DNA from: Moniliella sp. 'wahieum'
Taxonomy: Eukaryota
Direction: 5' to 3'
Assembly (NCBI GenBank): GCA_003971905.1
Contig: RSEE01000012.1
Span: 372,001 to 436,000, forward strand
Length of the DNA: 64,000 nucleotides
The first letter of the stretch is position 1, and each line of letters opens with the position of its first letter. The position numbers and the translations under genes were made by a program. Of the stretch, positions 1-64,000 are shown in pieces. Below the pieces are notes generated by a model. The model was not told the origin of the DNA and searched no databases. It saw only the letters and a program-made list of their open reading frames with translations.

Positions 1-216
1 GCCACCGGCGGGGCGCGCATGTACCCTCCTCCAGGTTCGGTGCGATCTTCGGAGATGCCCTCCTCGGATGGAGACACAACGGGGTCCCAGAGCCCTCGAC
101 ACACCAGGTCCGTGTCCATTCAGTCTACCTCCCGTCTGTCCCAGGTTCTCAGCCGCGATACCTTGCAGTCCAAGACGTCGGGCGGGATTTTCAAGAGGAT
201 TTTTGGGCGCCAGTAG
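1..216 (+). CDS. 3' end of a gene truncated by the window edge (Ser-rich C-terminus ending GGIFKRIFGRQ*)
   Basis: Frame is open from base 1 to TAG at 214-216, followed by T-rich UTR-like sequence; no family recognised. Confidence 0.45.
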   Translation, partial: ATGGARMYPPPGSVRSSEMPSSDGDTTGSQSPRHTRSVSIQSTSRLSQVLSRDTLQSKTSGGIFKRIFGRQ

Positions 217-702
217 CTGGCAGCGGTAATTGGCTCGAAACTTGGGCAAACAACCCTTCCTGACCAAGCAGGCGTTCAAATGGGCTGGCATTTGAATGCT
301 TCATGCACCTAATCCGCGGGGCCCATTACGGAACTGTGCCCTTCTTGTTCCCATGTCCCGTCCTTTCTCCAATGGTTTCCCCAATCAGGCCATGACCTTT
401 GATTTCCCAAGTCTGTTGGCTGGGTCCACATTGCTGACCTTGTTATTCCTCTCTCCTCCCTTTTTGTTCTTGTTCACCCCCGAGGAGCAATGAGGTCCTT
501 TCTCCATTACCCCCATTTGTGGTTTTTTGTTTCAACTACCCTCCCTTTGTTATGCTGCAAGGCCCAATGTCGATACTTGCTCATCCTATACCTGCGAATT
601 TTATGGGTGTGTGTATAGGAGAGCTATTAACTTGAAGAGATGAGTCCACACAATCGAAATACTGTGGCACTTGTTCCATGCCACACGTCTTTTGCCTTCA
701 TT

Positions 703-3542
703 TCAGGCTTCACCCAATAGTTCAAAGCCAAAGTGAGTGAAGCGGCTGGGACCGGACCTGCCCACATTTGTAGTGGAGGGTTTCGTCGGAGCGTCATCGG
801 CAGGAACCCTTGACGCTTCTTCAGGCTCCGAGGACGAAGGAAGTGCCTCGGCGGCGAGCTCAATCAGTCGTACGGCAACCCGATCCGCGGCTTCACGGAT
901 CCCGATCAAATTGTACGCACCAGGGCCCACCTGCAGCGCCGAGTACGCTCCCACGACAAAAAAGGGGATCTCGGAGGACCATTGTAGGTCTTCGTTGATG
1001 AGAGGAAGCCCACTCGGATCACTGGAATAGGGTGCTGGCGGAGTAGACGACGAGTAAAAGGCAAGGACGAGAAGCTGATGGCTTGGCCAGTGGAAGAGAT
1101 AACATAGTCAACTGTCATCTCTGTCTTCACCTTGACCGTTTGGCTCATTGTATCAGTGTCGGTGGAATCCATAGCAGGCACGCCTTGGTCGCCTTTGTCC
1201 ATTTCATCCTGGGCAGAAACCTCTTGAGGGTCTGGTTTGCCCCTTTTGTGTTGGGCACGATCGAAAGCAACCTGGCGCCTGTGCTGGCTGCACAGATGCA
1301 CATTCGCTTTCTTCTGGGATTCAATCCAATCAAACGACTCTAGTGTAGTGAAGAGATGGACTTGAAGACGTCCTGTCTTCTCCCAGTACGCCAGTACACG
1401 AGCATAGTTGGGAGTCACAGCGCCTCCATTGCGGGCTTCTTTGATCATCTCCCACCTCCCCGCCGCCGAGTCCTCTTGCCAGAATCGCATTTTGTGGAGA
1501 TTGGAGTATTTTCCAAGCCATTCGTGACCCACATCGATGGGCTTGGCTATGAAAGACAACAAGCGATGAGTCAGTAACAGTAGTATGCAAAATGGTAGGA
1601 AGAAGCAGAAGTACGCACATTTAAGAGGACCTCGCATAATCAAGTGAACCTGATCAAAGTAGTTGTGCCGTAGACAAAGATCGGTAATCTGGGCCGACGT
1701 AAGTCCACCCCCAATGATAAGAAGGACTGTCGGATCTTTCCTGAGCGGATCCTTCATGCGCTCTTTCACGTGAGGGGGAGGAAGGGCATAAAGGGGATTG
1801 GCTAAAGCCAGTGAGTGGCACCAGCCTGGTCCACTGGAAGGATTCTTGTCCAGTTGGGTTTGAGAAGTCATTGCCATAGCGCTTTCTTTGGTTGAGGTGG
1901 GTACAGTTGGCTGCTGTGCGGCTGAAGTTGCACATTCCATCCTCTGCCCCCCTTTAAAAGGGGAGAGGGCACGTTGGGCATCCCACCTGGACCCACTGCA
2001 GACACCACAGAAGAGGCAGCAATAATTTGACCCGAATCGAGACGCAAGGCAAATGCCCCGGAACCCGGTGAGCCCGAATTAAAGGTAGAACAGCCACAGT
2101 CGCCGTCCTCAACCCACGCCAGGTCCACCACGGACCCACGAGCAAGGGTGACCACGGTTCCTTTGGCAGTGTGGACATGCGAGTCTTTCTTCTTGTTCAA
2201 AACTCCTCATACGTTGGCCACCATTGACCTTCTCGCTCCTTGCAAATGGGACCATCCCCAGAAAGGGAGGGCACGGCACCATGTTGCTGGCGTGCCAAAG
2301 CGTTCGATGTGGCCTTGCTCTGGCTCCTCTGAGCCGGCATAAGCTTCTCTGTCTCGGCCCCTCGACCCCCCAGCATGTCACCCTCCAATCCCGACGGAAT
2401 TCCCAACCGCTGAACGATATCTTCTTCGCAAAACCGAAAGAAAAGAGGTGTGGAGGGGGCGAAAAAGTCCTTCCGAGCCCGCTCATTGACGTTGACACCC
2501 AGTGCACGTTTTGTCATTGCATCCTCGTCCTGGGAAGCAACATGCGAGGGTTTCGTCATCCTCCTCTTGTTCTCCATCCATTTCCGTATGGGATGCCTGG
2601 GAACGAGCGCGTCGGCGGTTCTTTTTAGCCAATTTCTTGCGGCGATGCTTGGAGAGACCAGTGCCCACAATACCAGGAATTTCGAGCAAATGCGGTTGGT
2701 GACTTTCGCGTGAATCAACATCTTGCAATCCGGGAACCACTCGGCTGCCCCTGCGCATCCTGCGTCGGTCTCCGCTTGATAGACCATGGGAAGGAAATCC
2801 AGGTGGTGCGTGCCCTCCTTTGCCCATGGGCACGTTGGTAGGGGAAGCGGTGGCATCCCATCCGATCCTAGCCGCATAAGCCAGCAGATCATCATGATCG
2901 CCTGGGGATGGATGGAAAAACATGGGGAGCGGAGGAACTTGATCTCGTAGGCATCCATCAACGAACGATACTGCCCCGCCCATCCCTTTCCACACTTGTC
3001 GATGACAAGCACGCGAGGACAAGGACATTGGGGGAATGTGGGTACATCCCGGAGTATCTCCCTCGCGGAAAGAAGAGTGACACTCTTGGCTTCCATCCGA
3101 CCCCGGGGAATGACAGGGTGTTCAATACGTGGCTCGCCGTCCTTGTCCCGGCGCAGATGGAGAAGACTGGAACGAGGACGCGAGGATCTCTGGAGCCAAT
3201 GTAGGTGGCGCCGCTCTTCTTCCGTATACAGTGCGCCCGGGCGGGACTCGAGAATACGAGCCAGGGTAGCTAACCCGGCGGGCCCAGAGCCGATAATGAC
3301 TAGGTCATACGTCTCACCGCCTGGCTGGGGTCTGGGGCTGAACCGGGAACCGCCTCATCATGGATGACATTGCCTTTGCCGGATTCTTGTAGGGTCACGT
3401 TGTGCTTGTTACCAAGGTTCAGACAATGGAGGTTTTTTTCCATTGCTTGCAGCGGGACCGTGACTCGGTGTGGAGCAAGTGATGGCGGCATCTGTCCGAG
3501 AAAACGTGGCGGTTTTTGCTTGGTTGCGCGGGTGGAGGTCAT
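703..3542 (-). CDS. FAD/NAD(P)-binding oxidoreductase (flavin monooxygenase-like, two Rossmann motifs); intron and frameshifts
   Basis: N-terminal YDLVIIGSGPAGLATLAR (~3310-3255), YEIKFLRSP, SAVGPGG-PNVP, second dinucleotide motif LIIGGGLTSAQ, C-terminal GAYSALQVGPGAYNLIG. Confidence 0.8.
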
Positions 3543-5319
3543 GTGCTAATAGAAGGGAGGCCGAGGATGAAAATATATACCACGAATTATATAGTAGTCT
3601 TGACAGAACTCTCTCCCATAACCTATAGGCCACACGTAGACCGCAAAGGTGTCTAGAATGCCCGGAAGAAGAACAGGCTACAATAAGGGTACCCGCCCAG
3701 ACGCGAACAAGTTATGTGGAGGCATTAAATGAGGTGCGTTTTCGCGTGTGAGCACCTTCGGGGTATTGACAATTGGTATATTCTATCTCCATACTGCAGC
3801 CCTCTGATTGTTTTTGTTTTGTCTTGTTGTCTTTTCGCCAACCGTTTGAAGTGCATATACGAATTGTGTTGTTTGCACATCCGTCCGATTGCTTCAGTCG
3901 CTCCTCTGTGTTTGTACCACGGCGCATGCCTATACATCCCTATATCGATAATGGTGATTCAGAGGCGTTTCGCGATAGTGAGTACCGTCCGGGTCATAGA
4001 TATTCCCCAGGTCTCCTCGATCATAGCCACCTTTCTTGCCCTTACCGAAAGAAGGCTCTCTGGATCCCAACGAGAGCAACAACCGAGAGAAACCACGACC
4101 TGCTATAGACATGTTTCTGATGTGACCTGCGAGTCCTGATAATGGTCTTCTCGAAAGCAGTGATATATGTCACACATCGTGGCCAACCAAAACAACACCT
4201 ACTCTACAGAGGGACATCAAGCAGCCAGTTGCCACCACTGAGGAGGGCTAGGCTACAGAACAAGGAATGCAGAAGCTAGAAAACAAACGGAACTCGTTAG
4301 TAGAGGCCAGCTGTGAGAGGAGAATCTGAAGGGACCTTTTGGCCAAAGACGCGAGCCATACCCGCGATGGCTCAATATTTTCTCTCCGCTGCTCTCCTCT
4401 ATTTTCGCTCACTGCATCATTCCGAGCCTCTTCAGCCTTCTGGATCTCGTTTCCGGTCAGGTTTTGCGCCATTTCTTCCCTTCATCCATTCGACTTTTTG
4501 ACCTTCTGTTGCGTCTACATCCGCGCACTTAATGTTGCTTCCATCGATCATATCTAACCTTCTAGTATTGCTCGAATCTTGAGGTTGGACGCGTTCCGCT
4601 GTGGACATCGGGGTCCGATCGTTTCAACGTACACCTGAGCGCATTCTCGGCTTGAAGCTTGAAGCTAGAATTTAGCTTGAAGCTTGAGAAGCTAGAAGCT
4701 TGATCACATTGAAGTGTGTGACATGTGAACATGAAAGTCACCGATGTGACATGCGCATGTGACTCTTTGAGTCCTATAAGTTTTCTAACCCGGGGAGGAG
4801 TCGGATTAGGCCTTAGGGGCCGGTTAGGAGAAAAAGTAGCCTGCCCCATGCTGCACCTTATCGACCTCATCCAGTCGGCAATCGACGAACTCACTTTTTC
4901 TTTCAAGAATGGTGGCGGCGACCTCAAATACCCACCAAATACGGGGAGACTGTGGGCGGAGTTCTGGCCTTTTAGCCGGTTGGGCCTGGTTGGGCCTGGT
5001 TAGGGGTCGGTGAAGCCGGTGATGCATTATGCCATAGGCCTTAGGCCTTATATGTATAACGGGGTTAAAGTTAAGGGTTCCATGATCCATGTGTAACAGG
5101 TAACCGAGTGGTAACCTGTGGTAACCGACGTCCTGAGGAACCCTGATCGATGATCCCGCTGAGCGATGCGGCAGGCCACCACTGAGTACTGACCGGCCTG
5201 CGGAGATCCAACCGCAGCACCACGCAGCACCCCGCCCCTCCCCACCCTGGTCCGAGCGACTGCCTGCGACTGCCCACCCCAGATTCGATGGCACCATCAC
5301 CCGTCACGCTTCACGCCAA

Positions 5320-8300
5320 ATGCACGCAGCCGGTGAGTTTGGGTGCTTGCGTCGCTATCATCTGCCAGTGCGCCAGACGCCGCTCCATCGCAGCCCCATC
5401 CAGCGCATCCAGCACATCCGGCGCATCCAGCACATCCAGCACTTCCAACCCATACAGCCCATCCATCCCTCGGCCATCATTCTTCCCCCCCACCACCATT
5501 CTCCCACCCCCCCGCCCCTGCCCGGCTCTGCTCAGGCCTGGCGCCGCCCCTCAGGACCCATGGCCCAGAGCCTGCACCCCCTCCCCGCACCCCCCGCTGG
5601 CCAAGCCCCGCCAGGCAGGCAGGCAGGCAGGTGCGACGGGCCTGGCCATTGCACTCCCTCCCTTAGCGGCGCGTCCACGTCGATGGCTACTGTCGCGTCT
5701 CCTGCCCCGGTGCGTGCGGCAACTGCACCCCCCCAGAAGAACAAGAAGCGACGCGTTTTGATGGCATGCATACGCTGCTCAAGCAAGAAGACCAAGTGTG
5801 ACGGCAACAAGCCCTGCAATGCTTGCATTGCTCTTTCCATCGCAGATGAGTGCCAGTTCAACCCCAACCCCAAGAAGCGTGGGCCTCCCAAGGGCTATTG
5901 GGCCGCCCAGCGCAAATTGCGCCAGGATGCTGCGGCCCGCACACGGACAAGCACGTCGAATGCGACTCGTCTTAGGCCTTCCACTTCTATGCTGGTGCCC
6001 CAGCCTTCCACCGTCAGCAGCGTACACGCGCGGCCCACGCCAAGCGTTGCCGTCAATGCGCAACCCATCGGTGTGCCACCCGTACCAAATCAAGGCACCT
6101 CATGGGCGCGGTTTGTTGAACCTACGGGGTCTGGGCTTTCCGGCCCTTCTCTTCCATACCGCAATAGTTCAAGGGGTCTGGAACAGAATCCAAACACCAT
6201 CGACGGGTCGACACCACCCGGCCTATCTCATTACCAACACTGGCCGCGTCTCCCGTCCTTGGCCCACATGCAAGACTCCGTCGACGCTCCTTTGTCTTCC
6301 ACAGAGGAGCCTGTCTCGATGGCTGCGGAGACGCCCAGGAACCTGTTTGGGCTCAACCCGCCCCCCTCAGCGGTAACAGATGGGGCAAGAAAAGATCCCG
6401 GCTTGACCCCGTTGCAGGCTCGATTGGTGGAGATCTACATTGCCTTTGTTCATGACCACTGGCCTTTACTGGCTCCCAACACTCTCTTTGCTCCTGGATT
6501 AGGAGGTGATGGAGCAGATCAGGATATCACCCCTGGTTCCGATCCCGCTGTGGCTTCCAAGTTGGGGGGTGAGCGCCCCAAGACGTTATCGGCCTACATC
6601 GCTTCGCTCAAGGTTAAGGTGCCACTTCTGTTCCAGATCATTTGCTGTGTGGCCATGTGCACCTTGACAGAAGATGAATCTACTGGGGGTGGAGGCGGTG
6701 CTAAGGGCAGGAATATCATCGCTGATATTCCCCGACTCCCGGGGGAGGTCCCTACGGGAGCCGAGCTGGCTGCGCTGGTAGAAAAATGCCGGGTGGCGCT
6801 GCGTCCATACGCGCACATTCGGGCTGTGTGGGGTACAAGCTCTGTTCCTGCTCGCCCTGGCCGACTACTCGGCGGGGCGCACGCAAGAAGGATGGCAATC
6901 TACGGGCCTTGTGTGCCAACTCATCTTTGATATGAACCTGCACAGGCGCCAGGGCGAAGCCGCTGTCGAGCGCATGATGCGCTTGGCTGCCGCCAGCGAT
7001 GCCCCTCCCACCGCTACGTCTTCCCTCCACCGGCGACCCCCTCCGGCCAGCTCAGTCAACTTGACCACCCAACAGGCCAATGCCAAGCATCGCCCCACCG
7101 GGTTCATGCAATCCATGCTGGCTGACATTGCCTCTGAGGAGCAAGACACTGCAGAGGATGAGCGAGCGATGTATGCGGTCGCTGGGGCCTTCACCGTCGA
7201 TGAGATTATCCAAGTGCGGCGCAGGGTCTTCTGGTGCTCCTTTGTTCTGTAAGTTTGCCACTCTCCCTACTCAACCCGGACGCTGACACTCTTTCGCAAT
7301 GCTCCAGGGACAAGTTCGTGTCGGTCGCTTCGGAACGGCCTTGTATGCTGCGAAGTGCCGAGGTGGACGTAGGCTTCCCTGTGCCCAATGGGCTGGACGA
7401 TACGCAGCCATGGCTTACCAGCAGTAGCGCCATGTTTGTGCAGCCCAACGTGATACCGGAGCTCAAGGGTGTACCGGCATGCCTGGATTCATTTTTCGTA
7501 GTCCTATCCCAACTCTGTGTCGTTACCGAGCACATTCTCGATGCCTTTTACTCTCCCGCACGCCGAGCTCTCAGCAGGCTGCCGGATCTGGGCCGGGACG
7601 ATCGCTCGGTATGCGCCAAGACATCCAGCGAATTGGGAGAAGTCGGCCCATCGCATCAGCGCGACGAAGGAACAGCGTTGGCATCCCGGTGGTTTTCCGA
7701 TTCGTTGACTTTGGGGGGGTCGAGCGGAGGTACAAATAAGGTGCTCTACCGTCCTGATCCCCAAAAGGCGCTCGCAGAGAACTACCCCGTATCCTGCGCA
7801 TGCTCACCCTCTGGTCGGAATATGTGCCGGCTCCCATGCGCACTCGGTCCACACCATTCACATACGCCCAACCACCCCGACCGGCCGTCAGTCCCATTGG
7901 CCCGATCAGCCTGAAGGCCATGCCCCCTGGCACAAGGGCTCCCCGCCCAGCTTCCTAACCATGCGAGCCTGGTCCCACCTACATGTTTTGTTGCTCCACC
8001 GACCCTTCATTGCTCATCCGCATCTGCTTCATTTTGACCTGGAGACGCTGCGAAAATATGGATTCGCACCATCGATGCCACCTGACCAGGCTGGCGCTCC
8101 AGTTGGGTCCGCAGCCGCATCTACTCCTTCGCCTCAGCCCAGTATCCCCACTCCTGCTGTGCAGCCTTGCCCTCCGTTGGAGGACGGCGAAGGGTTATGT
8201 GCTTCCCGGAGGGACAAGCCAGCCCAGGTGAAGGACAGCATGACAAGTTTAATTGGGGAACAATGCCGTCTTGGGACCGAGAAATCCAATCGGCCTGGCA

Positions 8301-10147
8301 TGCCTCTAGATGGCTCATCGGATGTTTTTCCGCAAGCGGCAGGTGGTTCAGCACCAAGGCCCGACATGGGGTCGACGGCTAGAGAGGATGTGGGAGCGGG
8401 AGGGGCAACCTTCTTACTTTCGCTATCGCACCCGGCCCAAGTATGCATCCAAGCGGCGGCCGAGATTATTGCCATTGCCGATGCGTACAAGAGCATTTAC
8501 CCTCCCCGCAAACTGCCCAACATCTGGGTGTACATGCTTTTCCAGGCTGGCACTGTCACCTCCTCGTTCAGTATCAATGTTTCCGCCAGCACCTCGTCGG
8601 CATTGAGGTACGGAGGGAAGGAGCCAGCGCGCTGTGCCTCCTCCTTCGTTAGTCACCCCCACCGCGGCCCAAGCAGCTGGCCAAGAACGGCTAGAGCAGG
8701 CACAGGCTACCTCGGCGCGCTGTCGTCATCTCCTGTCTCGCTGCGTGGCGTCGCTGGAAGAGATTGGTCGGTCACACCCTTCGGCAATCAAATTGGTCCG
8801 TATCCTCCACTCGTTGTCCGACGTTTCCTCTACTGTCGATGCGGCTGCGACTGCATCCGCCTCGGGCACTTCTAGATCAACTGTTCGGAACCCCCCTCGA
8901 GATGAAAGTCAACCGGATTCTCAACCATCCGGCGCACTGCTGCCGGTGCCGCAACCGTCCTACCCTATGGCCCCGGTGAGCAGTGGATGGACGCATGATC
9001 CTGGGCCAACCATCCCTGGACAACCCCAGCCGTACAACGGGGAGCCTCTCCTGCCCACGGCGCCTTATCGTTCATCTTTGGCCCCTCTCGTTCCGCCTCA
9101 AGCATCAATGAACAACGTTCATCCAGCTGGAATCGGGGAGACAGTGACTTGGGAGCAATTCTCAACTATCAAAATACCCCCAGTGTGCCTACCCAGGGAC
9201 GTTGGCCTGTCGAGGAATCGGGACCGGGCGCGGGATCCGCCTCTTTCTCGTACGATGCGCAGCATATGAGGGATGATGATGTGATGTTCCCTGCTGCTCA
9301 TGCGCCGCAGGCGAGAGACGAGCACCTTGAGCCGGCTCAACCTGACTTCGCTGCTGAGCCTCCAGCCGTTCTGGCGGCGAAGTTGGCCCCTCCGACTGAA
9401 CCGTATCTTGCGGGAGGGTTGGGTGCGCCCCCCCTGGCTGGAAACGTGAATGCGCCTCGGATCGAATCGGACGTGATGGCGGCAACATTGGAACGATCCA
9501 TGTGGGAGCCATTTTGGAACCAGATGCCATTTGGGGAAAACTGGGATTCGTGGCGCACGTTTTTTACCCAGGTAACGACGGACGAGCACTTAGTGCCCAA
9601 CCCGTCTAACATGGCTGCGGCAACCGAAGCGCTTCCCAACTCTGCTGGTGACGCCTCCATCAGTGGGCCATCAGCCAGGGCGTCGGGATCCACCCCGTCG
9701 GATCCCCTGTTCCCCCCGGATTTGTCCAGCTTGGGCTATTATGGAATGGCTTCTTCGGAGGCAAAGTATCCCTCAACTCTGCTCGACCAACGGTCGTTGG
9801 GAGGAGCGATCCCCCTGCCCCATTCCTACCCCCCGGACAAGGTGGTGGGACTCCGGATGGAGTGCTGTATGGCGTGCCGTACCAGCCCTGCCACTAGCAT
9901 TACAACACTAGCGGGGTATGGCCCCTCCTTTCTCCCTCCGGGATCTACCACCACCTCGGCCAACTTTGATGGGACGAGTCAACCTCCTCTTGCTCGGCCT
10001 AGCCTGACACAGAACTTGATGGGCACATGGGAACCAACTCCAGCACAGCCACCTTTGCCTGCGCACGGGGAGGCAATCCGGTTGGCTCCCACATCAGCTT
10101 CCGCCCCTGCTTCCCACTCACCGAGCGGATTTTCCTGGACACCTTGA
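5320..10147 (+). CDS. Zn(II)2Cys6 fungal transcription factor with fungal-specific middle homology region; start uncertain, frameshifts
   Basis: ACIRCSSKKTKCDGNKPCNACIALSIADEC binuclear cluster plus KKRGPPKGY; YIAFVHDHWPLL; RRRVFWCSFVL/DKFVSVASERP split by intron 7249-7308; LLLHRPF; C..AA.EI motif. Confidence 0.9.
5396..5450 (+). repeat. 9-nt tandem repeat (CAGCACATC variants)
   Basis: ccatccagcgcatccagcacatccggcgcatccagcacatccagcacttcc. Confidence 0.7.
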
Positions 10148-11041
10148 TATGTGTACCTCTCATCCTGTCGTTTCTCCTGTTGCGCCTCTCTGCGCCTGCT
10201 GTTTTTCTTCGCACGTTTCATCTCTCCCCCATCTTCGCTTGACGCTATATTGCGAATGTATTGTTATCTGATACCTACTACTACAGCCTAGCATGATTGA
10301 TCCTGCTAATGTTCAATGCAGTTTGACGGCGCAACTGTGCCGACAGGAGGAGACGGGTTACAGAGGGGGTAGAATCCTGCGCAAGGCCTATATGGCCTCA
10401 TACACACTAACCCTTTACACGTCCTTTTTGGCATTTTATCCCCACAATACACCAACTGCACGTGTGAGGTGAATCCTACCACCCAGGGCACGAGAAATTG
10501 CCCTCCTACTAGTAGACAGTCGGAGGGCGCCAACAGACAAGGAATTCCCATATCTCCAACGACCCCGTTTCCGCCACTGTGGAGCGGCATCCGCTACATT
10601 CTTCTGCCCACGTGCGGCCGTAGTGCCAAAAGGTGTGTGGTCTGCATTACAATTTGAGGTCAGGTTCCGTTGGCTAATACAGCGTCCAAGCAAGCGACAG
10701 AAAACTGTGGGCCGAGAGCTTTTTGAGTTGGAACGTTGGGCCCAGGATGGGGGCTATAAAGTGGGACTTCCACCGCACAGCTGCATTCAATTGGGTTTTT
10801 TTTCAGGCCAGACCGTCGCTTTTGCCGCCCACCCTATATTATGCGTGGGCGCCTACAGCCTGCCCGGCCCTTTGGCTCCACCATGTCCACCAGAGCCGGT
10901 GGGGCGCCTGTGGGACATGGAGATATGCCATGCCACGGATGGAGTATTGACAGGGACAGTGACATTTCCTCGACAGCGTGTCGCAACGCTCCCATGTCTG
11001 CAGGACCGGCAGGGTTTGTGACATCCCTCTTGGGTCAACGG

Positions 11042-11127
11042 GGGCGGATAGCTCAGTTGGTAGAGCGCACGCTTCGCATCATTTGTGCATCTGTGTGAGG
11101 TCTGGGGTTCGATTCCCTATTGGTCCA
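11042..11127 (+). tRNA. tRNA-Ala(CGC) with ~13-nt canonical intron
   Basis: GGGCGGA/TTGGTCC acceptor stem with G3:U70; D arm AGCTCAGTTGGTAGAGC; anticodon stem CACGC/GTGTG with loop TT-CGC-A then intron; T loop GGTTCGATTCC; downstream T-run Pol III terminator. Confidence 0.92.
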
Positions 11128-12177
11128 ATCTTTTTTGCTCGCCTCCGCATCAGGAGTGCTTTTGATCGATCTCTCCCCTTTTAACTGAAAACGCACAAGC
11201 ATCGAACAGCCTAACAGCCGAGCAGCCGAACAGTCGCACATCGATAATCTGTCTCCGTACTACTGAAGGACTTGCACGCCACGCGTCAGTGCTCCGATTT
11301 GGTATACTTTTCATCCCGGCTATTACTGTCCATATTCGGTTGCGTCCTCATCGATCATCGACCTCGTCTCTATACTGCATCCATATCATTGACAAAGCTT
11401 AAGACTGGGACAGGGAAATGCTACGCCTAAACCGACCCGTTCATCTTGCGTATGTTGCTTGGTAACGCCACCACTCAGTCTGTTACTACACTTTATATAT
11501 GATCAACAAGGGGTTCTTTTGCAATACCGGGCGCCTTTGTCATCGTTCTCTGACACCATACACATTTACTCGTTGCGAAGCAGAAGTCTGATGCACTCGT
11601 GGTCGATCGTGAGGCCCTTAAGACTTGCTGGTGGGCAGAGTACAGCTATAATGAAATGCAGAGACGCGTCAAGCTTCAAGGGATTGATGTTGAAGACGTT
11701 GAAGGCTGATGCGCCGATGCATGGTGTAAGATGAGATCTGAAAGGATTGCGATTTGAAATTGGATTCTATGTCGCCGCTCCATGCCAGCGAACACATCGG
11801 CGAAATTGGAGTGTGCACGGGCCACCGGGGGCAGCGTGTGACATGTATGTGACATGCAACAAAACTTCTAAAACGTACCTGCGGAATAACGGCGCAGCCG
11901 GTTGCCTCGCATAACGCGTAACGCAACCGGCATCCGGCAGGTGTTTCCTGGGCCTTCGTACCTGGGCTATGCCGGGACGGCGCCAATGAAAGATTCACAT
12001 ACACAGCGATTCGATGACCTCACCGGTGGCGCCCACCCCTGGGCGCTTGTCCCTGTAACATGTAACTTGTAAGAGTGCTTTTTAGGGCGTCGACCGTCAC
12101 CAGCCTGGCGCCACAACCATCGAGCTGCTGCCCACAGCGGAGCGCGGCCCTTGGCGCTGGCCCATCAAGCGCAAGAG

Positions 12178-12216
12178 CGCCATCGCCATCGCCATCGCCA
12201 TCGCCATCGCCATCGC
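12178..12216 (+). repeat. (CGCCAT)n hexamer microsatellite just upstream of an ATG
   Basis: About six perfect copies, read directly. Confidence 0.85.
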
Positions 12217-12231
12217 CTCCGCCTTGTCATC

Positions 12232-14275
12232 ATGTCCGCGCCCGCTCAGCTGCCTGGCCCATCGTCCACGGCGCTCACCACTCTTCCCTCCCTCCCCGCC
12301 ACCACGTCCGCCGCCCCCGCTCCCGGCCCGTGTCGCTGCGGGGCCCATCTTTGCTCCATCCCGGCTTCGACCGCCCCGGATGCCGCGCTCGCTACTTCTC
12401 CCGCTGTCTCTGCTCCTGCCTCCGCTTCGGCCTCCTCTTCTCCTCCTGCCACTGCCCCGCCCCGTCCCCTGCTGCGTCTTCTTCTCCCGCCCCTGTAACA
12501 AAGCCCTTGTTGGCACCCTTGCACCTACGTTCCGCCTGTCGCACCCCCACGCCGCCTCCGTCTTCCGCCGTTATTTCACCCCCGATATGGACACCTCATC
12601 TTCCCCGCTCTCCCCTTTCACCCCTCCTCTTGCACAGTGGTGCATTTGACGAGCTCTCTCCAATTGGCTCTGCCGTTCCAGTCTGGCCCGAGGGCGGACC
12701 GCAGAAGGAACGGCATCCGCCTGGTATGCTTGTCAAGGACGGTCCTGTGACGGCCTGCACACAACTGCACCGTGCCGTCTCGCTGGCCGTGTCGGAGCAA
12801 GCCTCCATTGGCACAGCGAGTGGGTTGGAGCACACGCTCTCATGGCGCAGTAGCCGACGCAGTCCTGACATTGTCGAGGAGCCAGCATTCCAACCCAGCC
12901 CTTCCTCGCCGGTCAAGCTACTCCGATTCCTACTGCTGCTAGCCGAAGTGCTTCTCCGCGTTTGGCCTCATCCGAGTCCAACCCTGACCGCGCAATAGTT
13001 ACCCCCAAGGCTTTGGCAAGGTGGAGGGCCCGAGAAGCCAATCAGGCGGACGGCTCAGTCCACAGGCTGTTTGAGACAGTTCAACCATCCTCGGCGTTGG
13101 AGCAGCATGAAATGGCGGACGAGCTGCAAGCGCTGCAAGTTCACTCCGCCAATGATCTCCTTGATTTTTTCTCTGGCCATCAGGCTAGGCTAGACAGCAC
13201 GGACGAGGACGCAAATGCGATGGAGCTGGATTATTGGTCGGACGACGGAGCGTACTTGGTTGGATCCCTGCGTCACGCTCCTTTGCCCGATCCCCATCGC
13301 CACTCCAGTCTTCGTCGTCGTCCTACTCAAAACTCCTCGCGCCATGTGATTGAGGCACGCCCTGGTTTCACCGCTCGCCGCGCCCTCCCAGGCTTTGGGC
13401 AACGAGCCAATACTCCCCGTTTGACCATCGCGACGCAAGAACCCGACGTCTGGGTCCACTCGTGTCGCCTCTTTTGGCACCTATTCAGAGCAGTGTCTCG
13501 GTATCAGCAATTTTTGCTACGACCGAAGGCAATCCTTCGCCCACAGCAAGCCAGTTGACAGCCCAAGCAAGTGCTCCAAGCAGCGAGGCAAGGCGGAGCA
13601 ATCGATTCCGGAGCCGGTGGCGAGCTTCCACCCCTCTTTCTCTTGGGACGACCACGTCGGCCGAGTCGGCTGGACCCGGGACCAGCCCATCCTTGTGGCG
13701 CGCAGGCCGCTCCACCTCTTCGCTGCTTGGGTTCCGACTGCGCCCGGTGTCTATGCAGACTGAGCACGTTGCCCCGGAGGGAATCACGGCCGGATGGGTC
13801 AGGGGAGGAAACGTCCCCCTTAACCAGAACCGTGACGATGGACTCGCTTTTGTCCATGGCTCCTACCCTTCATGAGCAGCGAAGTGCAGGGAGCAGCCGT
13901 CTTCCGACTCGGCTGCCAGGTCAGCCTTCGCCCGAAGCCACTGGGAGCCAGCATCGGGGTCCTCGGTTGCCTGAGTGGGTACGAACGGGACGCAGTACGC
14001 CAAACTTATTTTCGCGCCGAAGGCAATCAGATCAGTTGGACACCATCGACACTTCTTCCAGTGCCTCGGGGGAGCCAGACGCAACCGGGATGCCAATCGC
14101 GGTGGGTGGGGTCTCCAGCCCGGCGGGTCCCCCCTCAGGCTCATCCGGCACCGTCCCTCCCGTGCTCCCCTGGCGGGCTCAGGGAACAAAGGACCGACTT
14201 CGTTCGAGCATGCGCCGCTTTCTTGGTCATGCTGTCCTTCCCAGCCCGGACCCTACAACTGGGCCAGTGCACTAG
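12232..14275 (+). CDS. Hypothetical Ser/Pro/Arg-rich, probably disordered protein (frameshifted)
   Basis: Chain of overlapping plus-strand ORFs (12151-12498, 12075-12998, 12962-13558, 13462-13875, 13571-14275) with consistent composition; no domain recognised. Confidence 0.5.
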
Positions 14276-14490
14276 CCAACGTGGCGCCTTGCCTACGACT
14301 TGGTCAATAGCCATAGATCATCGACATCTCCTGCTTCCTACCTACGTTTGCAATCGGGGCGGGTACCAGCTGCCGTTGGAGGGCTCTCTTTCTACCTACC
14401 TTGGCCTGCGGGACAGGTTGTACGATCCCCAATTTGCTATAGGTGTTCCAGGGATCGAAAGATGCATATATTGTAAACCATTCTTAAGTC

Positions 14491-15641
14491 CTACTCGAGT
14501 ACCTTGCCAAGCAGGGGAGTCACCACACCAGCATCGTGGCCTGGAACCATGACGGCCTTGGTCGCTTGTTCCAGCCGCTTCATGCGCAGGTTGGAGTTGA
14601 ACCAAGCTTGATGGTCCCGTGCTGGACCAGGGCAAAGGGAAAGTGTTAGTTAGTGTGTCATGCTCTCTTCCCTCCTGCCTTGGGCGTGTGCCCCATCCTG
14701 CTAAGCAACCCAAGAACGTACCCAACCAGCCTTGGGGCTGACCAAGATAGTTGTCCAAAACATGGGCGTGGTCCGAGAGGAAGACATAGGAGGCGCCCGA
14801 CGGCAAGTTGATCTGCATCGCGCACAGGCCCGCCGTATGGCCCGGAACGTGATGGATGGTGATGCCAGGGAAGAGGTCCGTGGTGCGCTCGTCAAATGTT
14901 TTCCAGTTGAGGCCCAAGTCGAGATAATGCTTGAGGTAGACCCCATCGTCCGCACCGGTCGCCGCACTGTAAAATGCACTCTCCAACTCGAGCTTGTGCG
15001 TCCAGATGGGCACATCCGTGCCAATCCAGTTGGTCAGCCCACCGGCATGGTCCAGATGCAAATGGCCCATGACAATCGCTTTGACGTCTTTGATCTCATA
15101 CCCAATTTTTGAGCGCCGGACCCAACTCGTACTCCTCTACCGAATCGATCGGGGCAAAAATATCGGCAATCGGGCCCCACGCCTACCGCGCCGCCGCGCG
15201 TACCATTACCATTCGGATCATCAGCATCAGTGTTGGCAAGCGTCATGTACCATGAAGGGCCCCAGCCAACATACGTACCTTGGGAAAGTGGTCCTTGTTC
15301 CCACACCCCGTCTCCCACAGGATCACGCCCTCGGTGGGATGGTCAATCAACACAGTATATGTAATGAGTGGGCGACGCTTGGGGGGAGGGTTCTGGCCAG
15401 CCTTGGTACTGGACAGGGTGGAGCCGTTGGTGCCACGTACGACCCATCCCTCGTCGACCTCGAGAAAGCCGAGGGGCACCTGTGGTGGGGCAGCAGCAGG
15501 TCAGGGGGGAGAGTGGGCTGGAGGGGGGGGGGATGCGTACCACATGGACCTTGGTGCCGGGGGGGCAGCGGTTGAGGAGGGTGGGGTAGATGCTGCCCAG
15601 CGGCAGCTCGGACGGGAGCGCGGTGAGGGCGGGGCGGACAT
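14491..15641 (-). CDS. Metallo-beta-lactamase-fold N-acyl-homoserine lactonase/lactamase-like hydrolase (AiiA/AttM family); at least 2 introns
   Basis: LGFLEVDEGW, VLIDHP.EGVILWETG, HLHLDHAGGL (HxHxDH), VPGHTAG, LSDHAH; last exon RDHQAWFNSNLRMKRLEQATKAVMVPGHD...VLE*. Confidence 0.88.
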
Positions 15642-16016
15642 GGTGTTGGTGGAAGGGGATAGGATGGGGCAGAGAGGTGGCTCAGCTAACCTTGGCCCTC
15701 CAGATGAGGCTTGGGGGTCAAGTCGGCCCGGCGGCGACATGGCGTCCGGCGCCCACACTGTCGTATGCACATAGTATAGCCCGACCCTACCCAGCCCCAG
15801 TCCACATCGACGCACCCTGACGCATGACATCATCGGGGCCATCTCTCCCCTGTCTGCCCTTTGTTTGCCCCGCACTTGCTCTGAGATGATGTCACGTGTG
15901 TGACATGCGACATGCGACAGACGGCCCGGCGCGCATTCAGACGTTACCTAATCACCACCGCCTGTCCTTTATCCGCCCAAAAGATGATCCCATCTCCCTA
16001 GGCACTGCATGACGTA

Positions 16017-19000
16017 ATGATGGCGGCAGACCAACCAGCATGTGACCTTGGGGGTGGACGCTTGCCGGTTAGGCCGGTTACCGCTTACCTGAGCTTGGCT
16101 GCTCTGGCCTGCTCAGGCAATCGGCTCGCACCCTCTCTGGCGCACTTGTCTCGGCCTTTGCTCGCGACGCAGCCAGAACGGCAGCCCCGGCACGCACCCC
16201 CCCCCCACCACCGCCACCCTCGCCCCCCCATCCCGCTCGGTCCAGAGCATGTCCCGTCCCCCCGCCCACCTGGCGAGTGCTCTATGCAGGGCCAATGCGG
16301 CAAAGCCAGCCTATTTGGACCCGAGCTACCCTGCGCCGTCGACCACGCAGCACCCAACCAGGTACATCTCGTCTCGCCTGTGTCCCCCGTTTTCTCTTGT
16401 ACTGACTCGCCCCGTCTGAGCAGCCTGATGCATCATTCCGTTCCCTCTTGGGAATGTCTGCGGTGCCGACTTCGCCTCGGGCCCCGTCTGCTGCAACGAG
16501 GGCCAGGTGGAAGTGCTGGCCTCCCAGCTGGACCAGGCTGCGCCCCTTATCTCCTCCTGCCCCGCTTGTCTCAACAACTTTCGTCACTTTTGGTGCTCCT
16601 TCACTTGCTCTCCTAACCAGAGCCAGTTCCTCGACGTTACCCAGACTCAGAGCACGGGCGACGAGCAAGCTCGTGCGGTCAAGGAGGTCGATTACTACGT
16701 GTCTGACTCGTTTCGTACCGGATTTTATGACAGCTGCAAGAACGTTCAGTTTGGTGCGACCAATGGGTTTGCCATGGACCTTATCGGTGGCGGTGCCAAG
16801 ACGGCTGATGAATTTCTCAAGTATATGGGTGACGAGCGGCCGCTGCTGGGGTCTCCCTTCCAGATCAACTTCCCGCACCTGGCCGATTTCAGTGTGCCTA
16901 CGCTAGCGAGCAACGCGTCCTCGCCCCCTCCTCTTCCTATGAACGACCCGGTGCGCAATTGCGCCAGTGGATCGCTTGACTCGCGCTGTGCCTGCGTTGA
17001 CTGCCCAGACGTATGTACGGCGCTTCCCGAGGTGCCGCCGCCAGATCATCACGAAAAGTGCAAGTTGTTTGGATGGGAATGTCTGCAGCTTTCGTTGATG
17101 GTGTTCTACCTCTTGGCTGTCGTGTCCTTTTTGTTGGGCTACCAGTGGAAGCGGATCAAAACTCAATGGCGTAAGCGTTCTCGCCGCGCTGAGCGCGACA
17201 GTCAGGTGGGCATCCCCAGCGATTCCGAGTTTGAGCATGTTCGTCTCGCAGGTGATGACAGTAGCAGCACGCCGAGCGAGGGCCCTTCCTCCACTGATGA
17301 TGGCCGTTCTTTTGGCCTGATGCGCTTTGCTGGGGAGGGGAACCTGAATGCGTTGCGCGCGACGCAGCCCAGGTCTTACGCCATTAACCGCTGGCTATCT
17401 GACAAGATGTACGCTTTGGGCTTGTCTTGTGCCAAGAAGCCATGGGCCACGTTTGCTCTGGCCTCCATCTTGCTCGGCGTGGCCAACCTTGGCTGGGCCA
17501 AGTTCCAAGTCGAAACGGACCCCGTCCGCCTATGGGTCGCGCCCAATTCGCTGGCCAAACGGCAAAAGGACTTTTTCGACCAGGAATTTGGCCCCTTTTA
17601 CAAGACGGAACAGCTTTTTGTGACCGACAAGGAAGCCAAAGGCTTTCACCGCCTCCCCGATCCGATGGAGCACGACAATGCTGTGGAGGACTTCCCTCCC
17701 GTGTTGGACTGGGACCGATTGCAGTGGTGGGCCGATGTCGAGGCTGAGATCCGATCCCTCCAAGCTGGACCCAACCAGACCCGCTTCCAAGATGTATGCT
17801 TTTCTCCCACTGGGCCTGGCGGGGCATGTGTGGTGCAGAGCATCATGGGTTACTTTGGGGACAATCTCGAGGCTGCTGGGGTAACCGAAGACAATTGGCG
17901 CCAACGCCTGACGGCATGCACCCAGCATCCAGCCGAATGTCTTCCAGCGTTTGGCCAGCCTCTCAAGTCCAACTTGGTCTTGGGCGGGATCCCGACAGAT
18001 GCAACTGTAACCGAGGCACGTGCTTTGGTCGGAACATGGGTGGTGGCCAACAGTTTGAACAGCACCGTGCTCAAGCGGGCGAGACATGGGAGAAGCGCCT
18101 CGAGTCCTTCTTGCTGGAACTGTCCGGCAGGGCTGTGTCGAAAGAGGGGAAGCCACACCCCTTGGCAGTACGTGCTAAGGAGCTGGACCTCAACGTCGCT
18201 TGGAGCACGGGCGTGAGCCTGGAGGAGGAAATTGCGTCCAGCAGCAATACTGACACGGGCATTGTGGCGCTGAGCTATGTGTTGATGCTTTTATATGCTG
18301 CTTTGACCCTGGGGGCGCGGCACCGATCAAGTCGAGGCTCTTGACTGCTGGATCGAGCGGACACCTGCCTCCCGGTCGGCATGTACGCACTGGGTTTGCG
18401 CGCGACTTGCGTACGGTTTTTGCTCAGATCGGTCGTCAGCAGGGTTCTATCCGTCTGCCCGATGACGATGACGATGCGTTGGAGTATTCTGCTCGGAGTA
18501 GGGCGCGCAAGGCCTTGAAGGCACGATTGATTTACCGGTTTTTTGTCCGGTCCAAGTTTATGCTCGGCCTGTTCGGCATCTTAATCGTCCTGGCCGCCAT
18601 CTCGTCAGCTGTTGGTATCTGGTCTTTCGTGGGCGTACGCGTGACGCTGGTGATCGCAGAGGTCATCCCCTTTCTCGTTTTGGCAGTCGGGGTAGACAAC
18701 GTCTTCCTTTTAAGCAACGAGATGGACCGGCAAAGCACATTGGCCAGTACTAGCAACCCATACTACGGCGTCGACCGTACCGAGACAGGCTCCAACTGGC
18801 AAGGCCACTTTGACGACGACGACGAGGATCATTTGAGTCTTGCGGACCAAGGCTCCCCGGATGCTGATCTGGACGCGTCGGGCTATGGGCAAGACGCGTC
18901 GGGCGCGGCGGATCAGTCCGCTTTCCATCTGACGGCGCAAGAACGAGCAGCGCGCGCGCTTGGCCGCATGGGACCCTCAATTGTCCTGAGTGCCAGTATC

Positions 19001-20802
19001 CAGATCACCGCATTTTTGCTAGGCTCCCTTGTGCCCATGCCGGCGGTGCGCAACTTTACTCTCTATGCTGCGGGAAGTATGATCATCGCTGTTTGTCTTC
19101 ATTGCACCGTGTTTGTCGCCGCGCTTGCGCTCGATGCTCAGCGCACTGAGGCAGGAAGAGTGGACTGTCTCCCCTGTGTGTCCGCCTTCCCTCAACAACG
19201 GGATGGGATCAACTCGCTCTCCATTAGTGCCAATCGGGGTTTGGTGCGGGAAAGCAAGTTGGCCGTGTTTATGCGGGAGCGCTACGCACCACTGATTGTA
19301 CGCAAGAATGTGAAGCGCCTCATCTTGGCGGCCTTTGTTCTGCTCGGAGGAGTATCGGTGAACTATGCAAGCAAGATCGAGATGGGGTTGGACCAGCGCT
19401 TGGCCCTACCCCCCAAATCTTATCTGCGCGAATACTTTGACGCGACCGATACCTGGCTCGACGTTGGGCCGCCGGTCTACTTTGTCGAATGGCGTGGGGA
19501 TGTCAAGTACAAGTTGGTGCAGCGTCAAATGTGTGCTCGCTTTACCACCTGTGCTCCCTTCTCGGTGGCCAACACGTTGGAAGGGGAGCGTAAACGACCC
19601 GAATCGTCCTTCCTCATTGAGCCCGCAGCGAGCTGGGTTGATGATTTCTTCCAGTGGCTCAACCCGTTGCTTGAGGGGTGCTGCCGGGTCCGAATCAACG
19701 ACCCTTCGACGTTTTGCACTGCGCGGGACTCGGATATGGCGTGCCGCCCTTGCTTTGAAGGAAGGGAGTACAACATTACGCTCCAGGGGCTGCCCGGGGG
19801 CCGAGTTTATGATGTTCCTTCGTCAGTGGCTCCAGAGCCCTGCGACTGCCGATTGCCCTCTCGGTGGCCAAGCAGCCTACTGTCGGTCTGAGTCTGAAGC
19901 GAAGCAATTTGACCGTCAAGGATCCATTGCTGGATATCCCCAAGAGAAGTCTTGTTGAGCTCGCTCCATGGCAAGGCCCTACCCCGAGCCGGGAAGATCG
20001 CAAAATGAACGTGTATGCCTCCCACTTCCGCACCTCGCACGTTCCCCTGCGCTCTCAGACGGACTTTATTGATGCGCTCCAGGCGGCCCATCGGATTGCG
20101 GAAGAGACGAGCCTACGGTCGGGCGTGCGCCTGTTCCCCTACTCGATGTTTTATGTCTTCTTTGACCAATACCTCCACCTGACCAAGTTGAGTTCAAGTA
20201 TTGGGGTTAGCTGCCTGCGCTATCTTTGGGATCAGCTTTGTTCTACTGGGTTGTTGGCGCACGGCGCTGGTAATTGTTGTCTGTGTGGCCTCCACCCTGG
20301 CTGGGGTGGCAGGGATGATGGGCTACGTTGGGATCCAATTCAACGCGCTCACCCTGGTCAATCTTTCTGTGTGTGCCGCGATTGCGGTCGAGTTTTGCGC
20401 GCACGTGGCCAAGGCGTTCATGCGTGCGCCAGGGGGGTTAGCACGCAACCATCCGCTGGCGCAGAAGGAGCGCGACGGGCGTGCCCTGGCCGCATTGGGC
20501 GACGTGGGGGCCTCGGTGCTGAGCGGGATCACGGGGACCAAGTTGGTGGGTATCTCGGTGCTGTGGTTTACACAGTCGGAGCTGCTCAAGCTGTATTATG
20601 CGCAGATGTGGATGGCGCTGATTCTGCTCGGTGCGCTGCATGGCCTGGTTCTGCTCCCGGTGCTTCTGTCTTTTATGGCGGCCGTGGCTATGCCAGCGTG
20701 GAGGATGAAAGCGAAGTTCGTCGTCGCCTGCTGCGCGCTCAAGAAAGCAACGAGTATCGCCCCTTTACCGACGATGAGGAGGAGAGCGACGAGGAGGCCT
20801 AA
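16017..20802 (+). CDS. NCR1: Niemann-Pick C1-like sterol transporter (Patched/RND family); start approximate
   Basis: NTD GECSMQGQCGKASLFGPELPC, CPACLNNFRHFWCSFTCSPNQSQF; ETDPVRLWV; FGPFYKTEQ; sterol-sensing domain EVIPFLVLAVGVDNVF; GLDQRLALP; VGPPVYFV; FPYSMFYVFFDQY; VEFCAH; GALHGL. Confidence 0.96.
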
Positions 20803-21133
20803 GCGGCTAACATCCGAGCCTGCGGCAAAACCAATGCATATGTGCCACACTGGAGAGGCCCAAAAAGGCATGCGCTGGGGGGGAGAACCTAGTCGAGAAG
20901 TATAGCCATGCCATTGCGATGGGGGGGGCTCAATGGCTCAGTCCCCAGTTAAACGTTGAGGCTGCACCTGTTGAGGCCTAAGCTTCAGGCCATCTAAGGC
21001 CTCCTTAAGCTTCAAGAGAGGCCACAGCTAGTATTACCGAGTCGTCGTGAGGCTGGTCAACTCAAGAAAAGGTGTTGAATATTGTTCTTTCAGTAGTGTC
21101 TCGGTTCTACCAGTGCGGGACATAATGCATCAC

Positions 21134-21221
21134 TCCTCGATGGTCCAACGGCTATGTGACGCTCTACCGCACCGCAACGCGGGGATCCGTCAAGACCCGG
21201 GTTCGACTCCCGGTCGGGGAA
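21134..21221 (+). tRNA. tRNA-Glu-like gene with ~20-nt intron; anticodon reads CTA as assembled, probably CTC with a dropped base
   Basis: TCCTCGA/TCGGGGA acceptor stem; TGGTCCAACGG A box; anticodon stem TGACG/CGTCA; CCGGG-TTCGACT-CCCGG T arm; A discriminator; D arm about 3 nt short. Confidence 0.8.
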
Positions 21222-22172
21222 TCCTCTTTTAGTTGGTTTTGGAACGTTTCGTTGATTGATGGGGAGCGCAACCGTGCCGGCATCAAGTCATCAACGGCAA
21301 TAGCACTCAACACGCTCAACTGAATCCTATCCCTACACTGAACTTATGGAGCTGCACTTGCAACCTATCTATCTGCGCCGCGCGTAGCTGCCCCGGCAGA
21401 AAGCAGCAGTGCGGAAGCATAACCTTGTAGTATGGCCGAGGAGAGCTCAAGCGCTGAAGCAACGTTCTGTCGAATCCAACGTTGAACTCTTTCTCTGATC
21501 GGCTTGCGTGCAGGCTCAGCGCTCACACCGACAACGCGCAAGCTTGGATTGGGTGCAGGAGCAAGCTGACATACGCTCAAGCGAGGACACGATTGGTACC
21601 GCACTTGCACATGATGTGCGCAAGGAACGGCACAGGGCACGAAGCTGAAAACAATTGAACCTGCTTGTCGTGAGCTCGAGCCCCTTGCTGATGGATGTGC
21701 TGGGATTGCGAAAGAGTAAGATGGCGGACTCGGTTCAGGTGTTTTGTTCCAAGCGTTTGGGTGGGGCGTTGGGCACAACCTAATGGCATTGTGACAAGCA
21801 CATCACTCAGGTCAGATGATGTCATGCGTAGCACACGTGTCAGGCGATGCATGATGTGGATGGATGATGCGTGATCGAGGCGGTGGAGCCTGGGGCATCA
21901 GCACGAGGGCACTGTAGCCAGGCGCCTTTGCGAGTGGCCAGTGATTTGAAGGTAGACCAGCGACTAATTCCCGTTGGCTAGTGCGGCAGAAAGGCAGAGC
22001 GCCAGCAGCAGGACAGTGCCCCTGTGCGCGTCGCTCTCCGCCCTCAAATTTTTCTCCCGCTCCATGCTCTTCGAGCATCGTAGTGTTGCTTTCGTTCGCC
22101 GAGGGAAAACGCCAGAGTGGCCAGTCCAGCTTGGCTCTGTACCACCGCCACTCCTTGCAACTCTTTCTCTCC

Positions 22173-22897
<725 letters not shown>

Positions 22898-24028
22898 ATT
22901 GGCGTGCCGCTGTGCTGTGCATCCCCTTGTGCCTGATCTACACCTCATGTTCTCATGTTCACCTCGCGTCTGATGCGCTTTGGGTCTCATCTTTTCTTTT
23001 TCGTCGAGTGACTCTTTTTGTCCACCCTGCTTCCCGTCTCATATCCACTCTCCTCGGGGGCGTTGACGCGCACTTCCCAAATTCATTTCCGCCTCCGCAT
23101 CTGGCTCAGCCACTTCTGTTTCTTTCGACTTGACCAATGCGTGCCAGACGCACGTTCTACAGCCCAGCGCACCATGACTCCATTTGCTAGTGGTCGCCAC
23201 CGGTCTGCTTGTTGTGTACCCATGTGTTTCCGCAGCGTCTGCGCTCCCGGCCGAAACTGCGGCAGACGCGACGCGTGATGATAGGCGTGGGTTATGAGCA
23301 AATGAACAGAGCAGCAGACGTTGTAGTTTTGGTTAAGAGTAAGGAGCAAGTAGGCAGTGCAGACCGGTGTCTGCAGGTTTTGTGCGGAAGTTCATCATGA
23401 ACGCTGACGCGCTGACGAGAGATGACTTCCCTACAATGTCAGAGGCACTCTGCGCTCAGCTTCTGGCAGGATGAACCCAAGACCTTGCCCTTCCGGTGGG
23501 TAGACGATCTGCTATACCGAAAGAGTCGGCGTATGGGGAGAACGAGCAAGCCATGATGCACATGATGCCAGGTGGCAGCAATGTTGAAACGTGCGTCGAC
23601 GCCGTCCCCACGACATGCATGATGCAGTGATGGATGGAGTTGGGCAGCGCCATTTACCTTAGAATCAAAGCGGCCAGTAGCACACGTTTTCGCCTTTCCA
23701 CCTGCCTATGGCCCTCACTTGTTCTCAGAACGCATAGGCACGTGTTCTTAATGCTTGAATTCCCCCAAGAGCGACAACCTCGGTTGGCTTTGCCTTCATG
23801 CTTCGCTCTCATTAGCCTGCTTTTATTGTTCTCTCTTTCCCCAGTCCACCTGGGCCGAGCATTTTGGACCATTTCCTGTGTCTTTTTGAGGTTCCTGGCC
23901 GTGGGGATGGCTTATTCTGCTATGGGATACTATGAGACACAGTGAGTATGCTAGCAGTTGAATGCAGATGCACATGAGTGGGACAACGCTGCAGAGATAC
24001 GAGGAGGCCAGGAGTCGGAATGGACCAC

Positions 24029-24828
24029 CTACTTGCCACGATGCCGCTTGAACGCCTCGGCGATGGAAACCCCCTGCTTCAAGTCGGCCGCTACCCGCGC
24101 GTCCACTTCCCGACCCTTGCTCGCCAGCGCAAGCACCTCCTCTGCCAACGACGGCGGCACCACCACCACCCCATCCAGATCGGCCAGGACAAAGTCTCCC
24201 GGTTGACCGTCGTGGCAGGGAAGAGCGGGTTGAGTGACTCCTCCCCCGTAGCGGCGGGGGTCTGGCTCGGGTCCACAATGCGCAACGGCACGTTCAGGGC
24301 CGATGGTCGGGTAAATGGCGATTGACCCAGCGTTGAATGGCCACGGGCAAAGACCTGAAGCAAGCCTAATGTCAGTCCCGAACAGAGCAGAGAAGAAAAC
24401 AAAGGAAACAAGCGTACATTGAACCCAGCCTCGCGGTGCTCGGCCAAGTCACGGCAGCGCCCATCAATCACCACCGCTTTGGCGCCCAGAGCTTGCGCAC
24501 GGTTGGTCATCAGCCCGCCCCAGGACGCGGAGCGGGTGTTGGGCGGGGTCTGGATCACAACAATGCTACCCGGAGGGATGGCATCGGCAAAGTGCACATT
24601 CGGCTTGGGCGCAGCAGTGTTGGTACCAGCGACCATGGAAACGGTGTAGGCCCGGCCACACACCGTCTCTGCTCCTGGCTGCGCTGGGGCGACAGGCGAA
24701 TAGCGATCAATGCCCGGCAGGTGGCCGCCCGACGGCACCTTGAGCTTGACCAGCGCGTCGGATACTTCGCATGTGCTGAACTGGGCCAGCGCCGCCTCGA
24801 CAGCACTGGGGCCGGTGGCGGTGGTCAT
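24029..24828 (-). CDS. RraA-like / 4-hydroxy-4-methyl-2-oxoglutarate aldolase family protein (YER010C-like), one intron
   Basis: FSTCEVSDAL, CGRAYTV, ASWGGLMTNRAQALGAKAVVIDGRCRDLAEH, PGDFVLADLDGVVVVP, DLKQGVSIAEAFKRHRGK*. Confidence 0.92.
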
Positions 24829-25819
24829 GGTTGTGCTGCTGAGGTGACGGGCGGTGTGGGCGATGCGCTGGAGAGGGTCGACATGCGCCCGAATGCGATG
24901 GAGGCGTGGCGCAGGCCCACTTTCAGCCAGCCAGCGCTTGGCCAGCCCGCCCTTGGATCCAACCGGTATCCCCGTCCGGCGCCGGCGGAGGAGCGGGGGC
25001 GACGCGTGACGGGGGGATGATCGCTGATATATGATATCTGATCGCTGCTGGCTGCGGGCGGACGCCCTGCGGACATGGCGGATGCAACTTGCAACCCCAC
25101 GCGTGGTCTGGCGTCGTCGTCGTTCTGAGGCTGAGGTGCGCAGCAGCGGGGACAAGACACGTGGGGGCGGGGTTGAAATTGCAGACGCGTGGGGGCCATC
25201 GCCATTCACCGATCACCGGCCACCATTCGCCCGCTCATGCATCATGACAATTGCTTTCCTTCGGCTCGTTACCAACGACGCTCCTGCTGTTCCCGCCGCA
25301 TTCCCTAATCCGATGATCTGTGCGCCTGTTCAGACTCCCTGCTGCCCATGCCCGCCATAAACCAAAAAGCCATTCATAAAACGATAAAAGCAGACGCAAT
25401 ACAGAGCCCTGGGAAGCCAGGATGAAGGTTGCAAGAGAACAAGAGGCGCCTGATGGAAGGTCGGCGAGGGTATCGAAAGGCAAGTTAGGCCTCCGCAAGC
25501 ATGCTGGACCTGATGCGGCAGGCGGGATAATGAGAAGAAGGTATTCCTCCCATTCAACGCGAGAAAGGGTGTGGCAACGGCTTGGGTGTAGCGGCCAGCA
25601 ATGAAGAGGGGAGGGAGGAGACGCGGGCCGAGAGGGATGTGGAAACATATATGAACGATAAACGGTAAATGGGGAATGTCGGCGCCTGCGCGCCGGGCGA
25701 CAAAAAGAACAAGGAAAGAAGCAATTGCGGTGACGCGCCCTCAGTGGCGAGGGCCTTTTGGTGGTGGAATCGGGCTTGCATGTTTTGGGGGTGGGGCAGG
25801 ACTGGGGGACAGCATTCAC

Positions 25820-27460
25820 TGCCCATTGAAACGCTCGGAATCTTCCCGGCGCAGCTGGGCCAGCGCGCTGGAAGAAAATCAGCCGTTAGAAAACGAGACA
25901 GGATGGTGGAGAGAAAGGCAAGGCGACGTACACAGGGTCAGATCGGATTTCGTTCCAATGGGCGTCCACTTCATCCCAGGTAGGTATCAGGGGGGCCGTA
26001 AGGGATCGGCGCTAGGCCAGCCAGCCCAAGAGAAAGTCAGTTATCCCTGCTGAATGTCGACAGTGGAGCCAGAAAAGGAGGTGTTGACGTACCCAGCTCA
26101 TCACCTTATCGATTGAGGCTTGGGTGATTACTGCGTCCGCGTCGGGAACACGCGCAGTCAGCGCTCCCTCGATCAACTGCGTGGGCGTGTGGTCATCGAC
26201 TTTGGACAGAGCAGTCATCACGCCCGATCGATGGGAGTAGAGCGCCTTGTCCCCGCGCTTGGCCTCTTTGTTCGTAAGCAAAAAGGGGGATGCACAGCGT
26301 AATAAGGGTGACCATCGACAATGCGCTGCCGAGGTTGCTGGGGGTCAGATTTGAGGTCAAAGGAAAGGAGAAGAGGATGGACATACCAAAGCGCGCTCGA
26401 CCAGCTCGCGCTGCGAAGCAGCTGCAACGCGATGCACGTCAGGCATAATAAAAATGTGCCGCGCAAGGACTCGGAGACGAGCGTTGAGGAACTGGGAGGT
26501 GGCGGGGGGTTAGGCATTATGCTGAGGAGATCGAGTCATGATATAACGTACTGGGTCTGGGGCATTGCTGGACGCAACTGAGGATCCCGTCTTGGCCTTA
26601 GTCGCGGGCGGGGCATCGTGCTCATAGGGAATGGAAGAGGGTGCTTTGCGCTTCGGTCGGCCGGAAGAGGACGAGAGATGGTGACCACAGGACTGGTCGT
26701 TGCGTTAGTGGTAGTGGGTGTGGTAACCCTGGGTTGGCCAAGCCATGAACGATGCGCTGGAGTAGGGCATCCGTGATGCGCCCCACCAGTATGTCAGTGG
26801 CGCGACTAATCTCGCTGTTCATCTGGTGCCTGAGTCGGGACTCGAGGTTACGCAGGTCAGCCTTAGTGATGGGCCCTTGCTCTGCCTGCTCCTCGGTCCC
26901 CGACTCGCCCGCTTGGCCGTCAGATTCGTCCGAGTCATAGCTCAGTTGGCGGCTACGCGACCCTGCTCCGGCAGGAGCTTCCGCGGCAGCAGAGAGCAAG
27001 ATATCGATGCTGGGCTCTTGTTGGGCGCCGAACGCATGTCTGCACCAGACTCTTTGCGAGGGAAGGGGACAGAGCTCGAAGGAGCGGTCACGTCCTCGTC
27101 CATGGCCAACTCGTCGGGCGAGCCATAGTCTTCATTGTGCAAAGGGGGAGCTGGGAGGGGTACTGCGCAAGCGGCCGAGGCTCTGGGTCGCGGACATGTT
27201 CGGGCCAAGCGAAATGGGACATGCTTGGGAGCGGGAGGCCGCTGCCGGGGGCAGGTGGAGGCGGTGGGGCGGACGCATGAGAGGGCTCGACGCCGGCTAC
27301 TTCAGCAATGGACACGCGCATGCGCCCTCCGCGGGGTGCGCCACGGATGCCCTGGGGGCCCGAGGTGCGGCGCTCGGGGAGGACAGGACGGATGGGAGCG
27401 AGGGAGTCGGGGGCGGGGACATGGTGGAGCGAAGGGCGCTGGAGCGGGCGGGCGCGTCAT
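25820..27460 (-). CDS. Hypothetical protein (Pro/Ser-rich N-terminus, coiled segment ITKADLRNLESRLRHQM); boundaries uncertain
   Basis: Chain of minus-strand ORFs 27088-27321, 26942-27208, 26622-26999, 26218-26517, 26012-26281; probable intron near 26330-26385. Confidence 0.35.
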
Positions 27461-27659
27461 AGCAGAGCGGGGAGGGGGGGGGCAGCGGGGCGGGGGGGGG
27501 CGTGCAGACGGCTGAGCCTCGGCGCGGAGGGTCCGGCGAAGGCGGAGGGAAGAGGCAGGGAGGGGTGGGTGGTTGTTCTTCGACCTGCGCTGGGTGTTGG
27601 GTTGCGTTCGATGCGGCATGCGGCGCTCGGAGGATCTGCTGAGCGGCCGCAGCAGAGCC

Positions 27660-27716
27660 GATCAGCGCAAAGGATCAGCGCAAAGGATCAGCGCAAGGAT
27701 CAGCGGCTCAGCGCGC
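27660..27716 (+). repeat. GATCAGCGCA(A)AG tandem repeat in a divergent intergenic region
   Basis: Four near-identical units, read directly. Confidence 0.75.
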
Positions 27717-28165
27717 ACCGTGTCTTATCTGCTGTGTTGCGCTGTGCCCAGCCGGCGATGTCTGCGATGGGCGGCAGGGTGCGTAGATGCGCCCGTAGGC
27801 TTTTTGCGATCGCAGCAAGCGTCGTCGCAATCTCCACCGTCCATTATTGGGCCTGCGGCGTCGAACTCTGCCGCACAACCTGCAGCGCAGTGCCCCGCCC
27901 GCCCCAGCATGCCGCCAGCATGATCAGCGATCACGTGCACCCTACCATACCCCCAGGCGGAATGGGCGGAACGCCGCGCCTCGGCCTTGTCCTTTCTCAC
28001 TGGAAATTGGATCATCGATCATCGATCATTCCCCTCCCTTCGGCCCCAAGTAACTCGCAGTGTATTTTTTTTCAGCGCCGCCGGGCGGCCCGCGCTGGTT
28101 GGTTGCCCGCCGCCACCGCCATCGCCACCCCCGCCATCACCACCCCCGACATCTTCACCCCTGCC

Positions 28166-29534
28166 ATGGCCTCAACTCAGCCACCTGCGCCTGGCGCCGG
28201 CCCGCTACTCCCGCCGCTCAAGCGCGCCACCGCCGTGCTTGTGGTCGGCATGGCCGGATCGGGTAAGTCCACCTTTGCTGCCCGTCTCGCCAAGGAGAGT
28301 GACGCGCGCTTTGACCGCGCCCAAGCCGCCCGCCCGGCAATGGAGGAAGGCGGGGCTCGTATGTGGTCAACTTGGACCCGGCCGCGATGGAGCTGGGGTA
28401 CGAGCCGAATGTTGACATTCGCGATACCGTCGACTACAAACAGGTGATGGAGCAGTACAACCTGGGTCCCAATGGCGGTATTCTCACCGCGCTCAACTTG
28501 TTTGCCACCAAGTTTGACCAAGTCCTCGGTATTCTCGAGCGCCGCGCCGACTCGGTGGATGAGATTGTTATGGATACACCAGGTCAAATCGAGATCTTTA
28601 CGTGGAGCGCCAGTGGAGCGTTGATTACGAGCGCCATGCAGAGCTCGGCTGTGCCAACGGTGGTGGCGTACGTGATCGACACACCGCGTACCACCTCGCC
28701 AGCGACGTTCATGTCCAACATGCTGTACGCCTGTTCGATCATGTACAAGACCCGTCTTCCATTCGTGCTGGTGTTTAACAAGACCGACCAACAGGACTGG
28801 TCCTTTGCACGCGAGTGGATGGACGACTTTGAGGCGTATCAACAGGCGCTTGCCGATGCTGGCGACCCAACTACCCCAGCCGTCCCCCTCGGACCGGCTG
28901 GCACCCGCACCCTGCCATCGCTCATCGAAAGGCAGACGACGATGGCCACTACATGAACAGCTTGATGAACAGCATGGCGCTGGTGCTGGACGAGTTTTAC
29001 TCGACATTGAACGTATGTATTTCGTCCGTTTGCTCTGCCTGCACTCGCCCCTCCCAATTAACCTCACCTATCCGTTTCCTCCTTGCCTTTTTTGCCGTTT
29101 TTTTTCGTGTCTGCCAGGCCGTCGGTGTCTCCTCTACCACGGGCGCTGGATTCGATGACTTTTTCACTGCGCTCGCCAAGGCACGGGAAGAATTTGTCAC
29201 CGAGGTGCGACCGTCGGTCGAGTTACGTGCGGCCGAACGGCAAGCGCGGCTCGACAAGGAAAAGACAAAGGGCCTGCAACGTCTCATGCGGGATATGGAT
29301 CTGACCCCTGGTGCGGCGAGCGCGATGGGAGCCGCGACTGGCACCGCCGACTCGGACGACGAGCCGGCGGAGCAAGAGATTGAACAAGAGTATGACGGCG
29401 ATGGCCAGATCCTTGATCCCGACGCCGATGAGGTCAAGCCCGACACGGCATTTACCAATATGATGGCCCGGCCAGGTCTGTCAGCTGGGCGAGCGTATGG
29501 GGCAGATGGGACGGTATGGCCTCGGACACAATAA
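28166..29534 (+). CDS. GPN1: GPN-loop GTPase 1 (Npa3/XAB1), RNA polymerase II biogenesis
   Basis: [72 protein letters not shown]; intron ~29013-29117. Confidence 0.97.
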
Positions 29535-29663
29535 TTGTGATGCGAAGATCTATGATGGATGCGATGCTGATCGACCGAACTGGTCTGGCGCTCCGGGCAG
29601 ACATTGACTCCAAAGGGGGCCAGATGGGTGTAGATGCTAGATACCAATTGTATGAATAAGGAC

Positions 29664-32600
29664 CTAGGGCAGCCTAGGGAGCGCGCCAGGCGCTGCCGGT
29701 GCCGCCAGCACCATCTGGCCAGGTACGTTGGCGTCCGAGCAAGCCAAGGTCGTCTCAAGGAACAGGGCGGGCTGGGACCCCAGGTTGCGCACCACGACCG
29801 TGCCGCCATGGGGTAGCCACCAAAGCGTTCGGCCCGCACGCGCTTCTCGCGCCCGGCATCGCTGGCGTCCTCCATGCCCGCCACCAGCTTGGACGCCGGA
29901 CCGGGGCGGTACGGGTAGACGTCCAGCCCGAGTTGGGGATCGGGCCAGATGTCGCCTGCCCGGAGAGCCTGAGAGGCGGGGGACGGGTGAATGCGTGGGT
30001 CAGCCGGCAGAAAGACATCACGTTGGTCTGTTGACTCCCTAGCTGGTTTTCGACCTCCCGAAAGCGCCCACCGCCCCCCACCTTCGATCATAGCTTCCGC
30101 TCGCTCTTCCCCAGTGAGCGTAGCAATGTAGCCAGCGTGGCGCAGCCGCTGGTCTTTGTGGGAAGTGACGGTGGAGTAGGCAAGGTGTTGTCGGGCACCA
30201 CCGCGGGCGCGCACGGTACTGGCCGGCAAGCCGTACCGAACCTCGTCCTTAATCTTGCGCAATTGATCTGGGAAGAGAAATCCATGCGAGAAGGGCGTGC
30301 CGCTGGCCGGATGGTCGTACATCCAACACCGCTCCGAAACAAACGTCACACTCTGCCCCAGGTCGTGGCGAGAGCCATAGAGAACAGTGTTACCAGGGTG
30401 GCTCTCCAGCCACGTAGAGATCCGCTCGCCCTCTTTCCCGCGTTGGTGCGCTTGCGCCTGGGACGATTGGGCGATCCAGTCCACGACATCGGTCGTCAGC
30501 GCATACGTTCCGCCGGCGAGACGGTGCTGTTCGGTTTGATAGCCCCACACGGTGCGGACACGGGGAGCCAGACGCAGGTGTCGCTCCAACTCGTCGAGCA
30601 CAACAAACGAATCGTCGTCCGTCTTGACAAAGTAATCCGCTACCTTCCACCGAACCTCCGTTTCGTTCCCGTCGCGCACCAGGATCGGCACATGCGCATG
30701 CTACTGGCCCATTTGAGCAAAGGGTAGGCCAGCTGCGCACTCCACGCGTCCTTTTGCCGGCGTGAGGATACGTCGACGTCCAAAAGTGCAAGGTCATTGT
30801 ACAGTGCCCCTTCCATCTCCACCGCCGCACGCTCCTCCTCTGACGGTTTAGGCAGGACAAATTTGACTTGGACATTGCCCGTGGGCCGGTCCTGTGCGTC
30901 CCGGGGCACAGTGAGGCGAGCCCAGGTGTGGCGGATGAGGTGCCGTCGATGTTGTGCGTCGGGGGTGTGTGTCGGACAAGACCGCAACGAACATGTCGAC
31001 CGGCGCGAGGGTATCGGCCATCTCATGCGGAAACGAGGGTTGGGTAGCGCAATGCAAACGCCATGGCCGCGGTTGACCCTCAATCCTCACGTCCCGGTAG
31101 AAACGGAAGAGTTGGACCAAACCAGCGCCTAAACCAGCAAGAATCGCGATCGCTGTGCCCGCCATGAGCAACAACAGCAACAGCATCCCGGACGTCGATA
31201 GGCCTTGGGTTTCCTCCTCGGGATCAATCACACCAAACCGAATCGAGAGGTACCGCTGCAAACGAGATAGAGGACCCGGCTCGCGCGGTATGGCCGTAGA
31301 GCGTCGGTGACGAGCATCGGCGCGAGAAGAGGAGAGGGCAGGAGTGTGTCGTCGCCTTGGGGATGCACCGGAACGGCCAGGGGAATAGGCGCTGGAGTAC
31401 ACGTCAGGCACTGTGCTTCCGGCGTTGGATGGTGGGAAATTCGTGGGGCGGGGGGACCAGTCCATTGAGGCGGGTACTGAGGCGGTTCGGGTTGAGCACA
31501 AATGAGTCCTGTCGCGTTGCCAGCGCGGTCTCGATATCGTCGTCCACATCATCGTCCAGCGTATCCTCAAGTCCTGGATCGATGCCCGAATGCCGGGAAT
31601 CGGAATCATCCAGGTCGCTCTCCGAAGAGGACTCGGCATAGTGGGCGCTGAGGGCTGAGAGCGAGACTGAGGGAGCGCCGAACCGACATCAGACAAATCG
31701 TCCGCCATGTCTGATGGGTTGAGCGGTGCATCCATCGTGGAAGGGGGATCGTGCCACACGGGAGGGATGGGAGAAAATGCACCGCCATTGGGATTGGGGG
31801 AGGGGGGGTTGGAAAGTCGCGAGATAAAGCGGGAGCCAGGAGGGACGTAGGCTTGGACTGCCGGTGTAGAGTACGCCGAAGGGCCAAACGTGTCCGAGGG
31901 TGCGTGATTGGAAGAAGGGTTGGAGGAGGAAGGCGAAGTGAGTTGATGCGCTTGCGCCATAAACGCGCGCCGATCTCGTATCGCCTCCAGCGCCTTGCCC
32001 ACGCCACGCCGAGCATCGGCAGCCGAGGCTGGTATAGGCAACTCGTCGTCCCCTATGGCAGCAGCCGCGGCAAGAGACTGGTCAAGCCGCACAGGCGGCT
32101 GAGTGGGAGACAGCAGACCCCCGACCTGACTGGTGCTGAATCGTCGGTTGGAAGCAGAAGGAGGGGGGGAGCGTGGGCTGGGCTACGCGGGGGGCCGACG
32201 AAGCGGTGAGGGTTGGCGCCAGGGGACGGATTGGGAGACCCAGTGAAGCGGATGGGCAAGACGGGGGGGGAAGGCGTGGGTGGGGCAAGAGGCTGGGTTA
32301 GAGTGGCACCGCTCTCCGAAAGGGACATGGGGTCGTTCGAGGGCGGTGGGCGGCGCGAACGGCCGCCGACACGGCGGGGATCAACGATGGGAGATGGCTC
32401 GGAAGGAAGGGAAGCCTGTCCGAGAGGGGCGCACGACCAACGATGCGCGGCGGTCCTACGCTAGGAGAGGCGGAGGCGGGCGCGGGGTGTGGCAGGGGTG
32501 CCGGCGCGGCGGGCGCCGGCAGGGGCTGCATGGCGTGGAAGCCAGGGTGCGGGCGCGAGGGGGCGCTGTTGGGCGTGGGGCGGGCGGGACGCGCGAGGAG

Positions 32601-32872
32601 GCAGCGGGGATGCCAGGGCTGCGTTGGACGCGGTCGGTGGAAGGGAAGTGGTAGGAGGGAGGCGGCAGAGAAGGGCGAGTGCGGGGGTAATGTGGCTGGG
32701 GATAGCCTGGTGGTGGTTCGATCGTTGCGCTGAGATGGGCGCGAAGAGCGGCGACAGCGGTGGCGTTGGCGGTGGCGGTGGTGGTGGCGCTGGGAGCGGT
32801 GGTGGCAGTGGCAGTGGTGGTGGTGGGGGGGGTGGCAGCAGCGGCGTCCGCCTCGTCGTCGGACGCACTCAT
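29664..32872 (-). CDS. Glycosyltransferase family 31 (beta-1,3-galactosyltransferase-like) type II membrane protein with long disordered N-terminus
   Basis: Single TM segment GMLLLLLLMAGTAIAILAGLGAGLV; RRHLIRHTW; VKFVL; EGALYNDL; DYFVKTDDDSFVVLDEL; LAGGTYALTTDVVDWI. Confidence 0.8.
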
Positions 32873-33197
32873 GGATGGGAGGCAGCGGTTAGAGGTCCGG
32901 GGGAAGATGGTGGTGGAGGGGGGATTCCACGCTGGCTGGCTGCATGCGCCGACGGGTGACGGGGTGACGTGCGACGATGGATGGCGATGAGGATGGAGAT
33001 TGAGTGAGTCCGAGGGCTGGGTACTCCAACGGGGTTGCATGCGATGCAATGCTCCATGCATGAGCATGAGGCCCTGCGGCCTGAGGCGCGTCCGATGCGT
33101 GGTCTGTGACACGGAGGCGCACTGCCCCCGTGCTTCGGCGCCTGGCACCAGTGCAGCATTGGGCCAGCCAGCCGACGCCCCGCCGCCTCCAGGCTGG

Positions 33198-33500
33198 GTG
33201 ACCTAGTGACCTAGTGACCGGTGACCGGCGCGCACGGCAGCGCATCTCTACACCGGCCCCGTGCACACTTTCCCCACGCAGCATGGCGCCACTGCGCGCC
33301 AGCGCAAACCCTAGGGGATGTGCTGCTGGGGCTGCGGTCCGCTGCTGCGTGGCTCTGCTACGGATTGCGAGCCACTGGTCACTAGTCACTGACTACTCAC
33401 GCGTCACAAGTCGCGAGTCACTAGTCACTAGCTAGTCACTAGTCACTAGTTCACTGCGGTCGCGTGCCTAGCCACGCGTCACGCGTCACGCGTCACTACT
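33198..33500. repeat. Low-complexity arrays of CTAGTCA/GTGACC and CACGCGT units
   Basis: gtgacctagtgacctagtgaccggtgaccgg; cactagtcactagctagtcactagtcactag; cacgcgtcacgcgtcacgcgtcac. Confidence 0.75.
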
Positions 33501-33786
33501 GCCTCAAGGAACCACCAACACACTCAACGTGCTCATCAGCACCACCACTCTCGTGCGTCTGTGCGCATCCTGCAGCCCCGCCCACGCCGCGTCTGGCAGC
33601 ATGACGCTGGCATGAAGCCATGCCGCCAGACGCAGCGCCACCACCACCACCTCCCTTGCCCATCCCCCACGCTGCGCTGCCAGCAGCGCCACGCCCAGCA
33701 TTCCCACCATGCGATCATCCTCGATACCCAGCGCCATTCCACGGTTAACAGAGTCAACATTCCATTCCATCCTCATGCGCGATAAA

Positions 33787-33826
33787 CAGGCAGGCAGACA
33801 GGCAGGCAGGCAGGCAGGCAGGCAGA
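33787..33826 (+). repeat. (CAGG)n tetranucleotide microsatellite immediately 3' of HIS4
   Basis: caggcaggcagacaggcaggcaggcaggcaggcaggcaga. Confidence 0.85.
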
Positions 33827-33829
33827 CGT

Positions 33830-36800
33830 CTACGCCCGCGAAGCTAGCGCCGCCAGACGCACCCGCACCGCCTGGGCGTGCGCCTCCAGCCCCTCACACT
33901 CGGCCAAGTGCACCACATGCGGACCGAGTCCCTGCAGACCCTGGCCGTCAGGCTCTGGGACGTAATGTGCTTCTCGAACGTCGACGTCGACACCACTGTA
34001 TTGACGTGCAAATCCATACGTCGGCAGGGTGTGGTTCGTGCCCGACGCATAGTCACCACAGCTGCTAACGTGTCAGTACACATCCCCTTAGCTTCATCCC
34101 ACACGCGTCGAAACAAAAACTTACCTCTCCGGGCTCCAGGCACCCACAAAGACAGATCCCGCGTTCGTCACGTCCGCCACCAGTGCCTCCGCATCTTCAA
34201 CTTGCAGAATCAAGTGCTCCGGAGCATATGCGTTCGACCAGGCAATCGCCTCTTTCCGGTCCTTGACCACCACCGTCACCGACTTGGAAATCGCCACCCG
34301 CACCGTGTCCACACGAGGGAGACGGTGCGCCTGCGCATCCAGTTCGTCGTCAATCGCCTTCAGCTCAGCGTCTGTCAAGTCAATCGCAACCAGCACCACC
34401 ATGCTGTCAACACCGTGCTCCGCTTGGCTCAGCAGGTCACTCGCCACAAACGCCGGGTTGGCCTGCTTGTCCGCAATCACCAGCACTCCGAAGGGCCCGC
34501 CGGCATGTCGATCCCACCAGGGCCGACGAGTCGTTCGACACGATCATCTTGGCGGCCGTGACAAACTGATTGCCCGGACCCGCAATCTTGTCCACCTTGG
34601 GCACCGTCTCCGTCCCATACGCCATCGCAGCCACAGCTGGGCACCACCAGCAGCAACAATGCAAGTCGCCTTGAGCAGCGACGCCACATACAGCACCTCC
34701 GGCACAATGCTCCCGTCCGGCCGAGGAGGCGTGGCCAAGACCAGCGTGTTGCACCAGCCACAAGCGCGGGCACACCCAGCATCAGCGCCGTCGACGGCAA
34801 CCGCCGTCCCGCCGGGCACATACAGTCCCACCCGTTCCACTGGACGAGCAAACCGGCGGCACACCACCCCAGGCTGGGTCCACCTCAAGCACAGCCTCTT
34901 GGACGGCCTTCGTAGAGAGAGAGGCAGTCGTAGCGACGGGCTTGTTCCCCGTGCTTTTCTGTGCCGCGTGGAAAGAGTATTGCGGAATGCCACATCGATG
35001 GCCTCCTTGACCTCGGGTTTGATCAGCGACATGACTTTGTCCGTCACGTAGGGGGCCGTGACGACCGGGGTGGAGAGGGAGGTGCAGCGATCCAACTTGG
35101 CCGTGTACTCTAGCAAGGCCTTGTCGCCACCCTGACGCACGTTGGCAAGGATGGCTTCACAATCTCTTGGATCTCGGCACTCTTGATAGCAGGGCGCTGC
35201 AGAAGGCGTTTCCTCTCGGCGTCCGAGAGAGAAGCAGCACGGTAGGTTGTCAAGTGGATACGATCGTTGGGATCAGCGCGAGCGGCGGCGGCTTGTTTCC
35301 GCGCAAGTGAGCCAGACGCACCCGTACCGCCTGAGCATGGGCTTCCAGCCCCTCACACTCGGCCAAGTGCACCACATGCGGACCGAGTCCTTGCAGACCC
35401 TCGGCCGTCAGGCTCTGGGACGTATGTGCTTCTCGAATGTCGACGTCGACACACCACTGTATTGACGTGCAAATCCATACGTGGCAGGGTGTGGTTCGTG
35501 CCCGACGCATAGTCACCACAGCTGCTAACGTGTCAGTACACATCCCCTTAGCTTCATCCCACACGCGTCGAAACAAAAACTTACCTCTCCGGGCTCCAGG
35601 CACCCACAAAGACAGATCCGCGTTCGTCACGTCCGCCACCAGTGCCTCCGCATCTTCAACTTGCAGAATCAAGTGCTCCGGAGCATATGCGTTCGACCAG
35701 GCAATCGCCTCTTTCCGGTCCTTGACCACCACCGTCACCGACTTGGAAATCGCCACCCGCACCGTGTCCACACGAGGGAGACGGTGCGCCTGCGCATCCA
35801 GTTCGTCGTCAATCGCCTTCAGCTCAGCGTCTGTCAAGTCAATCGCAACCAGCACCACCATGCTGTCAACACCGTGCTCCGCTTGGCTCAGCAGGTCACT
35901 CGCCACAAACGCCGGGTTGGCCTGCTTGTCCGCAATCACCAGCACTCCGAAGGGCCCGCCGGCATGTCGATCCCCACCAGGGCCGACGAGTCGTTCGACA
36001 CGATCATCTTGGCGGCCGTGACAAACTGATTGCCCGGACCCGCAATCTTGTCCACCTTGGGCACCGTCTCCGTCCCATACGCCATCGCAGCCACAGCTTG
36101 GGCACCACCAGCAGCAACAATGCAAGTCGCCTTGAGCAGCGACGCCACATACAGCACCTCCGGCACAATGCTCCCGTCCGGCCGAGGAGGCGTGGCCAAG
36201 ACCAGCGTGTTGCACCAGCCACAAGCGCGGGCACACCCAGCATCAGCGCCGTCGACGGCAACACCGCCGTCCCGCCGGGCACATACAGTCCCACCCGTTC
36301 CACTGGACGAGCAAACCGGCGGCACACCACCCCAGGCTGGGTCTCCACCTCGAGCACAGCCTCTTCGACCGCGTTTGCCGTGGGAGCGCCGGTGGTGCGG
36401 CGGCGGCGGCCAAACCGGGCTTGTTGCCGTCCGTCTTCTTTTGGGCAGCGTGGAACGAGTAAATGTTACGGAAGGCAACGTCGATCGCCTCTTTGACCTC
36501 GGGCTTGATCTGCGACATGACCTGGTCGTTGACATAGGGTGCCGTGACCACGGGCGAAGAGAGGGCGGTGCACTTATCAAATTTGGCAGTGTACTCCAAC
36601 AGTGCCTTGTCCCCGCGCGTGCGAACGTCTTCAATGATAGGGCGAGCAATGTCTTGGATTTCGCTCGTTTTGATTGCCGGCCGCTGGAGCAACTCTTTCT
36701 TCTCTTCAGGAGAAAGGGCTGCGGCACGGTAGGTAGTGAGAGCAATGGTCCTTGGTCGCCGACGTAGTAGCCGGAGCCGGTGTTGTGCCTGTCGCACTCG

Positions 36801-38000
36801 ACAAGTAGGCCGGTTTGGCATTGCCAGGGCGGCGCTGGACCTTCTTCGCCTTGCCATCAAGTGCGCGTTCCACATCCTCCAGCGTCACGCCCGCCTTGAC
36901 ACAACGGACCATGGCAAAGTAGAGCAAATCGGCCATTTCGAAGGCAACATGGTCCTTGTCGCTGTCCTCCGCATCGATGAGCTCCTGAGCTTCTTCCCGT
37001 AGCTTGGCGGAAAGGAGCTGCTGGTCGGAAAACAGGCGGGCCGTGTAGCTGCCTGCCGGTGCGTTAGCCTTGCGCTCAACAATCGTGTCCTGCAACTTCT
37101 CCAGGCCCGTCTTGAACCCAAAGCAGCTGCTCCGTACAGGCAAGTGACAGAACCCTCGCCGTTGTGACCGGGATGCTGTTCCACCCGCATTTCAACGCAT
37201 CCAGGTCGCAATCGAGGCGAATGCACCGCACGGTTTGGGTAGCGCCACTGGTCAGGCCCTTGTGCCACAAGCCACGCGTGCGACTCTGGTAGATCCCATT
37301 GCCAGACAACAGACTGGCCCGGAGCGATTCGGACGACGAGTAGACCAAGCCCAAACACTGCCCACTGGCACTAGTAACCACCGTCGCATACAATCCATCC
37401 GGCCGGTCAGTCTTGAGCGGACCCAAGAACAGGTCGGCAAAGTCCATCACCCCGGGCTCAGTAGAGCGAGTGGACGAGAAGCTGAGGTTGGACAGGGAGG
37501 CGACGGCTGTACCACCGAGGTGGACTAGGTTTTTTACCGCCTCCACGTCAGGGGACTGGTAGGGATACCCACAATGCCCGTCCGGTCTTGCTCGGCTCGA
37601 GGTGGCGGACGAGCGCCTTGACATGGTCACGGCAATCGGGCGCAGTGGAGGCGTAAAAAATGCCAGCAAGGGCAGGGGCCGCTTGGAGAGCCGGTTCGAC
37701 CAGCGCCGGGTCATCGACGGCGAAAATGATGCGCTCAGCAGGCAGGACGGCCAGAAGAGCAAGATCCGGAGTGATGATGGCATCGGCGCCATTGTTGAGG
37801 ATGTTGGACGCCTCACTGGCATCGGATTCGGAAACAAAGACCACATAGGGCTGCGACAGGGGCAAGCGGCCGTCGACCAAGTGCGAGGGTTCCACCAGCA
37901 GCGGCGCAGCACGGCTAAGGATGGCGGCTGTAGCTGCGTCGGGCAGGTGCGCCGCGATGGCCGAGGGCACTACGGGTACGCCGAGCGGAAATGAGCTCAT
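33830..38000 (-). CDS. HIS4: Trifunctional histidine biosynthesis protein (PR-AMP cyclohydrolase / PR-ATP pyrophosphohydrolase / histidinol dehydrogenase) with a tandem-duplicated HisD domain
   Basis: His[46 protein letters not shown]. His[32 protein letters not shown]. HisD, twice: [83 protein letters not shown]. Confidence 0.97.
33885..36365. repeat. Direct repeat of about 1 kb (33885-34900 vs 35344-36365), the HisD core including a 63-nt intron
   Basis: Near base-for-base identity on visual comparison; introns at 34062-34124 and 35522-35584 are identical. Confidence 0.95.
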
Positions 38001-38112
38001 GCTGGGGGGGCAGAGCGGGGGGGGAGCAGGAAGAAGACGAGAAGGAGAAGGAAGAGGCAGGGGGGAGTGGAGGTGGCAGAAAAGGAGCACGGGAAGCGCG
38101 ACTGGGAGAGAA

Positions 38113-38119
38113 TGACTCA
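38113..38119. promoter_or_regulatory. Gcn4/CpcA (AP-1) element TGACTCA about 113 bp upstream of the HIS4 ATG
   Basis: aaTGACTCAa; HIS4 is a classical general-amino-acid-control target. Confidence 0.6.
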
Positions 38120-38763
38120 ATGTGCCAACTCGTCGGCCTTGGTCAGCGGCCGGTCGGCGATGTTGCGAGGCTGAGGCCAGTGTGGCCAAGTGCCGCCGCG
38201 TGTCGCGGGTCGCCGCCCCAAGGGTTCACGGAGAAGAAATTTCCTCCAGTACACGGCCGCGCTTTTTCCGTGCCCTTTCGCCGTGGGTATTAAAATTACC
38301 AATGCCCGCTCGGCCCATTTTAGTTGGTGCGGTGCGACAAGAAGCTCCGAAAGTAGGAATCCAACTCAACACTGCTCAAGCGTTCAAGCTCTCAAGCTTG
38401 CAGCTTGAAGCTTGACTTCCAAGTACTCAAAGACTCGGATATCAGATCTCAAGGAGCGTTCGAAAGCGAGCGTGTTATCACTGGCCAATTGGTCCCGAAA
38501 GGCCGGATATTGATTGGTGCTGCTCCTACATCATCTGCATCATTGCTGCCTCTGCTCTCCTCTTCGATGCTTGGTGCGCACCGCGGGCTATGGCCAAAAC
38601 AAGGTAGCCTGGGGATGAACGCCCCGTATGATGGAGCCGCCGTTGAGAGACGATGGCCATTGTCATTAACTAAAAGACACCCTCAAATTAGGGGGAAACA
38701 ATGCCGGGGAATGCAAACAAACTATGCTTAGTCGGCCAACTTGAGATGGTAGCCAGCACGAGC

Positions 38764-39649
38764 TCACAAGTCTGAATGAGAACCCTTTTTGGCACTCTTA
38801 GGCTTGCCCTTGGTGGCCTTAACTTTCTTGGGCTGAGAGCCCACTTTGGCCACTTCCGGCGACACTTCTTTCAGCCAGGAGAGAATGTTTTGAACTTAAG
38901 CAACCATCGTACACCTTGAAAGCAGACGCATCGCCAGGCGGGATGTAGAGCAGCTTGGCGCCCGAGCTGGCGTCCAAGTCCAGGTCAAGTGTCTTGCGGG
39001 CCGCCTCACGGACATCTTCGTGATCACTCCGGGCAGTAGCAAAGAAACAGCATCCTTAAAGTCGAGCGCCAAAGACTTTACAGGGGTGTCGAGGATGGCT
39101 TGGACGTAAAGAGAAGAACCTTGCCCTTGTCCTGCATAGAATAGGGTTAATACTCAAACGGCGAGTAAGGGGGGGAGGTCACGTACCTTGCTATCCACGA
39201 ATGACGCCAACTGGGAAGCAGATAGCTTCTTTACATTGGACAAGGGAAGCTCCGAAGTGGCATACTCAATCATGGCCTTAGCGGTGCGCTCGCCGCGGTA
39301 GTCCTTGGGGAGACGCTTCTTGGTGGGCGGGAACATCTTGATGGTCGGGAAGCCGGTTACACCGTACTTTTGGCACACTGCTGCATTGCGCTGGTCGTCG
39401 CAATCTACATTGACAAACTTGATAATGCCATCGAGGGAGCGGCTGGCCCGCTCGTATTCGGGCGACAGGTTGCGGCAGTGGCCACACCAAGGCGCAGTAA
39501 AGGCAACAAAGGTGGGCTTCGAGAGCGACAGGACTTCGTCGTCAAAGGTTTTGGCATCAGCGCTAACCACAGGAGAGTTGGAGGAAAAGAGAGCCGCTGA
39601 CACGGTCTGGCCCAAGGCCAGAAGCACAAGAAGGCCCGGGAAGAAGCAT
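38764..39649 (-). CDS. Protein disulfide isomerase family thioredoxin (Mpd1/P5-like), ER lumen
   Basis: Signal peptide MLLPG-LLVLLALGQTVSA (one indel); FTAPWCGHC; YGVTGFPTIK; DYRGERTA; C-terminal ...KKGSHSDL*. Confidence 0.9.
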
Positions 39650-40636
39650 GGGCACGAGCAGACTGGTGGTGGCGGAGAAGGTGGGAGTGGGGAAAATGCG
39701 TCCCAGGCTATTTGCCGTTCCACGTGGAGCTGGATCGGAGGCTCTGGCTGCATGAGGGTGGTGCTAGGGTTCCGCCGCACTCTCCTCAATTAATGGGCGA
39801 CCGGTGACTAGTCCGGTAACCGGTGACGTGCAACGCCTTCGTTGGCTCCGAATTGATTCCTTGCTCTGTCTCTTTCCCTTCAGCTTGCTTGAAGAGCGTG
39901 TGGCTAGCCGCCCTGCCGTCTCGTACGCCTTGGAAAATCTCTCGTGCTGCCCATAGCGTTCCATAGCGGCACATGAGCGCGGGCTTCCATGCAATCCAGA
40001 GCCTCTGAAACCTGGGAACGTGAACACCGTGAAGTGTACAACCAGCAGTGAGAGCTGGCGGACAACGACGGAATCTCCTCGTCAAAGCCTGCTTTCCGTC
40101 GGGCTTTTCCTTTCAGGAAAGTCCAGATATAAACATGTACTAAAGACGCAGGAAATGCAAGGATATGGGTGGAGAACATCTGGAAATGTAGAGCAATGCA
40201 ATCGCAGTGGGGGTGGTTGAGAAGCCTCAACCTCAGTTAGCCGGGTCTATAAGCCTTCTGCCACACCTACCAGCACAGGAGACATGGTTCGAACAAGCAG
40301 AGAGTATACGTGGAGGAGGCTTTAGACGTCAAAGAAGGGGGAACGGATGATAAGGCGCCTTGACCATTTTGTACGGGACCGCGGGTCCCGACAAAATACA
40401 TCCATGTCATCGCTACATCTGTGTTGGGCGTAGTAAGGGAACCTGAATACTGAAATGGTGGCAAAATGCAGAGGTAAGAGCGCGATCACGGTAAGGGTCA
40501 TTGAATTCACAGAGTGAGCTCGATTAGTATAGTCAGAGAACCCCAATGTGGGTCCCTCTAAAACAAGGAGGCAAATTATGTGGCGAAAGCAGTAAGTTGC
40601 CTTGCCCGACTACTAAGTAACGTGTACGAATGGAAA

Positions 40637-42470
40637 TCAAATGCTGGCTTGTTCTCGCAAAAAACGGGCTTTACGCCATTCGGGTCCTCGCACTTGGAGG
40701 ACCAATCCAGCAGGGCACGCGATGAAAGCGATGCAGGCAGCAATCGTGTAGCACTTGCCTGGGCCCACACTCTTGTAAATGTAAGGGACGACAGAGACAA
40801 GTACGGCTGCCATCCAGCAACGGGCGAGATTGAGGCAGGATGTGCCGCCAGCCCCTCGCCCCGGCAATAGTCCACCAGCAATGTCGAGCCAACCGTGACA
40901 AGCGCGCCAAAAGATGCGCCGTTCAGAAAGAGCATGACCAGTGGGCCAGCGGGTAAACCTTCTTCTCCACCATCCATCCATACGCAATTGTCGATGCGAG
41001 GATAATGAACACACATGGAAACAAAAATACAAGCCGGGCCCGCTCGAGGGGAAACGTGGCCAGGTCCGCTGCGTTCATCTTGGCCTTTGGCGCTTTTTCC
41101 TCGCCACTCCCAGATTTCTGAGCCAGTTTGCGCTGGAGGCGGCGGATGTTCATATCAGCACTTTTCCCGAGAAGAAGGAAGCGCACATCTGTCAAGGTAA
41201 AGTCAGTTGTTGATCGTACCCAAAGGGAATAGTGAAAAAAACGTACTGTTCCCGACCCTTGGCACAAGAATACCAGTCCTACTTCCATCACACTCCAATG
41301 GTAGATGTCCTGCCAGCATCCAGACATAGTGGTGAGGACCATAAACACGGATGCGTAAGGGAACGCAGCAATGCAGAGGCACAGGATCACCTCTGGCATA
41401 ACCATGTACTTGAGCGGAGCGAATGATACGTTCTCTTGAAACCGAGCCCAAAGCAGCCGTTCCGCCTCTGCTTGGGGTCCAGGTCTCCCACTCCTGCTTG
41501 TCAATGGTTGGGGGCAAGGGAAGTCCTGGTCGAGGCTGGCCAGTGCGTTGCGTAACAGTAGATTTGGTTAATAGGCTGAAGAACGCTTCGTGGAACACGG
41601 TGGGTGCCGGTTTGGATCCATTGCCGACGAGCTTGCGTAGCGTCTCTTGGAGAAAGAAGAAGACACCCACAGTGCATACGGCTGAATAGATGAACAGGAA
41701 CATGAAGGTGGCCCGCCAACCAAAGCCAGTGGTTATGGCTGCGCCAATCAAGGGAGCGAGGGCGGTGCCGACGAGAGCCGAAGCCTGGAACACGCCCATC
41801 ACGCCCGCCCGATCGGCCGGAGTGGTGATATCCTGCACGGCGCCCTGTTCATAAAAGAAGAAGAACGAGTTAATACAGCAGAAGTGCGTCGAAGAAACAA
41901 AGAGGGGAGGGAAAGTACGCACAGCACCGATGCTAATGGTGCTGGCAGAGCCAACGGCTTGGAAGCAGCGCAGAACCATGAGCCCCACATATCCACCCGA
42001 TCCATTGGGCAGGACAAAGATATGATGTTGACAATGAGGTAAAGAATCTGGAGAGAATGATGACGGGCGACGACCCACTTTGTCCGTGTTGGCACCGACA
42101 ATCATGGGGCTGATGCCTTGCATGATGAGAAATACGGTCACTGTGAGCTGCACATTCTCCGTGCTGGCGTGGAGGTCACGCGAGATGGTTGGGAGGGCGG
42201 GCATGTAGATGCTGCCTGTCATGGGGGAGATGATGCCGATAGCGACAAGGAGCAGCAAAAACAAGCGCGACGCGGGCCGCGAAAGGGTATAAGGCTCTTC
42301 GTCAGTGGGAAATGGGGGTTTGGAGGGGGGTCGGCGCTGCCCGATGGCCGCTTCTCAGGGCTGTCGGCTGGGGAGCATGGCGTAGTGGCTGGGCCAGGCG
42401 ATGCGGGGGGGCTGGCAAGCAGCTTGGGCACGCCCTGATAGGCGGGAGCAGGATCATCTGGGGGCGACAT
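40637..42470 (-). CDS. MFS multidrug transporter, DHA1 family; introns and frameshifts
   Basis: SIYMPALPTISRDL, motif A DKVGRRP, LRCFQAVG, DITTPADRAGVMG, APLIGA..GFGWRATF, FPLERARL, TLLVD, NLARC. Confidence 0.92.
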
Positions 42471-44672
42471 GGTGGTGAGTGGCGGCAAGACAGCTGTGCA
42501 AGATGGAGCTCATCCGCGGTGGGGCACCGACGCCATCATCAAGCCACGAGGGTCACATGCGGCTCCCAGCAGCCCATATATATGCCCCCGGGCCGAGGAG
42601 GACGCCCCCGGCGCACCACTGATACGAAGAAACATCACGCATCCAGTTTCAAACACATCGTCCGCGTCTCATACCTGCATCATGCATCACATGTCACGCA
42701 TCACTGCCTGAGGCCGCGGGTAAGCCAGCGTGTTGCCCGCTTGAGCATGCCGACCCTTGCCGGCCGCACCGGTTTTAATTTTGCCGCTGTTCATTGCGTT
42801 CAACAACATTGGTACGCCACCAGACCAGACCTCCCGACCTCCCACACGATCCCCAGGGGGCTAGGGGGCTAGCAGGCCAGCCAGCAGGTGCGGCGCCGCA
42901 GCCCTAGCCCTCCAGAGACCTCCTCGGACCTCTCAGCTCGTAGATCTCACACGACCAAGCGCACCCAAGAGGGCGAGCAGGGCTAGCCAACAACCAGGAG
43001 CGGCGCCGCAACCCTAGTGCCGATGCTGCACCAATGCAGCTTTGCGCCCCGCACTGCCGCGGAAGCAGCGACACAACCCTATTGCATGCAACGCGGCGCC
43101 GTTCTCCCCAGGACCTGGGTGGCTTTGGTCGACATCTGAGACGGTTGAGGAGCGGCTGCGGACTGTGTCAACAGTGTCAGCTGGGCAGCGTGTTTCTTCT
43201 GCTCTAGTTCGTCGCAACGAGCTTGACAAAACAGAGATGGAGGTGCAGATGGATTTGGAGTCACCAGAGTCACTCGGTACTTGCCTAGCCCCCAAAGCCA
43301 GCTTTGTGGCCGCTGTCCAGGCTATCCTCTCTGCTATTACTCCACTGTCATCTTGCTTGTTACACCACAGAGCCAGCAGCCAAACTGCTATTACGGTGTT
43401 AGCATGCTCACATTAAAGCACATCCCGCGCAGAACCCCACCACTACTAGTGTCCTGAGGAACACACCACGCACCCCGCCATGCCTCCCGGCACCCCGCCC
43501 ATGTCTGGAGCGGCCGCGTGCGCACCCAGTCACCACTTGGCCGCCGAGCCGAGGCGACATCATCAACCCAACCACCGTAGGCACGCTGACTCCATCGCCG
43601 TCATGGTGTCTACACCTTAACCGCGCTGCGGACTCGTACAAGCCCTACTCCTTCATGTCACCGATCCTGCCAGTGTCGCCGTCAATCCGCCGACGACTGC
43701 CCACTGGTGTGCTTAGGACGCAAATCGGTCAAATTCGTGTACTCTTTGTGGTGGGTTGCTTTGCATATTGCAGGTCCCCACCCACGCCAATGCAGTTATT
43801 ATGCACACCCAGCAGAGAGGGAAGCATCACCTCGTCCGGCCGTCATGTAGTAATGCATCGTCTTTGGGATGGGCATCACCTGCCCAGTACTGATCCCGCG
43901 GCTGAAGATTGATCCTGCGAAGACACCCAGACCCCATGCCCATCGCTCTGCTGTTGGTGGGGCTGATGCACTGATGGCGTGTCGCGGTCATCGACCTCGG
44001 TGGCCCGAGCGCGCGAGCTGGGTGATTAGCTAAGCATGCTCCCTCAAAGCGCGCTGCGTAGCATTAAATGACTCGTCATAGTGAAATGTGAAATGTACGG
44101 TGCGGCCGCCACCGCTGCTCCGTAGCCTGTCGCCTGGCTCGGGCAGCCACCCACCTGCCATTTCCCGCTCCCCGCGCCTCCTCCCGCGCCCCACCACCAC
44201 CTTGGCTCGTCTCGCCTCGCTCCGATGCCGACGCAGCCGCCGTTGTCCTCGCCCCACCGTTGGCATCGGCTCCGCAATCGGCATCGCCCTCGCCCTCCCC
44301 ATCGGCATCGCCATCGCCATCAACCCCGCGCGAACCCAGACCCGAGAGGCTGATGCTGGAGCCCATGTCCAGCCCCCCTCTCGCTGGCCGACCTGCTGCG
44401 CGACCAGGCCTTAGCTCGCGGCCAAGTCCCGTTGCCATCCCTCACTCACCCCCACGCGCTCACCGCCCCAGCCCGCTCCGCCGCTGGGCGTATGCAGTGG
44501 CCCATCCCTGGCAATCTCGATATGCATCCGCCTCTTTCCTGCCCTCCTCTGTCCCCGCCGCGGCCCCATCTTCTCCATCCGCCTCCTCGTCACATCCACA
44601 CTATCGTCCCCTCGCCTGCCCCGCACTCCCCTTGATACACCGAGAAGGAGGTCTCTTTTTTTCCTAGTCGCC

Positions 44673-47600
44673 ATGGCCGCTCTTCCTCCACTCCCATCGC
44701 TGCCCGTGCCCAGCATGCACACTCGTGGATCCCTTCCACTCTCAATCAAGCCTCTATACCACCTTCGTCTCCATCGCCCAGGCGGCATCCACCACGTCCC
44801 CAATCTTCCATTATCTTCCCCGTCCCCGGTTTCGGCCTTGGCACCAATCCCCCCCTCTACCCCGCTGCTGCTACAGAGGCGGGGAACAAACTCCGCTGGT
44901 CCAACGTGCGAGCCTGGCTCTGAGCATTGGATCGAGCTCCCCCTCAATAAGCAACCACAGTTGAGCCACACACGATGGGCGGGGGTATTATGTGCCCTGG
45001 TGGCTGCTCAGCTAGGATGGACTTTGAATTGGTCTACGCTTCCCCCATGCTCCTTTCAGCGGGCCTGAGCTTGACCCAAGTTTCATCCGTCTGGTTTGCA
45101 TACATGCTCCTTTCCCTGGGCTGGAGACTGCTGGTGCCCTGCCACGAGACCGAGGCCGACGTTCCCCGAGCCCGGCATGACCTCTCTGCTGGCTCACTTG
45201 TCGTTGTTCTGGGTTTGATTGGGCTGGGAAAACTGGATTGCTTGGCCAACTTGGCCCGGCTAGGTGGTGGCGTGGGCGATTGGGACCCCTCCGTATTGAC
45301 GCACGTGTAGGCGCTGGGCAAGTTGTGCTGATTTGTGCGTTGGGAGTGCTTGATACAGGATTGCAACGAGTTGGGTACGCTGCGCATGCCCTCGCCACCC
45401 ATGTCCCTCAGGCATGGGCATGGGTCGCCCAAGGGCCCAACCACTCGTCCCTCCCCACTTGCGTCAATTTGAGAACGGCACAGGCTGTCTCCCATGTTGC
45501 CACCATTGCTGGTTTTGTGCTAGCTGGTACTCGCCTCGGAGCCCGACCCGAAGGTGTACTAGACTGGGTTCTGTCTCCTCCATCGGATGCAGAGGAGGAG
45601 TCTTTAGATGACAGGCAAGCACGACGCCTTTGTGCTGTACTGTCCATTCTTCTCTCCTTTTTGAGTTTCATTGCTTGGTTGCCTCTGGTCCGCCTATCAA
45701 GACCCCTCGGTCGCCCATGGAAGCTCCCAGCCATTACCCCCCCCCCCTCCTGTGCCTCGCCGGGGAGGAGCTCGAACAACTTCTGGTCAAACGTTATCCC
45801 TGTCGCTCTCCAGCCGAATCGGGACGGAGGAGTCAAGCGTGCCGTGAATCAGGTTGCGGCTGCAATGCGTGCGAAAAGCATGGATGCCGGGCGGAAAAAA
45901 GTGTATGTGGCACAGCTTTTGGCCCTAGCAGCATGGAGCCCCCTCATCTGGTTTGGATCGACGTTTGTCCTCCTCGTCCAACGAGGATACGAGAAAGATC
46001 GCCAGCGGTTTCGTCCGGGCCCCCCTTCGACCTTGTTATCATCGCAGACCCCAATCGTACTTCGACTACTGGCTTGGACGTACCCAGTGCAGCATGGGCG
46101 TTTGCGGCGTTTGCTGTCCTTTCCTCAATTTGCAGTTGGACCTTCTCAGTTGTTTTGTCACTCCCTGGGCGTGGAAATTCGTTGCGACCCTCAACTATAT
46201 GGACGCTCTCTCTCCCTCTTCGCCGGAGCCGCTCTAATAGCCTCGCTCTGGGTGCGAACCCCATTCGAAGCTGGTGCCTGGCTCACAGTCCTGGGTGTGC
46301 CTTGGTGTTTACTCTCGGCTCTCCCCGGACTCTTGGTCAAAGCCCTGCCATCTCTGTCCCTGGCCGCTCCGTCCGATCTTCACGATGCACCTTTACCTCC
46401 ATCCCCACCATCCCCCGCAGTGCCCGGTTCTAGCATTGCTACCCGTCCTTCTTGGCGCGGTGTTGAGAGCAGCCCCGTGTCGGAGCAGCAACGTCTTTCA
46501 TGGCGTTCTTCCATCATCCGTGCTACCCAGGATGTCGGCCGTGCTGGATCGCAGCAATCAGGTCGCACATCCGCCTTGTCCCACGTCGCCCACGTCGCCC
46601 CTGCATCTGCCACCACCATGCCCGTGCCGATCCCTTCATCCCAAGATGACGTTCGACCCCTGAGGCACTGGCTCGGGCCCGGGAGATGCATGCGGGTTTT
46701 GCGTTTCGTCCCACTGATGAAGGCGCATCACCTGCTTCCCTTTCGTTTTCGTCGCCCGCTTTGCGGACTGTACCGCTTCCTGATACACCAAGGCAGCGGC
46801 ATGTTAAACTTTCTTCATACGAAGGGGAGGAGAAGGAGAGGCAGGGGAAGGAGGAGAGGACGAAGAGGAGGACGAAGGAGAAGGAGAAGCCCGACGGGAT
46901 GGTACCTTTCTTGCTTCGAGCGAGTTTGGATCGTCCGCATTGGGCTCATTGACTGACGAGGGCTCTTTGACCTCGTCTTATTCTACTAATGACGCACATT
47001 CCCGCCCTGCGCCTCCCACGTTTCTCGTCCCCGACACACCCGTTGCGGTGATGGACCTGACAACAGCGCCCGAACCAAGACGGCCTCCCACGCCACCTTC
47101 CCCTGCTCAGCCCGCCCCTTCAATTCGTCCCAGCAGTATTAGACAGCTTCCGCGTCACCAGCGTGCCCGGCAAGCGCAGCATACCGCCCTCTATCTACTC
47201 GATTCGGTCCGCTTTACCGGATGGTCCCTCGGCCCCAGAGGAAAGGGAGGAACGTGTTGTTCGGCAAGGTGTCTCGAACGCTTTGACGCGTTGTGCACCC
47301 CTCCCAAATCGCCACAGCCGAAATGAAGCGTCGGATACGGTGGAGCCGACGGGAAATGAGCTGGAAGAGGCTTCTCCGGGGGTGGGGTTGGCCGCCAGGG
47401 ACCTTTTGAAGTGGGGTACCAAGTTGGCGTCAATCCTCGTTTGGCCCGCTTGCTTCCTCTGACCCTAGTACGTCTGCCTCTACCCTCTTCCTGCCTGTCG
47501 GGGCATTACTCGATCAACTGACCAAATGGCATGGCAGATGTCTTTCTTCCTCATGGTCGTATCCTACCTTACTTCGACCCCGGTCCACCCTCACTTTGGG

Positions 47601-47717
47601 GGCCGTTGGCCCGTGCCTCCTGCGTGGTCGCTCTCGCTGGGTGGGTTGATTGCGTTGGTCGCTGCCTTGGTCGTCCCCCGGCCCCAGCGCCGCGCAGAAG
47701 CCGCAGGCAGCGTGTGA
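44673..47717 (+). CDS. Divergent MFS sucrose/alpha-glucoside transporter-like protein (SLC45/SUT family) with long hydrophilic insertions
   Basis: AQLGWT-ELVYASPMLLSAGLS...SSVWFA resembles the SUT/SLC45 TM1 motif; LGVLD; VAQLLALAAWSPLIWFGSTFV; LGVPW; several hydrophobic helices; frameshifted. Confidence 0.6.
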
Positions 47718-48377
47718 GGCAGTGGAACTTAGCGTGCGCTGAACCTTTTCTATCATGGTTGTTTCTGTTTCGGCATTCCCGTTGTGTACGATATCCTCCT
47801 CTTCAGATGTATGCTGCCCTGTACTACCCCAACCCACTTCCATGTAAATAGCTGTCACTCCCTTGGCATTTGCACACCTGGCATAGACAGGTGCAATGTA
47901 AGCTCTGTCATTTGGAACGAGCCGATTTCAGCTTCTGGCCTGAGCGCTTCAGTGCCTCAATCCAGCGGGCATTCGACTAGGGACTGCACTTCGCTTGCGT
48001 TCGCGGTGGTAGAACGACAACGCGGATGAGGCCCAGAAGTTACGACGGGTAATATCGGCTAGCCGACGGACGCGGGGGACAGGCGATGCATGCTGTGGCT
48101 GGCCTACTGCCTCCACCCACAGATCATCATGCATGCATCATGCCCACGTTGGGGGGACCTGTTGCATGATGCATGATCCCCAGTCCTAACCTCTTTTGTC
48201 GACATGTCAACATTTGGCTTCAGTGCAGCCACCCGTATTCAGAAGTGTCCACATTATTTCCTGGGTGAGGATCCTGCTCTCATCGACACACCCTACCTCG
48301 AATTCGCTACGCCCTGCCTATGACCCAATCGAGGAAAGTCGACAGCCAAGCCAATCATGAATTAGACCAGGCAGGTA

Positions 48378-49547
48378 TTACGCTCCAAATTGCTGGCGCA
48401 AAGCCATAATCGTCGCCCGCTCATCTGCTCCCATCGCATCAATTTGCTCTTGGGTGAGAGCCAGAACTTGTTGCAATAGTTCTTGTTGTTCGGGAGCAAG
48501 TTGGTTCGTGTCCACGCCAGTCGCCACTGGGGCAGCGGGTGGGGGCACAGCAGCGGCTGGAGCTGGAGCTGGCGGCACAGGTGGGTCGAGTACCTCCCAG
48601 CCGCTGGAGCCGAGTACGAAGCATATCCACTCGCCACGGCAGGGGACCCCAAGTGCGACCTGCTGGGGGCAGGGCAGCATAGGACGCGGCAGGAGCAGCA
48701 GCGGGGACCGGGGGTGCCAATCGGGGCCGGAGAAGGCGGCGCAAGGGGTTCGTCGGGTGCCAAGCGGGCCAACGAAGCCGGATTGCCAATGTTAACCATT
48801 GCCATTGCTTGCAGCAAAGCATATGCCAATTGGGGGGGGTGGTGAGCACGCTCTTGGCTTGATCAGGGAATTGGAGGGAGAATGTCTAGAGAGGCAAAGT
48901 TAGTCCGGGTCCTAGCTGTTTGTCTGATCAATCAGACTGTCCAACGTACCCGCATTTGAGTAAGAACATCCATAGCTGGTTGGATTGCATCTGCGAAAGT
49001 GCTGCCTTGATTGCATCTGTGGCTGATTGACCTGGCGCAGGAGGAGGGCCCTCAACAATTTCCGACGACGCATGGTTCGAAGCCGCGGCCCAGGTGGAAG
49101 ATGAGCTTCCAGTCGCGCCCGAGGATTCTGGCACAGGGTTCACACCAGCACCCATCCCCTTGGGCTCCATTCCCCCATAGTCGACACGTAAAGGGCGCCC
49201 GCTAACATTCACACCATGGAGATTCCGGATTGCAGACGCAGCCGTCTCGGGATCTGGGCGCACAAGTGTCAGTGGCGAGGCAAGAGGACATATTGGGAAT
49301 CACGCACCCTCATATTGGCAGAACCCATATCCTTTGGGTTTTCCAGAGTCGGGATCAAAGACGAGGCGAAAGTCAACAACTTGCCCACCTCGGAGAAGAT
49401 TTCTTCAATTGCTCCTCGGACTGGTCGTATGGAATGTTACCCACTGCATGGAGCGAATAGGACCAGTCAGCCATGAAGAAGACGGCATATGCGGGAATGA
49501 ATCATACCAAAGACGTTGGGCGATCCTCTATTCGGAAGATTTTCCAT
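48378..49547 (-). CDS. RNA15: CstF-64/Rna15 polyadenylation factor
   Basis: [13 protein letters not shown]/intron/[54 protein letters not shown]; hinge [39 protein letters not shown]. Confidence 0.93.
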
Positions 49548-50131
49548 GCTGGATGCAGCCACAGGTTGGTGGGGAATCAACGCGAGCTGCATTGGAAAAG
49601 CGCTGGCCGCCATCCGGATCGTTCGGTATTTCAGTATTTCACAACGCTTCCGCTCAGCGCTCAAGTCCACTTCCGCTTCACTCCCGTGAAGAATTGGCTG
49701 CATGCGTCAATACCTACGACTGGACCTCCACCTCAACGAACATCGATGCTTGAAGGTCTACCAGAGCTCTGCCTGTAACACGAAGAAAATAGCGTCCATT
49801 ATAAACCTCAATGCCGTCCCATCTCCCTGATGAAACGGCTACATATGGTGAAAGCATGTGGATCATAGAGATGCACTTTGATGTCCTCAAGGGACGAGGA
49901 AAACACCGGCAACCGGGGTGAGGGCTGTGGCGATGCATGTAGAACACAACAGATTCCGCAGATCAGGACCCACATGAAGGGAGGTGACAGGCCAAGTTCA
50001 CAAGGGAACCCACGTGGATGGATGGCGCACACGCACAGCTTGCTTCAGCAAGCAATGCCAGCTGTTTGGCTCAAAGGCATGGGCACACAAAGCCAAAGAG
50101 CGAGCACGTAGTGCGGCCAGGAACGATGCGC

Positions 50132-50536
50132 TTAGAAGCGGAGGGGTGTGAAGAACCAGCGGTTCTTGCCAGTCAAGTAGCGCTCCTCGAAAAGCTTCTT
50201 GACAGCCTTCTTCGAGTCCTTCTTGGCAGCCGGCTCCTTGAGAGCATCGGCCGTGACCACACCCTTGAGGCCCTCGAGCTCAAGCGTACCGGGTGGGCAT
50301 CAGGTGGTTGTAGTTGACCGCCTTGACAAACGGCTTGACCTTGCTACGGGCGACACCTTCTTGGCGTCCATAGCCTTATCACCTTCCGGGGTAGCGCTCA
50401 ATGCCAGCCACCAGACATGCGGGTAAGGGCGCTCCTTGGTGCCATCGTCGTGTTGCTTGATGACAACAACCTTCTTGCCGGCCTGACGGCCGTGGAGGAC
50501 AAGAGCAACCTTCCCGGGCTTGTAGATGCGAGCCAT
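50132..50536 (-). CDS. RPL27: 60S ribosomal protein eL27
   Basis: [67 protein letters not shown]; 5'-UTR intron ~50541-50712. Confidence 0.97.
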
Positions 50537-51199
50537 TTTTGCTGTGAATGCGGAAACCGTCAGTCAACAGTCCCTCGAGCACAAGTCCTCAAGCCAATGT
50601 CCAAAGCGACTGCATGCGGGCACATGCAGCAGATCACGGAGCCTGAGCGCGCATCCAGCGTGGCCGGGGAGCGCTCGCCCACCGGCCGACCCACGAGCAA
50701 GAGAAACTCACCTTGACTGGAACGGTAAAGTTGGCGTGGTAAACCTCTGGCGTACTTGCGCTGAATTGGCCAGGCCTGGAAATTGGAGGCGGACGCGAGG
50801 GCTAGGGCCGTGCTGAGCTAATCCCAACACTTAGGAGCGCCTGCCGATTTGGGTCCGGCTCGGGGCCAGTGTAGAAATGTTTTTTACTCTCAAAAATATG
50901 CCGCAGCAAAGATTACTGAGGGTTCGTTTGTCCTCCCTTTCTGCCGTTGCGCGCCCGACTTGCTCCAAACACCACCGGTCAAGAAGTGAGTATCTCTACT
51001 AGGCGGTTGACCCCGTCCTCAAAGTCCTCAGGGCCCACACCTATCCTCCTCCCCGCGCCCGCACCTGTCTGTGGTTTGTGTGTTGCGAGCGGCCAAGCCA
51101 CGCGTGCGGCAAAGGGAGAGCGGGGGTTGTGGGTCTTTGGTGCCGAGCTGGTAATGCCGAACGGCGATGCTAACCATGCCTATTGTCTGTTGCAGCAAT

Positions 51200-51693
51200 A
51201 TGGGTAAGCCTAGTGGCCTGAACGCAGCGCGTAAGCTGCACACGACCCGTCGTGAGAACAAGTGGGCCGACAAGGCTTGGAAGAAGCGTGCGCTCGGCAA
51301 CTTTTACAAGTCTTCCCACTGCTGGCTCGTCCCAGGCCAAGGGCATTGTCCTTGAAAAGGTGGGTGTTGAGGCCAAGCAGCCCAACTCGGCCATTCGCAA
51401 GTGTGTCCGTGTGCAACTGATCAAGAACGGCAAGAAGGTTGCCGCTTTCGTGCCCCACGATGGTTGCCTCAACTTTGTCGACGAGAACGACGAGGTGCTC
51501 ATTGAGGGTTTCGGCCGCAAGGGCAAGGCCAAGGGTGACATTCCCGGTGTGCGCTTCCGTGTCATCAAGGTTTCGGGTGTCGGTGCGTATCGTTCCCAGT
51601 CCCCCTGTTCTTCCTCGACTCGCCTGCTAACTATTTTGCCCTTCAGGCCTGTACGCCCTCTTCCGCGAGAAGAAGGAGAAGCCCCGTTCATAA
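51200..51693 (+). CDS. RPS23: 40S ribosomal protein uS12 (S23)
   Basis: [48 protein letters not shown], intron ~51583-51646, KKEKPRS*; 5'-UTR intron 50986-51195. Confidence 0.98.
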
Positions 51694-52149
51694 ACGCTTC
51701 GCCTCCCTCTGTATGCTCTCCTCATTCTCTCCTCCCGGTCACCCCGACCCTGGAAGCTGAGGGTCTAGTGCCAACAGGCGCTTAGGAGTTTGATGGCTAC
51801 GTCCATTCCTAAAATCTATGCGGAACGCCCTCACGTATATGCCGAGCGATAGTTAGGACCAAAAGCTCGACCGAGTCTCGCAGTAGATGGGGCTGCACAT
51901 CCGCGCCATCACTTGCCAAAGGGGAGCCAACTGAATGCTTCGACAGTGGCTGGAACGGATATGGCTTACGTGAACCTCTGTCAATACACCCCCGAAAGTG
52001 TTCCCGTGTGTAGCCATTGCATCCAGGGAAATGCCTGTTCTGCTACTGCGTCTAACGACAACGACCACGCAACAGAGACAAGAAACACACCATCCCTCTC
52101 GGGGCGTGGCACTCAATTGCGCGAGCCTCTCTTTGAAGCCAAGCCCAGC

Positions 52150-55036
52150 ATGCAACGATGGCATTTGCTCGCTGGCACAGATCAGGTGAGTTCAGGGTAG
52201 GAGGGTTGGGGCCAGGAGAAAGTAGGTAGATAAGAACAGTAAGGCTGTCGTACACATTCAGACGGGGGCGGAGGTAACATGTAACAGCACAACCTTCACA
52301 AGCCTCCAAGATCAACAAGGTCACGCTCATCACCGTTTTTCTGTGGGTGGGCAGGGATGTGGTCGTCCAGACATGGTTCAGGGGAAAAGAGGTATAGACG
52401 TACCCGCAGATAGACAGGAACCAGGAGCGCAAACCAGGAAAGGGCTTTGTTGAGCCACCGGGAGGCTCGGATTTGGCCAAGGACCCTTCAGTACCTCCTC
52501 AGACCTAGGAATTCGGGTGTTTTCTTGCTTCTGGTCCTGATCCGCAGCATAACACCGGGGGGCGACTGGCTGGTTTTGATGAACCCTCGAGGCCTCGAGG
52601 ACCATCAGGACTCCGGGTCTTATCAGGAAGGTTTGCTTCTTGAGACAGGTTGGAGAACAGAGGCGTTTTTGGCGAAAGTACAGGAAAATGCGTAGGTGTG
52701 GGACAAGGAGGTGTCGGTGGCTGACAAGGGAGACTGGGACGGCTGATAACGAAAACGCAAGCAACAGCACACCACAACATTCACGATCAGAGCCTCTCAA
52801 GGCTTTGATGCGCGACGGTCCCATGCCCATCAAGGGCGCTACGCGGTGGGAAGGTGGGGTAAGGTTTTTGCGGCGGATGAGCCGGGCGACCAGAGAGGAG
52901 GGTAGTCTTGAGTCTTGGCGCGGGGCAGGTGAGCCGCCTTGGAAGACCGGGAAGAGGACTGGTTTGGGGCGTGGATTTGACCGTGCTGCCCAACGAGACA
53001 GAGGGGCTACTGGTCGTCGGATGGGACTGTGGCGACGCTGGCGACGCTGGCGGCGCAAAAAAGTCACGCATCGACGCCAACAACTGTACCGTCTGGGATG
53101 CGAGCGAAATCAACACAGCCAACACTACTCCTCCCAGCACAAGCGCCCAGCTGGAGTGGGGAGTAGAGGAACGAGAGGTGGTGGCGGCTTCCCCTCCCAT
53201 TTTGAGCTCTTCGACCGCCTGTTTGTGGCGTGCGTGAGAGGAGGAGGATCCTGGGTCGGAGCTCGTCTCCTCGGGCCGGGGGGAAAACAGATCCCGGAGA
53301 TGCCGGGGCATGGAAATGTTGTCGCCACGAGCCTGGAGGGGCATGTCGGATACTGGCTTCACCCGACAAGGAATGGGATTCCCGTACACTTGCTTTCCCG
53401 CTGCGCTTGTTCGTGTTGGTACTGCTGCTATTGCGCATGTTCTTGATGTCCATCGCCTCAACGGTTGCTTTCTCCTTCTTTCGAGCCGAGGGAAAAGGAG
53501 AGGGTGGACTGTTTCAGACGAGTCTGAATCATTCTGGGCTTCCAACCGGATAGAGGGGTCGGTCCCCTTTGGCGTGCGACCATGGATCGGTGGGACCCGG
53601 AGGAGAGGGTGAATGCTGCCCGTTGAGTGCCCACGGCCACTTGGCGGAAAGTGAGGACGTGTCGTCCCACAACGTCGCAGCATAGCTCAGCACCATGATG
53701 CCCGCCACAGAAATCGCCATGGCCGAGCCGAGGGTGACCACCATGGACGCTTGCAACAACGGCCGCATTGCCGCCAAGGGGAACCCCAAAGCCAACTGGC
53801 TCGCTATCCGACCAATGTGGCTCAATTGCCACGACAGGCGGGTTTTGGCTCCGCCCCCACGTGCCCGTCCCGATTGACGGGATGCGCGGCGCCTTCTTGC
53901 TCCCTCCGCGGACGGTTAATATGGGCCGTATGAAACCAGGCGGTGAGTTCAGGGAGGGATGGGGGGACAACATGGCTTCAAATGCATCTTCCCAGCTGCC
54001 GCGACGACCGCGTACGGTAGCGGATGCCGAGGAGCTGACCGAAGAAGGTCTGCTGGTATGCATCGTTGTCGCTCTCATCCTGCCCTTGGCTGAGGAGGAA
54101 GGGGGGATATGTATGGTGGAAGCAATCTCCGTCTTGGTTGGGTTGCGCGGATCCCCCCTGGCGCACCAGGCAAGGGATGGTACATGACCTGAGACCGGCG
54201 ATGATACACCGTCGGATTAGCCTGGGTGCCCAGTGCCGAGCTCGATACCACCCTCCGACGATCGAACGAAGGTAGCCCCCGCGAGGCAGAAGGGTGGTGC
54301 TGCGAGGATCGTTTCCACTCAGCCCATTTCTGTGCCCCTGGGCGGAGGGGAGGTAGGGTCGACGAGGGGGACGGTGTTGTAGTGTTGGTGTAAGCGAGAG
54401 GGGATCGGTCCGAGTAATAAGACGGATGGGACGACAGGGAGGCGTGGGTACGGCGGGGAAAGCAGCGTGTGGGTAGGCTCAGCAACCGAAGAAGCATGTT
54501 GGCTTGGAGAAGTAGAGCCCGAAGAGCTGCGCAAGGGACGGGGCAGGACAGCCGAGTGGGAGGAAGCGCGGGTGCCCCGCGATCGGTGCATCCGCGCAGA
54601 TCGGAGGCCGAGATGGCGCCCGGAGCTGGGTCGGTGGCGAGCGACTGCCGTTTCCACGTGGTGGACGTCCAGGGGGGTTTGAACGGCGGCGAGGCCTGCT
54701 CGCCTGTGACATCCGTATCTTCCTCTGTGTCCTCCAGCACCACGTCTTGCGCCACTCGACTGCTGGGGAAGAGCATGGAAAGGTGGGTAGAGTGGGAGCG
54801 GGCGTGGCGGTGGCGCAGACGAATGGTGGAGGAAGGGAGGAGGAGGAGCAGAAGCCGATGAGGGAGGTGCCGAAAACGAGGGGAGGAGGAGAGGCAGCCG
54901 TGTCGGGGGCGCTGGGGCGTAGTGGCGGCTGGGGGGGCGCGGTGCGACGGCTGGCGGGCGGGGTGCTGCTGTGGGGGTCGGGTCGGGGTCGCTGGCAGAG
55001 GAGGGGAAGGGGACGGGGTGGGCCCCCGCATGCATC
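52150..55036 (-). CDS. Hypothetical Ser/Pro-rich protein with several hydrophobic segments (frameshifted, boundaries uncertain)
   Basis: Overlapping minus-strand ORFs 54075-55031, 53458-54078, 52787-53683, 52378-53067, 52052-52480; TM-like segments WALVLGGVVLAVLISLAS and ISVAGIMVLSYA. Confidence 0.4.
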
Positions 55037-55608
55037 ATGGCGGGCCGGGGCGGGGGAGCAGGCGGGGGATGGGAGGAGCGCAAGGGGGGGCGGGGCAGAG
55101 AGCGTGCTGAAATACGGGGTGCTAGCAGCAGCCGGAAAAAGGGTGAGTATGCTGGGAGCGCTGCCTGGGGGCGGAGGTGGGCGCGTATATAGGCTGCTCC
55201 GCACCGGATGCAGGGTGTCTCATGCGCCAGGCACCCCGCCGCTTGCCACTGCCGGAAGACAGGGGGGTGCCCGAGCGCTGCAGCGGCAAAGGGGCAGAGC
55301 AGGCCAGCACGGGCGCGCACGGGAGAGGAGCCACTGCGCCCCGACGGCCGCACGTATGCCCATTGCGACGGCTGGCTGCGTGGGGCAAAGACAGAAGGGA
55401 CCGCGTGAGTGGGTCGGCTATCGCACAGGACAGGCGATGGGTTGCCGCCATGTGCATTACTGGCGCGTGCACAGCAGGGCCATGTGGAATATGAAATGGA
55501 CAGGCGGCCTATGCACACACGCTGCTATCGTCCGCACCCAGCAGCGCATTAGGCTTCCCACCGGCCACACCGCGTCGAGATAAAGATGCATGCCGTTATG
55601 CGTCCGCC

Positions 55609-57564
55609 TCAAGCTTCGGCCAGCCCGGCGGCGTCCGTCTGGGTGGCCAGGTGCCGCCCACACACGTACAGCGCATCCTCCATCCCAAACCACACCAGCC
55701 CCCTGCTCCTCCTGCCCCGCCCACCCGTCGCAGCCCGCAAACGCCCGGATTGGCGCGGCCAGCGGGGCAAACGAAACCTGCACCCCTCCTCCATCCGTCT
55801 GCCCCCTTCCTCCCCCTCCACCCAGCCCGCACGCAGCGTCACCGCTCGCTGTCCAAACGGACGACAGTCCCGTGCGCCTGTTACAAGGGGGTGTAAACGT
55901 TGCCCAACGGCTCAGGTCCGCCCCTCCTCCTTTCCCCACCAATCTCTCCCGTACCGCACCCGCCGTCGGCAGCGCTTCCTCGTGGCTGTACTCCCATGCC
56001 TCGGTCGGCGGCACAAACACGGGTGGGAGCCAGCAGTGCCAAACGGCGCCCCGCACCCCGACGCGCTGCGACGGTTCAAATGTAAGTTTGGAACAATGTG
56101 GCCCCCGTCGTGGTGGCTGCAACATCAATGTGCACACGCACACGGGACGGTATCACCGCCTCGGCTGGGCCAGGCGCTAGGTGAGCACAAGGGTGCGCTG
56201 GTCGTGCTGGGAGAGAAGCAGGGGAGTGAACGAGGCGGTGCAAGGTCGCTACGGCCTCCTCCTGGGTAGTTGCGCTGCGACGCGCCGAGCGAGACGAGGC
56301 TGATGCCGCTCAAGCCGGCCAAGAGGCCGAAAAAGGGCAAGACGACGGAACACAAACCCGATCCTTTGGTCGAGCAAAGGCGTGGCTTGTCCTTGTCCAC
56401 CAGAACTGGGGGCGAGCGAGCCCAGCTACATCAAAGCCATCTGTAGTCATAGTGTCGGTCGACAGGATTGCTACCATAGACGTAGTGGTGGTGGTGGGGG
56501 GGGAGGGGGGGTGAAATGACGTACAGTGACTCAAGCGCTCGTGCAGCAAGCAGATTCCACACGGGAACAGTGTAGACAATGAAGCGCCATTCCTTGTGAG
56601 CCACAAGGGATAGCAGCCCGACGTGGAAGGCAGCGGTGAACACAAGCCAACCATAGGCGAATCGATGCAGGCACGCACTTGCTCCGACCAGCTCCGGTGG
56701 CCCGGACCACATCCCGCAGTACCAGCACCCCACCCCACCGGCACAAGGGGCAGGGCAAACGTCAGCAGGCGCGGCAGTGCGTTGGTCGCATACCAATGCA
56801 TAGGCATGACTCCCCATGCTTTGCTCTGACCATGAAGAATGTTGAAGACGACAGCTTCCCATTCGGGAAGAAAGAGGCCGAACGGTAACGTGGGCGCGTG
56901 CAGCCCGGCCCAAGCGGGACGATCATACAGTGTACCGTATGCCACGGCGCCAAGGCCGGCACCAAGTCCAGTCCAGATGACAGAGACGAGCGAAAGGTGG
57001 CGGCTGAGCACCACCCACGCCGTGGCTGGGGCCAGAAGACCAACGAGCTCCGAGCGAAGCAACGCAGCGCAAAAGGTCAAGACCCCGATCCCAACTGCGC
57101 GTGGCTGGCACGGCGATCGAGAAAAATGAGGCGAAACGACAAAGCACAGGCCAACACAATCGAGTTGTGCGTCGTACGCCCAGCCCAGAGAGAAAATGAA
57201 ACTGGGCAGCGGTGAGGAGCAGGACCCACAAGCCAAAGCGAACTCCCCGGCACAGGTAGACCAATCCGCCGAGTTGAGCAAGGCCAAGGTGAAGCGTACC
57301 GCGAGCTCGACGTGAGCACTGGATGGGGCAAACAAACTGGCAGGAAGACTGGCTAGCGCAAGCGCACGTACGCCGCAAATGAGTGCGGTACCGGGTCGGG
57401 GAACTGGCGAAAGTCCCAGGCCGCGCGCGGGGAGCGACCAGCACGTCGTGGACGGCGTGCAGCACAAAGCGCTCCTCGATCTTCGTGTAGGGCACCAACG
57501 CCACATGAGCGCAGCAACCAAGAACAGGAGCGCGGACGCAGCACCCAGCTGCGTGGCTGGCCAT
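55609..57564 (-). CDS. ALG12: Dol-P-Man-dependent alpha-1,6-mannosyltransferase (GT22)
   Basis: PYTKIEERFVLHAVHD, AAQFHFL, LRSEL, PEWEAVVFNILHGQSKAWGVMPMHWY..ALPRLL, HKEWRFIVY, NYPGG, VHIDVAATTTGATLF. Confidence 0.88.
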
Positions 57565-58011
57565 GTCGACGCCGGCGTGGGGTGGCCCAAATCAAGCGCC
57601 TCACAGCTAAGCGTTAAACGTTCGCCTCAACGTTAACGACGTTACGCGTTAACCCCAGTCTCTAGGCTTACTGCCTTGGTGACGTGGCCAATGTGGAGTT
57701 GGGCGGATGGACAATTTCAAAATGGCATTTCGCCAAGTCGATGGGAGGCGCGAAGGCGCCGACGTCAGTCTGACGTCAGTAGTGTAACCCTAGGTCAGCA
57801 CTGCCCTGCCAACTCGAAAAAGTGGAAAACCCGCCGCAGCTCGTAACCCTATTACCCTGCCCTGCCGCCTACCAACACGCTGAGCCACGCCGGGCAAACT
57901 CCACACCACGAAGCCCAGCTTAGCAGCAAGAGGTAAGTTGGACGGGCCGGCACGCACCCCTGCCGCGACCTCGCCTGGTTCTGACCTGCGCCTTGTATTT
58001 GCCAGAGTAAG

Positions 58012-58209
58012 ATGGCCAAGTCCAAGAACCACACCAACCACAACCAGTCGTCCAAGGCGCACCGCAACGGCATCAAGAAGCCCAAGTCGCGCGGTACCTT
58101 CGCTGCGTGGCGTTGACCCAAAATTCATCCGCAACCAGCGCTTTGCTAAGCACGGCACCGAGAGGCTCTTCGCGCCATCAAGGCTGCCAAGCACGCCAAG
58201 TCGGCCTAA
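58012..58209 (+). CDS. RPL29: 60S ribosomal protein eL29
   Basis: [45 protein letters not shown]; 5'-UTR intron 57932-58005. Confidence 0.97.
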
Positions 58210-59087
58210 CGCGCCTCGGTTGCCCCAAAGGGGGGCTGGCTTGGCGCCGGGGAAGGACACGACGTCTGTCTTGCCTCTCGGGTGGATGGGGACAACCCAT
58301 GCCTAGTGTTACTGTTGGCTTATTGAGCGGCATGCATAGTGGCCACTGAAGGCTGCATTAGTTCTTTCCTCCCCCGCCCCCCTTCCCCTTTCTCATCCCC
58401 ATCGCCGCTGTCGCGCCTGCTATGCCTTGTGTGCTGATTGATGCAGGCTTCGATGCATATGGTACATCCCCATGATTGCCTCCGTTGGTCGCAGTGTCGG
58501 CATAATGTGCTCAGTCATAGCTGTCTCTCCCGCATGCAGTAGCATGGGGAACATCCCTTGCCTTGTTGATCGCCTGACGCCATGCGGGCGATACAGATCT
58601 CACAGGCGCTGGTTCTGAGCCTCCTGGATTTGGATTGAGATGAGGATGGATCGCTGGGCAGAGATATGGGCACAGTGCTGATGATTGGGAGTTCGCGGTT
58701 GCGCGTCAGCCTTCCTGGGTATGCACCAGCCCCTTAGCTTGACGTGGGACAAGAGGCAGGAGGCTGGGCACGGGGAGGACCTGCGGGACAGCGAGGGGCC
58801 GTGGACTTGGGCGTGCAATGTTTCAACATTGCATCTGCGGATGTATCTGCCCCCGCACCCGCTGCCGCCTCCTAACCTGTAGCAAGGCCTAGAGAGCCGG
58901 GGTCAAGGTGGGGCGGTGGGGGCCGATAGGAGGCTGAGGGCGATGGCCAGCCACACCCACCCAGCATGTCCGACGCTGCGTCTGATGCGCTGCCTCTCCT
59001 AGGACAGCAGGAGGGGGTCCCGCTCCCGCTGTCCTCCCGCCCCGCGCGCCGTGCGCTCCTGCCGACGCGACTGCATGGCTGCATCGC

Positions 59088-60280
59088 ATGGGCCCTCGCC
59101 GCTCTGGGCTATTGGTGCTGGCCACGGTGCTTGTCGTGCGGCGTGGGTAGGGCAAGGAAGCTGCGCCCCTTCCTTCTCCCACAGCGCCACTTGTCGAGGT
59201 GGATGTGCCACCTCATCTGCCGCCGCCGCCGCGGGCGCACAGCTGATGCTGCTCCAGCTGGGTGGCAAGGCGGTGCCCGCGCTGCGGTCCGGTCCCTGGG
59301 CCGGCACCAGGGGCGTATCCCATGCGAAGAGGGTGGTGGTGGTGCAGCATGGGATTGGCGGGACATGGACCGGGCATGGGATGGATTTCATTCGGCGTTA
59401 GAAGGAGAAGATGCCCGGTGGATGACCACACGTTGGTCGTGGCGCCCAACTGTTACCTCGCGTCGGACACGGGGCGCTGGTTTGACCCCGACCTGATGCA
59501 TGCCTGGGCCGACTTTGATGCCTGGGTCGGCGGCGCGGATGCGGTGGGCACGTCCACCACACGGAATCAGACCAGCCTGTACGATTTGTACGACCTGTTG
59601 CGCAGCCAGTTTGTGGACCGGCAGCGCTACCCGGACCTGGAGCAAGTCGTCTTTGCCGGCCACTCGGGCGGCGGTGCCACCATGACGCGGTACAGTGTGG
59701 TGGCAGACGACTGGCCCAAGAGGCGGGATCGGTACGGTACGTGGTGGCCAACTCTCCTAGCTTTTTGTACTTTACCCCGGCCCGGCCGCGCACCGAGTGC
59801 GAGGGATACGATCGGTACATGTACGGCTTGGCGCAGCCAGTGCGCTACGTGGAGCAGAAACTGGGCCGCCGCCCCGCGCGCGCCATCGCTCAGCGATGGT
59901 TCGCTCGCCAGTAGTGATGCTGCAGGGCGACCAAGACACGTTTGCGCGGTACCCGGTGGGGCGATACGGCTGTGGGGTGCTGGCGCAAGGTGGCAAGGAT
60001 CGACGGGAGCGGAGCTATGCCTATTGGGTGTATAAGGTCTTGTTAGCCGGGGTGGGCTGGGACCATGCCCGAGTCGGGGGCGAACAGCGTTGGCGTTCTC
60101 TCCAGTTTGAAGGTCGGGCGAAGCTGGAAGCGTCGGTGGAGCCGTGGCGCGTGGCATCGGACAAGTTTGCGCATGATTGGTGTCATGTACTGAACGTGGG
60201 CCATGTGGGGGGGGAAATGTGGCGGTGAGTGTGGCCGAGCGGCCTTGTTGGGTCGAAGGATCTCGGAGGCAGTGTGGTGA
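59088..60280 (+). CDS. Secreted alpha/beta-hydrolase-fold protein
   Basis: Signal-like MGPRRSGLLVLATVLVV; VVVVQHG; VVAPN; SLYDLYD; nucleophile elbow FAGHSGGG; YVVANSP; AQGG.DRRER; C-terminal NVGH. Confidence 0.75.
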
Positions 60281-60797
60281 ACAGGGATGATATCTAGACT
60301 GGCAATCCGACATGCTGTGGGATTCTACAACGATCCTTTGCGCATGGATACCGAGATAGACAAGAACCATTACGGGCAGCGAGGAGTAGCAAACGCGAAC
60401 CTAGACCTTCAATGGGGCGTGGGGAGGGAGGGGCATGGGGAATAGAGCAGGGGCAACGGAAAGCAGAGAGAAAGAGATATGGCAACCGGGGGTAGCCCCT
60501 TAATGGGGCTGAGACGGCCCCGTTCAACCGACTGGTCCCCGTCTTCGCACTGACCGAGAAACTGGCCACGCGAACGACAAGGCGCCAAGAAGGAGACCGT
60601 AAATGCAATCGTTCGGAACCGAGGGGCCGCAGAAACGGGTGGGAAGAAGGGAATGGGTGACATGGGGATCACCTAGATAGCGGAGGCCAACCGTAACCGG
60701 CAATCGTAGCCAATGATGCGTGGAGGGGAGGGGCAAAAGCATTCCAAGCAAGAAGATAACGAGAGGGGCAAGCTCGAGAACCAGCGCCACCGTTAGA

Positions 60798-62891
60798 TTA
60801 CGGGGCTTGGAACAGATGGGACGACGGCGACGGCGGCAGGGTTAGGGCAAACTTCTGGTGTAGCTTGTGTTCCCGGTTGCCCCGGTTGCGCAGCAAGGTC
60901 GCATTGTTCATATTGAGCTCGAAACCACCTTTCTTGGGCTTGGGTGCCGCTGCCAAGCCAGAGGGGATGACGGAACGGGCTTCCGCGTCGTGGAGGGCGC
61001 CCAACGGGCGTGGGCCGAGGAGAGGAGGATCGAAGCTCTTTCTCCCGTACTTGGCGCTGCTGTGCCAACACCTCTGTCACAACCGGCGGTAGGTTTTGTG
61101 TCTCGTCGTCCTCTTCTTCCTCGTTGAGCTGCATAAGGCCCTGTCCACTGTTGGCAAGAGTGTTGCGGTGGTAGGCCTCCTCTTCCATCCGATGCACCGC
61201 ATACGAGACATCGAATGCCTCTCGCAGCTGATGAACACCGGGCGTGGTCAAACCCATGCCAGCACGCGCCTGGCGGCTGGCAGCATTGTCGCCACGTAAT
61301 GCGTCGAGCAAAGGGGAGTCGAGGGGAGGAGTGCGGGCGACGGGCGGGGCCAGCAGGTGGGTGACAGTGGGAACGCTGGCAGGCAGCGGAGCGGGCTTGG
61401 AAGCGGCGCGGATCCAAGGGTGTGCGAGGAACTCGTCGATGGTGTAGCGCTTGCGCGGGTCGACAGTCAGCAAGTGAGAAATGAGGTCTTTGGACGAGTC
61501 GGAAATATCATCCCACCAGGGGGAGAGGAACGTGTATTGGCCCCGGGCCACCTTCTCGGTGAGGACCTGAATGCTTTCGTCGTAAAAGGGCGGGAAGCCA
61601 CAGAGGATGGTGTACAGCACACAGCCAAGTGCCCACATGTCGACACTCTGTTGTAGAACTGGTCTTTCACAATCTCGGGGGCCGTGTACCCTGCCGTGCC
61701 ACATGGTGTTTTGGTGGCCGACTCCCACACGATCTTGGACAAGCCAAAGTCGGCAATCTTGACTTTCCCAATACCACCACCCCCCACGCCGGGAATAAAC
61801 TCGCCCTCATCTTCTTTCTCCTCGTCGTACGGCCGAGCAACAGGGTGACGAGAAGGAACGAAGGGGATGGGCTCAAAAAGAATGTTTTCTGGCTTAATGT
61901 CGCGATGCACGACGCCAGCTTCTTCGTGCATGTACCGAATGGCCTCGGCCACCTGAATAATCACATGGCGGGCCAAATCTTCCGAAAAGTAGGTGAGTTT
62001 GGCAATTTGATGGAACAGCTCGCCGCCGCGGGCCAGTTCGAGAACCAAAAAGTAGTACTCATCCGACTCGCTAAACTCAAGGAGGCGGACGATATTGTCG
62101 TGATCGAGACCACGCATGATCTGCACTTCCTTGAGAATGTTGGCGCGCTGTGAAGAGAAAAAGTAAAAAAAAGGTTAGTTCCATCGAAGGAAGACAGAAA
62201 GACGGAAGAAAGAGACAACTAGTACACACTTCGGTTGCCTTGTTCTTCTTGCGGAACTTGGGATTGAGGCGGTCAGCGTTGAGCGGGTTGAGCTCATACT
62301 TGCGAACCACCTTGATAGCGCACTCCATGCCCGTCTCACGATGAGCCGCTTTGTAGACATTGCTAAACGCTCCGTCTCCCATCTTATCGAGCAACACATA
62401 GCGCTCAGTTAAACCCTTATAGTCGGGCATGCCGGCTTGGGACTTGGCCACACGCTCCTGGCGCTCCTGCTCCACCAGTTTCTCAGCCACATCGCGGTGC
62501 CGGTTACGGTGCTGTGTGTCGTGGGTAGGTGTGGAGGCGTACGCAGGAAGAGGAGACATGGCGTCCCCTTGGATGACAGGCGATGGGTTGAGCAGCAGGG
62601 CCTGATCGATTGAGGGCTGCGAGCCGCGGACGGCGGTCGTAGAAAGAGAGAGGTCAGGCTCGAGGTGCGGGGCCAGAGCAGGGGAGGCCGGTAGCGGCTT
62701 GGCCACCTCGACGTAATCGAGGCCGGCGTCGTGCTTTGAGGGGACGACGACGGTAGGCTGGGGAGGGGTCAGCACGATGAGCGTCGAGACGAGGGTGGGG
62801 CAGGCGGAATGAGGCGTACAGAAGCGGGGTAGGAGGGGTCTGCGGCTTTGCCGTGACGGATGAAGTTGCGGAACTGCTCGAGCATGGGCAT
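60798..62891 (-). CDS. CAMK-group MAPK-activated kinase, Rck2/Srk1 type; 2 introns
   Basis: MPMLEQFRNFIRHGK; KMGDGAFSNVYKA; AIKVVRK; GGELFHQI..LTYFSEDLARHVI; HRDIKPEN; DEGEFIPGVGGGGIG insert; ADFGLSK; FLSPWWDDIS; LREAFDVSYAVHRMEEE; FELNM. Confidence 0.95.
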
Positions 62892-64000
62892 GGTGGGGAG
62901 TGGTGCGCACACCGGGAAGGGATGGTGGTGGTGGTGGGAGCAGAGCGGCGGGGAGAAGCGGCGGCGACGATAGGCCTGGCTCAGCTCTTGGACGTGATGG
63001 GCTGCGGCAGCTGCGGAACTGACGGGCACTGGTGCGGGCTGGATGTTCCGATGACGTCGGCGTCTCAGATGAGCCGTCGCCCGTGGAACACGACGTGGCC
63101 ATTGGCCATGGGCGATTAATCGAGTGGCAGGTGGCCAGTGGCATGTGGCCCATCCAGCCGTATTGAAACTTCAGCTTGAACATTGAACATCGAAGGGCTG
63201 AATCGCGGCGCTCGCACTGGACCAGCGCCAGCACAGCGGCCAGCCTCCATGCAGCACGTATCTCTCTCATTTGGGCCGCCCGATGCACGAGGCCCGTCCC
63301 CAAGCCAAACAGACGCCCACACCGCCCGCAGCGACATATCACCCTTCGTGCTTCACGCGCACGCACCCCCGCAAGCCCCGTGCCTAGCAGCTGTCTTGAT
63401 GCAATGCTCGATGCCCACCTCCCTGCATCTGCATCTGCAGGCTGCCTCGATCACACGCCGATCATCGATTCCACCCTTGAGCTTCCTCATGCATCGCATG
63501 CTTCCGCGACGTCATCGACGTCATCTACGGCACCTACGTCATCGACGCCGCGCCGTGTCTATGCGCTCCACACTCGGACGAATCGGGGCGAAATACAGAA
63601 GAGATAGCCACCAGCACGAGCCTAGCAGGCCGTAGCCTGCCGTAGCAGCTCATCGCAGCACCTTGCGCGTTGGGCCGCCAACCCCGGCCACCCACCCTGG
63701 TCCCCGCGCAACACGAATCGCTGGCAGCCCACGGGAGGTAACCAATCCCAAAGCCTCTTCTGCGTCATTTTGACGTATCTCGGCCAGAAAAATTAAGCAG
63801 CTGCTAGTACATGATCATAGTAATGCTGTTGGATTCCCTTTTTGGCCCACGTTGAACAAACATGATAGTACACTTTTGAGACACTTCGAATTCAACATTC
63901 AACGTATTCAACCGTGAAGCTTGGCTTGCCCCCGGTCCAACCTCCGACAGGAGAGTCCGCCACAACACAAGTGTAGGTCTATTGATTTTCAAGATAATGT

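Follow-up and report, generated by a model that had tools for sequence, protein, structure and literature searches.

Textbook accounts treat histidinol dehydrogenase (HisD) as an obligate homodimer and HIS4 as a gene fusion. The fungal HIS4 multifunctional protein is described in passages of Fani et al. 2007 (PMC1963479) as an N-terminal region followed by HisI, HisE, a linker, and HisD. Each HIS4 covered in those passages has only one HisD, and Aspergillus nidulans is noted there to have a separate, extra HisD gene (PMC1963479). The locus we analyze here, within a window of 64,000 nucleotides, has the same parts in the same order on one strand (N-terminal region, PRA-CH, PRA-PH, variable linker, and Histidinol_dh), but a second complete HisD module adjoins the first without a spacer.

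Gene elongation in histidine biosynthesis is reported, in the relevant sections of Del Duca et al. 2020 (PMC7284861), for hisA/hisF, hisB, and the two Rossmann-like halves of hisD. Like these cases, the present locus combines an in-tandem duplication of a coding module with the absence of intergenic space and with modules that have partly diverged. In hisD the known elongation is an ancient event within the monomer, whereas at this locus a single lineage has repeated the entire HisD module, with a core under continuing homogenization and a putative fusion of the two modules into a single ORF. Other HisD fusions that we scanned, including HisD-aminotransferase (HisC-like), HisD-HisC-IGPD, HisIE-HisD-HisC, and HisZ/HisG-HisD proteins, are likewise multi-domain proteins of the histidine pathway with one Histidinol_dh, and unlike the HIS4 locus here none repeats HisD.

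The HDH of Medicago truncatula, in the parts of the source that deal with its assembly, is a dimer with swapped domains III and IV in which a histidine of the partner subunit completes the zinc site, the zinc ligands including His302, Asp401, and His460 of the partner (PMC5585171). Both copies at the HIS4 locus keep motifs that align with zinc and catalytic residues of the homodimeric enzyme. The subunits of known HDH are separate, identical chains, whereas here two slightly different modules may share one chain, with a linker of ~20-25 residues between them.

A HIS4 locus with two HisD modules

The locus occupies 33830..38000 on the minus strand, as do all of its features given below, and extends from an ATG at 38000-37998 to the TAG of the second HisD copy at 33832-33830. 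Read through, it would comprise ~1,350 codons once two 63-nt introns are removed. The fungal N-terminal region, HisI, and HisE together cover 36800..38000, as delimited by Pfam matches and by frameshift-aware alignments to the reference proteins P0001 and P0148. Between ATG 38000 and the PRA-CH match lie ~215 residues that align weakly to the N-terminal regions of these two proteins, in keeping with the ~200 residues that precede HisI in a fungal-type N-terminal region. HisI (PRA-CH, PF01502) is placed at ~37348-37187 (E 1.9e-14, ORF 37076..37969) and HisE (PRA-PH, PF01503) at ~37104-36856 (E 1.7e-22, ORF 36706..37191), and pieces of Histidinol_dh (PF00815) then follow on the same strand. HisI and HisE upstream of HisD on one strand give the locus the layout of a fungal HIS4. 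An Ala/Thr/Pro-rich HisE-HisD linker, located by frameshift-aware alignment (36747..36799), leads into the first HisD copy.

Copy A (35303..36746) matches Histidinol_dh profile positions 2-411 after its frames are joined, with pieces at 2-87, 137-222, and 218-329 in three different ORFs and frames and a further matched stretch in ORF 35250..36242. Copy B (33830..35268) begins with the linker-like residues D-R-I-H-L-T-T-Y-R, ends at the TAG, and matches profile positions 15-174, 218-340, and 340-411. Frameshift-aware alignments bridge the gaps in both copies, so that each contains a full-length Histidinol_dh match when the pieces are joined. The intron of copy A (35522..35584; GTAAGT ... CTGAC ... 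CAG, phase 2) is marked by the reference protein, which reads WSPESCGDY across it; that of copy B (34062..34124) follows from the comparison of the two copies and from frameshift-aware alignment. Their sequences are identical, alignment columns ~1229-1291 being invariant. Two further introns proposed by the aligner against P0148, at 36415-36349 and 34937-34884, were rejected as artefacts of an insert missing from that protein; the stretch is in one frame in copy B, and P0001 and P0300 align through it.

The duplicated unit is ~1,460 bp long and covers the HisD part of HIS4, beginning at the HisE-HisD linker and ending where the coding sequence ends, and is present in two head-to-tail copies (A ~36746-35303, B 35268-33830). 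In a self-comparison the direct repeat has a spacing of 1459-1465 bp. Identity between the copies is 99-100% in six blocks of 32-300 nt and falls to 93% and 75% in the flanking blocks. Neither an N nor intergenic space separates the copies, and a head-to-tail duplication without a spacer is what gene elongation produces. The preliminary description, made from the letters and their open reading frames, had claimed a HisD-HisD tandem over 33830..38000 with HisI and HisE before it, and both the direct repeat and the Pfam matches to PRA-CH, PRA-PH, and Histidinol_dh bear this out. The peptides that it quoted for the end of copy A, the linker, the start of copy B one base out of frame, and the end of copy B (...RLAALASRA, then TAG) were all recovered, as was its observation that copy B begins without intergenic space and without a Met of its own. 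The motifs that it listed, SQAEHG, APEHL, GDY (GDYASG here), and EGLEAH, occur once each in either copy. With the zinc ligands of Medicago HDH as a guide, we take them to be zinc and catalytic residues.

Divergence and homogenization of the two copies

Substitutions between the copies are distributed very unevenly: the first 96 codons have 82, the following 261 only 2, and the final 53 have 8. Over the first 96 codons (TTYR..FHAAQ) we count 49.5 synonymous differences at 69.5 sites and 32.5 non-synonymous differences at 218.5 sites, giving a pS of 0.71 and a pN of 0.149. The central 261 codons differ by 2 synonymous and 0 non-synonymous substitutions, the remaining differences being indels of 1-2 nt, and the last 53 codons differ by 7 synonymous and 1 non-synonymous substitution. 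The homogenized core, as defined by this comparison, corresponds to 35483..36343 in copy A and 34023..34880 in copy B (861 and 858 bp, intron included). Some of the identity in the core could stem from homogenization by polishing.

At the protein level, A and B are 77% identical over the 96 aa, and identity to 21 relatives reaches at most 66% for A and 62% for B; in an alignment with these relatives, read by eye, derived changes are divided roughly evenly between the copies. Each copy is closer to the other than to any of these relatives; on this comparison and the substitutions above, A and B are sister paralogues and not an unmerged overlap. The near identity of their cores at the level of substitutions points to recent gene conversion, and the low pN relative to pS indicates that both HisD modules have been under purifying selection.

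We considered whether the tandem could be an assembly artefact, produced either by the end-to-end joining of two diverged versions of HIS4 (alleles, homeologues, or loci) or by a contig overlap that had not been merged. The assembly is error-prone, as detailed below, which lends this explanation some weight. An unmerged overlap, however, should leave differences due to errors only, and the copies carry 82 mostly synonymous substitutions in one stretch of 96 codons and 2 in the adjoining 261; alleles or homeologues would differ along the entire unit and not only at its ends. Neither the error-only pattern nor the evenly spread allelic pattern of a false duplication is found. There is also no N at the join, and the breakpoints are located no more than a few codons from where His4 naturally ends and inside an inter-domain linker, positions that contig ends would be unlikely to take. 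An artefactual tandem is, in our estimation, improbable. To judge from its sequence, the tandem HisD duplication within HIS4 is probably real and old, and its host is a Ustilaginomycotina-like basidiomycete.

Frame breaks across the locus

No continuous frame runs through all parts of HIS4 as assembled, and at least 20 frame breaks are spread over the locus. Frameshift-aware alignment requires 3 in HisIE (~37559, 37197, 37153), 1 in the HisE-HisD linker (~36747, immediately ahead of the residues matching the D-R-I conserved in relatives), 6 in copy A (~36397-36428, 36215, 35943, 35620, 35480, 35424), 10 in copy B (~35150, 34977, 34880, 34801, 34754, 34635, 34513, 34484, 33991, 33944), and 1 at the A/B junction. 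Neither HisD copy is an intact ORF in the assembly, and the six motifs checked in copy A sit in three frames.

Several observations indicate that the assembly itself is the source of these breaks. An NPC1-like control gene in the window (16774-20799) matches P0028 with 82.6% identity over 1,350 aa and nevertheless contains 6 frame breaks in 4,026 nt, and a kinase domain also switches frame without room for an intron. After frame correction, HIS4 requires no in-frame stop and its residues closely match those of relatives. Contigs of run X1, which come from relatives, carry extra bases at all seven of the breaks that they cover (34485, 34515, 34752, 34799, 34878, 35423, 37557). From these comparisons, the many HIS4 frameshifts look like assembly errors. 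Frame-breaking indels are more frequent here than in the control gene, at 4-7 per kb in the two HisD copies versus ~1.5 per kb; with 16 breaks in 2,883 nt the copies are 3-4 times as densely broken (binomial P = 0.003), which fits a poorly resolved region and is a point in favor of an artefactual tandem.

The same breaks could be read as real, the whole HIS4 locus then being a decaying pseudogene in a histidine auxotroph. Their number would be explained in this way, and two of them are common to both copies (36215 = 34754 and 35943 = 34484). Against such decay, the conserved control gene and the kinase domain are broken likewise, and the frame-corrected sequence stays free of in-frame stops and near to relatives in its residues. 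Indels outnumber substitutions in the core by ~10 to only 2, the reverse of natural decay, and the bases restored in the relatives' contigs include the one at 34754, a position broken in both copies. We regard decay of the locus as highly improbable. More generally, an assembly so rich in frame-breaking indels needs polishing before claims are made from it at the level of ORFs.

The junction and the fate of copy B

At the A/B junction (35250..35302), the frame of copy A runs through a linker to a TGA at 35252-35250, and the frame that enters copy B, open from 35352, is offset from it by one base (-1). The 12-15 codons upstream of copy B resemble a His4 linker or tail, and in the copy B frame the stretch that leads from the preceding stop to the HisD domain is free of Met. 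As assembled, copy A stops and copy B is out of frame; we infer a fusion that needs one base more. A single absent base in the GCGGAAAC stretch (~35,300) would join the two frames, and an alignment to the Tilletiaria anomala protein P0300 places a one-base break at 35302 and continues through the tail in the fused frame. One-base deletions account for 13 of the 16 breaks inside the copies, and the junction offset is of the same type; it, too, may well be an assembly error. At the local rate, a stretch of 54-80 nt would contain one or more such errors with a probability of 0.22-0.30. The offset is non-discriminating in itself, as one in three unrelated frames would also have it.

Because a one-base offset is the commonest type of error here, a HisIE-HisD-HisD chain is favored, and a single HisI-HisE-HisD-HisD chain of ~1,350 aa is the best reading of the locus, to which we give about an even chance. 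Two other routes past the stop were discarded after inspection by eye: for a programmed -1 ribosomal frameshift, frame A offers no slippery sequence of the form X XXY YYZ from the end of HisD to the TGA, and no GT..AG pair of workable length is present there for an intron that would remove the stop.

A different outcome is that the duplication is real and the junction correct as assembled, so that the TGA following copy A terminates HIS4. Copy B would then have fallen silent recently and owe its continued similarity to gene conversion, or else it would be expressed by another route, for example from an internal start masked by assembly errors. The assembled in-frame stop at 35252-35250, with copy B in the -1 frame, is in agreement with this, as is the single HisD in the relatives examined, and conversion of the core could keep a dead copy intact-looking there. 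The 96 B-specific codons, however, lie outside the converted core, and they have accumulated about as many derived changes as those of A at a pN of 0.149 versus a pS of 0.71, which is unexpected if the copy had gone untranslated while its synonymous sites became saturated. No ATG precedes the domain in the B frame and no spacer is present for a promoter, and all breaks specific to B are of the 1-2 nt kind also found in the control gene. We therefore consider it unlikely, though less so than an artefactual tandem, that HIS4 ends after copy A. Since the substitution pattern indicates purifying selection on both copies, copy B appears to be translated, and that selection would be hard to explain otherwise.

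These results qualify three points of the preliminary description. Both copies keep the catalytic motifs and the pattern of selection, but its term "catalytically intact" says more than can be read from an assembly with 6 breaks in A and 10 in B. The "apparently fused" single chain agrees with two complete modules in tandem, the second without its own start, whereas the TGA in frame A leaves the fusion unreadable from an assembly so rich in errors. The junction offset, the only break that it had noticed, is far from the lone frame problem of the locus.

A possible case of gene elongation

We propose that the coding sequence of HIS4 from the HisE-HisD linker onward, and with it the HisD module, was duplicated in tandem within the gene, that the outer parts of the modules then diverged mostly at synonymous sites, and that the core was homogenized by gene conversion. 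Copy B would be translated as a C-terminal extension of copy A, and both modules are predicted to convert histidinol to histidine in two NAD-dependent oxidation steps. HisD dimerizes obligately, with its C-terminal domains swapped, and pairing could therefore take place between the two modules of one chain or with modules of other chains. Tentatively, we suggest a natural HisI-HisE-HisD-HisD protein with a putative intramolecular swapped HisD dimer for which no second chain would be needed; conversion would keep the catalytic cores identical, and the N-terminal 100 residues and the tails would specialize as "first" and "second" subunit. We see this arrangement as possible and hold it with limited confidence.

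If the HisD repeat in HIS4 is kept under selection, it would be a living example of gene elongation, a process that in the histidine pathway is otherwise inferred, in the sections of Del Duca et al. concerned with it, only for very old events (PMC7284861). The proposed chain, if true, would allow direct tests of whether a covalent link between the two subunits of a domain-swapped dimer alters assembly, stability, or the way activities are balanced in a multifunctional enzyme, and would provide a clear case of concerted evolution within one gene.

Relatives and other samples

The closest relatives of the locus are His4 proteins of 810-924 aa from Ustilaginomycotina and other fungi. No HisD-HisD protein was found among the best 150 of 12,288 representatives, where the four longer than 1,200 aa have one HisD each by domain scan. 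Twelve proteins were scanned in this set (these four, seven other HisD fusions, and the ordinary His4 P0148), and each has a single Histidinol_dh stretch. The best 120 of 1,929 His4-like matches likewise yielded no HisD-HisD protein; the five longest of them, at 1,009-1,133 aa, have one HisD each, and all eight proteins scanned there have a single HisD. One HisD is seen in the nearest relatives, P0298 and P0299, both of which are cut at the intron by intron-blind gene callers, so that a second module there would be filed as a separate, shorter protein. That the architecture was unfamiliar from fungi, as first remarked, agrees with the single HisD in 12/12 and 8/8 scanned proteins among the best-ranked matches, and HisD-HisD looks unusual from these searches. 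Its absence from the best 150 and the best 120 matches is also what an artefactual tandem would predict.

A metagenome scan with the core peptide returned 11 loci, all distant, the best of them 59% identical. Run X1, which shares 0.10 of the sampled words, consists of contigs and is not recorded as RNA; its fragmentary contigs come in part from a close relative (~96-99% identical) and in part from more remote ones, and none lies over the junction or the A-specific 5' part. One contig, ~97% identical (6 mismatches in 209 nt), spans 34736-34944 and reaches 64 nt into the B-specific part. Silent as it is on the tandem arrangement, this contig indicates, by its sequence match, that a B-type HisD module exists in another sample.

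Domain organization of HIS4

We identify two histidinol dehydrogenase (HisD) modules in tandem within the HIS4 locus (33830..38000, minus strand), which opens with an ATG at 38000-37998. Pfam places PRA-CH (HisI) in an ORF at 37076..37969 (-) and PRA-PH (HisE) in one at 36706..37191 (-), after which pieces of Histidinol_dh are matched two times over, in copy A (35303..36746, -) and then copy B (33830..35268, -). A preliminary description had proposed this order, and its peptide ends, the one-base offset it noted between the copies and the copy B stop (TAG at 33830) all agree with the window sequence on re-reading.

The HisD part of HIS4 is a head-to-tail direct repeat with a spacing of 1459-1465 bp, comprising six blocks of 32-300 nt each at 99-100% identity, a 91-nt block near the 3' end at 93% and a 53-nt block near the 5' end at 75%. 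Pairwise alignment of A and B resolves three zones: a diverged first ~400 nt, a core almost without substitutions (35483-36343 in A and 34023-34880 in B, both minus strand), and a last ~170 nt with scattered third-position changes. Each copy carries a short intron at the same place (35584-35522 in A and 34124-34062 in B, both -), identical in sequence (GTAAGT ... CTGAC ... CAG). The repeat unit begins within the linker that separates the domains, and the end of copy A lies a few codons from the natural His4 C-terminus; Tilletiaria anomala His4 (P0300) terminates in ...VRVRLQALQKRATA, where copy B ends too and the copy A sequence continues. The module is conserved very unevenly along its length: the last ~50 residues of both copies (33830-34000 and 35300-35480, -) are almost identical to the Tilletiaria C-terminus, and identity to the same protein is only 57-63% over the first 100 residues of HisD.

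Frame breaks and assembly errors

Both copies had been called catalytically intact; neither is an open reading frame as assembled, a point the earlier reading missed. In copy A, Histidinol_dh profile positions 2-87, 137-222 and 218-329 match three different ORFs (Pfam), and the six conserved motifs checked fall in three frames. Breaks were mapped by aligning three His4 reference proteins (P0001, P0148 and P0300) to the DNA with a purpose-written aligner that tolerates both frameshifts and introns. This frameshift-aware alignment places three breaks in HisIE (about 37559, 37197, 37153), one in the HisE-HisD linker (about 36747), six in copy A (about 36397-36428, 36215, 35943, 35620, 35480, 35424) and ten in copy B (about 35150, 34977, 34880, 34801, 34754, 34635, 34513, 34484, 33991, 33944). 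Single missing bases, mostly adjoining two- or three-base runs, make up 13 of the 16 breaks within the copies. Per kb, a control gene has 1.5 breaks, HisIE 2.5, copy A 4.2 and copy B 7.0. Taken together, A and B carry 16 of 22 events in 41.7% of the length, a significant excess (P = 0.003) that would fit a long-read assembly in which a repeated stretch is harder to polish.

We conclude that the frame breaks in the HIS4 locus are not real, because control genes are also broken, indels are in excess, contigs of relatives carry extra bases, and the corrected gene reads through cleanly. The control, an intronless NPC1/NCR1-like sterol transporter gene (16774-20799, +) with 82.6% identity to its nearest relative (P0028) across all 1,350 residues, has six frame breaks in 4,026 nt (18080, 18310, 19796, 19884, 20191, 20670), so the assembly is indel-noisy in general. 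A protein kinase domain (60793-62174, -) is split over two overlapping ORFs with a frame change at about 61650; profile positions 41-176 end at ~61647 and positions 175-263 begin at ~61653 in the other ORF, leaving too little space for an intron, which makes an assembly frameshift the probable cause here too. Between A and B, the core holds about 10 indels and only 2 substitutions, an indel excess that runs contrary to natural decay. The only public sequencing run found to share words with the HIS4 locus (X1; share 0.10; contigs) contains short contigs from a close relative, with 3-10 mismatches per 209-258 nt, together with contigs from more distant ones. Its contigs have extra bases at 34485, 34515, 34752, 34799, 34878, 35423 and 37557, which cover 7 of 7 frame breaks inside the spanned stretches, including 34754, one of the two breaks common to both copies. 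Frame-corrected HIS4 requires zero stop codons to be read through, and its residues are close to those of relatives in the alignments. One X1 contig, ~85% identical, matches 34128-34565 and then about 35391-35461 on the other copy; it runs from just before the intron into exon 2, jumping back 1334, and is consistent with a more remote relative in which HisD has no such intron.

Origin of the duplication

Copies A and B are 77% identical over 96 comparable residues, and the best identity to any of 21 compared relatives is at most 66% for A and at most 62% for B (nearest: P0298, P0300, P0001 and P0299). They have lineage-specific residues in common that are absent from relatives, and derived changes, judged by eye from the alignment, are about evenly divided between them. 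Closer to each other than to relatives, A and B are thus sister paralogues, produced by a duplication within this lineage. In the first zone (TTYR..FHAAQ, 96 codons), differences affect 49.5 of 69.5 synonymous sites and 32.5 of 218.5 non-synonymous sites (pS 0.71, saturated; pN 0.149); the core (261 codons) has two synonymous and no non-synonymous differences, and the last zone (53 codons) has seven and one, the sole non-synonymous difference adjoining a frame break. Synonymous sites of the unconverted 5' part have become saturated since the duplication, and purifying selection has been maintained on both copies. The near-identity of core and intron suggests that gene conversion took place recently, although polishing may account for some of the homogenization. 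A 214-nt contig of X1, with 6 mismatches, covers 34736-34944 and extends over 64 nt of B-specific sequence, where the two copies match at only 75%, so a B-type module also exists in another sample.

We consider it improbable that the tandem arrangement is an assembly artefact, because of the substitution pattern, the absence of N bases in the window, and unit edges that lie in the inter-domain linker and, for copy A, near the natural His4 C-terminus. Sequencing errors here take the form of indels rather than synonymous substitutions. Copies left by an unmerged contig overlap would be identical apart from errors, and two alleles or homeologues would diverge over the whole unit.

The junction between the copies

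As assembled, frame A continues for 15 codons beyond ...RLAHLRG to a TGA at 35252-35250, within the junction (35250..35302, -), and the -1 frame stays open from 35352 onward into copy B. There is no Met ahead of the domain in copy B's frame and no spacer for a promoter between the copies. Selection on B-specific codons means that copy B is translated now or was until recently, most simply as an extension of copy A. The offset has the effect of one missing base, the commonest error type in this assembly; given the local rate, the 54-80 nt junction would contain one or more errors of this type with a probability of 0.22-0.30. An arbitrary frame relation gives the same offset 1 time in 3, so the offset is non-discriminating. 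With the Tilletiaria reference, the aligner puts the one-base break at 35302 itself, and in the fused frame the copy A tail (RLAHLRKQAAA) aligns to RLQALQKRATA, lending slight support to fusion. Inspected by eye, the junction sequence had no slippery heptamer for programmed frameshifting and no usable intron, and both candidates were rejected.

On balance, we see the case for a fused HisI-HisE-HisD-HisD chain of ~1,350 residues as evenly poised. A real duplication with A and B unfused, the arrangement frame A spells as assembled, seems unlikely. What stands of the tandem, fused HisD claim is the presence of tandem modules, whose substitution pattern suggests real, functional paralogues; the single chain depends on an unassembled base in a locus full of indel errors.

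Comparison with known systems

HIS4 is described as an N-terminal region, HisIE, a variable linker and one HisD, and Aspergillus nidulans is listed as carrying an additional, separate HisD gene (Fani et al. 2007, PMC1963479). Gene elongation, that is, tandem duplication and fusion, is reported to have acted long ago in hisA/F and hisB and within hisD (Del Duca et al. 2020, PMC7284861). Histidinol dehydrogenase is described as a homodimer of about 90 x 70 x 50 Å with mutually swapped L-shaped domains III and IV, in which the partner subunit supplies a His to complete the zinc site (Ruszkowski and Dauter 2017, PMC5585171).

Among the matches listed in full-text literature on histidinol dehydrogenase and HIS4, we found no description of a repeated HisD module. 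Four proteins longer than 1,200 aa stand among the best 150 of 12,288 representatives; these four, seven other HisD fusions and one ordinary His4 (P0148) were scanned, and none of the 12 has a second HisD. The 11 HisD fusion proteins join it to a nucleoside transporter, HisA/F-like, HisC-like aminotransferase, HAD, IGPD or HisG. Among the best 120 of 1,929 His4-like matches, the longest is 1,133 aa and none of the five longest has a second HisD; P0298 and P0299, which are the two nearest relatives, are truncated at the intron, and a second module there would escape these searches. If the fusion holds, the locus would represent recent whole-module gene elongation inside HIS4 with cores in concerted evolution, a novel form of a known process.

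Genomic neighbourhood

Five ordinary-looking neighbours were annotated by Pfam, none of them a histidine-pathway gene: a Zn2Cys6 transcription factor (5137-7252, +), an RraA-like aldolase (24091-25212, -), a thioredoxin/PDI-like protein (39154-39789, -), an MFS transporter (41203-42354, -) and an Alg9-like mannosyltransferase (56310-57626, -). A (CAGG)n microsatellite (33787-33825) comes immediately after the stop codon of HIS4; ~400 bp beyond it is an imperfect (CACTAGT)n array (33373-33455).
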